NCBI RefSeq assembly: GCF_055900595.2 | Contig: NZ_CM148325.1 | Direction: 5' to 3' (one strand) | Length of the DNA: 64,000 bases | In this document: in pieces, positions 1 through 64,000 of the stretch | Position numbering within the stretch: position 1 is the stretch's first letter | Layout of the letters: each line of letters begins with the position of its first letter | Translations under genes and position numbers: made by a program | Notes under the pieces: generated by a model | The model's input: the letters and a program-made list of their open reading frames with translations, nothing else | Databases searched by the model: none | What the model was told of the DNA's origin: nothing

Positions 1-1
1 A

Positions 2-649
2 GTCCTCGGATTTTTTGGCCTGGTGGGGGCCGGGCGTTCCGATGTGATGAAGGCGCTATTTGGCCTCGTTTCGTATCACGGGACTGTGTTGATTGATGGT
101 AAGGAAGTCAGGATCGCTAATCCCAAACAGGCTATTGATCATGGCATTGCTTTTGTGACCGAAAACCGCAAGGAAGAAGGGTTAGTGCTGATGCACGACG
201 TCAATATGAACACGCACCATGTGGCGTTTCAATATAACGCTTCGCGGATGGGACTCATCAATCACCGACAAGAAGAGGCGAAGACGCTGCAATCTATTGC
301 CAGAATGAACACTAAAGTGAGTTCTGTACATCAGGCAGTGGGAGCGCTGAGCGGCGGTAATCAACAGAAAATCGTGTTATCCAAGTGGCTGGAGAAAACT
401 CCGCGTATTTTATTGCTCGATGAGCCAACGCGCGGAGTGGATGTCGGCGCAAAATTTGAAATCTATAACGTGATACGTCAACTGGCTGCGGCAGGGACAG
501 CAATTATTCTGGTGTCCTCTGAACTGCCAGAGGTCATGGCACTTAGCGATCGTCTGGTGGTAATGCGTAATAAAACGATTGCCGATATTTATTCATGTGA
601 AAATTTAACGCAGACACAGGTAATGACCGCTGCAACAGGAGTACGTTAA
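2..649 (+). CDS. Sugar ABC transporter ATP-binding protein, C-terminal (second) nucleotide-binding domain; 5' end lies upstream of the window
   Basis: The frame stays open back to position 2, giving ...GLVGAGRSD (Walker A-like). ABC signature LSGGNQQK and Walker B ILLLDEPTRGVD are present. Resembles the second domain of RbsA/MglA-type sugar ATPases. Confidence 0.8.
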   Translation, partial: VLGFFGLVGAGRSDVMKALFGLVSYHGTVLIDGKEVRIANPKQAIDHGIAFVTENRKEEGLVLMHDVNMNTHHVAFQYNASRMGLINHRQEEAKTLQSIARMNTKVSSVHQAVGALSGGNQQKIVLSKWLEKTPRILLLDEPTRGVDVGAKFEIYNVIRQLAAAGTAIILVSSELPEVMALSDRLVVMRNKTIADIYSCENLTQTQVMTAATGVR

Positions 650-1639
650 ATGACAGAGAAAACTCTTGCCAGTCCGAAACCTTCGGAAATTCCCATTGCA
701 AATAATTTTAAAAAAGTCTTCAGGCAATATGGCGGTATCCTCAGTGGAATGGTGGTGTTAATCATTCTGTTCAGTCTTATTAATGACAGTTTTTTTACTG
801 CCAATAACATTACTAATATTATTCTTCAGGTTTCGATAATTGCAATTACCGCCTATGGAATGACTTATGTACTTTTGCTTGGCGATATTGATTTATCAGT
901 CGGTTCAACCATTGCATTGATTGGCACATTTGCTGCGCTTGGGGCTTCATGGGGAATTCCATTTATTTTATTGGTCCCATTATCCATTATTGCAGCCCTG
1001 GCTCTGGGGATGATAAATGGTGGCTTGACGGCTATAGCGGGTATCCCTTCGTTTATTGTCACCGTTGCTACAATGGGGATCTTCCGTGGTATCGCTTATA
1101 TAGTGACCGATGGTATGCCCATCATGATTAAAGATGATGCCTTTCTGGCGCTGGGGAATGGAGAATTTCTCTATATACCTATTCCTATCTGGATATTAAT
1201 CATCTTATTGCTGATTAACCACTTCATTCTTACTAAAACAACCTTTGGACGAAAAATTTATATCACTGGTGGTAATAAAGAAGCGGCAGTTTATTCAGGG
1301 ATAAATGTCACCCGCTTGAAAATTAAAGTCTTTATGATTACTGCAGTGCTGGCAGGTATCAGCGGGATGATCCTCGCCTCACGCCTCTATTCCGGGCAAC
1401 CGAATTCCGCGTTGAGCTACGAACTGGATGCTATTGCCGCGGCTGTACTGGGAGGCACCAGCCTGAACGGCGGCTATGGAACGGTGGTGGGGACGGTAAT
1501 CGGGGCATTAACCATCGGCGTTATTAATAATGGCATGAACTTAATGAACGTTCCCTATTTCTATCAGATGGTGGTTAAAGGATTAGTCATTCTTGTAGCC
1601 GTTTATTTTGACGTAAGAAATAAAAGAAAACGTAGCTAA
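650..1639 (+). CDS. Sugar ABC transporter permease (RbsC-like, multi-pass membrane protein)
   Basis: 329-aa hydrophobic protein with multiple predicted transmembrane segments. Its ATG follows the upstream stop directly (TAA-ATG), with AGGAG about 10 nt upstream. The sequence is visibly AT-rich. Confidence 0.8.
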   Translation: MTEKTLASPKPSEIPIANNFKKVFRQYGGILSGMVVLIILFSLINDSFFTANNITNIILQVSIIAITAYGMTYVLLLGDIDLSVGSTIALIGTFAALGASWGIPFILLVPLSIIAALALGMINGGLTAIAGIPSFIVTVATMGIFRGIAYIVTDGMPIMIKDDAFLALGNGEFLYIPIPIWILIILLLINHFILTKTTFGRKIYITGGNKEAAVYSGINVTRLKIKVFMITAVLAGISGMILASRLYSGQPNSALSYELDAIAAAVLGGTSLNGGYGTVVGTVIGALTIGVINNGMNLMNVPYFYQMVVKGLVILVAVYFDVRNKRKRS

Positions 1640-1660
1640 TCATTTCAAGGAATTAATTAT

Positions 1661-2623
1661 ATGAGTAAGGTCTTCACAATTGGAGAAATTCTGGTTGAAA
1701 TTATGGCGAGTAAAATCGGCCAGCCATTTGATCAACCAGGTATCTGGAACGGCCCTTATCCCAGTGGTGCGCCCGCTATTTTTATCGACCAGGTGACACG
1801 TCTTGGTGTTCCGTGCGGCATCATTAGCTGTGTGGGGAATGATGGCTTTGGTGATATTAATATACATCGTCTGGCTGCTGATGGTGTGGATATCAGGGGG
1901 ATTTCAGTCTTACCTCTGGAAGCCACCGGGAGTGCCTTTGTTACTTATCATAACTCTGGCGATCGCGATTTTATTTTTAATATCAAGAATGCCGCTTGCG
2001 GTAAATTATCGGCGCAGCATGTTGATGAAAATATACTGAAAGACTGTACCCATTTTCATATTATGGGCTCATCCCTGTTTTCATTTCATATGGTAGACGC
2101 AGTAAAAAAAGCAGTAACCATCGTTAAAGCAAATGGTGGCGTTATTTCTTTCGACCCGAATATTCGTAAAGAGATGCTCGATATTCCAGAAATGCGTGAC
2201 GCCCTCCACTTTGTTCTTGAGTTAACAGATATCTATATGCCCAGCGAGGGAGAAGTGTTGCTCTTGTCGCCACACTCGACACCGGAGCGTGCAATCGCTG
2301 GTTTTCTTGAAGAAGGTGTTAAAGAGGTGATTGTGAAGCGCGGCAATCAAGGTGCCAGTTACTACTCCGCGAATGAGCAGTTTCATGTTGAGAGCTATCC
2401 GGTGGAAGAAGTTGACCCGACCGGTGCGGGAGACTGCTTTGGTGGCGCGTGGATTGCCTGCCGCCAGCTAGGGTTTGACGCCCATCGGGCATTACAATAT
2501 GCCAACGCCTGCGGTGCACTGGCGGTAACCCGACGTGGCCCAATGGAGGGAACGTCTCGCCTTGCGGAAATCGAAGCGTTCATCCAGCGCCATGACATGT
2601 CCATTCGGGAAGCAGCACAATGA
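1661..2623 (+). CDS. PfkB-family carbohydrate kinase (ribokinase/fructokinase/KdgK-like)
   Basis: 320 aa with an N-terminal FTIGEILVEI glycine-rich region and a C-terminal DPTGAGDCFGGAW anion-hole motif typical of PfkB kinases. A ribosome-binding site precedes the ATG. Confidence 0.8.
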   Translation: MSKVFTIGEILVEIMASKIGQPFDQPGIWNGPYPSGAPAIFIDQVTRLGVPCGIISCVGNDGFGDINIHRLAADGVDIRGISVLPLEATGSAFVTYHNSGDRDFIFNIKNAACGKLSAQHVDENILKDCTHFHIMGSSLFSFHMVDAVKKAVTIVKANGGVISFDPNIRKEMLDIPEMRDALHFVLELTDIYMPSEGEVLLLSPHSTPERAIAGFLEEGVKEVIVKRGNQGASYYSANEQFHVESYPVEEVDPTGAGDCFGGAWIACRQLGFDAHRALQYANACGALAVTRRGPMEGTSRLAEIEAFIQRHDMSIREAAQ

Positions 2624-3666
2624 AAAACGAAATTTGGTCGTGGATTGGCGATCTCTCGCAGGTTGCCGGAATTAAACACTATGAGTTACGCAGTGGCAGA
2701 TCAAAGGGGACAGAAGCGTTTGATGTCCGTACTGGTGCGGGATTGGCATTTACGGTGGTAAAAGATCGCGCGCTGGATATTGCATGGGCCAGCTACAAGG
2801 ACACTGCGCTCTCTTTTATCACCCCCAACGGCATTGTCGCCCCCGCTTTTTTTGAGTCTCAGGGCAACGGGTTTTTACGTAGCTTCTACGCGGGGTTACT
2901 GACTACCTGCGGACTTAGCTACATTGGCACGCCCTGTGAGGATAACGGAGAAACGCTGGGGTTACACGGGCGTTTGGCTGCGACTCCAGCAGAAGAGGTG
3001 GGGTATCGCACAGAACGGACCGACGACGGCATTGAATTTGTCATCAATGGCAAAGTACGGGAAACACGATTGTTCGGTGAAAATCTGACGCTGGAAAGGA
3101 CCATTCGCTGCCGTTATGGCGAAAATGTGCTGCGCATTGAAGACAAGGTGACTAATCATGGTTTCACCCGCCAGCCGCTGCAAATTCTTTATCACTTTAA
3201 TTACGGCTGGCCTTTATTATCGCCACAGGCAGAAATCTTGCTGTCGGCTAAAAGCGTAACGCCACGAACCCCGCATGCGGCGGAAGGGTTAACCAGTCAT
3301 CTGGAGATTTGTACCCCACAGCCCAGTTTTGACGAGCAGGTTTACTATCTCACGTTGAATAGCGACAGTCAGGGGATGAGTAAAGTTGCGCTGGTGAACG
3401 CCGAACTGGGGTGGGGAATTTACGAGAAATTCGACACCATGCAGCTACCCAACTTTATCCAGTGGAAAAATTTAGGCGCGGGTGAATATGTTATGGGGCT
3501 GGAGGTCAGCAATAGTTTTCCTGACGGTCGTGATAAAGAACGAGCGCAGGGGCGTCTGCCCTTTATAGAGCCAGGGGAAACAAAGACATACTGCTTTGAG
3601 CTGGGAATTGTTGATGGCGATGCTGAAATTAGCGCGTTGAAAGCGGAAATTGCAAGCTACCGTTAG
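2620..3666 (+). CDS. Aldose-1-epimerase-like (DUF4432-type) protein, function unknown
   Basis: 348-aa ORF whose start overlaps the kinase stop (ATGA), suggesting translational coupling. It is soluble-looking; family assignment is from overall resemblance only. Confidence 0.6.
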   Translation: MKNEIWSWIGDLSQVAGIKHYELRSGRSKGTEAFDVRTGAGLAFTVVKDRALDIAWASYKDTALSFITPNGIVAPAFFESQGNGFLRSFYAGLLTTCGLSYIGTPCEDNGETLGLHGRLAATPAEEVGYRTERTDDGIEFVINGKVRETRLFGENLTLERTIRCRYGENVLRIEDKVTNHGFTRQPLQILYHFNYGWPLLSPQAEILLSAKSVTPRTPHAAEGLTSHLEICTPQPSFDEQVYYLTLNSDSQGMSKVALVNAELGWGIYEKFDTMQLPNFIQWKNLGAGEYVMGLEVSNSFPDGRDKERAQGRLPFIEPGETKTYCFELGIVDGDAEISALKAEIASYR

Positions 3667-3681
3667 CTAACGGCAATAAAA

Positions 3682-3710
3682 ACGCCGGGCAGCGTTAACA
3701 GGCCCGGCGT
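3682..3710. terminator. Hairpin between the converging sugar operon (+) and accC (-); likely rho-independent terminator for accC
   Basis: Stem ACGCCGGGC / GCCCGGCGT with an 11-nt loop. An A-run on the + strand (T-run on the - strand) abuts the stem. Confidence 0.6.
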
Positions 3711-3757
3711 TGATTACGTTCTTTGCTAAGCGCGATGAAAACACCGCGCGTCACAAA

Positions 3758-5107
3758 TTATTTTTCCTGAAGACCGAGTTTTTTCTCCAGATAGTGGATG
3801 TTAGTGCCACCATGCTGGAAGTTCTCGTCATTCATGATGCGGATCTGCAGATCAACGTTGGTTTTGATACCGTCGATGATCAGCTCCTGCAGCGCATTCT
3901 TCATGCGGGCAATCGCCACGTCACGGTTTTCACCGTAGCAAATCAGCTTACCGATCATTGAGTCATAGTACGGCGGTACGGTGTAGCCCGCGTAGATATG
4001 AGACTCCCAACGCACGCCAAAACCGCCAGGTGCATGGAAACGGGTGATTTTGCCCGGGCTTGGCAGGAAGGTGTTAGGATCCTCGGCGTTAATACGGCAT
4101 TCCACCGCATGGCCGCGAACGTGAACTTCTTCTTGCTTGATCGACAGCGGCTGACCAGCAGCAATACGCAGTTGTTCTTTGATCAGGTCAACACCGGTGA
4201 TCATTTCAGTAACCGGGTGTTCTACCTGAATACGGGTGTTCATTTCGATGAAATAGAACTCGCCGTTTTCGAACAGAAACTCGAAAGTACCTGCACCGCG
4301 ATAGCCGATATCAACACACGCTTTAGCACAACGTTCACCGATGTAGCGACGCAGTTCCGGGGTAATGCCCGGTGCTGGCGCTTCTTCGACCACTTTCTGG
4401 TGACGACGCTGCATAGAGCAGTCACGTTCCGCCAGATAGATAGCGTTGCCCTGACCGTCCGCCAGTACCTGGATCTCGACGTGGCGAGGATTTTCCAGGT
4501 ATTTCTCCATGTAAACCATGTCGTTATTGAAAGCGGCTTTCGCTTCCGCACGGGTCATGGAGATGGATTGCGCCAGTTCAGCGTCGCCGCGTACTACACG
4601 CATACCACGACCGCCGCCGCCGCCGGAGGCTTTGATAATCACCGGGTAACCAATGCGTTTTGCAATGGCGCGGTTTTTATCCATATCGTCGCCCAGCGGG
4701 CCGTCAGAACCTGGTACGCAAGGAACGCCCGCTTTTTTCATCGCCGCGATTGCTGATACTTTATCGCCCATCAGGCGAATGGTTTCGGCTTTCGGGCCGA
4801 TGAAGATAAAGCCGGAGCGTTCAACCTGCTCGGCAAAATTGGCGTTCTCGGAGAGGAAGCCGTAACCCGGATGGATTGCTACTGCGCCGGTGATTTCAGC
4901 GGCGCTGATGATTGCCGGGATGTTCAGATAACTTTTTACTGACGGAGCAGGGCCGATACAGACCGTTTCGTCTGCCAGTAATACGTGTTTTAGATCGCGA
5001 TCCGCACTGGAGTGCACAGCGACAGTCTTGATGCCCAGTTCTTTACAGGCACGAAGAATACGCAATGCAATCTCGCCGCGGTTGGCAATAACAATTTTAT
5101 CCAGCAT
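3758..5107 (-). CDS. accC: Biotin carboxylase subunit of acetyl-CoA carboxylase
   Basis: Translation from [33 protein letters not shown]... gives 449 aa, matching E. coli AccC. The six-frame ORF extends 13 codons further upstream, which I treat as an artefact. Confidence 0.97.
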
Positions 5108-5117
5108 GTTCGCCTCG

Positions 5118-5588
5118 TTACTCGATGACGACCAGCGGCTCGTCAAATTCTACCGGTTGTCCACTTTCGACCAGAATTGCTTTCACGGTACCGGATTTGT
5201 CCGCTTCGATCTGGTTCATCATTTTCATGGCTTCAACGATGCACAGGGTATCGCCCACGTTGACTTTCTGACCCACTTCGATGAACGCTTTTGCGTCCGG
5301 GCTTGGGGTGCGGTAGAAAGTACCAACCATCGGGGAACGTACGATGTGACCACTGATTTCCGCTGCTGCTGGCGCTTCCATGGAAGGAACGGTCGCCGGA
5401 GCGGCTGCGTTAGATTGAGCTGGCTGCTGCATCATTGGTGCAGCGTAAGCTTGTTGCATCACAGGGAAACTTGCGGCAGGAGCTGCACGGCTGATGCGTA
5501 CTGACTCTTCGCCTTCGGAGATTTCCAGTTCGGAGATGCCTGATTCTTCAACCAGCTCGATCAGTTTTTTAATCTTACGAATATCCAT
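5118..5588 (-). CDS. accB: Biotin carboxyl carrier protein
   Basis: 156 aa starting [28 protein letters not shown]..., with the biotinylation motif [10 protein letters not shown]. It sits immediately upstream of accC. Confidence 0.97.
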
Positions 5589-6363
5589 GAGTGGGTTCCG
5601 TACTCTTTGTTTAGTGTGATTGTGACAGGCGTTTCACCGCCGTCTGTAAAGCGTATGCCCCGACAGCTGTATGCATAGCGATAAATTCCAGCAGGCCGGG
5701 ACGCCGGTCTATTTTGCCCCAGAGTGTCAATGTTTAGACTTGACGGACATTGTGCAGCGATCTGCTGCTATCCTCCGGCAAAAAACAAAATATACCTTCG
5801 TTGCGCCAATGTCACCTTTTCCGCAGCGCAAAAACTGCGTCAGGGAGGACGAGGTCGCACATTATAACGATTTCGTAGCAATTGGCAGCTAAATACTGGT
5901 CTTATCAGGGAAGATAATCAACAGCTAACATGTAAATAACCTTCAACACCGTGTAATTTGCAACAAGCCGCACAATTCACGAAATTAGCGCTATCGTCGA
6001 CGGAACTTCTTATAACGTAAGGCTAAAAGCTGTAAAGCCAGCTCTGCGAAGATGAGGGGCTGCAATGAGATGATCCTCACAGACCACAAATAATGTAGGG
6101 TTGCCAGGATCGCGACAAGATAGACGACATTACGCAGCGGTTGCTGGGGATTACTCAATTTTCACGGCATCGTCCGGATAGACGTCAATGCTAAAGCACG
6201 CAAAATCAACAAACTGACAATGCTCAGCATCAAATAGTTTTGAGTGGTTAATTTATAATCTAATAAAATCAGATTATTCACCCCTGGGATCAGAGTTAAG
6301 GTACAGATTAAGCGTAGCGTCACCCAGGCAAAGCGCCTTAAACCTAACAGACGACGGGACGTA

Positions 6364-6561
6364 TCAATAATGACTATTTAGTGGAGTATCAAGGGTGTTT
6401 TCCACCGTTTGGTGACCCGTATCAATGCGCATCAATTTATGGTCAGTCGAAATCATGACTTTCCAGTTTGGATTATGTTGTACAACTTTCTGACCAAGGT
6501 GTTCGACGAAAGCTGTCCGGCTAACCGCTTTTCCCGTTAATCGATGGAATAATGATTTCAA
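6364..6561 (-). CDS. Small hypothetical protein (65 aa)
   Basis: ORF with a GAGAGGG Shine-Dalgarno about 7 nt before the ATG, 36 bp downstream of acuI in AT-rich sequence. I do not recognise the protein. Confidence 0.35.
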   Translation of the reverse strand: MKSLFHRLTGKAVSRTAFVEHLGQKVVQHNPNWKVMISTDHKLMRIDTGHQTVENTLDTPLNSHY

Positions 6562-6597
6562 AATGAGTTCCCTCTCTTATTAATCCTTGCTAAATGG

Positions 6598-7572
6598 TTA
6601 ATTAATCTTCACCAGCGTGCGACCCTGGATCTGGTTATTAATGATGGCTTCGGCAAACTTTGGTGCTTCTGCCAGAGATATCTCTTTTGCTGCCTGGGTA
6701 TAGAATGATTCCGGTAAATCGGCGACCAGTCGCTGCCAGGCTTGTGCGCGGCGTGCTGGTGGCGTCATCACTGAATCCACCCCTTGTAAACGGACATTAC
6801 GCAGAATAAATGGCATGACCGTTGTTGGCAGAGTAAAACCACCCGCCAGACCACAAGCTGCCACGCAGCCTCCGTAATTCATTTGCGCCAGCACTTTCGC
6901 CAGCACTTTGTCGCCAACGGTGTCAATTGCCCCAGCCCAGAGTTGTTTTTCCAGAGGACGGGATTCGGCAAACTCATCGCGAGGGAGAATACGGCTGGCA
7001 CCTAAACTTTTCAGATATTCATGGGTACTTTCGCGACCGGAAACGGCAACGACCTGATAACCCAACTTATGCAGCAGCGCCACGGCGGTACTGCCGACGC
7101 CACCACTGGCACCCGTTACGACAATCTCGCCGTCCTGCGGGCGAACACCGGCATCTTCCAGCGCCATCACACACAGCATGGCGGTAAAACCGGCAGTACC
7201 GATAATCATTGCTTTACGCGCGTCCAGCCCTTGCGGCATGGCAACCAGCCAGTCACCTTTCACTCGCGCCTGCTCCGCCAGCCCACCCCAGTGGTTTTCA
7301 CCAACGCCCCAGCCAGTGAGTAATACGTCCTGACCGGCATGAAAACGCGGATCTTCGCTGGTGCGTACAGTTCCGGCAAAATCGATCCCAGGAATCATCG
7401 GAAAATTACGGATGATTTTTCCCTTACCGGTAATTGCCAGCGCATCTTTGTAGTTCAGGCTCGACCAGTGAACATCAACCGTGACATCGCCCTCCGGCAG
7501 GCGACTTTCGTCCAGAGTCTGTACCGATGCGAGAGTTTTGCCGTCCTGCTGTTCTAAAAGTAACGCCTGCAT
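6598..7572 (-). CDS. acuI: Acrylyl-CoA reductase AcuI (YhdH), MDR-family oxidoreductase
   Basis: 324 aa, MQALLLEQQDGKTLASVQTLDESRLPEGDV..., with a GASGGVG nucleotide-binding motif. Confidence 0.93.
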   Translation of the reverse strand: MQALLLEQQDGKTLASVQTLDESRLPEGDVTVDVHWSSLNYKDALAITGKGKIIRNFPMIPGIDFAGTVRTSEDPRFHAGQDVLLTGWGVGENHWGGLAEQARVKGDWLVAMPQGLDARKAMIIGTAGFTAMLCVMALEDAGVRPQDGEIVVTGASGGVGSTAVALLHKLGYQVVAVSGRESTHEYLKSLGASRILPRDEFAESRPLEKQLWAGAIDTVGDKVLAKVLAQMNYGGCVAACGLAGGFTLPTTVMPFILRNVRLQGVDSVMTPPARRAQAWQRLVADLPESFYTQAAKEISLAEAPKFAEAIINNQIQGRTLVKIN

Positions 7573-7723
7573 AAGTGGTCCTCATGTGCATGATGGATTG
7601 GAAAATAATTTCTGAAGACTATACTCGCTAATGGAAAAGCAAAGCCGATGAAGCGCAATAAATTGCGAGATAAATCTGATTTGCTAGTATGCCCGCTTCC
7701 TCACTATCGGAGTTAACACAAGG

Positions 7724-9664
7724 ATGAGATTAACGACGAAATTTTCGGCCTTTGTTACGCTGCTCACCGGGTTAACAATTTTTGTGACTTTGTTGGGCTG
7801 TTCGCTAAGTTTCTACAACGCCATTCAGTATAAGTTTAGTCATCGCGTTCAGGCGGTGGCGACGGCGATTGATACCCACCTTGTGTCGAATGACTTCAGC
7901 GCATTAAGGCCACAAATTACCGAATTAATGATGTCAGCAGATATCGTTCGTGTAGACCTGCTACATGGTGATAAACAGGTTTATACCCTCGCCAGAAATG
8001 GTAGTTATCGTCCGGTTGGCACCAGCGATCTGTTTCGCGAACTGAGCGTTCCGTTGATAAAGCATCCGGGGATGTCGCTGCGTCTGGTTTATCAGGATCC
8101 GATGGGCAACTATTTCCATTCGTTGATGACCACCGCGCCGCTCACGGGGGCGATTGGCTTTATCATTCTTATGCTCTTCCTGGCGGTACGCTGGTTACAA
8201 CGGCAACTTGCCGGGCAAGAATTGCTGGAAACCCGGGCTACTCGTATCTTAAACGGTGAGCGTGGCTCTAATGTGTTGGGAACCATCTATGAATGGCCGC
8301 CCAGAACCAGCAGTGCGCTGGATACGCTGCTTCGTGAAATTCAGAACGCACGCGAACAACACAGCCGTCTTGATACGCTGATCCGCTCTTATGCCGCCCA
8401 GGACATGAAAACCGGCCTCAATAACCGACTCTTCTTCGATAATCAGTTGGCAACGTTACTGGAAGATCAGGAGAAAGTAGGTACCCACGGGATCGTGATG
8501 ATGATTCGTCTACCGGATTTCAATATGTTGAGCGATACCTGGGGGCACAGCCAGGTTGAAGAACAGTTCTTCACTCTGACGAATCTGCTGTCGACATTTA
8601 TGATGCGCTACCCTGGCGCACTGCTGGCGCGTTACCACCGCAGTGATTTTGCTGCGCTGTTGCCGCACCGGACGTTAAAAGAGGCTGAGAGCATAGCCAG
8701 TCAGTTAATCAAAGCCGTCGATACCTTGCCGAACAATAAAATGCTCGATCGCGACGATATGATCCACATTGGTATCTGTGCCTGGCGTAGTGGTCAGGAT
8801 ACCGAGCAGGTAATGGAACATGCAGAGTCTGCCACGCGTAATGCGGGATTGCAGGGCGGCAATAGCTGGGCTATTTACGATGACTCGTTGCCTGAAAAAG
8901 GACGCGGTAATGTTCGCTGGCGTACGCTTATCGAGCAAATGCTCAGTCGCGGCGGCCCGCGCCTTTATCAAAAACCGGCGGTTACTCGCGAAGGTCAGGT
9001 TCATCATCGAGAACTCATGTGCCGCATCTTCGATGGTAATGAAGAGGTTAGCTCGGCGGAGTATATGCCGATGGTCTTGCAGTTTGGCTTATCGGAAGAG
9101 TATGACCGCCTGCAAATCAGCCGTCTGATTCCACTATTGCGTTACTGGCCGGAGGAAAATCTGGCGATTCAGGTTACCGTTGAGTCGCTGATTCGCCCGC
9201 GTTTTCAGCGTTGGCTGCGCGATACGTTAATGCAATGTGAAAGATCGCAACGAAAACGCATAATTATTGAACTTGCAGAGGCCGATGTAGGTCAACATAT
9301 CAGTCGTTTACAACCTGTTATTCGTTTAGTGAATGCTTTAGGGGTACGGGTAGCCGTCAACCAGGCTGGTTTGACGCTGGTAAGCACCAGTTGGATCAAA
9401 GAACTTAATGTTGAGTTACTCAAGCTCCATCCGGGGCTGGTCAGAAACATTGAGAAGCGAACGGAGAATCAGCTGCTGGTTCAAAGCCTGGTGGAAGCCT
9501 GCTCCGGGACCAGCACCCAGGTTTACGCCACCGGCGTGCGTTCGCGAAGCGAGTGGCAGACCCTGATTCAGCGCGGTGTTACAGGTGGGCAAGGGGATTT
9601 TTTCGCGTCCTCACAGCCACTTGATACTAACGTGAAAAAATATTCACAAAGATACTCGGTTTAA
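7724..9664 (+). CDS. csrD: CsrD, regulator of CsrB/CsrC sRNA decay (degenerate GGDEF-EAL protein)
   Basis: 646 aa with two N-terminal transmembrane segments. Length and position (divergent from acuI, upstream of mreB) match CsrD. Confidence 0.93.
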   Translation: MRLTTKFSAFVTLLTGLTIFVTLLGCSLSFYNAIQYKFSHRVQAVATAIDTHLVSNDFSALRPQITELMMSADIVRVDLLHGDKQVYTLARNGSYRPVGTSDLFRELSVPLIKHPGMSLRLVYQDPMGNYFHSLMTTAPLTGAIGFIILMLFLAVRWLQRQLAGQELLETRATRILNGERGSNVLGTIYEWPPRTSSALDTLLREIQNAREQHSRLDTLIRSYAAQDMKTGLNNRLFFDNQLATLLEDQEKVGTHGIVMMIRLPDFNMLSDTWGHSQVEEQFFTLTNLLSTFMMRYPGALLARYHRSDFAALLPHRTLKEAESIASQLIKAVDTLPNNKMLDRDDMIHIGICAWRSGQDTEQVMEHAESATRNAGLQGGNSWAIYDDSLPEKGRGNVRWRTLIEQMLSRGGPRLYQKPAVTREGQVHHRELMCRIFDGNEEVSSAEYMPMVLQFGLSEEYDRLQISRLIPLLRYWPEENLAIQVTVESLIRPRFQRWLRDTLMQCERSQRKRIIIELAEADVGQHISRLQPVIRLVNALGVRVAVNQAGLTLVSTSWIKELNVELLKLHPGLVRNIEKRTENQLLVQSLVEACSGTSTQVYATGVRSRSEWQTLIQRGVTGGQGDFFASSQPLDTNVKKYSQRYSV

Positions 9665-9842
9665 CCTGCCGTTTAATCCGTTTTCACGTAGAATAACGCG
9701 CGCTGCGTCTCATGGGAGTGTGCTTGTCTGCTCGCCAGATTGTTGCAGCACATATGCAGATGAATGACCTTACGCGGTTGCAAACAGGCGAGGAATGCTG
9801 CTGATGCATTAAGCCTTTCTGGACTCAGGCAGAGATTTGTAA

Positions 9843-11012
<1,170 letters not shown>

Positions 11013-11077
11013 TCGGATACAGGCAGGGGAAGCGTCTGTTTACCCTGCCTGGTCTGATACGAGAATACGCATAACTT

Positions 11078-12669
<1,592 letters not shown>

Positions 12670-12677
12670 AGGTTTCT

Positions 12678-13271
12678 ATGACTTCTCTGTATTTAGCTTC
12701 CGGTTCTCCGCGTCGTCACGAGTTACTTGCGCAACTTGGCGTGACCTTTGAACGTATTGTTACGGGCATTGAGGAGCAGCGTCAGCCGCAGGAGAGCGCG
12801 CAGCAATATGTTGTGCGTCTGGCGCGCGAGAAAGCACAGGCGGGTGTCACGCACACGGCGCAGGATCTCCCGGTGCTGGGTGCGGATACTATCGTTATCC
12901 TGAATGGAGAAGTGCTGGAGAAACCGCGCGACGCAGATCATGCGGCGCAGATGTTGCGCAAACTATCGGGTCAGACCCATCAGGTGATGACGGCAGTGGC
13001 GTTGGCCGACAGTCAGCACATTCTCGATTGCCTGGTGGTCACCGATGTGACGTTCAGAACGTTAACAGACGAAGACATCGCGGGCTATGTCGCCAGCGGA
13101 GAACCGTTAGATAAAGCAGGTGCATACGGTATTCAGGGGTTGGGTGGCTGTTTTGTCAGGAAGATAAATGGCAGCTATCACGCCGTAGTCGGCTTACCGC
13201 TGGTTGAAACGTATGAATTATTAAGTAATTTTAACGCACTGCGTGAGAAAAGGGATAAACATGACGGCTGA
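12678..13271 (+). CDS. yhdE: Maf-family nucleoside triphosphate pyrophosphatase YhdE
   Basis: 197 aa, [22 protein letters not shown]... Maf motif. Confidence 0.93.
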
Positions 13272-14730
13272 ATTGTTGGTAAACGTAACGCCTTCGGAAA
13301 CGCGAGTGGCGTATATTGATGGCGGTATTCTGCAGGAAATTCATATTGAACGTGAGGCGCGACGCGGAATAGTAGGCAATATCTACAAGGGTCGTGTAAG
13401 TCGTGTACTTCCGGGTATGCAGGCGGCTTTTGTAGATATTGGGCTGGATAAAGCCGCGTTTCTTCATGCATCCGACATCATGCCGCATACTGAGTGTGTG
13501 GCGGGTGAAGAGCAAAAGCAATTCACGGTGCGCGACATCTCGGAACTGGTCCGTCAGGGGCAAGATCTGATGGTGCAGGTGGTGAAAGATCCGCTTGGTA
13601 CTAAAGGTGCGCGCCTGACCACCGATATCACTCTGCCATCTCGCTATCTGGTTTTTATGCCAGGTGCTTCTCATGTTGGGGTTTCCCAACGTATCGAAAG
13701 CGAATCCGAACGTGAACGCCTGAAAAAAGTGGTCGCGGAGTATTGCGACGAGCAGGGCGGGTTTATCATCCGTACTGCAGCGGAAGGTGTTGGTGAGGCT
13801 GAACTGGCCTCCGATGCCGCTTATCTGAAACGTGTCTGGACCAAAGTCATGGAGCGTAAAAAGCGCCCGCAGACCCGTTATCAGCTATACGGCGAACTGG
13901 CGTTGGCGCAGCGTGTTCTGCGTGATTTCGCCGACGCCGAGCTGGACCGCATTCGCGTTGACTCGCGCCTGACTTACGAAGCATTGCTGGAGTTTACCTC
14001 GGAGTACATTCCCGAGATGACCAGCAAGCTGGAGCATTACACAGGCCGCCAACCGATTTTCGATCTCTTTGATGTTGAAAACGAAATCCAGCGGGCGCTG
14101 GAACGCAAAGTTGAACTAAAATCCGGTGGCTATCTGATTATCGACCAGACCGAAGCGATGACCACCGTGGACATCAATACCGGGGCGTTTGTCGGTCATC
14201 GCAATCTGGACGACACCATCTTCAATACCAATATTGAAGCGACGCAGGCTATTGCTCGCCAGTTACGGTTGCGTAACCTGGGCGGGATCATCATTATTGA
14301 TTTCATCGACATGAATAATGAAGATCACCGTCGCCGCGTGTTGCATTCGCTGGAGCAGGCGTTGAGCAAAGACCGGGTGAAAACCAGCGTTAATGGTTTT
14401 TCGGCGCTGGGGCTGGTGGAGATGACGCGTAAACGCACTCGCGAAAGCATTGAACACGTATTGTGTAACGAATGTCCGACTTGCCACGGTCGCGGAACGG
14501 TGAAAACTGTGGAAACCGTATGTTATGAAATCATGCGCGAGATTGTTCGTGTACACCATGCTTACGATTCCGACCGTTTCCTGGTCTATGCTTCTCCGGC
14601 AGTAGCCGAAGCCTTGAAAGGCGAAGAGTCACACTCGCTGGCGGAAGTGGAAATTTTCGTTGGCAAACAGGTTAAAGTACAAATTGAACCGCTCTATAAC
14701 CAGGAGCAGTTTGACGTCGTAATGATGTAA
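13261..14730 (+). CDS. rng: Ribonuclease G
   Basis: 489 aa from [31 protein letters not shown].... It overlaps the yhdE 3' end by 11 bp. Confidence 0.95.
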
Positions 14731-14797
14731 ACAGATGCTGGGCCGCCATCCGGCAAAGGGTTTTTGAGTCACATTTTTAGCAGACAAGGAGTGACGG

Positions 14798-17700
14798 GTG
14801 AGGCGATTGCCGGGGATTTTACTGCTTACTGGAGCCGCGCTCGTTGTGATAGCTGCCCTGCTGGTTAGCGGCCTGCGTATTGCTTTACCGCATCTTGACG
14901 CCTGGCGTCCGGAAATCCTCAACAAAATAGAATCCGCGACTGGCATGCCGGTTGAAGCCAGTCAGCTCTCAGCCAGCTGGCAGAATTTTGGCCCGACGCT
15001 TGAAGCGCACGACATCCGTGCAGAACTAAAAGATGGCGGCGAATTTTCGGTTAAACGCGTTACTCTGGCGCTGGATGTCTGGCAAAGCCTGTTACATATG
15101 CGCTGGCAGTTTCGTGACCTCACTTTCTGGCAGCTGCGCTTTCGCACCAACACTCCTATCACCAGCAGCGGTGGTAATGATAGCCTGGAAGCTAGTCACA
15201 TCAGCGATCTGTTTCTTCGTCAATTCGACCATTTCGATCTCCGCGACAGTGAAGTCAGTTTCCTGACGCCATCCGGTCAGCGCGCCGAGCTGGCGATCCC
15301 ACAACTCACCTGGCTGAACGATCCACGTCGACACCGTGCGGAAGGCCTGGTAAGCCTCTCCAGCCTTACCGGACAGCACGGCGTGATGCAGGTGCGCATG
15401 GATTTGCGCGATGATGAGGGGTTGTTAAGCAATGGTCGCGTCTGGCTCCAGGCGGATGACATCGACCTGAAGCCGTGGCTCGGTAAATGGATGCAGGACA
15501 ATATTGCGCTGGAAACGGCACAGTTCTCCCTTGAAGGCTGGATGACGATCGACAAAGGCGATGTAACCGGCGGTGACGTCTGGCTGAAACAGGGCGGTGC
15601 CAGCTGGTTGGGCGAGAAGCAAACGCATACGCTGTCGGTGGATAATCTGACCGCGCATATTACGCGTGAAAACCCGGGCTGGCAGTTCTCTATTCCCGAC
15701 ACACGGATCACGATGGACGGCAAACCCTGGCCGAGCGGAGCATTGACGCTGGCCTGGATACCGGAACAGAACGTCGGCGGCAAAGACAATAAACGCAGTG
15801 ACGAACTCCGGATTCGCGCCAGTAATCTGGAGCTGGCAGGCCTGGAGGGCGTACGCCCGCTGGCCGCGAAACTTTCACCTGCACTTGGTGATGTTTGGCG
15901 CTCCACACAACCGAGCGGCAAGATAAACACGCTGGCGCTGGATATCCCGCTTCAGGCGGCAGACAAGACCCGTTTTCAGGCATCGTGGAGCGATCTGGCC
16001 TGGAAGCAATGGAAATTATTACCGGGTGCGGAACACTTCTCCGGGACGCTTTCCGGCAGCGTAGAAAATGGTTTGCTTACCGCGTCGATGAAGCAGGCAA
16101 AGATGCCTTACGAAACGGTATTCCGTGCGCCACTGGAAATCGCCGACGGCCAGGCTACGATAAGCTGGCTGAACAATGACAAAGGTTTCCAGCTGGATGG
16201 GCGTAATATTGACGTTAAAGCTAAAGCCGTCCATGCGCGCGGCGGTTTTCGTTACCTGCAACCTGCTAACGATGAACCCTGGCTGGGTATTCTGGCTGGC
16301 ATCAGTACCGATGATGGTTCACAAGCCTGGCGCTATTTCCCGGAAAACCTGATGGGTAAAGACCTGGTTGATTACTTAAGTGGCGCGATTCAGGGCGGTG
16401 AAGCGGATAACGCGACGCTGGTTTATGGTGGCAATCCGCAACTCTTCCCCTATAAACACAACGAAGGTCAGTTTGAAGTGCTGGTGCCGCTACGCAACGC
16501 GAAGTTTGCCTTCCAGCCGGACTGGCCTGCATTAACTAACCTTGATATTGAACTGGATTTTATTAACGACGGTTTATGGATGAAAACCGATGGCGTTAAT
16601 CTGGGCGGCGTGCGCGCGAGTAATCTCACCGCAGTGATCCCTGACTACTCAAAAGAAAAACTGCTGATTGACGCTGACATTAAAGGTCCGGGTAAAGCCG
16701 TTGGCCCTTACTTTGATGAGACACCGCTGAAAGATTCCCTGGGTGCGACCCTGCAAGAACTCCAGCTCGACGGCGATGTGAATGCTCGCTTACATCTTGA
16801 TATCCCGCTGAACGGCGAGTTGGTAACCGCGAAAGGGGAAGTGACGCTGCGTAATAACAGTCTGTTTATCAAACCACTCGACAGCACCCTGAAAAATTTG
16901 AGCGGTAAATTCAGCTTTATCAATGGCGATCTGCAAAGTGAACCACTGACAGCAAGCTGGTTTAATCAGCCGTTGAACGTGGATTTCTCCACCAAAGAAG
17001 GGGCAAAAGCCTACCAGGTCGCGTTGAATCTCAACGGTAACTGGCAACCAGCGAAAACCGGCGTTCTGCCTGCAGCGGTGAACGAAGCATTAAGTGGCAG
17101 CGTGGCGTGGGATGGTAAAGTGGGCATTGAGCTGCCTTATCAAGCTGGCGCGACGTATAACGTAGAGCTAAACGGCGATTTGAAGAATGTGAGCAGTCAC
17201 TTACCTTCACCGTTAGCCAAACCTGCGGGTGAACCACTGCCGGTAAACGTTAAGGTTGATGGCAATCTCAACAGTTTTGATTTAACCGGACAGGCTGGTG
17301 CGGATAACCATTTCAATAGCCGCTGGTTGCTCGGTCAAAAGCTGACGCTCGATCGTGCTATTTGGGCGGCAGACAGTAAAACGCTCCCGCCGTTGCCGGA
17401 ACAAAGTGGCGTTGAACTCAATATGCCGCCGATGAATGGTGCCGAGTGGCTGGCCCTGTTCCAGAAAGGCGCGGCGGAGAGTGTCGGTGGTGCAGCGAGT
17501 TTCCCACAACACATAACGTTACGTACGCCTATGTTGTCGCTGGGAAATCAGCAATGGAATAACCTGAGTATTGTTTCGCAACCGACGGCAAATGGCTCCC
17601 AGGTTGAGGCGCAAGGGCGTGAAATCAACGCCACGCTGGCGATGCGTAATAACGCACCGTGGCTGGCGAATATCAAATATCTTTATTACAACCCAAGCGT

Positions 17701-18598
17701 GGCGAAAACTCGTGGTGATTCAACACAGTCATCATCTTTCCCGACAACGGAACGCATTAACTTCCGTGGCTGGCCAGACGCACAAATACGATGCGCAGAG
17801 TGCTGGTTTTGGGGGCAAAAATTCGGTCGCATTGACAGTGATATCACTATTTCTGGCGATACGTTAACACTGACTAATGGACTGATTGATACTGGCTTTT
17901 CGCGGCTCACTGCCGATGGTGAATGGGTTAACAATCCGGGAAATGAACGCACCTCGCTGAAAGGAAAACTGCGCGGGCAGAAAATTGATGCCGCCGCAGA
18001 GTTTTTTGGTGTCACGACGCCCATACGCCAGTCGTCATTTAATGTGGATTACGATTTACACTGGCGCAAAGCACCCTGGCAGCCAGATGAGGCGACGTTG
18101 AATGGCATCATTCATACTCAACTGGGCAAAGGCGAAATTACCGAAATCAACACCGGACATGCAGGGCAATTGCTGCGCCTACTGAGCGTTGATGCCCTGA
18201 TGCGTAAGCTGCGTTTTGATTTCAGAGACACCTTTGGCGAAGGGTTCTATTTTGACTCTATTCGCAGCACCGCGTGGATTAAAGACGGCGTTATGCACAC
18301 CGACGACACGCTGGTGGATGGCCTGGAGGCGGACATCGCTATGAAAGGGTCGGTAAATCTGGTACGTCGCGACCTGAATATGGAAGCGGTTGTCGCACCA
18401 GAGATTTCTGCGACGGTGGGTGTGGCTGCGGCCTTTGCGGTTAACCCCATTGTTGGCGCGGCAGTGTTTGCCGCCAGTAAAGTGCTGGGACCGTTGTGGA
18501 GCAAAGTCTCCATTTTGCGCTATCACATTTCGGGTCCGCTGGACGATCCGCAAATCAACGAAGTGTTGCGCCAACCGCGTAAAGAAAAAGCGCAATGA
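14798..18598 (+). CDS. yhdP: YhdP, AsmA-like inner-membrane-anchored envelope protein (phospholipid transport)
   Basis: 1266 aa with an N-terminal transmembrane segment. Size and position match YhdP. Confidence 0.93.
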   Translation: MRRLPGILLLTGAALVVIAALLVSGLRIALPHLDAWRPEILNKIESATGMPVEASQLSASWQNFGPTLEAHDIRAELKDGGEFSVKRVTLALDVWQSLLHMRWQFRDLTFWQLRFRTNTPITSSGGNDSLEASHISDLFLRQFDHFDLRDSEVSFLTPSGQRAELAIPQLTWLNDPRRHRAEGLVSLSSLTGQHGVMQVRMDLRDDEGLLSNGRVWLQADDIDLKPWLGKWMQDNIALETAQFSLEGWMTIDKGDVTGGDVWLKQGGASWLGEKQTHTLSVDNLTAHITRENPGWQFSIPDTRITMDGKPWPSGALTLAWIPEQNVGGKDNKRSDELRIRASNLELAGLEGVRPLAAKLSPALGDVWRSTQPSGKINTLALDIPLQAADKTRFQASWSDLAWKQWKLLPGAEHFSGTLSGSVENGLLTASMKQAKMPYETVFRAPLEIADGQATISWLNNDKGFQLDGRNIDVKAKAVHARGGFRYLQPANDEPWLGILAGISTDDGSQAWRYFPENLMGKDLVDYLSGAIQGGEADNATLVYGGNPQLFPYKHNEGQFEVLVPLRNAKFAFQPDWPALTNLDIELDFINDGLWMKTDGVNLGGVRASNLTAVIPDYSKEKLLIDADIKGPGKAVGPYFDETPLKDSLGATLQELQLDGDVNARLHLDIPLNGELVTAKGEVTLRNNSLFIKPLDSTLKNLSGKFSFINGDLQSEPLTASWFNQPLNVDFSTKEGAKAYQVALNLNGNWQPAKTGVLPAAVNEALSGSVAWDGKVGIELPYQAGATYNVELNGDLKNVSSHLPSPLAKPAGEPLPVNVKVDGNLNSFDLTGQAGADNHFNSRWLLGQKLTLDRAIWAADSKTLPPLPEQSGVELNMPPMNGAEWLALFQKGAAESVGGAASFPQHITLRTPMLSLGNQQWNNLSIVSQPTANGSQVEAQGREINATLAMRNNAPWLANIKYLYYNPSVAKTRGDSTQSSSFPTTERINFRGWPDAQIRCAECWFWGQKFGRIDSDITISGDTLTLTNGLIDTGFSRLTADGEWVNNPGNERTSLKGKLRGQKIDAAAEFFGVTTPIRQSSFNVDYDLHWRKAPWQPDEATLNGIIHTQLGKGEITEINTGHAGQLLRLLSVDALMRKLRFDFRDTFGEGFYFDSIRSTAWIKDGVMHTDDTLVDGLEADIAMKGSVNLVRRDLNMEAVVAPEISATVGVAAAFAVNPIVGAAVFAASKVLGPLWSKVSILRYHISGPLDDPQINEVLRQPRKEKAQ

Positions 18599-18672
18599 TT
18601 TGACGAGGGCGCGTAATTGCCCCAATCTCATATGATAATCGTTGCCAAAGGCCAACGAGCCGGAACATAACC

Positions 18673-18717
18673 GTAGGCCGGACAGGGCGTTCACGCCGCA
18701 TCCGGCAGCCGTAAAAA
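18673..18717. repeat. REP (repetitive extragenic palindromic) element
   Basis: GTAGGCCGGACAGGGCGTTCACGCCGCATCCGGCA matches the REP consensus (GCCGGATGCGGCGTGAACGCC...TCCGGCCTAC, reverse orientation). It lies in the yhdP-tldD intergenic region. Confidence 0.8.
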
Positions 18718-18738
18718 ATCCTCTACTGCAGTAACTAA

Positions 18739-20199
<1,461 letters not shown>

Positions 20200-20326
20200 T
20201 AATTTCAGTATTTTCAGAAGGATAATTAATCCTTCTCCGTGTACGAACGGTCCCCTTGCCCCTCTGTGGAGAAGGTTAGGGGAACCCGTTGGCACAGGTT
20301 TGTACAACGTAACAGTACAATATGAA

Positions 20327-21256
20327 TTACTTCTCTTTCCCGCGCCCGTGCATTTCCTGAAACAATTTACCGACCTCAACAAAATAATCCGTCAGTGAGT
20401 TGATCACGACCTGCACCTTCAGCGGCAGTTTATCTTTTTCAGTATACAACGCATAAACCGGGCGTGGATCTGACTGGTAACGCGGCAGCAGGATCTCAAG
20501 CTCACCTCGATTGATCTCGTTGATCACCCACATCAGCGGCACGTAGGCAATCCCGGCACCTGCCGTCAGCCAGCGCACCAGCGTCATCGGATCATTAGTC
20601 ACAAATCTCCCTTGCGGGATCAAGCGAGTCGAGATCCCTTCCGGTGCGATCAGTTCAAATTCATTGTCCGGACGCACGCTGTATTCAAGCCATGAATGGC
20701 TACTTAAATCGGCGGGTTTTTCCGGTATGCCGTATTGTGTGAGATAGCCTTTCGCGGCGCACACCACCATTGGCATCGCGCCCAGACGGCGGGAAAACAG
20801 GCTGGAATCCTGCAACGCGCCGACGCGGATCACCACATCCAGACCGTCGGCAATCAGGTCGGGGGCAGGAATTCCGGTAACCAGATTAACGCTCAAACCT
20901 GGGTATTCTTTCAGCATTTTGGCTGTTAGCCCGGCGAGAACATTTTGTGCCATAGTTGAAGAACAGCCAATGCGCAGCGTCCCGATGGGGGTGTTATTGA
21001 AGGCATACAGTTGCTCATGAACATCCTGCACTTCATGAAGCATCCGACGGCAGCCCTGGTAGTAAATTCTACCGGCTTCGGTCAGGCCAATGCTGCGTGT
21101 GCTACGGTTTAACAGCTTTACCTGCAACTCATCTTCCAATTTTGACACCGTCTGACTGATGGACGAAACGCTCATCTGTAGCTGTCTGGCGGCGGCGGTA
21201 AAAGAGCCAAATTCAACTACTTTGGCAAACACCGACATGCGTTTTAGTCGTTCCAT
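20327..21256 (-). CDS. aaeR: LysR-family transcriptional activator AaeR
   Basis: 309 aa with an N-terminal helix-turn-helix. It is divergent from aaeXAB. Confidence 0.93.
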   Translation of the reverse strand: MERLKRMSVFAKVVEFGSFTAAARQLQMSVSSISQTVSKLEDELQVKLLNRSTRSIGLTEAGRIYYQGCRRMLHEVQDVHEQLYAFNNTPIGTLRIGCSSTMAQNVLAGLTAKMLKEYPGLSVNLVTGIPAPDLIADGLDVVIRVGALQDSSLFSRRLGAMPMVVCAAKGYLTQYGIPEKPADLSSHSWLEYSVRPDNEFELIAPEGISTRLIPQGRFVTNDPMTLVRWLTAGAGIAYVPLMWVINEINRGELEILLPRYQSDPRPVYALYTEKDKLPLKVQVVINSLTDYFVEVGKLFQEMHGRGKEK

Positions 21257-21438
21257 TATTCACTCTGACTTAAAAGTGATTTAGATCACATAATATAGAT
21301 AACAGCATAACAGTTACGTTAATATATTAAATATCAATCTACAGCAATGTTGCTCTCGCCCGGCTTTCCATGCCCTTCTCTGCGGCGACAGATGCTGAAA
21401 ATAATAACGCCTGCTCTCTCTATACAACCAAGGTCAAC

Positions 21439-21642
21439 ATGAGTCTGTTTCCCGTTATCGTGGTGTTTGGGCTGTCCTTCCCACCGATATTTTTCGAATT
21501 GCTTTTATCACTGGCGATTTTCTGGCTGGTGCGCCGGGTACTTGTGCCAACAGGTATCTACGACTTTGTCTGGCATCCGGCGTTGTTCAACACCGCGCTC
21601 TATTGCTGCTTGTTTTATTTGATATCGCGACTGTTCGTTTGA
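21439..21642 (+). CDS. aaeX: Small membrane protein AaeX
   Basis: 67 aa, [31 protein letters not shown].... The six-frame ORF is extended at the N-terminus. Confidence 0.9.
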
Positions 21643-21649
21643 GGTTGAA

Positions 21650-22582
21650 GTGAAAACACTAATAAGAAAATTCTCCCGTACGGCCATCACGGTCGTATTA
21701 GTCATTCTGGCCTTCATCGCAATTTTTAATGCCTGGGTCTATTACACCGAATCCCCGTGGACGCGTGACGCGCGCTTTAGCGCTGACGTCGTTGCGATCG
21801 CGCCGGACGTTTCTGGACTCATTACCCAGGTGAATGTTCATGATAACCAGCTGGTGAAAAAAGGACAGGTACTGTTCACCATCGACCAGCCGCGTTATCA
21901 AAAGGCGCTTGAGGAAGCGCAAGCCGATGTTGCTTATTATCAGGTACTGGCACAGGAGAAACGCCAGGAGGCCGGACGTCGTAACCGTCTCGGTGTGCAG
22001 GCGATGTCTCGCGAAGAGATCGATCAGGCCAACAACGTACTACAAACGGTTCTGCATCAGTTAGCGAAAGCGCAGGCGACCCGCGATCTGGCAAAACTGG
22101 ATCTTGAACGCACGGTGATCCGCGCGCCAGCAGATGGCTGGGTGACCAACCTCAACGTCTATACCGGTGAGTTTATTACCCGTGGATCAACGGCGGTTGC
22201 GCTGGTGAAACAGAACTCCTTCTATGTACTGGCCTATATGGAAGAAACTAAGCTGGAAGGGGTGCGCCCTAGGTATCGTGCAGAGATCACGCCGCTTGGC
22301 AGTAACAAAGTGCTGAAAGGGACTGTTGATAGTGTTGCTGCTGGGGTCACCAACGCCAGCAGCACGCGTGACGACAAAGGGATGGCGACCATCGACTCTA
22401 ACCTTGAATGGGTGCGTTTGGCGCAACGTGTTCCGGTTCGTATTCGTCTCGACAACCAGCAAGAGAACATCTGGCCTGCGGGCACCACTGCTACAGTGGT
22501 GGTCACTGGCAAACAAGATCGCGACGAAAGCCAGGATTCGTTCTTCCGTAAAATGGCCCATCGCCTGCGTGAGTTTGGTTAA
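21650..22582 (+). CDS. aaeA: p-Hydroxybenzoic acid efflux pump subunit AaeA (membrane fusion protein)
   Basis: 310 aa with a GTG start, a signal-anchor and a membrane-fusion (HlyD-like) fold. Confidence 0.93.
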
Positions 22583-22587
22583 TCACG

Positions 22588-24555
22588 ATGGGTATTTTCT
22601 CCATTGCTAACCAACATATTCGCTTTGCGGTAAAACTGGCGACCGCCATTGTACTGGCGCTGTTTGTTGGCTTTCACTTCCAGCTGGAAACGCCACGCTG
22701 GGCGGTACTGACAGCGGCGATTGTTGCCGCCGGTCCGGCCTTTGCTGCGGGAGGTGAACCGTATTCTGGCGCTATTCGCTATCGTGGCTTTTTGCGCATC
22801 ATCGGCACATTTATTGGCTGTATTGCCGGACTGGTGATCATCATTGCGATGATCCGCGCACCATTATTGATGATTCTGGTGTGCTGTATCTGGGCCGGTT
22901 TTTGTACCTGGATATCCTCGCTGGTACGAATAGAAAACTCGTATGCGTGGGGGCTGGCTGGTTATACCGCGCTGATCATTGTGATTACCATTCAGCCGGA
23001 ACCGCTTCTTACGCCGCAGTTTGCCGTCGAACGTTGTAGCGAGATCGTTATCGGTATTGTGTGTGCAATTATGGCGGATTTGCTCTTTTCTCCGCAATCG
23101 ATCAAACAAGAAGTGGATCGAGAGCTGGAAAGTTTGCTGGTCGCGCAATATCAATTAATGCAACTCTGTATCAAGCATGGCGATGGTGAAGTTGTCGATA
23201 AAGCCTGGGGCGATCTTGTGCGACGCACCACGGCGTTACAAGGTATGCGCAGCAACCTGAATATGGAATCTTCCCGCTGGGCGCGGGCCAATCGACGTTT
23301 AAAAGCGATCAATACGCTATCGCTGACGCTGATTACCCAATCCTGCGAAACTTATCTTATTCAGAATACGCGCCCGGAATTGATCACTGATACTTTCCGC
23401 GAATTTTTTGACACGCCGGTAGAAACCGCGCAGGACGTCCACAAGCAGCTCAAACGCCTGCGGAGAGTTATCGCCTGGACCGGGGAACGGGAAACGCCTG
23501 TCACCATTTATAGCTGGGTCGCGGCGGCAACGCGTTATCAGCTTCTCAAGCGCGGCGTTATCAGTAACACAAAAATCAACGCTACTGAAGAAGAGATCCT
23601 GCAAGGCGAACCGGAAGTCAAAGTAGAGTCAGCCGAACGTCATCATGCGATGGTTAACTTCTGGCGAACCACACTTTCCTGCATTCTGGGGACGCTTTTC
23701 TGGCTGTGGACGGGCTGGACTTCCGGCAGTGGTGCAATGGTGATGATTGCGGTAGTGACGTCACTGGCAATGCGTTTGCCGAATCCACGCATGGTGGCGA
23801 TCGACTTTATTTATGGGACGCTGGCGGCGCTGCCGTTAGGGCTACTCTACTTTTTGGTGATTATCCCTAATACCCAACAAAGCATGTTATTGCTGTGTAT
23901 TAGCCTGGCAGTGCTGGGATTCTTCCTTGGCATTGAAGTACAGAAACGGCGATTGGGCTCGATGGGGGCGCTGGCCAGCACCATAAACATTATCGTGCTG
24001 GATAACCCGATGACTTTCCATTTCAGTCAGTTTCTCGACAGCGCATTAGGGCAAATCGTCGGCTGTGTGCTCGCGTTCACCGTTATTTTGCTGGTGCGGG
24101 ATAAATCGCGCGACAGGACTGGACGTGTACTGCTTAATCAGTTTGTTTCTGCCGCTGTTTCCGCGATGACTACCAATGTGGCACGTCGTAAAGAGAATCA
24201 CCTCCCGGCACTTTATCAGCAGCTGTTTTTGCTGATGAATAAGTTCCCAGGGGATTTGCCGAAATTTCGCCTGGCACTGACGATGATTATCGCGCACCAG
24301 CGCCTGCGTGATGCGCCGATCCCGGTTAACGAGGATTTATCGGCGTTTCACCGGCAAATGCGCCGCACAGCAGACCATGTGATATCTGCCCGTAGCGATG
24401 ATAAACGTCGTCGGTACTTTGGCCAGTTGCTGGAAGAACTGGAAATCTACCAGGAAAAGCTACGCATCTGGCAAGCGCCACCGCAGGTGACGGAACCAGT
24501 ACATCGGCTTACGGGTATGCTCCATAAGTATCAACATGCGTTGACCGATAGTTAA
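22588..24555 (+). CDS. aaeB: p-Hydroxybenzoic acid efflux pump subunit AaeB
   Basis: 655-aa polytopic membrane protein directly downstream of aaeA. Confidence 0.93.
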
Positions 24556-24558
24556 GTC

Positions 24559-24588
24559 AAAACCGACGCCAAAAGCGTCGGTTTTTTC
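24559..24588 (+). terminator. Rho-independent terminator after aaeB
   Basis: AAAACCGACGC-CAAAA-GCGTCGGTTTT followed by a T-run. Confidence 0.8.
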
Positions 24589-24646
24589 ATGGCTATACTT
24601 AGCAATGAACGGCAGAACTCGCCGCGAAACGTGACGGTGGCAACAG

Positions 24647-24919
24647 ATGAATATTTATACCTTTGATTTTGATGAGATTGAGAGTCAGGAGGATTTTTAT
24701 CGCGACTTTAGCCAAACCTTTGGTCTGGCAAAAGATAAAGTACGCGATCTCGACTCTCTATGGGATGTGTTAATGAACGATGTCCTGCCGCTACCACTTG
24801 AGATTGAATTTGTTCATCTGGGAGAGAAAACGCGTCGCCGTTTTGGCGCATTAATATTGCTGTTTGATGAGGCAGAGGAAGAGCTGGAAGGGCATTTGCG
24901 TTTTAATGTTCGTCATTAG
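24647..24919 (+). CDS. yhcO: YhcO, barstar-like protein
   Basis: 90 aa, [21 protein letters not shown].... Confidence 0.85.
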
Positions 24920-24920
24920 C

Positions 24921-24947
24921 GCAAAAAAAAGCCCCCGAACCGGGGGC
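24921..24947 (-). terminator. Rho-independent terminator for yhcN
   Basis: GCCCCCG-AAC-CGGGGGC stem with an A8 run on the + strand, which is a T-run on the - strand immediately after the stem. Confidence 0.75.
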
Positions 24948-24974
24948 AATATCGTCGGACAAGACGATGAGGGT

Positions 24975-25238
24975 TTATTTGTACAGTTCAGCCGTAGCGT
25001 GCCAGGTGTCACCGCTACGAGCTTCAGTAATCTGGTAGGCCGTTGCGCCTTTCTCTTCCGCTTTTTTGTTCAGCATTTCACGCATATCCATTGGCGAAGA
25101 CGCCACACCACTTACGGATACGGTCCCGATTGCTTCACGATTTTGTGCTTGTGCAGCATCAATGGAGTCGGCAGCGAATGCACCGAAAGAGAGAACAGAA
25201 AGTACGCTTAATGCAGCAACAGTGGTTTTGATTTTCAT
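24975..25238 (-). CDS. yhcN: Periplasmic stress-response protein YhcN (YdgH/BhsA family)
   Basis: 87 aa from MKIKTTVAALSVLSVLSFGAFA (signal peptide). Confidence 0.9.
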   Translation of the reverse strand: MKIKTTVAALSVLSVLSFGAFAADSIDAAQAQNREAIGTVSVSGVASSPMDMREMLNKKAEEKGATAYQITEARSGDTWHATAELYK

Positions 25239-25602
25239 GATTTTTACCTCGACATAATCTTTTAGCTGGGCCTTTGTTTCGTGACCCATATCACAAAATC
25301 AAGTATACACTAATTATTGAACTAATTAATACCACGCTAACTGTTTCAGTTGATACTAAGTGTTAAAAGTGTGAGTTTTAATAACAAAAAAGAATTAAAA
25401 ACACGGTTATTTATTATTAATTCCATTATTTTCAATTAGATAATGAATTTTGCATAATGTGCTTTTTTTAACTCATGTATTCATTATGTGAATGACATGT
25501 CGCGCTAAAACGCACTATTCGTTAAATTAATCGTAGGAGAAAGCAGGGGGATGAGAGGGAAAAGCAACATTTTCCCCGCCGCCAGAAGCGACGGGGCAGA
25601 GA

Positions 25603-26076
<474 letters not shown>

Positions 26077-26432
26077 TCACCCGATATGGTGGTTGATACA
26101 ACATTATTGTGCATACAGATGAATTTTTATGCAAACAGTCAGCCCTGAAGATGGCTGAAATAATGTTATGAAAGAGCGGGATTTTATCAAATTTCGTTAT
26201 TGAGAAACATGCCTGCGTCACGGCATGCAAATTCTGCTTAAAAGTAAATTAATTGTTATCAAATTGATGTTGTTTTGGCTGAACGGTAGGGTATATTGTC
26301 ACCACCTGTTGGAATGTTGCGCTAATGCATAAGCGACTGTTAATTACGTAAGTTAGGTTCCTGATTACGGCAATTAAATGCATAAACGCTAAACTTGCGT
26401 GACTACACATTCTTGAGATGTGGTCATTGTAA

Positions 26433-27446
<1,014 letters not shown>

Positions 27447-27461
27447 TTGATTAGCGGATAA

Positions 27462-27492
27462 TAAAAAACCGGAGCACAGACTCCGGTTTTTT
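27462..27492. terminator. Bidirectional rho-independent terminator between mdh (+) and degS (-)
   Basis: AAAAAACCGGAG-CACAGA-CTCCGGTTTTTT: a hairpin flanked by an A-run and a T-run. Confidence 0.85.
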
Positions 27493-27508
27493 GTCTTTCA
27501 CGTTGGCC

Positions 27509-28576
27509 TTAATTGGTTGCCGGATATTCCTGAATGGTGACCTGCAGCGTTAACTGCTTATCATCACGCATCACTACAACCGGGATCACCGAGCCAGGGC
27601 GAATTTCCGCCACCTGATCCATCGTCTCCAGAGCAGAGATGGCCGGTTTGTTATCCACCGAAATAATCAAATCATTGACCTGTATACCCGCATTCGCCGC
27701 CGGGCCGTCAGGCGACACTTCATTAACTACGATACCTTGCAGTTGATCTATGCCACCGCCCTGCGCATGCAGTGGTGCGATCTCACGTCCGCCGATACCA
27801 ATGTAGCCGCGGATCACGCGACCATCGCGGATCAGCTTATCCATAATTTTGGTTGCTAACTGGAAAGGAATCGCAAAGCCGATACCTTCCGGCGTTTCGC
27901 CATCGTTACTCTTATCAAACGACAGCGTGTTAATGCCCATCAGTTCGCCCAGCGAGTTCACCAGCGCGCCGCCAGAGTTACCGTGGTTAATGGAAGCATC
28001 GGTTTGCAGGAAGTTTTGCCGCCCGGTCGGATTAAGACCGATTCGACCCGTGGCACTAATAATCCCCTGGGTAATGGTCTGCCCGAGGTTGTACGGGTTA
28101 CCGATCGCCAGTACCACATCGCCGATGTGCGGTACGCGACGTGCATTGATTGGAATGGTAGGTAAACCGCCAGTGGCATTAATTTTAAGTACCGCCAGAT
28201 CGGTTAGAGAGTCAGATCCCACCAGTAATGCTTCAAATACACGTCCATCTTGTAAGGCGACGATGATCTGATCGGCGTCGTTGATGACGTGTTTATTGGT
28301 GATGATATAACCGCGTTGATCCATGATTACACCGGATCCCAGGGTGCGGATCTCAAGCTGGTTGTGAGAGTTGGTGTTCAAACCACGGTTGTAAACGTTA
28401 ACCACCGCTGGCGCGGCGCGGCGAACCGCCAGATTATAGCTGGCAGGCGTCTCATCGGTACTGTCAAATTGCGGAGTGGAAAGCGGGTTAAGGCTGCGCA
28501 GCGAAGGCATGGCAACCAGCAGAATAGCGCCGACAATTAATCCAATCGCAACGGAACGTAAGAGCTTCACAAACAT
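27509..28576 (-). CDS. degS: Serine endoprotease DegS (sigma-E pathway site-1 protease)
   Basis: 355 aa with an N-terminal transmembrane anchor, a trypsin-like domain and one PDZ domain. Confidence 0.95.
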   Translation of the reverse strand: MFVKLLRSVAIGLIVGAILLVAMPSLRSLNPLSTPQFDSTDETPASYNLAVRRAAPAVVNVYNRGLNTNSHNQLEIRTLGSGVIMDQRGYIITNKHVINDADQIIVALQDGRVFEALLVGSDSLTDLAVLKINATGGLPTIPINARRVPHIGDVVLAIGNPYNLGQTITQGIISATGRIGLNPTGRQNFLQTDASINHGNSGGALVNSLGELMGINTLSFDKSNDGETPEGIGFAIPFQLATKIMDKLIRDGRVIRGYIGIGGREIAPLHAQGGGIDQLQGIVVNEVSPDGPAANAGIQVNDLIISVDNKPAISALETMDQVAEIRPGSVIPVVVMRDDKQLTLQVTIQEYPATN

Positions 28577-28665
28577 GATGGAGGCGTCATTAAAAAAGGG
28601 AACGGCAGCAGCATACCACGAGTTAACCGGACATCACACGTCAGCCTGATGCCCGGTTTACGACA

Positions 28666-30033
28666 TTAACGCATCAGCAAATAGATGCTTTCATTGCCGC
28701 GTACAATTTGCAGGGCGATGATGGCCGGTTTTGCCGCCAGCACTTTACGCATTTCAGCAATCGAGTTCACCCGATCGCGGTTGACGCCAATGATCACATC
28801 GTCTTTTTGCAAGCCTGCCTGAGCAGCTGGGCTTCCTTTGACAACCTCATCGATCTTAATACCTTTGCCGCCATCTTTTAGCTGACCATCGCTCAACGTT
28901 GCACCTTCCAGCGCTGGCGTGATCATTTCAGCACTGGCCGACGAAGAGGTACTGGTATCGAGCGTCACTTCTACTTCCAGTGGTTTGCCATTACGCAGCA
29001 GGCCGAGCTTTACTTTCGTGCCCGGCTCGGTGGTTGCGATACGAGAGCGCAACTCAGCAAAGCTATTCAGCGGTTTGCCGTTGAGGCTGGTAATAATATC
29101 GCCCGCTTTGATGCCCGCTTTTGCCGAGCCAGAACCTGGCAACACTTCGCTGACAAACGCGCCACGCTGCACGTCAAGGTTGAAGGCTTTGGCGATATCG
29201 GCACTCATCTCGGTGCCTTTGATGCCTAACAGACCGCGTTTGATTTCACCAAAGTCGATAAGCTGCTGCGCCAGTGTTCGCGCCATATTACTGGGGATGG
29301 CAAATCCAATCCCGACGCTCCCACCGCCAGGCGCAAGGATTGCAGTGTTGATGCCAATTAACTCACCGTTAAGGTTTAACAGTGCACCGCCGGAGTTACC
29401 GCGGTTAATGGAAGCATCTGTCTGGATAAAGTTTTCAAGACCTTCAAGATTCAATCCGCTGCGGCCTAATGCGGAAACAATGCCAGAGGTGGCGGTTTGC
29501 CCAAGGCCAAATGGGTTACCGACTGCCACGGCAAAATCACCGACGCGCAGTTTGTCTGAGTCGGCAATGGCGATTTGCGTTAATTTACTCGGGTTTTGAA
29601 TTTGCAAAAGGGCGATATCGCTTTGGTCATCGCTACCAATCAGTTTTGCATCAAACTCGCGCCCATCATTGAGTTGAATACTGATTTTCTGTGCCTGATT
29701 AATCACATGGTTGTTGGTCAGAACATAGCCTTTACTGGCGTTGATGATGACACCGGAGCCTAAACCTTCGAAAGGTTGTGCAGGTTGATCCGGTAAATCA
29801 TCACCAAAAAACTTTTTGAATTCTTCCGGGATTTTCTGTCCCTGACTGGCCGTTCCTTCCACTCGTACGCTCACCACTGCCGGAAGCACTTTTTCCAGCA
29901 TTGGGGCCAGACTGGGGAGAGGGGCCTGATCGGCAACCTGGCCTGGAATCGACGCAACGGCCTGAAATGACGCCGAGAGAGTTAACCCGACACTTAACGC
30001 TAATGCACTCAACAGCTGGGTTTGTTTTTTCAT
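28666..30033 (-). CDS. degQ: Periplasmic serine endoprotease DegQ
   Basis: 455 aa from MKKQTQLLSALALSVGLTLSASFQAVA, with a trypsin-like domain and two PDZ domains. Confidence 0.95.
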   Translation of the reverse strand: MKKQTQLLSALALSVGLTLSASFQAVASIPGQVADQAPLPSLAPMLEKVLPAVVSVRVEGTASQGQKIPEEFKKFFGDDLPDQPAQPFEGLGSGVIINASKGYVLTNNHVINQAQKISIQLNDGREFDAKLIGSDDQSDIALLQIQNPSKLTQIAIADSDKLRVGDFAVAVGNPFGLGQTATSGIVSALGRSGLNLEGLENFIQTDASINRGNSGGALLNLNGELIGINTAILAPGGGSVGIGFAIPSNMARTLAQQLIDFGEIKRGLLGIKGTEMSADIAKAFNLDVQRGAFVSEVLPGSGSAKAGIKAGDIITSLNGKPLNSFAELRSRIATTEPGTKVKLGLLRNGKPLEVEVTLDTSTSSSASAEMITPALEGATLSDGQLKDGGKGIKIDEVVKGSPAAQAGLQKDDVIIGVNRDRVNSIAEMRKVLAAKPAIIALQIVRGNESIYLLMR

Positions 30034-30186
30034 TATTCCTGCTCTCGTACCTGAATGATAAGAAAAGAGATTCAAAACAGTTTGATGTTATTGAATTTTC
30101 AGACGGCTAACAATGAGACACCAGATTAAATGATAGTCGGGGAGGGAAAGAAGAGGAGGGCGCAATGGCTGCGCCCGAAAAATAAA

Positions 30187-30585
30187 TTAGTCGCGCTTCG
30201 CGCCAGTACGCAGCAGGCCTGACGCGCCTTCAGAATAGTCGCGTGGCATTTGCACCGGCGCCTGATCGTTGCTGGCTTCAGACTCTGCCAGACGATTACG
30301 GAACGGGTTTGCTTCAGCAGACAGTTCCGGCAGCAGGCTGCTGGAGCTTTTCGCCATGTGTTGATACAGCTGGCGATAGTCGTGCGCCATGGTATCCAGT
30401 AATTCCGCGCTGCGGGCAAAGTGGCTAACCAGCTCTTCGCGATACTCGTCCAGTTCAGCTTTATTCTTTTCCAGTTCGTACTGCAACGCCTGTTGCTGGC
30501 GTAGTTTACGATTACCAAAACGCATGGCCACAGCACCAATAATGATGCCGACGACTAACCCAATTAGCGCATATTCCCAGGTCAT
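30187..30585 (-). CDS. zapG: Z-ring-associated inner membrane protein ZapG (YhcB)
   Basis: 132 aa from MTWEYALIGLVVGIIIGAVAMRF.... Confidence 0.9.
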   Translation of the reverse strand: MTWEYALIGLVVGIIIGAVAMRFGNRKLRQQQALQYELEKNKAELDEYREELVSHFARSAELLDTMAHDYRQLYQHMAKSSSSLLPELSAEANPFRNRLAESEASNDQAPVQMPRDYSEGASGLLRTGAKRD

Positions 30586-30778
30586 GAACATCTCCCGTTG
30601 TCTTTTGTTTCCGTAGGGTGTTGGCTTCAGGCTCCATGCCTGCGGCTGATTATGCCACTATAACCGTTAATTCCACAGAAGTGGAATCCCGACTCCATAT
30701 CCCGTAGTGTAGAACGGCCTTTTTTTCGTCAACCGTGAACAACGGCGCACCGATTATTCAAGGAATAACAATAAGATC

Positions 30779-31906
30779 ATGCAAAGCGTTACCCCAACAT
30801 CGCAATACCTGAAGGCGCTCAATGAAGGCAGCCATCAACCCGACGACGTTCAAAAAGAGGCCGTCAGCCGCCTGGAAATTATTTATCAGGAACTCATCAA
30901 TAGCACGCCTCCAGCCCCCAGGACGAGTGGGCTAATGGCGCGGGTCGGTAAGCTGTGGGGTAAACGCGAAGACACACAGCATACGCCAGTGCGTGGCTTA
31001 TATATGTGGGGCGGGGTAGGACGCGGGAAAACCTGGCTGATGGACCTTTTCTATCAAAGCCTGCCGGGAGAGCGGAAACAGCGTCTGCACTTTCACCGTT
31101 TTATGCTGCGGGTACATGAAGAGCTAACTGCTTTGCAGGGGCAGACCGATCCGCTGGAAATTATTGCCGATCGCTTTAAAGCAGAAACTGACGTGCTCTG
31201 TTTTGACGAATTTTTTGTTTCTGATATTACCGATGCCATGCTACTTGGCGGCCTGATGAAAGCCCTGTTCGCCCGCGGTATTACCCTGGTAGCGACGTCA
31301 AATATTCCGCCGGACGAACTTTATCGAAATGGCCTGCAACGTGCGCGTTTTTTGCCTGCAATCGATGCCATTAAACAGCATTGTGATGTAATGAACGTGG
31401 ACGCCGGTGTTGATTATCGACTGCGTACGCTCACTCAGGCGCACCTGTGGCTTTCGCCACTCAACGATGAAACCCGGACGCAAATGGACAAACTATGGTT
31501 GGCGCTGGCGGGGGCGAAACGAGAAAATTCACCGACGTTAGAAATCAACCATCGGCCATTGGCGACAATGGGCGTCGAGAACCAGACGCTGGCGGTCTCT
31601 TTTACTACGCTGTGCGTCGACGCCCGTAGTCAGCATGACTATATTGCGCTCTCACGCCTCTTTCACACGGTCATGTTGTTTGATGTACCAGTTATGACGC
31701 GGTTGATGGAGAGCGAAGCGCGGCGCTTTATTGCGCTGGTGGATGAGTTTTACGAGCGCCATGTCAAATTAGTGGTGAGTGCAGAAGTGCCGCTGTATGA
31801 AATTTATCAGGGCGATCGGCTGAAGTTTGAGTTCCAGCGTTGCCTGTCACGTCTGCAAGAGATGCAAAGCGAAGAGTATCTGAAGCGCGAGCATTTAGCG
31901 GGTTAA
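30779..31906 (+). CDS. zapE: Cell division ATPase ZapE (YhcM)
   Basis: 375 aa with Walker A GGVGRGKT. Confidence 0.93.
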   Translation: MQSVTPTSQYLKALNEGSHQPDDVQKEAVSRLEIIYQELINSTPPAPRTSGLMARVGKLWGKREDTQHTPVRGLYMWGGVGRGKTWLMDLFYQSLPGERKQRLHFHRFMLRVHEELTALQGQTDPLEIIADRFKAETDVLCFDEFFVSDITDAMLLGGLMKALFARGITLVATSNIPPDELYRNGLQRARFLPAIDAIKQHCDVMNVDAGVDYRLRTLTQAHLWLSPLNDETRTQMDKLWLALAGAKRENSPTLEINHRPLATMGVENQTLAVSFTTLCVDARSQHDYIALSRLFHTVMLFDVPVMTRLMESEARRFIALVDEFYERHVKLVVSAEVPLYEIYQGDRLKFEFQRCLSRLQEMQSEEYLKREHLAG

Positions 31907-32037
31907 AACCTGCCACAAATCACAAAAAGGGGTCGATCTTTGACCCCGACTTCTCTATAATCCTGCGACCCCACGTTACAAGAAAGTTTTTTTCCCAAAA
32001 CTTTTTGTGTGCTGGCATAGGCTATTCGAAGGGGTAG

Positions 32038-32553
<516 letters not shown>

Positions 32554-32565
32554 TCGGGATTATAG

Positions 32566-32961
<396 letters not shown>

Positions 32962-32993
32962 TTGGCTTCTGCTCCGGCAGAAAACAATTTGCG

Positions 32994-33021
32994 AAAAAAC
33001 CCGCTTCGGCGGGTTTTTTTA
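32994..33021 (+). terminator. Rho-independent terminator of the rplM-rpsI operon
   Basis: AAAAAACCCGC-TTCG-GCGGGTTTTTTT. Confidence 0.9.
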
Positions 33022-33353
33022 TGGCTAAAATCTGAATCAGCGTAAAAAAAGGAATGTTGATTTTTGCTATCGCCTGACAGACAGAAAACAAAAACCACAT
33101 CGCCGATAAGGGACTAAGTCAACCATTTCAGACTAAAGCGCATCTCTTTTTCCCCATTTCCGGCATCGACTCACCACAAAGGTCACAAAATCTGGTAAAC
33201 TATCATCCAATTTTCTGCCCAAATGTCGGGTATTGCTCATTTTTTGTTTGATTTTCGAACAAAGAGAGTCGTTCCTTACTGGGTAACACAACTTCTGACT
33301 GGCCACCTGGTGGCTGGTAGCAGTAAAAATTCTGACTATACCTGGAGGTTTTC

Positions 33354-33992
33354 ATGGCTGTCGCTGCCAACAAACGTTCGGTAATGACGCTGTTTTCCGG
33401 TCCTACTGACATCTATAGCCATCAGGTCCGCATTGTGCTGGCTGAGAAAGGTGTAAGTTTCGAGATCGAACACGTGGAAAAGGACAATCCGCCTCAGGAT
33501 CTGATTGACCTCAACCCGAATCAGAGCGTTCCGACCCTGGTGGATCGTGAGCTGACCCTGTGGGAATCTCGCATCATTATGGAATATCTGGATGAGCGTT
33601 TCCCGCATCCGCCACTGATGCCTGTTTACCCGGTAGCTCGCGGTGAAAGCCGTCTGTACATGCATCGCATCGAAAAAGACTGGTACACGCTGATGAACAC
33701 CATCATCAACGGTTCAGCTTCTGAAGCAGATGCCGCACGTAAGCAACTGCGCGAAGAACTGCTGGCGATTGCGCCGGTCTTCGGTCAGAAGCCGTACTTC
33801 CTGAGCGATGAGTTCAGCCTGGTCGATTGCTACCTTGCTCCGCTGCTGTGGCGTCTGCCGCAACTGGGCATCGAGTTCAGCGGCCCGGGTGCGAAAGAGC
33901 TGAAAGGCTATATGACCCGCGTCTTTGAACGTGACTCTTTCCTTGCTTCTTTAACTGAAGCTGAACGTGAAATGCGTCTGGGCCGGAGTTAA
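33354..33992 (+). CDS. sspA: Stringent starvation protein A
   Basis: 212 aa with a GST-like fold, MAVAANKRSVMTLFSGPTDIYSHQVRIVL.... Confidence 0.96.
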   Translation: MAVAANKRSVMTLFSGPTDIYSHQVRIVLAEKGVSFEIEHVEKDNPPQDLIDLNPNQSVPTLVDRELTLWESRIIMEYLDERFPHPPLMPVYPVARGESRLYMHRIEKDWYTLMNTIINGSASEADAARKQLREELLAIAPVFGQKPYFLSDEFSLVDCYLAPLLWRLPQLGIEFSGPGAKELKGYMTRVFERDSFLASLTEAEREMRLGRS

Positions 33993-33997
33993 TCTGT

Positions 33998-34495
33998 ATG
34001 GATTTGTCACAGCTAACACCACGTCGTCCCTATCTGCTGCGTGCATTCTATGAGTGGTTGCTGGATAACCAGCTCACGCCGCACCTGGTGGTGGATGTGA
34101 CGCTCCCTGGCGTGCAGGTTCCTATGGAATATGCGCGTGACGGGCAAATCGTACTCAACATTGCGCCGCGTGCTGTCGGCAATCTGGAACTGGCGAATGA
34201 TGAGGTGCGCTTTAACGCGCGCTTTGGTGGCATTCCGCGTCAGGTTTCTGTGCCGCTGGCTGCCGTGCTGGCTATCTACGCCCGTGAAAATGGCGCAGGC
34301 ACGATGTTTGAACCTGAAGCTGCCTACGATGAAGATGCCAGCATCATGAATGATGAAGAGGCATCGGCAGACAACGAAACCGTTATGTCGGTTATTGATG
34401 GCGACAAGCCAGATCACGATGATGACACTCATCCTGACGATGAACCACCGCAGCCACCACGCGGTGGTCGACCGGCATTACGCGTTGTGAAGTAA
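33998..34495 (+). CDS. sspB: ClpXP adaptor SspB
   Basis: 165 aa with an acidic tail ending RGGRPALRVVK (ClpX-binding motif). Confidence 0.96.
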   Translation: MDLSQLTPRRPYLLRAFYEWLLDNQLTPHLVVDVTLPGVQVPMEYARDGQIVLNIAPRAVGNLELANDEVRFNARFGGIPRQVSVPLAAVLAIYARENGAGTMFEPEAAYDEDASIMNDEEASADNETVMSVIDGDKPDHDDDTHPDDEPPQPPRGGRPALRVVK

Positions 34496-34499
34496 AATG

Positions 34500-34528
34500 A
34501 AAACAGGCCCTGGCGGCCTGTTTTGTCT
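34500..34528. terminator. Bidirectional terminator between sspB (+) and dcuD (-)
   Basis: ACAGGCC-CTGGC-GGCCTGT hairpin followed by TTTTGTCTTC on the + strand and flanked by an A-rich run on the other side. Confidence 0.75.
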
Positions 34529-34538
34529 TCTTTATCGC

Positions 34539-35906
34539 TTAATAAAATAGCGTGATTGTGGCAATCATATTCACCACGAAACCGACTGCCATGGGGATCG
34601 CTGTCCGCTTCACCACTGCAAAAGGCGAAACACCTGCAATTCCTGATGTAACGACCACCACCGCAGTAATCGGCGAAACAGCGCGCGCTAGCGTCGTGGC
34701 AAAATGCATCGGCATAATCATTACAACCGCAGGTACATGTAGTCCGGCTGCGATATTCGGAATAAGACTGGCAAATGACATAAATGGCGCATTGCCTGAG
34801 CCCATCACAATGGCACAAATGGCAATGACCAGCGCCATAATAATCATCACGCCAATACCGCCCAGACCAGAATGCTCCGCACCCCTGATAACCGCATCGA
34901 CAGTGCCAATTGTCGTTAAGCCCTTCGCAAATATTTCACCCGCGACCACCAGCGTTACCACGTTGGCAAACTGCGTACCCATGCCGTCAAAAAACGCCTG
35001 CACATCGTCCATTGTTTCGCGCAAATTATGCTTGCGGAAAAACTCAACAAACATCGTCACCGTCAAACTCAGTAACATCACCACCACCAGATGCAGTTCT
35101 GACTGCATCAGTCCAGCGTGGGCGAGGAACAGCGAGCCGAGCATCAGGATTAACGGCATCACCGGTAAAATGGCGTAATAAAGCGGTGGGACATTATCGA
35201 GAGCTTTTTGCTCCGCCTGCTCGTGATTGATATTTTTATCTTTTTTGTCAAAAGCGCGTTGCACGAAAAAGTGAGAGATCGCTACCGAGATAATGACGCA
35301 AGAGGCGACCGGAAGCTGGTAGTGGAAGAAGTAAGTGGCAATTTTCATTCCTGCCACCTGGGCCGCAAAAATAGAGTTCGTTTCCAGAATCCCCCACTCA
35401 ATGGACATCGTGGTTGCGATAACTGCCACCGCAGAGAGTCGACTTACTCCCAGACTCACCAGTGTCGGAAATAAGGTGACCATCAGCAACATACCCAGAC
35501 CGGAGGCGCTGGTAATAAACTGCGCCATGATTTGGCCGATGACGTAAGTTGCCGACAGAATAATATACGGCGAGCGAATGAGTTTTAACGGGCGGCTTAA
35601 CAAGCTCACCATCGCCCGACTGGCTCCTATGCGCTCCATGTAGCGGGCATACCCGCCCACCGCCATAATCGACAACCCTAACCCGGCAATGCGGTTGGAC
35701 AGCATGCGCAGGATTTCATTATAAATATCGACGATCAAGTAGCCGCTGCTTTGGGTGGGATCGAGTACTCCACCGAACCCTAACCAGACACCGCACATCA
35801 TCAGGAAGATACCTGCGGCAGCCAGCACCACTTGAGGTTTGTAGTTTTTCAGGATCAAATAGCCCATCGTCATTAATACGATGACAGATATAATTATGCC
35901 GAACAT
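34539..35906 (-). CDS. dcuD: Anaerobic C4-dicarboxylate transporter DcuD (DcuC family)
   Basis: 455 aa from [37 protein letters not shown]...; polytopic membrane protein. Confidence 0.9.
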
Positions 35907-36284
35907 TGTTGAACTCCGTGTCAAAAGAAAACGGTCAATCCCATAAACGGCAGATTGAAAACAGTGATGTTATATTTTTTGCAAGGCTATTTATGGTGTT
36001 GGTGTCGTATTTTTTAATTCTGGATGAGGCAATTTTTCATTATAAAATATGCATTTATGATTATTTTGTAAGAACATATTCGTAATATTCATAATGCTTG
36101 TGAATAGTCTTATGAATAATTCATTCAGGATGTTTTATCGGCGTTACACTAATTTTCGCAATAGTTAATTATTACGTTAATTATGATAATAATGAGACAC
36201 AAAGAGAAAAAACCGCCATTTCCCCCTACTTTCAATCCTGTGATAGGATGTCACTGATGATGTTAATCACACTGACCTTACAGA

Positions 36285-37076
36285 ATGGGCCTTATGAACG
36301 CATTTGATTCGCAAACCGAAGATTCTTCACCTGCAATTGGTCGCAACTTGCGTAGCCGCCCGCTGGCGCGTAAGAAACTCTCCGAAATGGTGGAAGAAGA
36401 GCTGGAACAGATGATCCGCCGCCGTGAATTTGGCGAAGGTGAACAATTACCGTCTGAACGCGAACTGATGGCGTTCTTTAACGTCGGGCGTCCTTCTGTG
36501 CGCGAAGCGCTGGCAGCGTTAAAACGCAAAGGTCTGGTGCAAATAAACAACGGCGAACGTGCCCGCGTCTCGCGTCCTTCAGCGGACACCATCATCGGCG
36601 AGCTTTCCGGCATGGCGAAAGATTTCCTTTCTCATCCTGGCGGAATTGCCCATTTCGAACAATTACGTCTGTTCTTTGAATCCAGCCTGGTGCGCTATGC
36701 GGCTGAACACGCCACCGATGAGCAAATCGATTTGCTGGCAAAAGCACTGGAAATCAACAGTCAGTCGCTTGATAACAACGCGGCATTCATTCGTTCAGAC
36801 GTTGATTTCCACCGCGTGCTGGCGGAGATCCCCGGTAACCCAATCTTCATGGCGATCCATGTTGCCCTGCTCGATTGGCTGATCGCCGCGCGCCCAACGG
36901 TAGCTGATCAGGCTCTGCATGAGCATAACAACGTTAGCTATCAACAGCATATTGCGATCGTTGACGCGATCCGTCGTCATGATCCTGACGAAGCCGATCG
37001 CGCGTTGCAATCGCATCTCAACAGCGTCTCTGCTACCTGGCACGCCTTCGGTCAGACCACCAACAAAAAGAAATAA
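36285..37076 (+). CDS. nanR: Sialic acid regulon repressor NanR (GntR/FadR family)
   Basis: 263 aa with an N-terminal GntR helix-turn-helix. It lies immediately upstream of the nan operator and nanA. Confidence 0.93.
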
Positions 37077-37139
37077 TGCCACTTTAGTGAAGCAGATCGC
37101 ATTATAAGCTTTCTGTATGGGGTGTTGCTTAATTGATCT

Positions 37140-37162
37140 GGTATAACAGGTATAAAGGTATA
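37140..37162 (+). promoter_or_regulatory. NanR operator: three direct GGTATA repeats of the nanA promoter region
   Basis: GGTATAACAGGTATAAAGGTATA, i.e. GGTATA three times at 11-bp spacing, the known NanR binding repeat. Confidence 0.8.
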
Positions 37163-37176
37163 TCGTTTATCAGACA

Positions 37177-37185
37177 AGCATCACT
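37177..37185. repeat. IS10 target-site duplication, left copy
   Basis: AGCATCACT immediately outside the IS10 outside end; identical to the 9 bp at 38515-38523. Confidence 0.9.
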
Positions 37186-37230
37186 CTGATGAATCCCCTA
37201 ATGATTTTGGTAAAAATCATTAAGTTAAGG

Positions 37231-37300
37231 TGGATACACATCTTGTCATATGATCAAATGGTTTCGCCAAAAATCAATAATCAGACAACAAAATGTGCGA
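37231..37300 (-). ncRNA. IS10 antisense RNA-OUT (from pOUT); position inferred from the canonical IS10 map
   Basis: In canonical IS10, pOUT fires outward from about element position 115 and RNA-OUT ends near position 46. These are mapped onto the window by offset; no independent signal was checked. A dam GATC site at the pIN -10 region (CATATGATCAAATGG) is present. Confidence 0.45.
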
Positions 37301-38501
37301 ACTCGATATTTTACACGACTCTCTTTACCAATTCTGCCCCGAATTACACTTAAAACGACTCAACAGCTTAACGTTGGCTTGCCACGCCTTACTTGACTGT
37401 AAAACTCTCACTCTTACCGAACTTGGCCGTAACCTGCCAACCAAAGCGAGAACAAAACATAACATCAAACGAATCGACCGATTGTTAGGTAATCGTCACC
37501 TCCACAAAGAGCGACTCGCTGTATACCGTTGGCATGCTAGCTTTATCTGTTCGGGCAATACGATGCCCATTGTACTTGTTGACTGGTCTGATATCCGTGA
37601 GCAAAAACGGCTTATGGTATTGCGAGCTTCAGTCGCACTACACGGTCGTTCTGTTACTCTTTATGAGAAAGCGTTCCCGCTTTCAGAGCAATGTTCAAAG
37701 AAAGCTCATGACCAATTTCTAGCCGACCTTGCGAGCATTCTACCGAGTAACACCACACCGCTCATTGTCAGTGATGCTGGCTTTAAAGTGCCATGGTATA
37801 AATCCGTTGAGAAGCTGGGTTGGTACTGGTTAAGTCGAGTAAGAGGAAAAGTACAATATGCAGACCTAGGAGCGGAAAACTGGAAACCTATCAGCAACTT
37901 ACATGATATGTCATCTAGTCACTCAAAGACTTTAGGCTATAAGAGGCTGACTAAAAGCAATCCAATCTCATGCCAAATTCTATTGTATAAATCTCGCTCT
38001 AAAGGCCGAAAAAATCAGCGCTCGACACGGACTCATTGTCACCACCCGTCACCTAAAATCTACTCAGCGTCGGCAAAGGAGCCATGGATTCTAGCAACTA
38101 ACTTACCTGTTGAAATTCGAACACCCAAACAACTTGTTAATATCTATTCGAAGCGAATGCAGATTGAAGAAACCTTCCGAGACTTGAAAAGTCCTGCCTA
38201 CGGACTAGGCCTACGCCATAGCCGAACGAGCAGCTCAGAGCGTTTTGATATCATGCTGCTAATCGCCCTGATGCTTCAACTAACATGTTGGCTTGCGGGC
38301 GTTCATGCTCAGAAACAAGGTTGGGACAAGCACTTCCAGGCTAACACAGTCAGAAATCGAAACGTACTCTCAACAGTTCGCTTAGGCATGGAAGTTTTGC
38401 GGCATTCTGGCTACACAATAACAAGGGAAGACTCACTCGTGGCTGCAACCCTGCTTACTCAAAATCTATTCACACATGGTTACGTTTTGGGGAAATTATG
38501 A
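37293..38501 (+). CDS. IS10 transposase
   Basis: 402 aa, [151 protein letters not shown]..., recognised as the IS10/Tn10 transposase. Full length with no frameshift. Confidence 0.97.
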
Positions 38502-38514
38502 GGGGATCTCTCAG

Positions 38515-38523
38515 AGCATCACT
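38515..38523. repeat. IS10 target-site duplication, right copy
   Basis: AGCATCACT, identical to 37177-37185. Confidence 0.9.
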
Positions 38524-38535
38524 TCAGAGGTATTT

Positions 38536-39429
38536 ATGGCAACGAATTTACGTGGCGTAATGGCCGCACTCCTGACTCCTTTTGATCAACAACAAGCACT
38601 GGATAAAGCGAGTCTGCGTCGCCTGGTTCAGTTCAATATTCAGCAGGGCATCGACGGTTTATACGTGGGTGGTTCTACCGGCGAAGCCTTTGTACAAAGC
38701 CTTTCCGAGCGTGAACAGGTACTGGAAATCGTCGCCGAAGAGGCGAAAGGCAAGATTAAACTCATCGCCCACGTCGGTTGCGTCAGCACTGCTGAAAGCC
38801 AACAACTTGCGGCATCGGCTAAACGTTATGGCTTCGATGCCGTCTCCGCTGTCACGCCGTTCTACTATCCTTTCAGCTTTGAAGAACACTGCGATCACTA
38901 TCGGGCAATTATTGATTCGGCGGATGGTTTGCCGATGGTGGTGTACAACATTCCGGCGTTAAGCGGCGTTAAACTGACCCTGGATCAGATTAACACTCTG
39001 GTTAAGTTGCCTGGTGTCGGCGCGCTGAAACAGACCTCTGGCGATCTCTATCAGATGGAGCAGATCCGTCGTGAACATCCGGATCTGGTGCTCTATAACG
39101 GTTACGACGAAATCTTTGCTTCTGGTTTGTTGGCGGGCGCTGATGGTGGTATCGGCAGTACTTACAACATCATGGGCTGGCGTTATCAGGGTATCGTGAA
39201 GGCGCTGAAAGAAGGCGATATCCAGACCGCGCAGAAGCTGCAAACCGAATGTAATAAAGTCATTGATTTACTGATCAAAACGGGCGTATTCCGCGGCCTG
39301 AAAACGGTCCTGCACTATATGGATGTCGTTTCTGTGCCGCTGTGCCGCAAACCGTTTGGTCCGGTCGATGAAAAATATCTGCCAGAACTGAAGGCGCTAG
39401 CCCAGCAGTTGATGCAAGAGCGCGGGTGA
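38536..39429 (+). CDS. nanA: N-acetylneuraminate lyase
   Basis: 297 aa from [52 protein letters not shown].... The six-frame ORF's extra 20 N-terminal codons run into the IS10 inside end. Confidence 0.96.
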
Positions 39430-39537
39430 GTTGTTTCCCCTCGCTCGCCCCTACCGGGTGAGGGGAAATAAACGCATCTGTACCCTACAATTTTTATACC
39501 AAAGCGTGTGGGCATCGCCCACCGCGGGAGACTCACA

Positions 39538-41028
39538 ATGAGTACTACAACCCAGAATATCCCGTGGTATCGCCATCTCAACCGCGCACAATGGCGCGCA
39601 TTTTCCGCTGCCTGGTTGGGATATCTGCTTGACGGTTTTGATTTCGTTTTAATCGCCCTGGTACTCACCGAAGTACAAGGTGAATTCGGGCTGACGACGG
39701 TACAGGCGGCAAGTCTGATCTCCGCAGCCTTTATCTCTCGCTGGTTCGGCGGCCTGATGCTTGGCGCTATGGGCGACCGCTACGGGCGTCGTCTGGCAAT
39801 GGTTACCAGTATCGTTCTCTTCTCGGCCGGGACGCTGGCCTGCGGCTTTGCGCCAGGCTACATCACCATGTTTATTGCTCGTCTGGTCATCGGCATGGGG
39901 ATGGCGGGAGAATACGGCTCCAGCGCCACCTATGTCATTGAAAGCTGGCCAAAACATCTGCGTAACAAAGCCAGTGGCTTTCTGATTTCCGGCTTCTCGG
40001 TGGGTGCCGTCGTTGCCGCTCAGGTCTACAGCCTGGTGGTTCCGGTCTGGGGCTGGCGAGCGCTGTTCTTTATCGGCATTTTGCCAATCATCTTTGCTCT
40101 CTGGCTGCGTAAAAACATTCCGGAAGCGGAAGACTGGAAAGAGAAACACGCAGGTAAAGCACCAGTACGCACGATGGTAGACATTCTTTACCGTGGTGAA
40201 CATCGCATTGCCAATATCGTAATGACGCTGGCGGCGGCCACTGCGCTGTGGTTCTGCTTCGCTGGTAACCTGCAAAATGCCGCAATCGTCGCTGTTCTCG
40301 GGCTGTTATGTGCCGCAATCTTTATCAGCTTTATGGTTCAGAGTACGGGCAAACGCTGGCCAACGGGCGTAATGCTGATGGTGGTTGTGTTATTTGCTTT
40401 CCTCTACTCATGGCCGATTCAGGCACTGCTGCCAACGTATCTGAAAACCGATCTTGCTTATGACCCGCATACTGTCGCCAATGTGCTGTTCTTTAGTGGC
40501 TTTGGGGCGGCTGTGGGTTGCTGTGTCGGCGGCTTCCTCGGTGACTGGCTGGGAACCCGCAAAGCGTACGTTTGTAGCCTGCTGGCCTCGCAACTGCTGA
40601 TTATTCCGGTATTTGCGATTGGTGGCGCAAACGTCTGGGTGCTCGGTTTGTTACTGTTCTTCCAGCAAATGCTTGGACAAGGGATCGCCGGGATCTTACC
40701 GAAACTGATTGGCGGTTATTTCGATACCGACCAGCGTGCAGCGGGCCTGGGCTTTACCTACAACGTTGGCGCATTGGGCGGCGCACTGGCCCCAATCCTC
40801 GGCGCGTTGATCGCTCAACGTCTGGATCTGGGTACTGCGCTGGCATCGCTTTCGTTTAGCCTGACGTTCGTGGTGATCCTGCTGATTGGGCTGGATATGC
40901 CTTCTCGCGTTCAGCGTTGGTTGCGCCCGGAAGCGTTGCGTACTCATGACGCTATCGACGGCAAACCATTTAGCGGTGCCGTGCCGTTTGGCAGCGCTAA
41001 AAACGATTTAGTCAAAACCAAAAGTTAA
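39538..41028 (+). CDS. nanT: Sialic acid:H+ symporter NanT (MFS)
   Basis: 496 aa from [36 protein letters not shown].... Confidence 0.95.
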
Positions 41029-41074
41029 TCCTGTTGCCCGGTCTTCTACCGGGCCTTTCGCTAAGGGAAGATGT

Positions 41075-41760
41075 ATGTCGTTACTTGCACAACTGGATCA
41101 AAAAATCGCTGCTAACGGTGGCCTGATTGTCTCCTGCCAGCCGGTTCCGGACAGCCCACTCGATAAACCTGAAATCGTCGCCGCCATGGCATTAGCGGCA
41201 GAGCAGGCGGGAGCGGTTGCCATTCGTATTGAAGGTGTGGCAAATCTGCAAGCCACGCGTGCGGTGGTGAGCGTGCCAATTATCGGGATTGTCAAACGCG
41301 ATCTGGAGGATTCTCCGGTACGCATCACGGCATATATTGAAGATGTCGATGCGCTGGCGCAGGCAGGCGCGGATATCATCGCGATTGACGGCACCGACCG
41401 ACCGCGTCCGGTGCCTGTTGAAACGCTACTGGCACGTATCCACCATCACGGTTTACTGGCGATGACCGACTGCTCAACGCCGGAAGACGGCCTGGCATGC
41501 CAAAAGCTGGGAGCCGAAATTATTGGCACTACGCTTTCTGGCTATACCACACCTGAAACGCCAGAAGAGCCGGATCTGGCGCTGGTGAAAACGTTGAGCG
41601 ACGCCGGATGTCGGGTGATTGCCGAAGGGCGTTACAACACGCCTGCTCAGGCGGCGGATGCGATGCGCCACGGCGCATGGGCGGTGACGGTCGGTTCTGC
41701 TATCACACGTCTTGAACACATTTGCCAGTGGTACAACACAGCGATGAAAAAGGCGGTGCT

Positions 41761-41764
<4 letters not shown>
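41075..41764 (+). CDS. nanE: N-acetylmannosamine-6-phosphate 2-epimerase
   Basis: 229 aa, [30 protein letters not shown].... Confidence 0.95.
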
Positions 41765-43097
<1,333 letters not shown>

Positions 43098-43116
43098 AAC
43101 TTAGTTCGTTTTAAAG

Positions 43117-43141
43117 ATTCTGCAGACACTGTCTGCAGAAT
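43117..43141. repeat. Perfect palindrome ATTCTGCAGAC-ACT-GTCTGCAGAAT between the converging yhcH and yhcG; probable bidirectional terminator hairpin
   Basis: 11-bp perfect arms with a 3-nt loop. Same core (CAGAC-N3-GTCTG) as the three palindromes inside yhcG. Confidence 0.7.
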
Positions 43142-43156
43142 TCGAAACCGCTGAAA

Positions 43157-44284
43157 TTAACGGCGTCTATAGCCTTCCTCTAGCACCGCCTGTGTTCGAA
43201 CGAGTTCATCCGCGAGTCGTTTTTCATCAGGTAGTTGCATCTTATATTCGCTCGCCAGAACGGTGTTAGGCAAACCAGCCAGTGCATAATGCGCTTCGCC
43301 GGCTCCTTTCTCTGCACAGAGAACCAGACCGATGGGCGGATTTTCATCCGGTAGTGTCCAGTGCTCTTTGGCGTAGTTGAGATACATATTCATCTGTCCG
43401 GCATCGCTATAGCTGAATTTGCCCACTTTTAGATCGACGATTAGCAGGCAGCGTAAACGGCGGTGGAAAAACAGCAGATCGACACGAAACCAGTTGTCAT
43501 CAATGCGTAACCTTCGCTGCCGACCAACAAAGGCAAAATCATCCCCAAGTTCCAGCATGAAATCCATCAGGTGGTTGATCAGCGCCTCCTCAAAATCGGA
43601 TTCTGAGTATTCATCTTTCAATTCCAAAAATTCGAGCACAAAGGGATCGCGTATCGCCTGTTGCGGAAGAATATGCGTCTCGGCAGGGGCGTGTTGTTGC
43701 AGCATGGCTGATTTGTCATATGACAGTAGTGTCCGCTCATAAAATTGGGTCGCAATTTGCCGCTCTAGCTGGCGGACAGACCAACCACAGCGGAGCGCCT
43801 CTTTTTCATAAAAGCTGCGGGCGTCAGCGTTTTTAACGGAAAGTAGACGGACGTAGGTGGACCAGGGCAGTGGGAAGGATTTGGCAGACAGCGTCTGCCA
43901 AATCTTTGCCGATGGGAATTCTGCAGACGGTGTCTGCGGAATTCCCAATGGTGTTAATTCGCCAGACACTGTCTGGCGAATTTCAACATGTTGAAAAAAG
44001 AGGTAAAAAAGCCTCATTTGGCGTAAGTTTTTTGCAGAGAACCCACGCTTATACCTTAGACTTAAATCCTTTGATAGTCGCTTGATTAGCTGCGCACCAT
44101 ACGCAGCTCTGGCCTCACCACCTTGTTCAAATTCGACAATCCGTCGGCCAATTTCCCAGTATGTCGCGGTCATCAGCGCGTTAACGCTACGTACCGTTTC
44201 CGTTCGGGCGCTATCGACCAGATGAATAATGCCGTCGTGGATTTGCTGGTAGCCTGCTGTGGTTCCTTCTGAGAGCGATTCCAT
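43157..44284 (-). CDS. yhcG: YhcG, DUF1016/PD-(D/E)XK nuclease-family protein
   Basis: 375 aa. A C-terminal PD-(D/E)XK-like region (..VDLLFFHRRLRCLLIVDLKVGKF..) is present. Confidence 0.85.
   Translation of the reverse strand: MESLSEGTTAGYQQIHDGIIHLVDSARTETVRSVNALMTATYWEIGRRIVEFEQGGEARAAYGAQLIKRLSKDLSLRYKRGFSAKNLRQMRLFYLFFQHVEIRQTVSGELTPLGIPQTPSAEFPSAKIWQTLSAKSFPLPWSTYVRLLSVKNADARSFYEKEALRCGWSVRQLERQIATQFYERTLLSYDKSAMLQQHAPAETHILPQQAIRDPFVLEFLELKDEYSESDFEEALINHLMDFMLELGDDFAFVGRQRRLRIDDNWFRVDLLFFHRRLRCLLIVDLKVGKFSYSDAGQMNMYLNYAKEHWTLPDENPPIGLVLCAEKGAGEAHYALAGLPNTVLASEYKMQLPDEKRLADELVRTQAVLEEGYRRR
43878..43904. repeat. Intragenic palindrome A inside yhcG (GATTTGGCAGAC-AGC-GTCTGCCAAATC)
   Basis: Perfect 12-bp inverted arms around a 3-nt loop. 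Confidence 0.8.
43914..43946. repeat. Intragenic palindrome B inside yhcG (GGGAATTCTGCAGAC-GGT-GTCTGCGGAATTCCC)
   Basis: 15-bp inverted arms with one mismatch. Confidence 0.8.
43956..43982. repeat. Intragenic palindrome C inside yhcG (AATTCGCCAGAC-ACT-GTCTGGCGAATT)
   Basis: Perfect 12-bp inverted arms. Confidence 0.8.
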
Positions 44285-44467
44285 TATCTTTCCCTTTATA
44301 TGGCGCAGTGTTGAATAATGGAATCAGCTATACGCCGGGCATCTGCCGGTAACAATCCAGATGTGCGTATTACATTGGTTTTCTTAAGATTATGCGAGGC
44401 GCTTTCCAGAAAGAAAGGAGAATTTCAGCGCCGACTCTTTTCTGAGGAGGCGGCGCTGGGACAGAGC

Positions 44468-45898
<1,431 letters not shown>

Positions 45899-48800
45899 TT
45901 ACTGCGCCTGCACGCGCAACTCTGCTGCGCTACGACTACGGTGACCCAGCAGTGCTTTTACATCACTGGACTTCGGTTTAACCAGCGCAAATTTCGTGGC
46001 GAAGGTTGACCAGTTAGCCAGAATCTCTTCACCACGCTGGGAACCGGTATGCTGAACATGCTCGGTGATAAGACCACGCAGATGCTCTTCATGGATCGCC
46101 AGGGAGTCAACGCTTAAGACCTCGACCAGTTCCGGGTTAACGCGTTTGCGGAAATCGCCGCTTTCATCGAGAACGTAAGCGAAGCCGCCGGTCATGCCCG
46201 CGCCGAAGTTAACGCCGGTTTTACCCAGAATACAGACAATACCGCCCGTCATATATTCACAGCCGTTGTCGCCAATGCCTTCTACCACGGTGATAGCACC
46301 GGAATTACGCACGCCGAAACGTTCACCCGCGCGGCCTGCGGCATACAGACGACCACCGGTCGCGCCATACAGGCAGGTATTGCCGATAATGCTTGCTTCA
46401 TGGCTGCGGAAGGCTGAGCCAACCGGAGGACGAATGGCGATTAAGCCGCCCGCCATGCCTTTACCGACATAGTCGTTGGCATCACCGGTCAGGTACAGTT
46501 CCACGCCGCCCGCGTTCCACACGCCGAAGCTCTGGCCTGCGGTGCCGTTGAAGTACGCTTTAATCGGATCGGCTGCCAGCCTCTGATCGCCGTGCGTCTG
46601 GGCGATATAGCCCGAAAGCGATGCACCCACGGAACGGTCGGTGTTGCGAATATCGAACCAGAAGGTTTTGCTCTGACGCTCATCGACAAACGGTTTCGCC
46701 TGTTGCAGCAACTGCGCGTTTAGCAGGCCATTATCAAACGGCGGGTTGTTTTCGGTGCAGTAGAGCGCCTTACCTGGATGCGGCTCAGCGGTCTCCAGCA
46801 GGCGAGACAGTTCCAGCTTCTGCTGTTTGGCGGTGAAACCGTCCAGCTCTTTGAGCAGGTCGGTACGGCCAATCAGGTCAACCAGACGGGTCACGCCCAG
46901 TTGCGCCATCAGCTCACGGGTTTCGCGGGCGATAAATTCAAAGTAGTTGGTCACTTTGAACGGCAAACCGTGATAGTGGTTCTTACGCAGTTTGTCATCC
47001 TGAGTTGCCACGCCCGTCGCGCAGTTGTTCAGGTGGCAAATACGCAGATATTTACAGCCCAGCGCCACCATCGGGCCAGTACCGAAGCCGAAGCTTTCTG
47101 CGCCGAGAATCGCCGCTTTGATGATATCGACACCTGTTTTCAGGCCGCCATCAACCTGCAAACGAATTTTATGACGTAAACCGTTGGCAACCAGCGCCTG
47201 TTGGGTTTCCACCAGGCCGAGTTCCCACGGACAGCCTGCGTATTTCACCGATGAAAGCGGACTTGCGCCGGTGCCGCCGTCATAGCCTGCGATGGTGATT
47301 AAATCGGCATAAGCTTTCGCTACACCTGTGGCGATGGTACCAACGCCCGGTTCGGACACCAGCTTCACGGAGATCATCGCTTTCGGGTTAACCTGCTTGA
47401 GGTCGAAAATGAGCTGCGCTAAGTCCTCGATAGAGTAGATATCGTGGTGCGGCGGCGGGGAGATCAGCGTCACTCCGGGCACCGAATAGCGCAGTTTGGC
47501 AATGTAAGGAGTGACTTTATCACCCGGCAACTGACCGCCTTCGCCCGGCTTCGCGCCCTGGGCGACTTTAATCTGAATGACGTCAGCATTGACCAGATAC
47601 GCCGGAGTAACACCGAAGCGACCGGACGCCACCTGCTTGATGCGTGAGACTTTGTTGGTACCGTAGCGCGCCGGATCTTCACCCCCTTCACCGGAGTTCG
47701 AGTTACCGCCGATGCTGTTCATCGCTTCCGCCAGCGCCTCGTGGGCTTCCGGGCTTAATGCGCCGATAGACATCGCAGCAGTATCGAAGCGTTTAAACAG
47801 TTCGCTTGCCGGTTCAACATCAGCAATGTTGACCGCGTTTTCACCCGGCGTAATCGCCAGCAGATCGCGCAGCGTGGTTGCCGGACGTTCATTAACCAGC
47901 TTCGCGTATTCCTGATAGTCGCTATACTCGCCGCTCTGTACCGCCTGTTGCAGCGTGCGCACCACGTCCGGGTTGTAGGCGTGGTATTCGCCACCGTGCA
48001 CATATTTCAACAGGCCGCCCTGGCTGATGGGCTTGCGCGCCAGCCAGGCACGTTTCGACAGATTCAGCAGATCCTGCTGGAAGTCTTCAAAGCTTGCCCC
48101 ACCAATGCGGCTGACCGCCCCCTGGAAGCACAGGCCCACTACATCATCGTGCAGACCGACCGCTTCGAACAGTTTCGAGCAGCGGTAAGACGCGATGGTG
48201 GAGATGCCCATTTTGGACATGATTTTGTACAAGCCTTTGTTGATGCCGTTACGGTAGTTGAGCATCACGGTACGATAATCTTTGGCAATCGCGTGGGTGT
48301 CTACCAGGCGGCCCAGCGTTTCATAGGCCAGGTACGGATAAATAGCCGTCGCGCCGAAGCCCAGCAACACGGCGAAGTGGTGCGGGTCGCGGGCGCTGGC
48401 GGTTTCGACGATGATATTGGCATCGCAACGCAGGCTTTGATCGACCAGACGAGTCTGGATCGCGCCAACCGCCATCGGAGCCGGAACCGGCAGGCGATCT
48501 TTAGCGATATTCCGGTCAGAAAGCACCAGCAGCACGGTGCCGCTACGCACCATCTGTTCTGCTTTGTCGCACAGCTCTTTGACCGTCGCTTCGAGCGTGG
48601 TTTTAGTGACGTCAAAGGTGATATCCAGTGTATTTGCGCGGTAGTGCTCCTCTTTCATCGTCGTGAGCTGTTTGAAATCGGAGTAGAGCAGAATCGGCGA
48701 TTTAAAGCTTAAACGGTGCGCCTGGCCTTCTGCTTCACAGAAGACGTTCATTTCACGCCCGATGCTGGTGGCGAGCGACATAACATGCGCTTCACGCAGT

Positions 48801-50452
48801 GGGTCGATTGGCGGGTTGGTGACCTGCGCAAACTGCTGGCGGAAGTAGTCGTAAATAATGCGCGGCTGGCTGGAGAGCACGGCGAATGGGGTATCATCGC
48901 CCATCGAACCGACGGCTTCCTGACCGTTTTCACCCAGTACGCGAATTACGGAGTCCAGCTCTTCCGCGCTGTAGTTAAACTGTTTCTGGTAGCTGGCAAG
49001 TGTGTCGTCGTCCAGTTCGCGGCTACCCACTTCTTCATCGGGCAGATCTTCAAACGGTACCAGACGGCGGACGTTTTTCTCCATCCACTCTTTATATGGA
49101 TGGCGGCTTTTCAGATCGTCATCGGTTTCTGCCGAGTGCAGAATACGCCCACTGCGGGTGTCGATAACCATCAGTTCGCCTGGCCCCACTCGGCCTTTTT
49201 CGACCACTTCGTCAGGCTGATAATCCCAGATGCCCACTTCAGAGGCGCAGGTGATGAGCTTATCTTTGGTGATGACGTAGCGCGCCGGACGCAGACCGTT
49301 ACGGTCGAGGTTACAGGCGGCAAAACGACCATCGGACATCACGATCCCCGCCGGGCCATCCCACGGCTCCATATGCATGGAGTTAAAGTCAAAGAAGGCA
49401 CGCAGTTCCGGGTCCATATCCGGGTTGTTCTGCCAGGCGGGTGGTACTAACAGACGCATGGCGCGGATGATATCCATCCCGCCCGCCAGCAGCAGTTCCA
49501 GCATGTTATCCATGGAACTGGAGTCAGAGCCGGTTTCGTTGACGAACGGCGCGGCGTCGTGCAGGTCAGGGATCAGCGGTGTCTGGAATTTATAAGTACG
49601 GGCGCGCGCCCATTGGCGGTTACCGGTGATGGTGTTGATTTCACCGTTATGCGCCAGGTAGCGGAACGGCTGCGCCAGCGGCCAGCGCGGTACGGTGTTA
49701 GTGGAGAAGCGCTGGTGGAACAGGCAGATGGCCGATTCCAGACGCAGGTCCGCGAGGTCCAGGTAGAAGCGCGGCAGATCCGCCGGCATACACAGACCTT
49801 TATAGATGTTCACCAGATTCGACAGGCTACAGACGTAGAAGTCTTTGTCAGCTTCGAGACGCTTTTCAATGCGGCGGCGGGCGATAAACAGACGGCGCTC
49901 CATATCGCGCGGACGCCAACCTGCCGGGGCGTTCACAAAAATTTGCTCAATGCGTGGCAGAGAGGAGAGGGCGATTTCACCCAGCACGCCTTCGTTAGTG
50001 GGGACATCACGCCAGCCGACAATCGACAACGTTTCGCGTTGCAGCTCTTCTTCAACGATGCGGCGTGCGGTCGCGGCGAGTTCAGGATCTTTATTCAGGA
50101 AAAGCATCCCGACGGCGTAGTTTTTCGCTAAACGCCAGCCTCGCTCCTGCGCAACAATGCGAAAAAAGCGATCCGGTTTTTGTAACAGCAAGCCGCAACC
50201 GTCACCGGTTTTACCATCGGCGAGAATCGCGCCACGGTGCTGCATGCGGGCCAGTGCGTGTATTGCAGTACGCACTACCTTGTGGCTAGGTTCGCCTTCT
50301 ATGTGGGCGATCAGGCCGAAACCACAGTTATCCCTCTCAAGGGATTTATCGTACAACATATCGTGAACCTCCCCCAGGCTCTGCGGGAACCCCACTTCCG
50401 AACCGCTGCGCACGGGCACAGAAAGAGCGTGGCGACGGGGTTTGCGTTTCAT
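45899..50452 (-). CDS. gltB: Glutamate synthase (NADPH) large subunit
   Basis: 1517 aa from MKRKPRRHALSVPVRSGSEVGFPQSLGEVHDMLYDKSLERDNCGFGLIAHIEG.... Start chosen to match the K-12 precursor length as I recall it. Confidence 0.95.
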   Translation of the reverse strand: MKRKPRRHALSVPVRSGSEVGFPQSLGEVHDMLYDKSLERDNCGFGLIAHIEGEPSHKVVRTAIHALARMQHRGAILADGKTGDGCGLLLQKPDRFFRIVAQERGWRLAKNYAVGMLFLNKDPELAATARRIVEEELQRETLSIVGWRDVPTNEGVLGEIALSSLPRIEQIFVNAPAGWRPRDMERRLFIARRRIEKRLEADKDFYVCSLSNLVNIYKGLCMPADLPRFYLDLADLRLESAICLFHQRFSTNTVPRWPLAQPFRYLAHNGEINTITGNRQWARARTYKFQTPLIPDLHDAAPFVNETGSDSSSMDNMLELLLAGGMDIIRAMRLLVPPAWQNNPDMDPELRAFFDFNSMHMEPWDGPAGIVMSDGRFAACNLDRNGLRPARYVITKDKLITCASEVGIWDYQPDEVVEKGRVGPGELMVIDTRSGRILHSAETDDDLKSRHPYKEWMEKNVRRLVPFEDLPDEEVGSRELDDDTLASYQKQFNYSAEELDSVIRVLGENGQEAVGSMGDDTPFAVLSSQPRIIYDYFRQQFAQVTNPPIDPLREAHVMSLATSIGREMNVFCEAEGQAHRLSFKSPILLYSDFKQLTTMKEEHYRANTLDITFDVTKTTLEATVKELCDKAEQMVRSGTVLLVLSDRNIAKDRLPVPAPMAVGAIQTRLVDQSLRCDANIIVETASARDPHHFAVLLGFGATAIYPYLAYETLGRLVDTHAIAKDYRTVMLNYRNGINKGLYKIMSKMGISTIASYRCSKLFEAVGLHDDVVGLCFQGAVSRIGGASFEDFQQDLLNLSKRAWLARKPISQGGLLKYVHGGEYHAYNPDVVRTLQQAVQSGEYSDYQEYAKLVNERPATTLRDLLAITPGENAVNIADVEPASELFKRFDTAAMSIGALSPEAHEALAEAMNSIGGNSNSGEGGEDPARYGTNKVSRIKQVASGRFGVTPAYLVNADVIQIKVAQGAKPGEGGQLPGDKVTPYIAKLRYSVPGVTLISPPPHHDIYSIEDLAQLIFDLKQVNPKAMISVKLVSEPGVGTIATGVAKAYADLITIAGYDGGTGASPLSSVKYAGCPWELGLVETQQALVANGLRHKIRLQVDGGLKTGVDIIKAAILGAESFGFGTGPMVALGCKYLRICHLNNCATGVATQDDKLRKNHYHGLPFKVTNYFEFIARETRELMAQLGVTRLVDLIGRTDLLKELDGFTAKQQKLELSRLLETAEPHPGKALYCTENNPPFDNGLLNAQLLQQAKPFVDERQSKTFWFDIRNTDRSVGASLSGYIAQTHGDQRLAADPIKAYFNGTAGQSFGVWNAGGVELYLTGDANDYVGKGMAGGLIAIRPPVGSAFRSHEASIIGNTCLYGATGGRLYAAGRAGERFGVRNSGAITVVEGIGDNGCEYMTGGIVCILGKTGVNFGAGMTGGFAYVLDESGDFRKRVNPELVEVLSVDSLAIHEEHLRGLITEHVQHTGSQRGEEILANWSTFATKFALVKPKSSDVKALLGHRSRSAAELRVQAQ

Positions 50453-51033
50453 ACGCGCGCCTCGCATTCGCCCCCTTGTTGTCCTTTTCGCATCGATTAA
50501 TACGGTGAAGAGGGGATCTCAATTACTGCATAAATATGATGAGCAGGCTGCTCATCCAGAAAGCTTCCAGCGGATTTCCAACTTATCGGGAAAGCTGATA
50601 CAGGTCAAATGGCAAGCTTATTGGTACAGAAATGTGCTTTAGCGCAAAATTCTTTATTAATTTATTGAAATTAAAAAGGATTTGTTAATTAAGTTGAAAA
50701 GAGGCGTCGTTAGGGAAACAGTCAATTCCTGACTGTCATAAAGGCGTGTTAACCCTTATCCTGCCTTGAACTGACGAGAAAGGCAGTATTTTATACTGCA
50801 TTAATTGGTAATGACGTTTCATGCTACTGTTTTTGCCTAAAATCCATAAGGAGATAAAAAAATCTGACACAAGATAAGCAAAAGTGATTTATGTGATTAT
50901 GAATGAAATTTCGGTAATTTTGATTGATTATGCAATTGATAAAAGCAGGCTGGGACGATTGATCCAGGTCATCGCCGAATTGAGCTAAAAATGGCAGGCT
51001 TTGGCCTCTTTTCAAGGCGCGGTCTATCAGATT

Positions 51034-51963
51034 ATGCAGTTACAGAAATTAGTCAATATGTTTGGTGGTGATCTCACCCGTCGTTATGGGCAAAAGGTGC
51101 ATAAGCTGACGCTGCACGGCGGTTTTAGCTGCCCTAACCGTGACGGAACCATCGGGCGAGGTGGCTGCACATTCTGTAATGTTGCCTCGTTTGCCGATGA
51201 AGCGCAGCAGCATCATTCCATTGCCGAGCAACTGGCGCACCAGGCGAATTTAGTTAACCGCGCTAAACGCTATCTGGCCTACTTTCAGGCGTATACCAGC
51301 ACCTTTGCCGAAGTTCAGGTGCTGCGTTCTATGTATCAGCAGGCGGTGAGCCAGGCCAATATTGTCGGTTTGTGTGTTGGTACCCGCCCGGACTGCGTGC
51401 CGGATGCGGTGCTGGATCTGCTTTGCGAATATAAGGACCAGGGCTACGAAGTGTGGCTGGAGCTGGGGCTACAAACCGCCCACGACAAAACGCTGCATCG
51501 CATCAATCGCGGTCATGATTTTGCCTGCTATCAGCGCACGACGCAGCTGGCGCGTGAGCGCGGGCTGAAGGTGTGTTCTCACTTAATTGTCGGCCTGCCT
51601 GGCGAAGGGCAGGCTGAATGTTTGCAAACGCTGGAGCGAGTGGTTGAAACCGGCGTGGACGGCATAAAGCTGCATCCGCTACATATAGTAAAAGGCAGCA
51701 TTATGGCGAAAGCCTGGGAAGCGGGGCGTTTGAACGGTATTGAACTGGACGATTACACGCTCACTGCCGGAGAAATGATTCGCCATACGCCACCGGAAGT
51801 GATCTACCACCGCATTTCCGCCAGCGCCCGTCGCCCGACGCTGCTTGCTCCGCTGTGGTGCGAAAATCGATGGACGGGAATGGTCGAGCTGGATCGCTAT
51901 CTGAATGAACATGGCGTACAGGGATCGGCGCTGGGACGTCCGTGGCTACCTCCAACGGCGTAG
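51034..51963 (+). CDS. yhcC: Radical SAM protein YhcC
   Basis: 309 aa from MQLQKLVNMFGGDLTRRYGQK..., with Cys-rich motifs (CPNRDGTIGRGGCTFC). Confidence 0.88.
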   Translation: MQLQKLVNMFGGDLTRRYGQKVHKLTLHGGFSCPNRDGTIGRGGCTFCNVASFADEAQQHHSIAEQLAHQANLVNRAKRYLAYFQAYTSTFAEVQVLRSMYQQAVSQANIVGLCVGTRPDCVPDAVLDLLCEYKDQGYEVWLELGLQTAHDKTLHRINRGHDFACYQRTTQLARERGLKVCSHLIVGLPGEGQAECLQTLERVVETGVDGIKLHPLHIVKGSIMAKAWEAGRLNGIELDDYTLTAGEMIRHTPPEVIYHRISASARRPTLLAPLWCENRWTGMVELDRYLNEHGVQGSALGRPWLPPTA

Positions 51964-52058
51964 GCCATTGAGGGGAATTCCGCATTTCTCACACAATTTA
52001 TAACGTAACTGTCAGAATTGGGTATTATTGGGGCAGGTTGTCGTGAAGGAATTCCCTA

Positions 52059-54395
52059 ATGAAGCAAATTCGTCTGCTGGCGCAGTATTATGTTGACCTG
52101 ATGATGAAGTTAGGTCTGGTGCGCTTCTCAATGTTGCTGGCGCTGGCCCTCGTCGTTCTTGCCATTGTTGTACAAATGGCAGTGACCATGGTGCTGCATG
52201 GTCAGGTCGAAAGCATTGATGTTATTCGTTCTATCTTCTTTGGTTTGCTGATTACGCCGTGGGCGGTCTACTTTCTATCGGTGGTCGTCGAGCAACTGGA
52301 GGAGTCACGACAACGTCTGTCACGGCTGGTGCAAAAACTGGAGGAGATGCGCGAGCGCGATTTGAGCCTCAACGTTCAGTTAAAAGATAATATTGCCCAG
52401 CTAAATCAGGAAATTGCCGTTCGTGAAAAAGCGGAAGCAGAACTGCAGGAAACCTTCGGCCAACTGAAAATTGAAATTAAAGAGCGCGAAGAGACACAAA
52501 TTCAGCTCGAGCAGCAATCCTCATTCTTACGTTCCTTCCTTGATGCTTCACCCGACCTGGTTTTTTATCGTAACGAAGATAAAGAGTTTTCCGGCTGTAA
52601 CCGCGCGATGGAGCTGCTGACCGGAAAAAGCGAAAAACAACTGGTTCACCTGAAACCTGCTGATGTTTACTCACCGGAAGCCGCTGCGAAAGTCATTGAA
52701 ACCGATGAAAAAGTGTTCCGTCATAATGTGTCACTGACCTATGAGCAGTGGCTGGATTATCCCGACGGACGCAAAGCCTGCTTTGAAATCCGTAAAGTGC
52801 CGTACTACGACCGCGTGGGTAAACGTCACGGTTTGATGGGCTTTGGTCGTGACATTACCGAGCGTAAGCGGTATCAGGATGCACTTGAACGCGCCAGCCG
52901 CGACAAAACGACGTTTATTTCCACCATCAGTCACGAATTGCGTACACCGCTGAACGGTATCGTCGGCCTGAGTCGCATTCTGCTGGATACCGAACTCACC
53001 GCCGAGCAGGAAAAATATCTCAAAACCATCCATGTTTCTGCCGTCACGCTGGGGAATATCTTCAACGATATTATCGACATGGATAAGATGGAACGGCGCA
53101 AGGTCCAGCTTGATAATCAGCCGGTTGATTTCACCAGCTTCCTTGCCGATCTGGAAAATCTCTCCGCATTGCAGGCGCAACAGAAAGGATTGCGCTTTAA
53201 TCTGGAGCCGACGCTGCCATTACCGCATCAGGTCATTACCGACGGGACGCGTTTACGGCAGATCCTGTGGAATCTCATCAGTAACGCCGTCAAATTCACC
53301 CAGCAAGGCCAGGTTACCGTGCGCGTGCGCTACGATGAAGGCGATATGCTGCATTTTGAAGTGGAAGACTCTGGTATCGGCATTCCGCAGGATGAGCTGG
53401 ATAAAATCTTCGCCATGTATTACCAGGTGAAAGACAGTCACGGCGGTAAGCCCGCCACTGGCACCGGTATTGGTCTGGCCGTTTCTCGTCGTCTGGCGAA
53501 AAATATGGGCGGCGATATTACGGTTACCAGCGAACAGGGCAAAGGTTCCACCTTTACGTTGACGATCCACGCACCGTCGGTAGCAGAAGAGGTTGATGAT
53601 GCGTTTGATGAAGACGATATGCCTTTACCGGCGCTGAATGTGCTGCTGGTGGAAGACATTGAACTGAACGTGATTGTCGCACGCTCTGTGCTGGAAAAAT
53701 TAGGTAACAGCGTTGATGTCGCCATGACCGGCAAGACGGCGCTGGAGATGTTTAAACCGGGCGAATACGACCTGGTGTTGCTGGATATTCAGTTGCCAGA
53801 TATGACCGGGCTGGATATCTCTCGTGAACTGACGAAGCGATATCCGCGCGAGGATTTACCACCGCTGGTAGCCTTAACCGCTAACGTGCTGAAAGACAAA
53901 CAAGAGTACCTCAATGCTGGAATGGATGATGTGCTGAGTAAGCCGCTTTCTGTTCCAGCGCTAACCGCGATGATCAAGAAATTCTGGGATACCCAGGATG
54001 ATGAGGAGAGCACGGTGACGACAGAAGAGAACAGTAAATCAGAAGCATTGCTCGATATTCCCATGCTGGAACAGTATCTCGAACTTGTAGGACCGAAGCT
54101 GATTACCGACGGGTTAGCGGTGTTTGAGAAGATGATGCCGGGCTATGTGAGTGTACTGGAGTCGAACCTGACGGCGCAGGATAAAAAAGGCATCGTCGAG
54201 GAAGGGCATAAAATTAAAGGCGCGGCGGGTTCAGTGGGGTTACGCCATCTGCAACAGCTGGGTCAGCAAATTCAGTCTCCTGACCTTCCTGCGTGGGAAG
54301 ATAACGTCGGTGAATGGATTGAAGAGATGAAAGAAGAGTGGCGTCACGACGTAGACGTGTTGAAAGCGTGGGTGGCAAAAGCCACAAAAAAATGA
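52059..54395 (+). CDS. arcB: Aerobic respiration control sensor kinase ArcB (hybrid histidine kinase)
   Basis: 778 aa with transmembrane segments, PAS, HisKA (SHELRTPLN), HATPase, receiver and HPt domains. Confidence 0.96.
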   Translation: MKQIRLLAQYYVDLMMKLGLVRFSMLLALALVVLAIVVQMAVTMVLHGQVESIDVIRSIFFGLLITPWAVYFLSVVVEQLEESRQRLSRLVQKLEEMRERDLSLNVQLKDNIAQLNQEIAVREKAEAELQETFGQLKIEIKEREETQIQLEQQSSFLRSFLDASPDLVFYRNEDKEFSGCNRAMELLTGKSEKQLVHLKPADVYSPEAAAKVIETDEKVFRHNVSLTYEQWLDYPDGRKACFEIRKVPYYDRVGKRHGLMGFGRDITERKRYQDALERASRDKTTFISTISHELRTPLNGIVGLSRILLDTELTAEQEKYLKTIHVSAVTLGNIFNDIIDMDKMERRKVQLDNQPVDFTSFLADLENLSALQAQQKGLRFNLEPTLPLPHQVITDGTRLRQILWNLISNAVKFTQQGQVTVRVRYDEGDMLHFEVEDSGIGIPQDELDKIFAMYYQVKDSHGGKPATGTGIGLAVSRRLAKNMGGDITVTSEQGKGSTFTLTIHAPSVAEEVDDAFDEDDMPLPALNVLLVEDIELNVIVARSVLEKLGNSVDVAMTGKTALEMFKPGEYDLVLLDIQLPDMTGLDISRELTKRYPREDLPPLVALTANVLKDKQEYLNAGMDDVLSKPLSVPALTAMIKKFWDTQDDEESTVTTEENSKSEALLDIPMLEQYLELVGPKLITDGLAVFEKMMPGYVSVLESNLTAQDKKGIVEEGHKIKGAAGSVGLRHLQQLGQQIQSPDLPAWEDNVGEWIEEMKEEWRHDVDVLKAWVAKATKK

Positions 54396-54507
54396 CCCCG
54401 GCTAGACCGGGGTGCGCGAATACTGCGCCAACACCAGGGAAATCTTGGCTGCGCCGTAAATTTTTATGATGAGTTACAAGGGCACAGCACTTTTTTTCAG
54501 GCCGCAC
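54386..54507 (-). ncRNA. arcZ: sRNA ArcZ (RyhA/SraH), convergent with and overlapping the arcB 3' end
   Basis: The minus strand reads GTGCGGCCTGAAAAAAAGTGCTGTGCCCTTGTAACTCATCAT...GGCGCAGTATTCGCGCACCCCGGTCTAGCCGGGGTCATTTTTTT, matching the ArcZ sequence and its terminator as I recall them. Confidence 0.85.
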
Positions 54508-54624
54508 GCAGTTAAGATAGCAAAACTTAAATGATTTGTTACATGAATCAGTTAAATGTGTGATGCGTAGCATTTTTATTAAAAAAATTAATGTGTTTCA
54601 GTCAATTGCGAAAGGATGATCACA

Positions 54625-55278
54625 ATGAAGAAAATTGGCGTAATTCTGAGCGGATGCGGCGTCTATGACGGTTCTGAAATTCATGAAGCGGTGTTGACGT
54701 TGTTAGCTATTTCACGCAGTGGTGCGCAGGCGGTCTGCTTTGCACCGGATAAGCAGCAGGTTGATGTAATCAATCATTTAACTGGCGAAGCGATGCCGGA
54801 AACGCGCAATGTGCTGATTGAAGCGGCACGAATAACGCGCGGTGAAATCCGTCCTCTGGCTCAGGCCGATGCCGCTGAACTGGATGCGTTGATTGTGCCG
54901 GGGGGGTTTGGTGCGGCGAAGAATTTAAGCAACTTTGCCCGTCTGGGGAGTGAATGCACCGTTGAGCGTGAATTACAGGCGCTGGCGCAAGCGATGCATC
55001 AGGCCGGAAAACCGCTTGGTTTTATGTGTATTGCCCCGGCGATGCTGCCGAAAATTTTCGATTTCCCGCTGCGTTTGACCATCGGTACTGATATCGATAC
55101 CGCAGAAGTGCTGGAGGAGATGGGCGCGGAGCATGTGCCGTGTCCTGTCGATGATATCGTGGTTGATGAAGACAATAAGATTGTCACCACCCCGGCATAT
55201 ATGCTGGCGCAGAACATTGCAGAAGCGGCGAGCGGCATTGATAAGCTGGTTTCCCGCGTGCTGGTTCTGACTGAATGA
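54625..55278 (+). CDS. elbB: ElbB, DJ-1/PfpI-family glyoxalase-like protein
   Basis: 217 aa from [24 protein letters not shown].... Confidence 0.9.
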
Positions 55279-56003
55279 GTAAAAGCCGCTTAACGGTGTT
55301 TAGTTTCGTTCGCCGTTTTCTTCTACGGTTAATGGTTGTCCTCGCCGTTTTCTGGGGCGGGGGCATCGCGTTGTTTAGCGTTGCGCCTGTTCCTTTCTCA
55401 GCGGTAATGGCCGAGCGACAAGTCAGCGCCTGGCTGCATGGCAATTTTCGTTACGTGGCACATTCTGACTGGGTCAGTATGGATCAAATCTCGCCGTGGA
55501 TGGGACTGGCGGTGATTGCCGCAGAAGATCAGAAGTTTCCTGAGCACTGGGGCTTTGATGTCGCTTCCATTGAGCAAGCCCTGGCGCACAACGAGCGCAA
55601 TGAAAACCGTATTCGCGGTGCTTCAACGATTTCTCAGCAGACAGCCAAAAATCTCTTTTTATGGGATGGGCGTAGCTGGGTTCGAAAAGGGCTGGAAGCT
55701 GGATTAACGCTGGGGATAGAAACAGTCTGGAGCAAAAAGCGTATCCTGACGGTTTACCTGAATATCGCCGAATTTGGCGACGGTGTGTTTGGCGTCGAAG
55801 CTGCGGCACAACGTTATTTCCACAAACCCGCGAGCAAACTTACCCGGTCGGAAGCTGCGTTACTGGCTGCCGTATTACCTAATCCACTGCGTTTCAAAGT
55901 CTCCGCGCCATCGGGCTATGTGCGTAGCCGTCAGGCGTGGATTTTACGGCAGATGTATCAGTTAGGCGGTGAGTCGTTTATGCAACAACACCAGCTGAAT
56001 TAA
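55275..56003 (+). CDS. mtgA: Monofunctional peptidoglycan glycosyltransferase
   Basis: 242 aa with a transglycosylase motif (..[12 protein letters not shown]..). Start overlaps the elbB stop. Confidence 0.93.
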
Positions 56004-56632
56004 GCTTCGCGCGAAGTGAGGGCCAGCGTTTTGCTCTCACGTGGTTGCAGATCTTTCTGTAGGGCAATAGCCAGTGCCGGCTGGGCGATAAACCGTTTCC
56101 ATAACCGCTCTTGCTTTCGCTGACAACACCACTTTGACCAGGTCGCCAGTGGAATCAACGTGCTTTCACCAATGTTGTCGCAGACGACGGGGATAACCTC
56201 TGACTCACTGATGCGGTGACAGAGGATATTCTGCGGCTTCAACGACATCGTCACGATATGGTTATCCTGCAAATAACGTTTCAGCTGTTTCAGTAACTGG
56301 CGCAGCTGTGCAACGTCTTCTTCGTAACGGCATTGTTCTGCAAATTCGGTCAGCGTAACGGAGGGCTTACCGTCGAAATCGGCAATCACATCGTAGACAT
56401 AACCCGTTCCGCAATCCGTCTCCACGGTACCGTGATAGCGCGGTATTCCACTCCAGTCTTTTAACCGGCGACCAAGATGCGCGTAATACTTTAACTCACG
56501 GCGGATCTCTTTATCACCACCATCACCACGGTTGTAGACAATCTTGATACAGCGTTGGGCATCTTCCGGATGCGCATAACATTTCCGATGTCTTCCGGTG
56601 CCCAGGGGATTTTGTTCAGATAAGCGAATCAT
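56000..56632 (-). CDS. yrbL: YrbL (PhoP-regulon protein, kinase-like fold)
   Basis: 210 aa from [33 protein letters not shown].... The six-frame ORF is extended at the N-terminus. Confidence 0.85.
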
Positions 56633-56844
56633 ACCATCTCCTGGAAATATTTTCTGACGATCTCCAGTATGGTCAAATAACTTAAACAAAACCTAAACAA
56701 TGCCTCTTAAGGTTTTCTTAAGGTTCTTCTGAAAGTGAAAAGCGCACAAAATGTACAATTTCCGTCATTAATAACGATTTCAGTACGCGCTTTTTTTATT
56801 GTCGGGGGGAGCTTGAAGGGATTTGTATGTCAAAGTGATGAAAA

Positions 56845-57117
56845 TTAATCTTCATCAAAACCAGAGTTAAAGAGGGCGATAACGGCGGCCAGTGCTTCCT
56901 CTTCCTGTGGACCGGTCGCTTCGACTTCAATCTGCCGTCCTTTGGCAGAATCCAGCATCAGCAGCGCAATAACGCTGTTGGCTTCAGCTTCAGTGCCTTC
57001 ATCGTTACGTAACAGCACTTCAGCGTCAAAACCCTGCATTAATTCAAACAGCTTCATTGCAGGCCGGGCATGCATGCCCAGCTTGTTTGTGATTTCAACC
57101 GTTTGCTTGACGGTCAT
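56845..57117 (-). CDS. npr: Phosphocarrier protein NPr (PtsO) of the nitrogen PTS
   Basis: 90 aa, [30 protein letters not shown]... (HPr-like). Confidence 0.95.
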
Positions 57118-57968
57118 GGTTTACGTTTTTCCAGCGTACGATGGCGTGACTGGACGTTTTTACCGCGTGAACGGAAGTAGTCTGCCAACTGCTCTGCAAT
57201 ATACACCGAACGGTGCTTCCCGCCAGTACAACCAATGGCGACCGTCAGGTAGCTACGGTTGTTGGTTTCCAGCATAGGTAACCATAGCTCAAGATAGCTT
57301 CGCGTCTGGTAAATAAAATTGTGTACTTCTGTGTGGCGGTCGAGGAATGCGGCGACAGGCTTATCAAGACCTGTCATCGGACGCAGTTTTGGATCCCAGT
57401 GCGGGTTCGGCAAGAAGCGCACGTCAAAGACGTAATCTGCATCGATAGGGATACCGTGTTTGAAGCCGAAAGACTCAAAGACCATGGTCAGTTCGCGTTC
57501 ACGTTTACCCAGTAAACGGGTACGCAACATTTCTGCCAGCTCGTGAACGGACATTTCTGAGGTATCGACAATCAGATCCGCTCGCGAACGCAGTGGTTCC
57601 AGTAGATCGCTTTCTTTGTCGATAGCACTTTCCAGCGACAGGTTTTTGCTGGAAAGCGGATGCAGGCGGCGCGTGTCACTGTAACGACGAATTAAGGTAT
57701 TACGGTCGGCATCCAGGAACAGGAGTTGCGGTGAGAAAGCGTCAGGTAGGTTACTCATCGCCTGTTCGAATATTTCTGGTGACTCCGGCATATTACGAAC
57801 ATCAATGCTGACGGCGGCAGAAATCTCGCGATCGGCCAGAGTTCGAGCCAGATCGGGTAACAACACTACGGGGAGGTTATCCACGCAGTAAAAACCCATA
57901 TCTTCCAGCGCACGAAGGGCGACAGATTTACCTGAACCTGAACGTCCGCTGACGATCATCAGTACCAT
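57114..57968 (-). CDS. rapZ: RNase adaptor protein RapZ (YhbJ)
   Basis: 284 aa with Walker A GRSGSGKS. Confidence 0.95.
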
Positions 57969-58013
57969 GTACTGTTTCTCCTCACAACGTCTAAAAGAGA
58001 CATTACCGAATAA

Positions 58014-58505
58014 CTACGCTTCATCCGGAGTACCTTCGGTATCCGTAATGATTTGATACAGCTCTTCATCGCTCTGGGCTGCGCGTAAACGGCGGCAGAT
58101 GGTTTTATCCGCCAGACGTTTCGCCACCAGCGACAGAGTATGCAGGTGCGTTTTGGTTTGGTCAGCCGGAACCAGCAACGCAAACAGTAAATCTACCGGT
58201 TGGTTGTCAATGGCATCGAAAGCTATGGGCGTTTCGAGCTGAACGAAAACACCAACGGCGCGCAGAGTATCTTCTTCCAGTTTGCCATGCGGAATGGCTA
58301 TACCATTGCCGATACCGGTACTGCCCATTTTTTCCCGCGTCAGGATAGCTTCAAAAACCACCTGAGGCGGCAGGCTAAGTTGTTTCGCCGCCAGCTCGCT
58401 GATGATTTCCAGGGCGCGTTTTTTGCTCTGACAGTGGACGCGGCTTCGCGTACATTCCCTGTTAAGAACAGTGCTAAGCTGTAGAGTTGTATCATTATTT
58501 GTCAT
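58014..58505 (-). CDS. ptsN: Nitrogen-PTS EIIA (PtsN, EIIA-Ntr)
   Basis: 163 aa from MTNNDTTLQLSTVLNRECTRSRVHCQSKKRALEIISE.... Confidence 0.95.
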   Translation of the reverse strand: MTNNDTTLQLSTVLNRECTRSRVHCQSKKRALEIISELAAKQLSLPPQVVFEAILTREKMGSTGIGNGIAIPHGKLEEDTLRAVGVFVQLETPIAFDAIDNQPVDLLFALLVPADQTKTHLHTLSLVAKRLADKTICRRLRAAQSDEELYQIITDTEGTPDEA

Positions 58506-58622
58506 AATTTCACCTAAGAACCTGCTCACTCAAACGGTGGAACAGGTTCGGAGCATTAACTGTACAAATGGCCCGTTGTGCCGCACAACAGGCCGCCATG
58601 CACATGCTAATTGCCCGGACAA

Positions 58623-58910
58623 TTAGTGTTGTTTCAGTTTATCTTTATGTTTGGTCAACTGGCGTGCCAGCTTATCAATTAAGCCATCAATGGCAGCGTA
58701 CATGTCCTGACCTTCCGCGCTGGCATGAATTTCACCACCGTTTACATGCAGTGTTGCATCTGAGGTATGGGTGACTTTCTCCACTTTCAGAACAACATAG
58801 ACCTGGTTGATTCGGTCAAAATATTGCTCAAGTTTGGCAAATTTAGCAGTAACAAATTCGCGCAGTGCCTCGGTGATCTCGACGTTATTTCCGGTAATGT
58901 TGAGCTGCAT
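58623..58910 (-). CDS. hpf: Ribosome hibernation promoting factor
   Basis: 95 aa from MQLNITGNNVEITEALREFVTAKFAKLEQYF.... Confidence 0.95.
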   Translation of the reverse strand: MQLNITGNNVEITEALREFVTAKFAKLEQYFDRINQVYVVLKVEKVTHTSDATLHVNGGEIHASAEGQDMYAAIDGLIDKLARQLTKHKDKLKQH

Positions 58911-58932
58911 AGTGTCTTCCTTATCGGTTGGG

Positions 58933-60366
58933 TCAAACGAGCTGTTTACGCTGGTTTGACGGCGGAATGGATAAAGACTCTCGGTACTTCGCAACAGTGC
59001 GGCGTGCCACCATGATACCTTGTTCTGACAGCAAAGAGGTTAACTTGCTGTCGCTTAGCGGTTTCGCTGGGTTTTCCGCCGCGATTAATTTCTTCACCAG
59101 CGCACGAATTGCCGTTGAGGAAGCTTCGCCGCCGCCCTCGGTATTGACGTGACTGGAAAAGAAATACTTCAGTTCAAAAATGCCTCGTGGACTATGCAGG
59201 TATTTTTGCGTGGTCACGCGAGATATCGTCGATTCATGCATTTCGACAGCCTGGGCGATATCGGCCAGTACCATCGGTTTCATATATTCTTCGCCTTGCT
59301 CAAAGAAGGCTTGCTGCTGTTCAACGATACAGCGACTCACGCGTAGTAGCGTATCGTTACGGCTTTCCAGACTCTTGATCAACCATTTGGCATCCTGCAG
59401 ATTGCTGCGGATAAACTGGCTGTCACCGTCGTTGCGCGCGTTATTGCACATCGAGGCGTAGTGCTGGTTGATTTGCAGACGCGGAATGCTGTCGCTGTTG
59501 AGTTCTACTGTCCAGTGACCGTTATGCTTACGCACCAGTACATCTGGAATAACATACTCCGGTTCACCAGTCTGGATCGACTGTCCGGGGCGTGGATCGA
59601 GCGACTGGATCAGATTGACGGCTTCTTTCAGCACATCTTCTTTCAGTCGCGTGACGCGCATCAAGGTGCGGAAGTCGTGATTGGCTAACAGATCGAGATG
59701 ATCGCTAATGATCAGTCTCGCCTCTTCCAGCCACGGCGTAGTTTTATCGAATTGGGAGAGTTGGATCAGCAGGCAGTCACGCAGATCTTTCGCCGCTACG
59801 CCGACCGGATCAAACCGTTGGATCCGCTTCAGGACGGCTTCAACTTCATCGATGTCGATTTCTTCATCGCCCATACTTTCGAGAATATCTTCCAGCGGAA
59901 CAGTCAGATAACCGGTGTCATCAACGGCATCGACGATAGAGGTAGCAATAGCGCGGTCTGTGTCGGAAAACGGTGTCAGCTCGACTTGCCACATCAGGTA
60001 ATCTTGCAAGGTCTGCGTTGTTTCGCCCTGATAGACCGGCAGCTCGTCGTCAATGTAGTCACCGCTGGTGCCGGAGGGTGTACCAGCGGTGTAAATGGTG
60101 TCCCAACTGGCATCGAGCGGCAGCTCTTCCGGCATCTCTTTTTGTTCGAGTGCGTCGGCGGTGTCCAGTGTTTCACTGTCTTGCGTTTCGCGGGTGTCGA
60201 TTTCTTCATGAGTGTCGATTTGCTCAAGCAGCGGATTACTCTCCAGCGCCTGCTGTAGCTCCTGCTGAAGTTCCAGCGTCGACAACTGCAACAGACGAAT
60301 AGCCTGTTGGAGCTGTGGCGTCATCGCCAGTTGTTGGCTAAGCCTGAGTTGCAAACCTTGCTTCAT
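58933..60366 (-). CDS. rpoN: RNA polymerase sigma-54 factor
   Basis: 477 aa, [49 protein letters not shown]..., with the C-terminal RpoN box [10 protein letters not shown]. Confidence 0.97.
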
Positions 60367-60413
60367 GTTCAGAATCGTACTCTCCTGATAAAACGTCGCA
60401 AACTTCTACCCTA

Positions 60414-61139
60414 TCAGAGTCTGAAGTCTTCCCCAAGGTATACACGCTTAACATGTTCGTCTTGTAAGATTTCTGTAGGCGTGCCGTGGGCGATCAAATG
60501 CCCCTGACTGACGATATAAGCGCGTTCACAAACCGCCAGCGTTTCACGCACGTTATGGTCGGTGATCAGCACGCCCAGGCCGCTGTCGCGCAAGTGCTCA
60601 ATGATGCGTTTGATGTCGATAACCGAGATCGGGTCAACCCCGGCAAACGGTTCATCAAGCAGAATAAATTTCGGATTCGCAGCCAGTGCACGGGCAATTT
60701 CTACACGGCGACGTTCACCCCCGGAGAGTGACTGCCCCATGCTGTCACGCAGGTGTTCGATGTGAAACTCTTCCATCAGCTCGTTCGCGCGGTCTTCACG
60801 TTGTTCAGCAGACAAGTCGTCACGAATTTGCAGTACCGCCATCAGGTTATCGTAAACGCTGAGGCGACGAAAAATGGAGGCTTCCTGCGGCAGATAGCCG
60901 ATACCGCGGCGCGCGCGCGCATGCAGAGGCAGCAGACTGATATCGTCATCATCAATAATGATATTGCCCGCATCGCGCGGCACAATGCCAACAACCATGT
61001 AGAAAGTGGTGGTCTTACCGGCACCGTTTGGCCCCAGCAGACCGACAATTTCCCCGGAGTTGACGGTCAGGCTAACGTCTTCTACCACGCGGCGGCCTTT
61101 ATAGGCTTTTGCAAGGTTCTTTGCAGTTAATGTTGCCAT
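60414..61139 (-). CDS. lptB: LPS export ABC transporter ATPase LptB
   Basis: 241 aa, [44 protein letters not shown].... Confidence 0.97.
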
Positions 61140-61145
61140 AACGAA

Positions 61146-61703
61146 TTAATTACCCTTCTTCTGTGCCGGGGTCTGGCCTTTGTTGTTTTTGTCCTGCAGC
61201 TGCGACGGCACCAGAACGGTGGTTACGCGCTTGCCTTTGTCGCTGAACGCCTGCATTTTCTGCTCTTTCACCAGGTAAGTGATCTTATCACCCTTAATGT
61301 TGCTATCGACCTGCTGCAGATAAGCATTACCCGTCAGAACGACAAAATCTTTTGCCAATTCGTAGTGCATCTGGGAAGCGTGACCTTCAACGGGTTTACC
61401 GTTGTCCTGCATCTGGTAGAACGTTGCCGGTTTACCGTAGCCGTCAATCACTTCTTTACCTTGTTCGCCGCCCGGACGGGTAACGACCACTTTGTCGGCA
61501 TTAATTTTGATGGTGCCCTGGGTGACGATGACATTACCGGTAAAGGTAACCACGTTGCCTTGCATATCAAGAGATTGCTGGTCCGATTCAATGTGGATCG
61601 GCTGATCAGTGTCTCCGGTTACGGCAAATGCCGGAATGGTGGCGGCCAGAAGTGAGCTGGCAAGCACAAGATTAAGGCTGAGTTTGTTTGTTTTGAATTT
61701 CAT
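61146..61703 (-). CDS. lptA: Periplasmic LPS transport protein LptA
   Basis: 185 aa from MKFKTNKLSLNLVLASSLLAA... (signal peptide). Confidence 0.95.
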   Translation of the reverse strand: MKFKTNKLSLNLVLASSLLAATIPAFAVTGDTDQPIHIESDQQSLDMQGNVVTFTGNVIVTQGTIKINADKVVVTRPGGEQGKEVIDGYGKPATFYQMQDNGKPVEGHASQMHYELAKDFVVLTGNAYLQQVDSNIKGDKITYLVKEQKMQAFSDKGKRVTTVLVPSQLQDKNNKGQTPAQKKGN

Positions 61704-62247
61704 AGGATGTTCTAACCTTTTCAATCAGCTCGGCGTTCTTGCTGCGTAAGTTGCCGCGCATTTTCAGACCGCTGGAGTTAAATGTTGTTCCGTATAACGT
61801 GACAAGGTCTTCAGAGGTAACATCCTGCGTCACCAGATTGATCTGCGCGTTATCCGTCGTGATTCTGCGAAGTTGAGAGTCCGGCACGAGTGCGTTGACT
61901 TCAACGTGTCCATATAAATAGAGCATCCGGTCATTGGTCAGCTTGGCTTTATCTGCTTTTACGGACCATGTCGGGATTTTATCCTTATCAAACGTGGTAA
62001 GTACCGGCTGCGTAAACCACGAAACGGCCTGATCGGAATAATATTCAACGTGTTGAGCAATCAATCGATAGCTTAGTGCCCCTTCTGGGTTATAGACGAG
62101 CGTGTCCGTATGCTCGCTTTTATAGGTGGGATCATTATTGTTGATGACCACCTGGGCGGTATCGTCTTTTTCGGCCATATTAATGCCGATCATCACCAGA
62201 ACCGCCAGTGATAGCACAATGATAACCCAACGTCTGGCTTTACTCAT
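61672..62247 (-). CDS. lptC: LPS export protein LptC
   Basis: 191 aa with an N-terminal membrane anchor. Its 3' end overlaps the lptA start by 32 bp. Confidence 0.95.
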   Translation of the reverse strand: MSKARRWVIIVLSLAVLVMIGINMAEKDDTAQVVINNNDPTYKSEHTDTLVYNPEGALSYRLIAQHVEYYSDQAVSWFTQPVLTTFDKDKIPTWSVKADKAKLTNDRMLYLYGHVEVNALVPDSQLRRITTDNAQINLVTQDVTSEDLVTLYGTTFNSSGLKMRGNLRSKNAELIEKVRTSYEIQNKQTQP

Positions 62248-62810
62248 ATCGATTGCCCTTTGGCTTCATCCAGTTTGCCCTGCGCCAGGAGTAATAAGTC
62301 GCAAACTTCTCGCACTGCGCCACGACCGCCAGCAATGCGCGTCACGTAATCGGCGCGCGGGAGCAACAGTGGATGCGCATCGGCCACGGCGATGCTTAAA
62401 CCCACTTTTTCCATTACCGGCCAGTCAATGAGATCATCGCCGACATAAGCCACATTTTCCGGGGCAATTGCCAGTTTTTCCAGCAGATCGCTAAAGGCGA
62501 TCAGTTTGTTTGACTGCCCCTGATACAAGTGAGTGATCCCCAATGTGGCACAACGATCTTCTACCAGTTTAGCCTTTCGCCCGGTAATGATAGCGACTTC
62601 AATATCAGAGGTGAGCGCACAACGAATGCCATAACCGTCACGAACGTTGAACGCTTTCAGCTCTTCGCCATTATTGCCCATATAAATCAGGCCATCTGAC
62701 AGTACGCCATCAACGTCGAGGATCAGCAGACGAATGTTCTCTGCTTTTGCCATAACGTCGGCGCTGACAGGGCCGTAACAGGTCGCAAGCGACGCACCTG
62801 CTTTGCTCAT
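62244..62810 (-). CDS. kdsC: 3-deoxy-D-manno-octulosonate 8-phosphate phosphatase
   Basis: 188 aa, HAD-family, with the catalytic motif ILDVDGVLSDG. Confidence 0.95.
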   Translation of the reverse strand: MSKAGASLATCYGPVSADVMAKAENIRLLILDVDGVLSDGLIYMGNNGEELKAFNVRDGYGIRCALTSDIEVAIITGRKAKLVEDRCATLGITHLYQGQSNKLIAFSDLLEKLAIAPENVAYVGDDLIDWPVMEKVGLSIAVADAHPLLLPRADYVTRIAGGRGAVREVCDLLLLAQGKLDEAKGQSI

Positions 62811-62830
62811 TGTTGTTTATCCTTGAATCT

Positions 62831-63817
62831 TTACACTACGCCTGCACGCAGTAAATCATGCATATGTAACACACCGAGTAAATGGTCGCCATCGGCAACC
62901 ATCACGGAGGTGATATGGCGGGACTGCATTAAGTTCAGTGCCTCAACGGCCAGAATGCCAGGGCGTACACGTATTCCCCCCGGCGTCATCACATCGGCAA
63001 TACTTAACTGACGAACATCCACACCCATATCGAAGACACGGCGTAAATCACCGTCGGTAAAGATGCCTTCAATCATCATATTGTCATCGCAAATGACCGT
63101 CATACCAAGATTTTTGCGGGTAACTTCCAGCAACGCGTCGCGCAGGCTGGCCGTTTTCTTAACATGCGGGATCTCATCGCCCGTATGCATAATATCGTTT
63201 ACGCGCAGCAGAAGTTTACGACCCAGTGCGCCGCCGGGGTGTGAGAGCGCAAAATCTTCAGCAGTAAAGCCGCGTGCTTTTAACAGCGCGACAGCGAGCG
63301 CATCGCCCATAACCAGCGTGGCGGTCGTGCTGCTGGTCGGTGCCAGCCCTAACGGACAGGCTTCTTTCGCTACTTTAACACACAGATGCACATCTGCGGC
63401 GCGCGCCATGCTGCTCTCCGGGCGACCGGTGATGCAGATTAACGGCACGTGAAGACGCTTAAGCACTGGAATTAAGGCCGTGATTTCGCTGGATTCACCG
63501 GAGTTAGAGATAGCAATCACCACGTCCTGCGGGGTGACCATACCCAAATCACCATGAGCAGCTTCACCTGGATGGACGAAAAATGAAGGTGTACCAGTGC
63601 TGGCAAACGTTGCCGCCATTTTGCGCCCAATATGCCCCGATTTCCCCATCCCCATGACGACAACTTTCCCTTTACACCAGAACATCTTTTCACAGGCAAG
63701 CGTGAAATTCTGATTGATGTATTGATCAAGCTCCGCCAGGCAGTCACGTTCAATCGCCAGGACTTCTTTACCTGCTTGCTGAAAGTCAAAACCCGGTTGT
63801 AACTCTACGTGCGACAT
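62831..63817 (-). CDS. kdsD: D-arabinose 5-phosphate isomerase
   Basis: 328 aa from MSHVELQPGFDFQQAGKEVLAIERD..., with a SIS domain and tandem CBS domains. Confidence 0.95.
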   Translation of the reverse strand: MSHVELQPGFDFQQAGKEVLAIERDCLAELDQYINQNFTLACEKMFWCKGKVVVMGMGKSGHIGRKMAATFASTGTPSFFVHPGEAAHGDLGMVTPQDVVIAISNSGESSEITALIPVLKRLHVPLICITGRPESSMARAADVHLCVKVAKEACPLGLAPTSSTTATLVMGDALAVALLKARGFTAEDFALSHPGGALGRKLLLRVNDIMHTGDEIPHVKKTASLRDALLEVTRKNLGMTVICDDNMMIEGIFTDGDLRRVFDMGVDVRQLSIADVMTPGGIRVRPGILAVEALNLMQSRHITSVMVADGDHLLGVLHMHDLLRAGVV

Positions 63818-63834
63818 AATGCGTTTCCAGTTAT

Positions 63835-64000
63835 TCAACGAGTATTGGCGATAACCAGTACAACATCGCCAGCCATACGATAAATCCGCCAGTTAATAAT
63901 ACCCCTACACCACGGCCCGGTTGCGGGGAGCGCCGCCAGCACAGCAACGCAAAAATAATGCTCACCAGCAACATCACGCTGTAGTCACGACTGTACGCCA
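63835..64000 (-). CDS. yrbG: 3' end of yrbG (putative Ca2+/Na+ antiporter family membrane protein); 5' part lies beyond the window
   Basis: The minus-strand frame is open to the window edge and gives a hydrophobic C-terminus, ...AYSRDYSVMLLVSHYFCVAVLAALPATGPWCRGIINWRIYRMAGDVVLVIANTR*. Assigned by position upstream of kdsD. Confidence 0.55.

What the first reader, a model, noticed from the sequence alone, without database searches (positions are those of the whole stretch)
43117..43982. Family of four hairpin-forming palindromes (core CAGAC-N3-GTCTG), three of them inside the yhcG coding region
Three adjacent palindromes of 27-33 bp sit at 43878-43904, 43914-43946 and 43956-43982 within the 5' third of yhcG. 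A fourth copy lies in the yhcH/yhcG convergent intergenic region (43117-43141). The arms differ between copies yet stay self-complementary, which looks like selection for a hairpin or a dimeric protein-binding site rather than for a particular sequence. Structured palindromes are unusual inside a reading frame; there they encode a short repeated QT(V/P)S(G/A)E(L/F)-like peptide. Possibilities include an in-frame miniature mobile element, a structured regulatory site, or a recombination hotspot.
Basis: seen in the sequence. Interest (0 to 1): 0.5.

Follow-up and report, generated by a model that had tools for sequence, protein, structure and literature searches.

The report
Conserved DNA palindrome built into yhcG
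The four E. coli palindromes are real, and they are local copies of a roughly 25-base palindrome kept at the DNA level, at the same spot between the two protein domains, in YhcG/DUF1016 nuclease genes across bacteria, archaea and phages; I found no published description and its function is unknown.

Summary
Four palindromes with core CAGAC-N3-GTCTG sit at the stated coordinates (4 matches against 0.04 expected). Three lie in frame in yhcG, exactly 39 nt apart. One lies 16 nt past the stop codon.

They are not an E. coli oddity or a dispersed mobile repeat. In 74 diverse DUF1016 genes, 59 carry a palindrome with at least 10 of 12 pairs just upstream of the conserved LSWSH motif. Control windows in the same genes reach that in 4 of 222. 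An independent viral set gave 39 of 47 against 2 of 141. The consensus is ATTnnnCAGACA-S-TGTCTGnnnAAT, with 1-3 copies and usually one reading frame.

The constraint is on nucleotides. Ser in QT.S is TCT in 39/41 cases against 18.5% background (p=1e-25). Ten of 12 stem pairs covary. The same palindrome occasionally appears in other frames.

In E. coli genomes the array is a rearrangement hotspot: 1-, 2- and 3-unit alleles, a mosaic patch, a replacement ending at a palindrome edge, and a 52-nt deletion.

My best reading (about 0.4) is a DNA-level cis element tied to the encoded NucS/Hjc-like nuclease. An mRNA hairpin, or a neutral self-correcting palindrome, remain live rivals. Function was not tested.

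The parts
43157..44284 (-). yhcG coding sequence (375 aa). DUF1016_N covers residues 19-184 (nt 43733-44230). The YhcG_C PD-(D/E)XK nuclease domain covers residues 208-360 (nt 43205-43663).
   Evidence: ORF. Pfam hits at E 1e-41 and 1.6e-56. PADLOC PDC-S02 at E 9e-136. The nuclease-domain fold is nearest NucS/EndoMS.
43956..43982 (-). AATTCGCCAGAC-ACT-GTCTGGCGAATT, perfect. Encodes I102-RQTVSGE-L110. This is the only in-ORF unit kept in the O157:H7 allele.
43914..43946 (-). Unit 2. 15-nt arms with one mismatch (C.A on the sense strand, T.G on the + strand). Encodes G114-IPQTPSAEF-P124.
   Evidence: Absent from the 349-aa O157 allele.
43878..43904 (-). Unit 3, next to the conserved FPLPWS motif. 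GATTTGGCAGAC-AGC-GTCTGCCAAATC, perfect. Encodes I128-WQTLSAK-S136. Its outer edge is the breakpoint of the E. coli B-type replacement, and an IS1 sits inside its 3' arm in strain HCP8S3_I1.
43100..43156 (-). Solo unit (palindrome at 43117-43141) plus its 5' flank, just past the yhcG stop. In the yhcG frame it reads [20 protein letters not shown]. That resembles the first unit and the preceding FQ..EI of yhcG alleles, so it is most likely a relic of a DUF1016_N coding segment. It is specific to E. coli.
   Evidence: family D2, 75% identity to the unit-1 region. (read-through allele P0017). (flank identity 11-12 of 21). (absent in Salmonella, Citrobacter and Pseudocitrobacter). (present in 3696 of 5426 genomes). 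Not scored as an intrinsic terminator.
43756..44051 (-). Hypervariable mosaic patch of yhcG centred on the palindrome array. Between the window allele and the 370-aa allele, identity is 50-87% here and 95-100% elsewhere.
42633..43097 (+). nanQ (yhcH), the convergent neighbour. Context only.

Best explanation
SHOWN.
- The E. coli palindromes are copies of an ancient palindrome of about 25 bp. Its consensus is ATT nnn CAG ACA S TGT CTG nnn AAT.
- It is an intrinsic, nucleotide-level-conserved part of YhcG/DUF1016 genes. It lies in the segment that joins the helical N-domain to the PD-(D/E)XK nuclease domain, directly upstream of the LSWSH motif.
- Every family member examined carries one to three copies or a recognisable degraded copy.
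- E. coli K-12-type alleles carry three diverged in-frame copies with a 13-codon period. A fourth copy survives as a relic just past the stop codon.
- The encoded peptide (I-x-Q-T-x-S-x-E/K) is largely a passenger of the DNA dyad.
- The array is a hotspot for slippage, deletion, insertion and patchy recombination.

INFERRED (about 0.4).
- The selected entity is the DNA dyad itself: a hairpin or cruciform-capable sequence, or a dyad-symmetric site. It would act in cis and be tied to the gene's own dimeric, structure-specific nuclease (nuclease-domain fold nearest NucS/EndoMS). It could serve, for example, as a built-in binding or cleavage site or an expression brake that travels with the gene during horizontal transfer.
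- Symmetric conserved bases (A/T at +-12 and +-5, C/G at +-2) would be the contacts that are read.
- The other positions would stay complementary through selection for the fold, helped by intrastrand template-switch correction. That is a known mutational process at quasipalindromes, which I cite from general knowledge.
For: Family-wide presence at one homologous site.
- In 74 genes from many phyla, including DPANN archaea, the best palindrome in the 180-nt linker window has at least 10 of 12 pairs in 59 genes. Control windows of the same genes reach that in 4 of 222.
- An independent viral set gave 39 of 47 against 2 of 141.
- Hairpins with stems of 10 bp or more: 3.92 per kb in the linker, 0.21 per kb in the rest of the gene, 0.19 per kb in the flanks.
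- At the codon six residues before the conserved Trp, 20 of 66 genes have at least 9 of 12 pairs. The background rate is 0.06%.

Nucleotide-level rather than peptide-level constraint.
- In QT.S motifs picked by peptide alone, Ser is TCT in 39/41 against 18.5% background (p=1e-25). Thr is ACA in 30/41 (p=3e-8). Gln is CAG in 32/41 (p=1e-3).
- The viral set replicated this: 22/22, 21/22 and 20/22.
- The same palindrome occurs in frames 1 and 2, giving unrelated peptides such as PEFARQCLTN and EFATQCVANS.

Covariation.
- I took 23 minimal-linker genes chosen by a protein criterion only. 85.1% of cells were paired, against 63.8% when shuffled and 24-41% when slid. Ten of 12 pairs show double changes. 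The covariation score is 0.544 against 0.172, with 0 of 500 shuffles as high.
- E. coli alleles carry different perfect arms: TCTCC/GGAGA and TTGTGC/GCACAA.

DNA rather than mRNA.
- Complementarity runs through +-1, where a 1-nt loop cannot form: Watson-Crick in 60 of 75 units, with both AT and GC types.
- G.T on the sense strand is rare: 8 of 825 cells.

Not dispersed.

Hotspot behaviour.

Nuclease context: and PMC1189080.
Against: - No experiment or expression data bear on function.
- 25-bp palindromes are near the lower size limit for cruciform extrusion.
- An RNA hairpin would also explain the covariation. The sense-strand excess of A.C over G.T may be only a codon-position effect.
- Complementarity at +-1 could be a by-product of template-switch correction rather than of dsDNA reading.
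- A neutral, self-correcting palindrome in a tolerant linker is not excluded.
- Nothing shows that YhcG binds or cuts this site.
- The last unit overlaps a weakly predicted helix, so some peptide-level constraint may exist.
Confidence: 0.4

Rival explanations
1. An mRNA hairpin is the selected form. One to three stable stem-loops at the domain boundary would slow ribosomes, protect or expose the transcript to RNases, or bind YhcG itself. Any of these would hold down expression of a potentially toxic nuclease.
For: - The array folds strongly as RNA: -65.1 kcal/mol, z = -8.5.
- Covariation is the classic signature of a structured RNA.
- The position is fixed relative to the reading frame and the domain boundary.
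- An intragenic element stays with the gene when it is inserted into foreign operons. PMC9881135 places DUF1016 genes inside restriction-modification loci.
Against: - G.U pairs on the sense strand are very rare. Non-Watson-Crick cells are mostly A.C or transversions.
- Pairing is kept at +-1, where an RNA loop could not close.
- No Rfam family matches.
- No conserved slippery site or internal start was seen next to the hairpins in the sequences printed.
Confidence: 0.25
2. There is no function. The palindrome is a self-perpetuating sequence in a disordered linker that tolerates it. Arms stay identical because intrastrand template switching at quasipalindromes copies one arm onto the other faster than point mutations accumulate. 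Slippage creates and removes tandem copies.
For: - The extra units lie in a segment with pLDDT 40-44.
- Copy number and arm sequences turn over quickly, even within E. coli.
- Complementarity through the centre (+-1) is what a copying mechanism predicts.
- The centre base is C or G in 66 of 75 units (37 C, 29 G). It differs (G against C) between the solo copies of near-identical E. coli strains, as a flip of the dyad would give.
Against: - Neutral persistence at one homologous site would be required across bacteria, archaea and phages, in 80% or more of genes sampled from a family of more than 24,000 clusters.
- Single-unit genes have no donor copy.
- Symmetric positions +-2, +-5 and +-12 are conserved across phyla, including at synonymous sites.
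- Palindromes are normally lost by deletion rather than retained.
Confidence: 0.2
3. The palindromes are recombination sites for exchanging modules. A structure-specific recombinase or the nuclease itself would use the palindromes to swap C-terminal or N-terminal cassettes, in the way integron attC sites work.
For: - In the E. coli B-type locus everything from the nanQ stop to the exact outer edge of unit 3 is replaced by unrelated DNA.
- The nuclease-domain half of the gene is bracketed by unit 3 and the solo copy.
- A solo pair of units lies between a methyltransferase gene and the DUF1016 gene in L029.
- Many PADLOC PDC-S02 profiles match only the N-terminal or only the C-terminal part of YhcG.
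Against: - The other end of the B-type replacement is not at a palindrome.
- No recombinase is linked to the locus in E. coli, Salmonella or Citrobacter, where the gene is stably syntenic after gltBD.
- Solo copies are rare: 1 clear case in 416 kb.
- Most variants are simple slippage or deletion products.
Confidence: 0.07
4. The units are in-frame miniature mobile elements, like Rickettsia palindromic elements, that were inserted into yhcG.
For: - The sequence is palindromic, is translated in frame, and lies in an unstructured segment. These features are shared with RPEs as reviewed in PMC2996958.
- The opposite strand carries a mirror ORF.
Against: - The element is found only in DUF1016 genes or immediately beside them.
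- It occupies one homologous position, and mostly one frame (75 of 83 units), across the family.
- It is 25 bp, against 100-150 bp for RPEs.
- No copies occur elsewhere in the 64-kb window.
Confidence: 0.03

Closest known systems
Protein-coding palindromic repeats: Rickettsia palindromic elements (Ogata et al. 2000, as cited in PMC2996958) and similar elements in Wolbachia and Methanocaldococcus
   Same: Palindromic DNA translated in frame. It is tolerated in non-structured protein segments, and the opposite strand has mirror coding potential.
   Different: Those elements are 100-150 bp selfish insertions scattered through many unrelated genes of one genome. This unit is 25 bp and restricted to one gene family. 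It sits at one homologous site and is shared across bacteria, archaea and phages.
[quoted passage not shown]
   Same: Tandem intragenic repeats of variable number whose DNA shows dyad symmetry. Horizontal spread is common and the function is unknown.
   Different: PARCELs are 25-residue (75-nt) amphipathic repeats defined by DUF285/TIGR02167, mostly in membrane or surface proteins, with imperfect dyads of variable phase. Here the period is 12-13 codons, the dyads are near-perfect at a fixed phase, the host is a nuclease gene, and Pfam finds no DUF285.
Coding palindromes in Nematomorpha mitochondrial genes (PMC6649704)
   Same: Perfect inverted repeats embedded in functional protein-coding genes. 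Protein function and stringent nucleic-acid structure are kept together.
   Different: Those repeats are long (up to 284 bp), lie in many genes of one organelle genome, and both arms encode conserved protein regions. Here a short dyad marks one position of one prokaryotic gene family, and the peptide is poorly conserved.
REP/BIME elements and their RAYT transposases (PMC3733652)
   Same: Hairpins of 20-40 bp whose stems covary and which are associated with a nuclease-type gene. They often occur in small clusters.
   Different: REPs are extragenic, carry a GTAG or CGTC tag, and number tens to hundreds per genome. The yhcG units are coding, untagged, and confined to the gene.
Integron attC sites
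   Same: Structure rather than sequence is conserved. A few outer bases are conserved and the inner positions are variable but complementary. They are linked to cassette exchange.
   Different: attC sites are 57-141 bp, imperfect, with extrahelical bases and RYYYAAC/GTTRRRY cores. They lie downstream of cassettes and need an IntI integrase. None of these features is present here.
Quasipalindrome template-switch hotspots in E. coli (general knowledge: Ripley; Lovett laboratory)
   Same: Short imperfect inverted repeats whose arms are made identical by intrastrand template switching. This would explain compensatory changes and complementarity through the centre.
   Different: Those are a mutational phenomenon at arbitrary sequences. 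They do not explain retention of a dyad at one site in a gene family across domains of life.

Membership tests
YhcG / DUF1016 PD-(D/E)XK nuclease family (the host gene) | DUF1016_N plus YhcG_C Pfam domains | tested here: met
   E 1e-41 and 1.6e-56. There are 24,659 homologous clusters at E <= 1e-3.
PADLOC PDC-S02 candidate defence gene | Match to the PDC-S02 profiles | tested here: met
   E 9.3e-136. This is a candidate label only; no defence activity was tested.
REP/BIME | Extragenic location | tested here: not met
   Three of the four copies are inside the yhcG ORF.
REP/BIME | Many dispersed copies per genome | tested here: not met
   BLAST of the unit hit 4430 E. coli genomes, about the same number as carry yhcG (4438). 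The median is 3 places per genome, with none on plasmids. Sensitivity is limited to near-identical copies.
REP/BIME | Terminal GTAG or CGTC tag (PMC3733652) | tested here: not met
   Units start with (A)ATT and end with AAT(T).
Rickettsia-type protein-coding palindromic elements | Insertion into many unrelated genes of a genome | tested here: not met
   The signature occurs 52 times inside the DUF1016 gene as I called it and 4 times outside, in 416 kb. Two of those four reflect errors in my gene boundaries and one lies in a second DUF1016 gene. In the window all 4 copies are at yhcG.
PARCEL (DUF285/TIGR02167) | 25-residue amphipathic repeat recognised by DUF285 | tested here: not met
   Pfam finds only DUF1016_N and YhcG_C. 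The period is 13 codons.
Intrinsic (Rho-independent) terminator (for the intergenic copy) | G+C-rich stem followed by a run of T | tested here: not met
   The terminator scan does not list 43117-43141 on either strand. The tails are AATTCGAAACC and ATCTTTAAAACG.
Integron attC | 57-141 bp imperfect dyad with RYYYAAC/GTTRRRY cores | tested here: not met
   Units are 25-33 bp near-perfect dyads without those cores. A neighbouring intI was not searched for, but none is annotated in the E. coli loci.
CRISPR array | Identical repeats separated by unique spacers of similar length, non-coding | tested here: not met
   The units are 72-76% identical to each other, are separated by 6-14 nt, and are translated.
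Any curated RNA family (Rfam 15) | Covariance-model match | tested here: not met
   The only hit is a below-threshold microRNA match, 22.7 bits against a gathering score of 100. Nothing matched at the linker of 20 other loci.
Quasipalindrome template-switch hotspot | Mutations that convert an imperfect dyad to a perfect one in a single event | not testable with these tools
   The pattern is compatible (double changes, pairing at +-1). The events themselves cannot be observed here.

The most novel reading that the evidence does not exclude
The palindrome is the cognate nucleic-acid partner of the YhcG nuclease. Gene and built-in cruciform or hairpin substrate would form one portable module, conserved across bacteria, archaea and phages. 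The enzyme would sense or cut the structure in its own gene, for example as a supercoiling- or infection-triggered switch, a self-limiting fuse, or a driver of gene conversion. This would be a previously unrecognised way of coupling a defence-island nuclease to a cis DNA structure.
Probability: 0.2. Interest if true: 0.85.

Novelty: new variant of a known kind. Interest (0 to 1): 0.65.

Why it matters
YhcG/DUF1016 is a very large, uncharacterised nuclease family, with more than 24,000 clusters at 50% identity. It is common in defence islands, restriction-modification loci, prophages and conjugative elements.

A DNA dyad maintained at nucleotide level inside the coding sequence is a concrete handle on the family's biology. 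It persists at the same place across domains of life and overrides codon choice and peptide sequence. It predicts a nucleic-acid ligand or a cis control that can be tested with oligonucleotides and synonymous recoding.

It is also a clean natural case of conflict and compromise between protein coding and nucleic-acid structure. It explains why yhcG is structurally polymorphic in E. coli. It gives annotators a reason to expect length variation and truncations at this point of DUF1016 genes.

Tried and rejected
- Dispersed repeat family. BLAST of a doubled unit against 5426 E. coli genomes found it only where yhcG is present.
- Intrinsic terminator for the intergenic copy. It is not scored as one and has no T run.
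- Known RNA family. Rfam gave nothing meaningful in the window or in 20 other loci.
- Tandem repeat call. TRF finds none because the units are too diverged.
- Programmed frameshift. E. coli has T TTT TTC upstream of unit 1, but I saw no comparable site in the homologue sequences printed.
- HUH or IS200-type transposase link for the 101-aa 'transposase' in the E. coli B-type replacement. It has no Pfam, NCBIfam, PHROG or PADLOC match.
- Programmed inversion. PMC9881135 lists DUF1016 only as a neighbour of inversion targets, not as a target.
- Solved structures by sequence: none.
- Literature on palindromes in yhcG or DUF1016: nothing in six searches.
- Deciding the strand from mismatch types. 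A.C outnumbers G.T on the sense strand. Codon-position effects can produce this, so I draw no conclusion.
- Recurrent flipping of the centre base of the solo copy. The flipped variant matches exactly in 401 genomes and the listed exact matches include O157:H7, so it may be a single event.
- The first related-loci run with the 36-sequence alignment failed for lack of a conserved stretch. A 14-sequence alignment worked.
Full report
**1. The observation.** The window carries nanE-nanK-nanQ(yhcH) on the + strand, converging on yhcG (43157-44284, minus strand, 375 aa), with gltD and gltB beyond.
- 43117-43141, 43878-43904 and 43956-43982 are perfect.
- 43914-43946 has 15-nt arms with one mismatch.

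The core CAGACNNNGTCTG occurs four times in 64 kb against 0.04 expected. The in-ORF copies start exactly 39 nt apart. They encode IRQTVSGEL, IPQTPSAEF and IWQTLSAKS at residues 102-136. The copies are only 72-76% identical to one another, and TRF does not call them a tandem repeat. Even so, each is self-complementary. As RNA the array gives three hairpins (-65.1 kcal/mol, z = -8.5). Single units fold as ssDNA at -10.8 to -16.4 kcal/mol.

**2. The host gene.** YhcG has a DUF1016_N domain (residues 19-184) and a YhcG_C PD-(D/E)XK nuclease domain (208-360).
- It matches the PADLOC candidate defence family PDC-S02 at E 9e-136.
- It has no relative in the PDB by sequence.
- An AlphaFold model has mean pLDDT 77. 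Its all-helical N-domain packs against a nuclease domain whose best solved fold matches are NucS/EndoMS, Bax1 and the Can2/Card1 nuclease domains.
- Units 1 and 2 fall in a non-helical stretch with pLDDT 40-44. Unit 3 overlaps a weakly predicted helix (residues 124-134; pLDDT rises from about 58 to 74 across it).
- Earlier in-silico work predicted a PD-(D/E)XK nuclease with fold-recognition matches to archaeal Holliday-junction resolvases, and no known function (PMC1189080).

**3. Variation in E. coli.** The yhcG region is found in 4438 of 5426 complete genomes. The array is structurally polymorphic.
- O157:H7-type alleles (349 aa) lack exactly 78 nt. That is units 2 and 3; unit 1 remains.
- A 370-aa allele has two units with different but perfect arms: ATTCTCCAGAC/GTCTGGAGAAT and AATTGTGCAGAC/GTCTGCACAATT. 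Apart from a patch of about 300 bp centred on the array, it is 95-100% identical to the window allele. In that patch identity drops to 50-87%.
- Protein clusters of 349, 358, 362, 370, 375, 382 and 391 aa differ at this point.
- In E. coli B-type strains everything from just after the nanQ stop to the exact outer edge of unit 3 is replaced. The replacement is about 470 bp of unrelated DNA. About 718 genomes fall in the 80-90% identity band, where the listed best matches are in-gene units of truncated yhcG genes. I take these as B-type.
- One strain of that type has a further 52-nt deletion between units 2 and 1.
- Another strain has IS1 inside the 3' arm of unit 3, with loss of the rest of the gene.

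A BLAST search with a doubled unit hits only genomes that have yhcG (4430 genomes), with a median of three places and none on plasmids. The family is therefore local, not dispersed.

**4. The fourth copy.** Read in the yhcG frame past the stop codon, it gives FQRFRILQTVSAES. One allele (P0017) actually reads through it. Its 5' flank resembles the flank of the first unit in several alleles: FQ-x-x-E/R-I, 11-12 of 21 nt. It is absent downstream of yhcG in Salmonella, Citrobacter freundii and Pseudocitrobacter, although the gene is syntenic after gltBD there. I read it as a relic of a DUF1016_N coding segment left by a rearrangement in the E. coli lineage. A comparable pair of solo units lies between a methyltransferase gene and the DUF1016 gene in a Polaromonas contig (L029). 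The copy is not a canonical terminator.

**5. The family-wide result.**
- A profile search finds 24,659 homologous clusters.
- In an alignment of 36 full-length homologues (34-59% identity), the segment between FYxxY and LSWSHY is hypervariable in length. It contains one to three copies of short motifs: QTVSG, HTLCD, HAVRG, YTVCK, NTVCS, GAVRH, DAARR. Their residues obey base complementarity rather than any chemical similarity.
- I fetched 80 loci from different species, covering Bacteroidota, Firmicutes, Proteobacteria, Elusimicrobia, Verrucomicrobia, Cyanobacteria, and Nano- and Woesearchaeota.
- In 74 complete genes, the best palindrome in the 180 nt upstream of the conserved Trp has at least 10 of 12 pairs in 59. 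Control windows of the same genes reach that in 4 of 222.
- Hairpins with stems of 10 bp or more occur at 3.92 per kb in the linker, 0.21 in the rest of the gene and 0.19 in the flanks.
- The consensus is ATT nnn CAG ACA S TGT CTG nnn AAT. The centre base is codon position 1 in 75 of 83 units.
- At the fixed homologous position six codons before the Trp, 20 of 66 genes have at least 9 of 12 pairs, against 0.06% of other in-frame centres.
- An independent set from viral contigs reproduces this: 39 of 47 genes against 2 of 141 control windows.

**6. The constraint is on nucleotides.** I picked QT.S motifs by peptide alone. Codon use in those motifs, against the same genes' background, was:

| Residue | Codon | In motif | Background | p |
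|---|---|---|---|---|
| Ser | TCT | 39/41 | 18.5% | 1e-25 |
| Thr | ACA | 30/41 | 30% | 3e-8 |
| Gln | CAG | 32/41 | 53% | 1e-3 |

- The third base of the middle codon is G in 38 of 41 motifs.
- The viral set gives 22/22, 21/22 and 20/22.
- I took 23 minimal-linker genes selected only by a protein criterion and aligned them without gaps. 85.1% of cells pair, against 63.8% after shuffling and 24-41% after sliding. Ten of twelve pairs show double-sided changes. The covariation score is 0.544 against 0.172, with 0 of 500 shuffles as high.
- The same DNA palindrome is occasionally read in the other two frames, giving unrelated peptides such as PEFARQCLTN, EFATQCVANS and ANLTDGVCQI.
- Symmetric positions +-12 (A/T, 74 of 75), +-5 (A/T, 70 of 75) and +-2 (C/G, 62 of 75) are conserved. 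Positions +-3, 4, 6, 7, 8 and 9 vary but stay complementary.

**7. DNA or RNA?** Two observations lean towards DNA.
- Complementarity extends to +-1 (60 of 75 units, with both A-T and G-C types), although a one-base loop cannot form.
- G.T pairs on the sense strand are very rare (8 of 825 cells).

Non-Watson-Crick cells are mostly A.C or transversions. The A.C excess could come from codon-position effects, so I do not infer a strand from it. An mRNA hairpin is not excluded.

**8. Mechanism.**
- Shown: an ancient dyad maintained at nucleotide level, intrinsic to the gene family, locally amplified in E. coli, and acting as a rearrangement hotspot.
- Inferred: the dyad works in cis as a hairpin or cruciform-capable or dyad-symmetric DNA site. 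It would be tied to the encoded structure-specific nuclease. Its arms would be kept complementary by selection for the fold, helped by quasipalindrome template switching.
- Placement inside the coding sequence may follow from mobility. The gene is often dropped into foreign operons and mobile elements (PMC9881135, PMC4316617), so only an intragenic site is reliably co-inherited.
- I give this reading about 0.4, an mRNA hairpin about 0.25, and a neutral self-correcting palindrome about 0.2. Recombination-site and mobile-element readings are much less likely.

**9. Comparison with known kinds.**
- It belongs to the loose class of coding palindromes: RPEs, PARCELs (PMC2996958) and the Nematomorpha mitochondrial palindromes (PMC6649704).
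- It fails the defining features of each. It is not dispersed, has no DUF285 repeat, is short, and is specific to one gene family and one position.
- It also fails the tests for REP/BIME, attC, CRISPR, intrinsic terminators and every Rfam family.
- Six literature searches found no description of palindromes in yhcG or DUF1016.
- I therefore rate it a new variant of a known kind. If the dyad proves to be the enzyme's own substrate, it would be something further from known systems.

Noticed in passing
L002 3530-4000 (E. coli NEBExpress/B type) and L003 3530-4000: The DNA that replaces the yhcG 3' half in B-type strains carries a 101-aa ORF annotated 'transposase' (WP_000639208.1). It has no Pfam, NCBIfam, PHROG or PADLOC match. 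The same segment holds a small palindrome, TCAGGTGTGACCTGA, and a 10-nt inverted repeat, GGCACAGAGC...GCTCTGTGCC.
   Followed up: partly
window 43870-44085 (+): A 71-aa ORF antisense to yhcG encodes mirror peptides (IWQTASAKS, ILQTVSAEF, IRQTLSGEF). This is a by-product of the palindromes, not evidence of a gene.
   Followed up: partly
window 44285-44467, compared with L005 9552-10971: In the window, and in the O157 and B-type strains, gltD lies directly upstream of yhcG. In strain AR_0011 yhcF and yhcE lie next to yhcG. The upstream junction of yhcG is therefore also a variable region.
   Followed up: no
L005 6026-9509: In E. coli AR_0011 the yhcG N-terminal part is interrupted at about window position 44050 by an IS629-like element. 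That element itself carries a group II intron (ltrA).
   Followed up: no
L003 4546-8049: In strain 18KM2445 the gltD side of the locus is occupied by a VWA-domain, DUF5682 and AAA ATPase gene cluster instead of gltD.
   Followed up: no
L029 2077-2361: A 94-aa ORF lies between a DNA methyltransferase gene and the DUF1016 gene. It contains two palindrome-type units (AISDAASRKL, ILHALSGTS) outside any DUF1016 gene. This parallels the E. coli solo copy.
   Followed up: partly
L085 4503-4695 (-): A Collinsella-1 sRNA (Rfam RF01700, 178.7 bits) lies about 1 kb downstream of the DUF1016 gene in a Collinsella contig.
   Followed up: no
window 43129; L001 1550: The centre base of the solo palindrome is G on the yhcG sense strand in the window and in the 370-aa-allele strain. 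It is C in O157:H7. The O157 variant matches exactly in 401 genomes. A G/C transversion at the exact centre is what a flip of the dyad would produce, but it may be a single event.
   Followed up: partly
window 43890-43970 (+): Rfam gives a spurious sub-threshold hit to a microRNA precursor family (mir-3913, 22.7 bits against a gathering score of 100), caused by the hairpins.
   Followed up: yes
L028 334-1338 and 2480-3493; L013 and L014 (same MAG); L028 and L066 (same contig): Several genomes carry two or more DUF1016 paralogues, sometimes on the same contig. Each has its own, different palindrome.
   Followed up: no

Follow-up and report, generated by a model that had tools for sequence, protein, structure and literature searches.

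Results

Gene order at the gltD–yhcG junction

The DNA analysed here, referred to as the window, is a single stretch of 64 kb. It carries gltB, gltD and yhcG in this order on the minus strand, followed by a convergent nan operon on the plus strand (Table 1). Both gltB and gltD are intact. The co-directional gltD and yhcG genes are separated by the 183 bp given in the original prediction, and the spacer contains no open reading frame of at least 60 amino acids. The GltD and YhcG proteins share 99% and 98% amino acid identity with their K-12 counterparts. In contrast, tblastn searches with K-12 GltF, YhcA, YhcD, YhcE and YhcF found no match within the 64-kb window, so that the predicted absence of gltF and the yhc fimbrial genes holds across this stretch. 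Of the genes that constitute a K-12-type yhc locus, namely an usher gene (PF00577), a PapD-like chaperone gene and DUF1120 subunit genes, none was found in the window by these searches. The locus instead has the two features that characterize the W allele, which are the gltD–yhcG spacing and a 53-bp segment containing the CAGCGCCG..CGGCGCTG hairpin.

Table 1. Positions of the features described in the text, in the window and in comparison loci.
Feature	Locus	Coordinates	Strand	Details
gltB, glutamate synthase large subunit	window	45899..50359	-	ORF listed from 45899; annotated gltB of CP098223.1 (99.99%-identical genome) maps here
gltD, glutamate synthase small subunit	window	44468..45886	-	472 aa; TIGR01318 gltD family, E 1.6e-270
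gltD–yhcG spacer, named W allele	window	44285..44467	-	exactly 183 bp
53-bp segment	window	44413..44465	-	without counterpart at either K-12 junction (blastn against K-12)
G+C-rich hairpin	window	44426..44458	-	starts 9 nt after gltD stop
Hairpin arm CAGCGCCG	window	44426-44433		pairs with CGGCGCTG
Hairpin arm CGGCGCTG	window	44451-44458		pairs with CAGCGCCG
yhcG upstream region	window	44285..44412	-	putative promoter and 5´UTR
yhcG	window	43157..44284	-	375 aa; Pfam DUF1016_N (PF17761) and YhcG_C (PF06250)
yhcG palindrome r1, AATTCGCCAGAC-AGT-GTCTGGCGAATT	window	43956..43982		codons 101-110
yhcG palindrome r2, GGGAATTCCGCAGAC-ACC-GTCTGCAGAATTCCC	window	43914..43946		one mismatch
yhcG palindrome r3, GATTTGGCAGAC-GCT-GTCTGCCAAATC	window	43878..43904		codons 127-136; lies on the motif conserved throughout the family
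Solo palindrome of the same family	window	43116..43142		between yhcG stop and nanQ stop; 16 nt after yhcG stop
nanQ (yhcH)	window	42633..43097	+	convergent on yhcG; last nan operon gene; NF040884, E 2.2e-70
IS10 between nanR and nanA	window	37186-38514		1329 bp; outside end left, inside end right
IS10 transposase, IS4-family	window	37293-38501	+	402 aa
IS10 9-bp target duplication AGCATCACT	window	37177-37185 and 38515-38523		
K-12 region upstream of yhcG	L001	13699-13827		compared with window 44285-44412
Empty-allele loci (ST131, Nissle)	L003; L004	6099-6165; 13936-14002		one solo yhcG-type palindrome each
Truncated yhcG and unrelated DNA (O104:H4 and others)	L005	4099-4975		
yhc-like clusters of Enterobacter asburiae and E. 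cloacae	L014; L015	11467-17543; 12009-15919		opposite strand to gltD
yhcG homologue neighbourhood	L095	1254-3595		
yhcG homologue neighbourhood	L096	1254-3589		
yhcG homologue neighbourhood	L098	1474-3595		
yhcG homologue neighbourhood	L105	236-2499		
yhcG homologue neighbourhood	L086	2702-4131		

The neighbouring nan operon carries an insertion of its own. An IS10 element, recognized by its length, its outside and inside terminal repeats, the 9-bp duplication and the transposase, lies in the nanA leader downstream of three GGTATA NanR boxes. The downstream duplication ends 12 nt before the nanA ATG (38536), and the sialic-acid operon is thereby cut off from its own promoter. IS10 is absent from CP098223.1, the nearest complete genome, which is otherwise 99.99% identical on the right of the element (38515-58000; 2 mismatches in 19.5 kb) and 99.43% identical on the left (30000-37185; 41 mismatches in 7.2 kb). 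The two sides look as if they meet at a recombination boundary at or near the IS10 insertion.

The hairpin downstream of gltD

The G+C-rich hairpin that had been predicted in the spacer was located within the 53-bp segment. It consists of an 8-bp stem with seven G–C pairs and a 17-nt loop, which contains an inner 3-bp helix, and is followed by the tail AAAUUCUCCUUUCUUUC. The hairpin occurs once in the 64-kb window when up to three mismatches are allowed, with 0 copies expected by chance, and its sequence is identical in E. albertii, in the Escherichia reference genome L007 and in O104:H4, all three of which have the 53-bp segment as well. A stable hairpin begins 9–14 nt past the gltD stop codon in each of the W, Salmonella, K-12 and ST131 alleles. 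The folding energies are −20.2 kcal/mol for the hairpin of the window and −20.5 kcal/mol for that of Salmonella, which differs in sequence and is equally placed; the palindromes at this position in K-12 and ST131 reach −22.6 and −24.5 kcal/mol.

With regard to the features of an intrinsic terminator, the stem of the spacer hairpin is G+C-rich and the tail is U-rich, although it starts with AAA, and the loop exceeds the usual 3–8 nt. A promoter and terminator consensus scan of the spacer called nothing and did not flag the hairpin, and no Rfam family matches it. A dispersed palindrome of the REP/BIME type was considered and rejected, since the hairpin is present in a single copy in the window and at one place per E. 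coli genome and has no Rfam match. The hairpin probably forms the 3´ end of the gltBD transcript, either as a terminator that departs from the textbook intrinsic type or as a stabiliser, and the remaining ~128 bp of the spacer would then comprise the yhcG promoter and leader.

Comparison with K-12

In the K-12 strain MG1655, gltB, gltD, yhcG, nanQ and the nan operon are arranged and oriented as in the window. Its full gene order is gltB-gltD-gltF-yhcA-yhcD-yhcE(IS5)-yhcF-yhcG, in agreement with the order given in the original prediction, and yhcG is thus not adjacent to gltD there. The gltD stop codon and the yhcG start codon of MG1655 are 7210 bp apart (6011 bp without IS5), and the interval in the window is 7.0 kb shorter. 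The prediction had offered a deletion of about 6 kb as one explanation, in which gltF-yhcADEF would have been taken recently from a K-12-like ancestor of this strain or its close lineage. The missing interval agrees with that reading, as does the presence of short palindromes at the locus, which can mediate deletions (see E. albertii below). The junction itself does not. By blastn, homology between the window and K-12 stops 2 nt past the gltD stop codon and restarts 129 nt ahead of the yhcG ATG, at a point 56 nt past the yhcF stop codon. Between these ends, the window holds the 53-bp hairpin segment, which has no counterpart in K-12 and therefore cannot be derived from K-12 sequence by a simple deletion.

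The sequence upstream of yhcG also argues against a recent deletion. Over the ~130 bp preceding the gene, K-12 and the window are only ~76% identical, whereas the window and E. albertii are ~96% identical; part of this sequence is even kept in Salmonella (TTCTGGAAA...CTCG.A.AATC). The yhcG coding sequences of K-12 and the W alleles do not show the same divergence and are ~96–97% identical. This contrast of 76% with 96% suggests that the yhcG flank of K-12 was imported together with the island. In K-12, a divergent ncRNA, G0-10703, has been reported upstream of yhcG as "found in some strains" (PMC7967276), which fits the allele divergence observed in this region.

The K-12 island spans 5.9 kb without IS5 and has a G+C content of 43%, next to 57% for gltBD and 55% for the nan genes. 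It encodes a PapD-type chaperone (YhcA), an usher that matches PF00577 (YhcD), and GltF and YhcF, both of which belong to the Pfam family DUF1120. Because gltF shares this family with yhcF and is likewise low in G+C, it is more fittingly regarded as the opening gene of the fimbrial operon, carried as island cargo, than as the third gene of the glt operon, which is how it had been counted. GOGAT requires just gltB and gltD; since both are intact in the window, the absence of gltF is expected to have no effect on nitrogen assimilation. Goss and colleagues are said to have found in 2001 that gltF is dispensable.

In the literature, gltF-yhcADEF has been treated as one fimbrial operon (PMC8174762, PMC5216030), and yhc has been classified as a beta-class chaperone-usher locus that is found in phylogroup A strains only (PMC5216030). 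Wurpel et al. (2013; PMC3559732) described Yhc fimbriae as 'sporadic' and 'highly under-represented' and left undecided whether the locus is a remnant or an acquisition.

The junction in outgroup genomes

Species-representative genomes were scanned with GltD, which gave at least 80 loci; E. fergusonii and the cryptic Escherichia clades are not among the matches listed. E. albertii NBRC 107761 has the same spacer at ~96% identity, and the hairpin in it is identical. Beyond the spacer lies the 5´ part of yhcG, which, unlike in the window, has been shortened by an apparent palindrome-to-palindrome deletion. The Escherichia genome L007 has the order gltD-186 bp-yhcG-nanQ with the same spacer and hairpin, and the spacing that characterizes the W allele is ~183–186 bp. 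Salmonella Senftenberg carries gltB-gltD-208 bp-yhcG homologue (79% amino acid identity)-codBA, that is, yhcG again directly follows gltD, with codBA rather than nanQ on its far side. In several other Enterobacteriaceae, gltD is directly convergent on nanQ or nanK and fimbrial genes are absent. No gltF-yhcADEF genes were found in E. albertii, L007, Salmonella Senftenberg or the gltD-nanQ/nanK loci of these Enterobacteriaceae.

Because the gltD–yhcG junction is shared by E. albertii, L007 and Salmonella, it is, on this comparison of sequences, older than the divergence of E. coli and E. albertii, and probably also older than that from Salmonella. This distribution runs counter to the deletion of about 6 kb that had been proposed, and together with the prevalence of the junction within E. 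coli (below), the lack of a K-12 source for the 53-bp segment and the divergence upstream of yhcG, it makes a recent deletion in the lineage of this strain very improbable.

A yhc-like cluster of the beta chaperone-usher class lies immediately 3´ of gltD, on the opposite strand, in Enterobacter asburiae and E. cloacae. Its usher is 41–49% and its chaperone 47–59% identical in amino acid sequence to those of the E. coli island, with DUF1120 subunits also present, and GltD is 94% identical. This cluster speaks against an acquisition of the K-12 island to the extent that clusters of this kind may long have been associated with the site. On such a reading, a cluster already lay 3´ of gltD in the ancestor of the Enterobacteriaceae, was lost once before E. 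coli, E. albertii and Salmonella separated, and was kept or re-introduced only in phylogroup A, in line with the 'remnant' possibility raised by Wurpel et al. (2013; PMC3559732). However, the Enterobacter cluster is inverted and its proteins are far more diverged than GltD, the E. coli island is at least 99% identical among its carriers and has a foreign composition and diverged flanks, and gltD adjoins nanQ or other genes in most of the genera sampled. We therefore regard descent from an ancient cluster as improbable, if less so than a recent deletion. The Enterobacter cluster looks like an independent use of the same site and not like vertical descent, and the 3´ flank of gltD may be a recurrent landing site for chaperone-usher clusters.

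Some records in the plasmid collection PLSDB are chromosomes or pieces of chromosomes (NZ_LN868944.1, NZ_CP141089.1 and NZ_CP134663.1). Examples are a 728-kb Salmonella 'plasmid 2', on which gltBD-yhcG-codBA are located, and two 4.9-Mb records from E. coli. Matches of chromosomal genes to plasmid collections need checking.

Allele frequencies in E. coli

Allele frequencies were determined in 5426 complete E. coli genomes. The W allele, detected at a coverage of at least 80% with a 231-bp probe that comprises the end of gltD, the hairpin segment and the yhcG upstream region, is present in 3139 genomes, and a 3-kb probe found full-length yhcG contiguous with gltD in 2543 of them. K-12 island DNA, from the gltD flank through yhcE, defines the K allele and occurs in 1293 genomes (1120 at a coverage of at least 80%), a count that is raised by laboratory derivatives. 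It is chromosomal in every case, and 1288 of the 1293 matches show at least 99% identity. An "empty" E allele, in which gltD and nanQ are 67 bp apart with neither the island nor yhcG between them, accounts for 947 genomes and is represented by ST131 and Nissle. The three classes add up to 5379 of the 5426 genomes and are thus nearly mutually exclusive, a partition from which the yhc island is predicted to be absent from the rest of this strain's genome as well.

The window's junction is accordingly the majority state of E. coli, with more than twice as many genomes as the K-12 island, which disagrees with the suggestion that the absence of the fimbrial genes is specific to a lineage; the event specific to a lineage is instead the presence of the island in phylogroup A / K-12. 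An assembly artefact, in which the island was collapsed or mis-joined, is scarcely credible, since the same junction recurs in thousands of complete genomes and the closed genome CP098223.1 matches the region with 99.99% identity over 19.5 kb. The locus as it stands in the window's own lineage is rare, with only 8–10 of the 5426 genomes at 99% identity or above.

The remaining W genomes include an allele, for example that of O104:H4, whose yhcG breaks off after codon ~135 and gives way to unrelated DNA. In O104:H4 and others, the cut falls exactly at palindrome r3 and is joined to ~470 bp of unrelated DNA. The 101-aa ORF that replaces the 3´ half of yhcG in O104:H4 is annotated 'transposase' and matches no Pfam or NCBIfam model.

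The empty allele of ST131 and Nissle resembles the window in its flanking genes and in the absence of the fimbrial island. It differs in that yhcG is missing, one yhcG-type palindrome lies between the convergent genes, and the gltD-proximal flank is of the K-12 type. K-12 and the empty B2 allele share this flank (GCGAGGTAACAATG and a palindrome), the W allele lacks it, and the flank in Pseudocitrobacter resembles it. The history of the site is therefore more complex than one insertion into a W allele.

Palindromes at the yhcG locus

The yhcG gene of the window contains three tandem 39-bp (13-codon) units with one palindrome each, of the form ATT-NNN-CAGAC-NNN-GTCTG-NNN-AAT, and a solo palindrome of the same family follows its stop codon. 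K-12 and the empty ST131 allele have an extra copy 14 nt past the gltD stop codon, and Pseudocitrobacter has a copy after its gltD. No further copies of the yhcG-type palindrome were found elsewhere in E. coli genomes, nor in the flanks of the other loci that were read. A tblastn search for relics of yhcG around the solo palindromes found the palindromes alone, with a marginal extension in Pseudocitrobacter. Tandem Repeats Finder reported nothing in yhcG, in which the 39-bp units are too diverged outside the palindromes, and Rfam gave only a spurious mir-3913 match (E 0.34). A dispersed repeat family was rejected as the identity of these palindromes, because an E. coli genome has only about one such site outside yhcG; the number of 'places' in blast output is doubled, since a palindrome matches both strands.

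Breakpoints at this locus fall on palindromes. The truncated yhcG of E. albertii ends in a hybrid palindrome, whose left arm derives from an internal copy and whose right arm derives from the downstream copy; the truncation in O104:H4 stops at r3; and the K-12 island starts right after a solo palindrome. These three cases fit palindrome-to-palindrome deletion or recombination, for which slippage, template switching or a recombinase would be candidate mechanisms.

The yhcG palindromes may tentatively be compared with palindromic repeats located within or next to genes, namely REP/BIME elements, Rickettsia palindromic elements and quasi-palindromes corrected by template switching. In common with these, they are short, perfect, hairpin-forming repeats, are tolerated in frame in a coding region and coincide with end points of deletions or rearrangements. 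Unlike these elements, however, the yhcG palindromes are not dispersed, accompany a single protein family in which they occupy the same codon position in different phyla, have covarying arms and match no Rfam family.

A palindrome at one motif of DUF1016/YhcG genes

Twenty-five DUF1016/YhcG genes were compared, the products of which share 30–79% identity with the YhcG protein of the window. They were sampled from Gamma-, Beta- and Alphaproteobacteria, Acidobacteriota, Bacteroidota, Cyanobacteria, Actinomycetota and Deinococcota, and from one IMG/VR contig. In all 25 genes, the codons of one conserved motif form a perfect or near-perfect palindrome, with 11–15-bp arms and a 3-nt centre. On this sample, the palindrome is a hallmark of the DUF1016/YhcG family. 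In an unbiased whole-gene scan, the best palindrome with 12-bp arms was located at I-x-Q-T-x-S-x-x-L or I-G-Q-Q-P-V-G-Q-L, just N-terminal of (S/P)W(S/G)H. The site scores 9–12 of 12 pairs, and second-best sites elsewhere in the gene mostly score 8–10; in 17 of the 25 genes, the observed score was reached by at most 1 of 200 codon-order shuffles.

Across 28 aligned palindrome copies, 94.3% of the cells pair, compared with 20–45% when the partner is slid by 1–3 columns. Compensatory double changes were observed in 9 of the 12 pairs (71 cells), and the covariation score was reached by none of 500 shuffles. The core of the palindrome changes in concert, as CAGAC/GTCTG, GAGAC/GTCTC, TCGAC/GTCGA, GGATC/GATTC or CCAAC/GTTGG. 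Mismatches comprise 8 sense G.T, 9 sense A.C and 10 transversions, and the lack of strand bias argues for a feature at the DNA level over an mRNA hairpin. Recognition of one specific sequence by one homodimer is not favoured either, because r1 to r3 differ at the variable positions and each copy nevertheless keeps its own symmetry, which points to the pairing or the symmetry itself. Neither a publication nor an Rfam family that connects DUF1016/YhcG with a palindrome was found. A scan of viral contigs yielded only two yhcG relatives.

The YhcG protein and its gene neighbourhoods

YhcG matches PF17761 and PF06250 with 146.2 and 191.8 bits, where the gathering cut-offs are 32.8 and 32.5, and the PADLOC model PDC-S02 with an E value of 9.3e-136. 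These matches suggest that yhcG encodes a DUF1016 / PD-(D/E)XK nuclease and is a candidate anti-phage gene, PDC-S02 being a candidate defence system that is not validated. The AlphaFold model of YhcG has a mean pLDDT of 72.8, and repeats r1 and r2 (residues 103–125) are unstructured in it with pLDDT below 50. In its predicted fold, the nuclease domain is similar to those of NucS/EndoMS and Can2; no relative with a solved structure was found. Earlier sequence analysis placed this domain near Holliday-junction-resolvase-like nucleases (PMC1189080).

Homologues of yhcG occur in type I restriction–modification operons, between hsdM and hsdS, and in BREX loci, between pglX and pglZ. On plasmids, they often lie directly behind a tyrosine integrase gene, with which they seem to form a two-gene operon in which the stop and start codons overlap, and an HU-family gene often adjoins or overlaps them (neighbourhoods in Table 1).

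Discussion

The layout of the window is the most common one in Escherichia and very probably the ancestral one, from which nothing would have been lost, and K-12 (phylogroup A) would be derived by the acquisition of a beta-class chaperone-usher island. Acquisition is favoured by the junction conserved in outgroups, the foreign composition of the island, its near-identity among carriers and the diverged flank on its yhcG side. The ancestral order would have been gltB-gltD, the 183-bp spacer, yhcG and the convergent nan operon. The 53-bp hairpin segment would have been replaced in phylogroup A by a block low in G+C (~5.9 kb, or 7.1 kb including IS5), which comprises gltF-yhcADEF and its own flanks. 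Most likely, a diverged donor contributed this block through recombination, and the crossovers would have fallen within or beside gltD and at the beginning of yhcG.

We tentatively propose that the gltD–nanQ interval is a rearrangement hotspot owing to the palindrome of yhcG. The palindrome would be a selected, cis-acting cruciform or single-strand hairpin and a substrate of the family's own NucS/EndoMS-like nuclease or of neighbouring tyrosine recombinases and HU. The presence or absence of the island would be one outcome, and the solo copies at gltD and nanQ would be scars. As to what keeps the palindrome, our favoured guess is selection for a cruciform or hairpin on which the nuclease or a partner recombinase acts; as the neutral alternative, the palindrome may perpetuate itself by arm-to-arm template switching.

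The polymorphism at gltD–yhcG is real and ordinary, and has already been described as the sporadic yhc fimbriae of phylogroup A. The importance of the finding itself is small. It makes K-12 the exception at this locus, and it shows that outgroups are needed before a K-12 gene missing from another strain is taken for a deletion. On the question of remnant or acquisition that Wurpel et al. (2013; PMC3559732) left undecided, the evidence presented here favours acquisition. What could matter more is the palindrome, which is kept by compensatory change in a widespread, uncharacterised nuclease gene of defence islands and offers a concrete, testable handle on the function of DUF1016/YhcG.

Follow-up and report, generated by a model that had tools for sequence, protein, structure and literature searches.

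The feature analysed here is almost certainly the arcZ gene of Escherichia coli, which encodes a small RNA (about 121 nt) with a transcript of its own and is situated between arcB and elbB, on the opposite strand from arcB. It was studied in a window of 64,000 nucleotides (the whole stretch of DNA analysed, from contig NZ_CM148325.1 of RefSeq assembly GCF_055900595.2), the host of which is E. coli. We base the identification on the score against the Rfam family RF00081 (ArcZ), the near-identity to b4450 of K-12, the terminator, and the conserved layout of the locus; no observation speaks against it. The Rfam model matches the minus strand at 54400-54507 with 118.7 bits (E 1.9e-27), far over its gathering score of 66, and the alignment covers model positions 1-106 of 106, hence without truncation, the model itself ending within the terminator loop. 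In the whole window the Rfam scan returns two matches only, and ArcZ is one of them. When aligned to arcZ of K-12 MG1655, 118 of 121 nt are identical, with three differences, and the locus, the length, the terminator and the convergent 9-nt overlap with the stop codon and two Lys codons of arcB are the same. By this homology the gene runs from its 5' G at 54507, a start derived from the K-12 annotation, to 54387, which makes 121 nt, or 122 nt if an extra U (54386) is transcribed.

A preliminary description of this DNA had placed ArcZ and its terminator on the minus strand at 54386-54507, and had proposed an Rfam scan and an alignment to the MG1655 gene as checks. Both were run, with the results given above; the strand is confirmed by the Rfam match and by a terminator found on the minus strand only, and the coordinates are right within 1 nt. 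The same description had regarded the reciprocal ArcB/ArcZ arrangement as already known, which is in accordance with a review of 2024, where arcZ lies downstream of arcB and points in the opposite direction, with a Rho-independent terminator at its end, and where the 3' ends of the two genes usually overlap by about ten bases (PMC11331407). In the window the gene order is arcB(+), arcZ(-), elbB(+), identical to that of MG1655 (Table 1). The RefSeq/PGAP record of a sequence 100% identical to the window annotates only arcB (product: sensor histidine kinase ArcB), elbB, mtgA and yrbL, while arcZ is absent. This shows that automated annotation and ORF-based scans miss the gene, and it agrees with the earlier remark that an ORF scan easily overlooks it. 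On the whole, the arcZ of the window is an already known gene in its ordinary location. ArcZ, also named SraH or RyhA (formerly sraH and ryhA for the gene), has been known since 2001 and is characterised in detail, and among 5426 complete E. coli genomes 5416 carry the arcZ region (at least 95% identity). The practical value of the finding is in annotation, and it has little importance as a discovery. As a separate observation on this strain, a strain-specific IS10 is located in the nanA leader.

Table 1. Features of the arcB-arcZ-elbB locus, with positions in the window
Feature	Position	Strand	Basis
arcB	52059..54395	+	ORF list; 778 aa, ends ...VAKATKK-stop; convergent partner of arcZ
arcZ, primary transcript	54386..54507	-	Rfam and alignment to MG1655 b4450
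Active 3' fragment of ArcZ after processing, some 56-58 nt	54386..54443	-	Alignment to K-12
UCA and U7 tail of ArcZ, shared with arcB	54386..54395	-	Sequence; overlap of 9 nt in K-12 annotation
Terminator G+C stem-loop CCCCGG-UCUAG-CCGGGG, nt 96-112	54396..54412	-	Terminator scan and folds
Seed/core CCCUGGUGUUGGCGCA, nt 69-84	54424..54439	-	Exact match
RNase E consensus site A-G↓A-U-U (RN↓WUU)	54441..54445	-	Sequence present; predicted cut between 54444 and 54443
5' stem-loop of precursor, nt 20-27 with nt 53-60	54448..54488	-	Rfam consensus helix (alignment structure line)
Putative -10 TATCTT, at -12 to -7 relative to 54507, the start by K-12 homology	54514..54519	-	4/6 match to TATAAT
Putative -35 GTAACA, 17-bp spacer to -10	54537..54542	-	4/6 match to TTGACA
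Upstream block, about -36 to -62, ...GCATCACACATTTAACTGATTCAT..., candidate regulator-binding region	54543..54569	-	Phylogenetic footprint
elbB	54625-55278	+	ORF list and RefSeq annotation

Processing of ArcZ and the allele of this strain

For ArcZ sequences, the review gives RN↓WUU as the RNase E consensus and requires CCCUGGUGUUGGCGCA after it (PMC11331407). In the window AG↓AUU (54445-54441) precedes the core (54439-54424), just in the order which that review asks for. The 5' stem-loop lies in the 5' half, which is poorly conserved and is removed by processing. Folded alone, the processed form reaches -20.6 kcal/mol (z -2.5), and in this fold the seed, which is the first 15 nt, is left unpaired, a small hairpin (GCGC/GCGC) comes next, and the terminator comes last. 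The fold of the precursor (z -2.9) has its 5' part paired with the conserved 3' region in the MFE structure. These folds are in line with the proposal in the literature that the seed is released by cleavage (PMC11331407).

Compared with K-12 arcZ, the window has C>A at nt 15 (54493) and U>A at nt 44 (54464), both in the 5' part removed by RNase E and both outside the 5' stem, and its U-tail has 7 residues where that of K-12 has 6, with an extra T at 54386 that corresponds to a synonymous change (ACT>ACA) in arcB codon Thr776. Within the 121 nt annotated in K-12 the processed 3' ArcZ is identical, so that target pairing should be unchanged. It may still be asked whether this arcZ allele differs from that of K-12 in stability, termination or processing. 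Such a reading is favoured by the three differences themselves and by the minority status of the allele, as only 638 of the 5416 genomes have at least 99% identity over the 235-nt arcZ region; in addition, G90A alone abolishes ArcZ processing in Dickeya solani, showing that point mutations can matter (PMC10168573). However, both internal SNPs fall in unpaired parts of the discarded 5' half, K-12 has the same seed, RNase E site, small hairpin and terminator stem, and U-tails of 6, 7 and 8 are all natural in other species. We consider an altered allele very unlikely.

Terminator and overlap with arcB

The terminator scan detects a site on the minus strand only, with its stem at 54413-54395 (8 pairs) and CATTTTTTTG after it. 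It was suggested in the preliminary description that the terminator hairpin overlaps the stop codon region of arcB. This holds in part: an overlap does exist, made up of the UCA and the U-tail, but the G+C stem is outside the stop codon. Actually, the stem string CCCCGGCTAGACCGGGG (54396-54412) directly abuts the arcB TGA (54393-54395) without any base in common, and the optional A-U closing pair 54413/54395 is the sole contact of the stem with the TGA, namely with its third base. The overlap segment consists of ArcZ nt 113-121/122 (UCA and U6-7) at 54395-54386/7, and 54386..54395 is the reverse complement of AAA AAA TGA together with position 3 of the Thr codon; on the side of arcB it takes in both final Lys codons as well as the stop, which is 9 nt by K-12 homology and 10 nt with the extra U. 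A double constraint acts on the two final codons of arcB and on its stop, as they also template the U-tail of ArcZ.

The position of the hairpin directly after the stop codon, and its symmetry, which lets it form in arcB mRNA as well, might suggest that the region is only the 3' UTR and terminator of arcB, with no separate RNA gene on the minus strand. Against this, the T-run after the hairpin is present on the minus strand only, the plus-strand stem being followed by UGCGCGAA, and the terminator scan finds no plus-strand terminator for arcB. Furthermore, the roughly 100 nt that lie past the hairpin agree with a curated sRNA model and include a conserved promoter-like block, and a separate ncRNA is annotated here in K-12, so this possibility is extremely slight. 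The plus-strand counterpart of the 5' stem-loop was also considered as a terminator of arcB and rejected: its loop is large, a C-A mismatch is present, and the fold of 54380-54530 (+) is no better than that of shuffled sequence (z -1.5).

Conservation across Enterobacterales

The locus of arcZ was then compared among other Enterobacterales, with the core CCCUGGUGUUGGCGCA plus a downstream GCGC as the search pattern. The pattern gives 120 matches, from which seven were dropped, including one locus cut at the end and six chance matches (Streptomyces, two Ensifer, Marinimicrobium, Rubrivivax, and one gammaproteobacterial MAG). Among the 113 ArcZ loci recovered, 110 have a convergent arcB homologue. 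The stop codon is nested between the stem and the U-tail in 84 of these 110 loci, with an overlap of 9-11 nt and with ArcB ending in KK, where a few arcB stop positions are possibly artefacts of frame extension (for example L022, L113 and L119). Elsewhere, namely in Pectobacterium and in most loci of Pantoea, Tatumella, Rosenbergiella, Mixta and Hafnia, the end of arcB is displaced, from an overlap of 2 nt to a separation of about 184 nt, in agreement with a remark of the review on the layout in Pectobacterium carotovorum (PMC11331407).

As to the RNA itself, the orthologues from Salmonella, Citrobacter, Enterobacter, Yersinia, Serratia, Photorhabdus/Xenorhabdus, Dickeya and Erwinia have the invariant core CCCUGGUGUUGGCGC...GCGC, as in the window, and the columns flanking the core, which are not fixed by the search pattern, are invariant or nearly so. 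They also have in common a terminator of the form ACCCC...GGGGU(C/U)AU5-9, the interior of whose stem differs via compensatory changes, while their 5' halves are unalignable between families. The structure tested, that is, the terminator and the GCGC hairpin, is shown to be 97% paired overall. For the terminator helix, 95.9% of cells are paired in 44 distinct sequences, and 4 of the 9 pairs are changed on both sides, for example from GG/CC to AA/UU. A protein-coding reading, raised by a 119-aa minus-strand ORF (54214-54573) that spans the whole region and is present in the six-frame list, was rejected and has next to no chance of being right, as the ORF is antisense to the coding end of arcB, crosses the arcZ promoter and has no RefSeq gene at its place, and as a conserved frame is excluded by the unalignable 5' half and by start-to-core distances of 64, 65, 67, 68 or 69 nt among close genera, the differences of which are not multiples of three.

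Promoter of arcZ and the ArcB/ArcZ loop

Upstream of the arcZ start, the putative -10 is invariant in 15 Enterobacteriaceae promoter sequences, and the putative -35 lies within the block CTGATTCATGTAACAA, which is kept across genera with one variant sequence (L090). The conservation of the block further upstream spans Escherichia, Citrobacter, Enterobacter, Leclercia, Pseudocitrobacter and Salmonella. A generic sigma-70 promoter scan of 54200-54700 gives nothing above threshold. Judged from the sequence, the putative arcZ promoter is a conserved, weak, sigma-70-like one, which is recognisable only via its conservation and the K-12 start site. With regard to ArcA, the upstream block holds two TGTTA-like half-sites on the plus strand, TGTTA at 54537-54541 and TGTGA at 54559-54563, which are 22 bp apart. 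The scan for ArcA boxes (TGTTA-N6-TGTTA, 11-bp spacing) over 54470-54640 on both strands yields no match of at least 8/10, a level at which the whole window holds 56 TGTTA-repeat matches. The literature is split on direct binding of ArcA at this promoter: ArcA-P is said to bind it in the review (PMC11331407), while ArcA ChIP-seq detected no site upstream of arcZ (PMC3798270). As there is neither a convincing ArcA box nor a ChIP-seq site, direct repression by ArcA is not readable from the sequence; the upstream block may be a target of ArcA.

According to the review, ArcA/ArcB repress arcZ and ArcZ represses arcB (PMC11331407), and the literature describes ArcZ as Hfq-dependent, processed by RNase E and an activator of rpoS. 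Following the literature on the family, the primary transcript would bind Hfq via its terminator and U-tail, and RNase E would cut it at AG↓AUU (54444↓54443) to give a 3' fragment of about 56 nt, whose single-stranded seed would pair with targets encoded outside the window, so that translation of rpoS would go up and flhDC, mutS and others would be repressed. In low oxygen, ArcB/ArcA-P would repress arcZ and ArcZ would in turn lower the expression of arcB, forming a feedback loop. That this loop is mediated by antisense pairing via the 3' overlap is speculation only in the literature (PMC11331407), and the annotated overlap of 9-10 A/U-rich nt alone is too weak for a stable antisense duplex.

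It is useful here to compare the locus with GadY-gadX, a cis-antisense pair of sRNA and mRNA with overlapping 3' ends in E. coli. As in GadY-gadX, an sRNA gene faces a regulator gene tail-to-tail, has partial complementarity to the 3' end of that gene, and feeds back on its pathway. Unlike GadY, ArcZ acts mainly in trans, its seed is not complementary to arcB, and the complementarity within the annotated genes is limited to that short overlap. From the frequency of the nesting (84 of 110 loci in Enterobacterales, with ArcB always ending in KK) it might be supposed that the placing of the arcB stop between the stem and the U-tail of ArcZ is selected and not accidental, with readthrough arcB transcripts serving as a cis-antisense sponge or degradation partner of ArcZ; we regard this as improbable. 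If it is true, the arcB transcripts that run past the hairpin, which has no U-tract on the plus strand, would have complementarity to ArcZ over most or all of its length. In this strain the nt 15 C>A change creates a plus-strand T7 run (54491-54497) immediately behind the plus-strand counterpart of the 5' stem-loop, and on the same supposition this run could move the ends of arcB transcripts, and hence the balance of the ArcB/ArcZ loop.

Identity, boundaries and allele of arcZ

Over its whole length, the window has two Rfam matches and no tRNA genes. The scan of 50000-58000 gives one match, ArcZ (RF00081), on the minus strand at 54400-54507. Its score of 118.7 bits exceeds the gathering score of 66, its E-value is 1.9e-27, and the alignment covers model positions 1-106 of 106 untruncated. 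Because this model stops within the terminator loop, the true 3' end of ArcZ needs another source. In E. coli K-12 MG1655, arcZ (b4450) lies at 3350577-3350697 (+) and arcB at 3350689-3353025 (-), with a 9-nt overlap; the minus strand of the window aligns to this arcZ region with 98% identity, and this homology sets the gene at 54507-54387, one nucleotide longer (54386) if the extra U is counted. The preliminary description had placed ArcZ at 54386-54507, correct to within 1 nt on K-12 homology, and both checks that it proposed, the covariance model and the alignment to MG1655, are positive; its finding is correct, and the content is already known.

The 901 bases around arcZ are found with at least 95% identity in 5416 of 5426 complete E. 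coli genomes (100% in eight). Three differences from MG1655 lie in arcZ or at its border (see the table). A functionally altered allele is unlikely, because all three are outside the processed core and the stems, and U-tails of 6 to 8 are natural in other loci.

The gene had also been called easy to miss, and this holds for the PGAP/RefSeq record NZ_CP098223.1, 100% identical in the part equivalent to window 52500-56400, which lists arcB, elbB, mtgA and yrbL without arcZ. Unlike this annotation, the hand-curated MG1655 record does include arcZ.

The other Rfam match, RNA-OUT, belongs to a complete IS10 of 1329 bp (37186-38514; flanks examined at 37140-37185 and 38515-38540), flanked by the 9-bp target duplication AGCATCACT. 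It is located between three GGTATA repeats (NanR-operator-like, 37140-37162) and a nanA-like ORF (ATG 38537), which places it in the sialic-acid operon leader. The insertion appears strain-specific, since its junction is covered in none of the 5426 complete E. coli genomes, and it may alter nanATEK expression.

Features of arcZ and of IS10 in the window (ArcZ nt counted from 54507)
Feature	ArcZ nt	Window position	Strand	Remark
Putative -35 GTAACA		54542-54537	minus	-35 to -30 from K-12-derived start; 4/6 consensus; 17-bp spacer to -10
Putative -10 TATCTT		54519-54514	minus	-12 to -7; 4/6 consensus
C>A	15	54493	minus	alignment to MG1655
5' stem-loop	20-27 with 53-60	54488-54448	minus	Rfam consensus; both internal SNPs at unpaired positions
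U>A	44	54464	minus	alignment to MG1655
RNase E consensus AG/AUU (predicted cut at slash)	63-67	54445-54441	minus	core immediately after
Conserved core CCCUGGUGUUGGCGCA	69-84	54439-54424	minus	
Small GCGC/GCGC hairpin	80-94	54428-54414	minus	
Terminator stem-loop CCCCGG-UCUAG-CCGGGG	96-112	54412-54396	minus	
UCA	113-115	54395-54393	minus	
U7 tail	116-122	54392-54386	minus	
A>T directly past K-12's U6 tail		54386		U7 tail in window; arcB ACT>ACA, Thr kept
IS10 terminal inverted repeats		37186-37207 and 38493-38514		
IS10 transposase ORF		37293-38501	plus	402 aa
RNA-OUT		37231-37300	minus	Rfam match inside IS10

The overlap with arcB and its conservation

In the window, arcB is the ORF 52059-54395 (+) of 778 codons, ending in VAKATKK and TGA (54393-54395). 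The preliminary description had the terminator hairpin overlapping the region of this stop codon. The 3' end of ArcZ does overlap the stop, through the UCA and U-tail, the complement of AAA AAA TGA, but the hairpin string quoted there (54396-54412) only abuts the codon and excludes it, the optional closing A-U pair 54413/54395 being the only hairpin contact with TGA, at its last base. This is a small correction of wording, with the substance untouched. The annotated overlap amounts to 9-10 nt and is A/U-rich.

Searching the species-representative genomes for the core pattern CCCTGGTGTTGGCGCN7GCGC gave at least 120 loci, and of the 120 matches listed, 113 were kept after leaving out six chance matches outside Enterobacterales and one locus cut at its end. 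Among these matches listed, all 113 have ACCCC...GGGGU(C/U/A)A and then 5-9 consecutive U, and 110 have a convergent arcB homologue beside them (tblastn, query the C-terminal 200 residues of the window ArcB). Of the 110, 84 have the arcB stop, read as reverse complement (TCA in 60, TTA in 24), placed precisely where the stem ends and the U-run begins, with an overlap of 9-11 nt; Lys-Lys-stop ends ArcB in all 84 nested species, and therefore the ArcZ U-tail and the ArcB C-terminus constrain each other. The other 26 of the 110 listed, mostly Pantoea, Tatumella, Rosenbergiella, Mixta, Hafnia, Pluralibacter and Pectobacterium, have the stop elsewhere, anywhere between an overlap of 2 nt and a separation of about 184 nt. 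This pattern matches the 2024 review, in which the overlap occurs as a rule, though not in Pectobacterium carotovorum (PMC11331407). UCA ahead of the U-run is kept in 23 of the 26 non-nested loci listed, which suggests that ArcZ itself requires it or that it is left over from a nested arrangement.

In an alignment of 44 distinct ArcZ 3' halves, the tested structure has 97% of its cells paired, and the terminator helix 95.9%; sliding the partner by 1-3 columns lowers pairing to 29-43%. Changes on both sides occur in four of nine terminator pairs (GC to AU, CG to UA). The GCGC hairpin, fixed by the search pattern and unable to vary, says nothing either way.

The generic terminator scan picks up the ArcZ site exactly, on the minus strand only, and finds no U-tract after the hairpin on the plus strand. 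At 54491-54497 (+), the nt 15 change turns the plus-strand CTGTTTTTC of K-12 into CTTTTTTTC, so that a T7 run closely follows the antisense copy of the ArcZ 5' stem-loop. This run could in principle influence the ends of arcB read-through transcripts, but the region's plus-strand fold is unremarkable and lends the idea no significant backing (z -1.5). Antisense action of arcB mRNA on ArcZ is speculation only in the literature (PMC11331407), and the 3' overlap may have a function in itself.

The promoter region

The arcZ hexamers stay under the threshold of the generic promoter scan. From about -62 to -1, 15 sequences of Escherichia, Citrobacter, Enterobacter, Leclercia, Pseudocitrobacter and Salmonella are almost invariant, and they diverge farther upstream; such conservation supports a functional promoter with a putative regulator site. 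The sequence shows no convincing ArcA box: in 54470-54640, TGTTA repeats at 11-bp spacing never reach 8/10 matches. ArcA ChIP-seq reports no site there (PMC3798270); the review has ArcA-P binding the arcZ promoter (PMC11331407). Plus-strand TGTTA (54537-54541) and TGTGA (54559-54563) are 22 bp apart, a spacing reported for additional repeats in the ChIP-seq paper (PMC3798270), and we only infer that they may be ArcA sites.

The divergent genes arcZ and elbB are separated by 117 bp (54508-54624), from the arcZ start at 54507 to the elbB start codon at 54625. Since the generic scan gives no elbB promoter in 54508-54624, elbB may be transcribed from a weak promoter that shares sequence with the arcZ control region, or by arcB read-through across arcZ.

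The strand on which the U-tract lies, the match to a curated Rfam model and the conserved promoter-like stretch contradict a reading of the region as purely the arcB 3' UTR. Contradicted as a coding sequence, too, is the 119-aa antisense ORF 54214-54573: in close genera the start-to-core distance is 64-69 nt and varies by amounts not divisible by three, and the 5' halves are unalignable.

Predicted folding and reported regulation of ArcZ

Family membership, gene boundaries, terminator and overlap of arcZ are shown here, and so is the conservation of its layout and promoter region. The RNase E site and core are the features listed for the unique cleavage yielding the active ArcZ of about 56 nt (PMC11331407). 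The full-length RNA is predicted to fold at -42.9 kcal/mol (z -2.9), its MFE structure pairing the 5' part with the conserved 3' region, and the first 15 nt of the processed form are predicted to be unpaired; these models agree with the published hypothesis of a seed released by cleavage (PMC11331407). According to the literature (PMC11331407; also PMC10168573), the Hfq-dependent precursor would be processed by RNase E to the form of about 56 nt, alone active, which would activate rpoS and repress other targets; in low oxygen ArcB/ArcA would repress arcZ, and ArcZ would in turn repress arcB.
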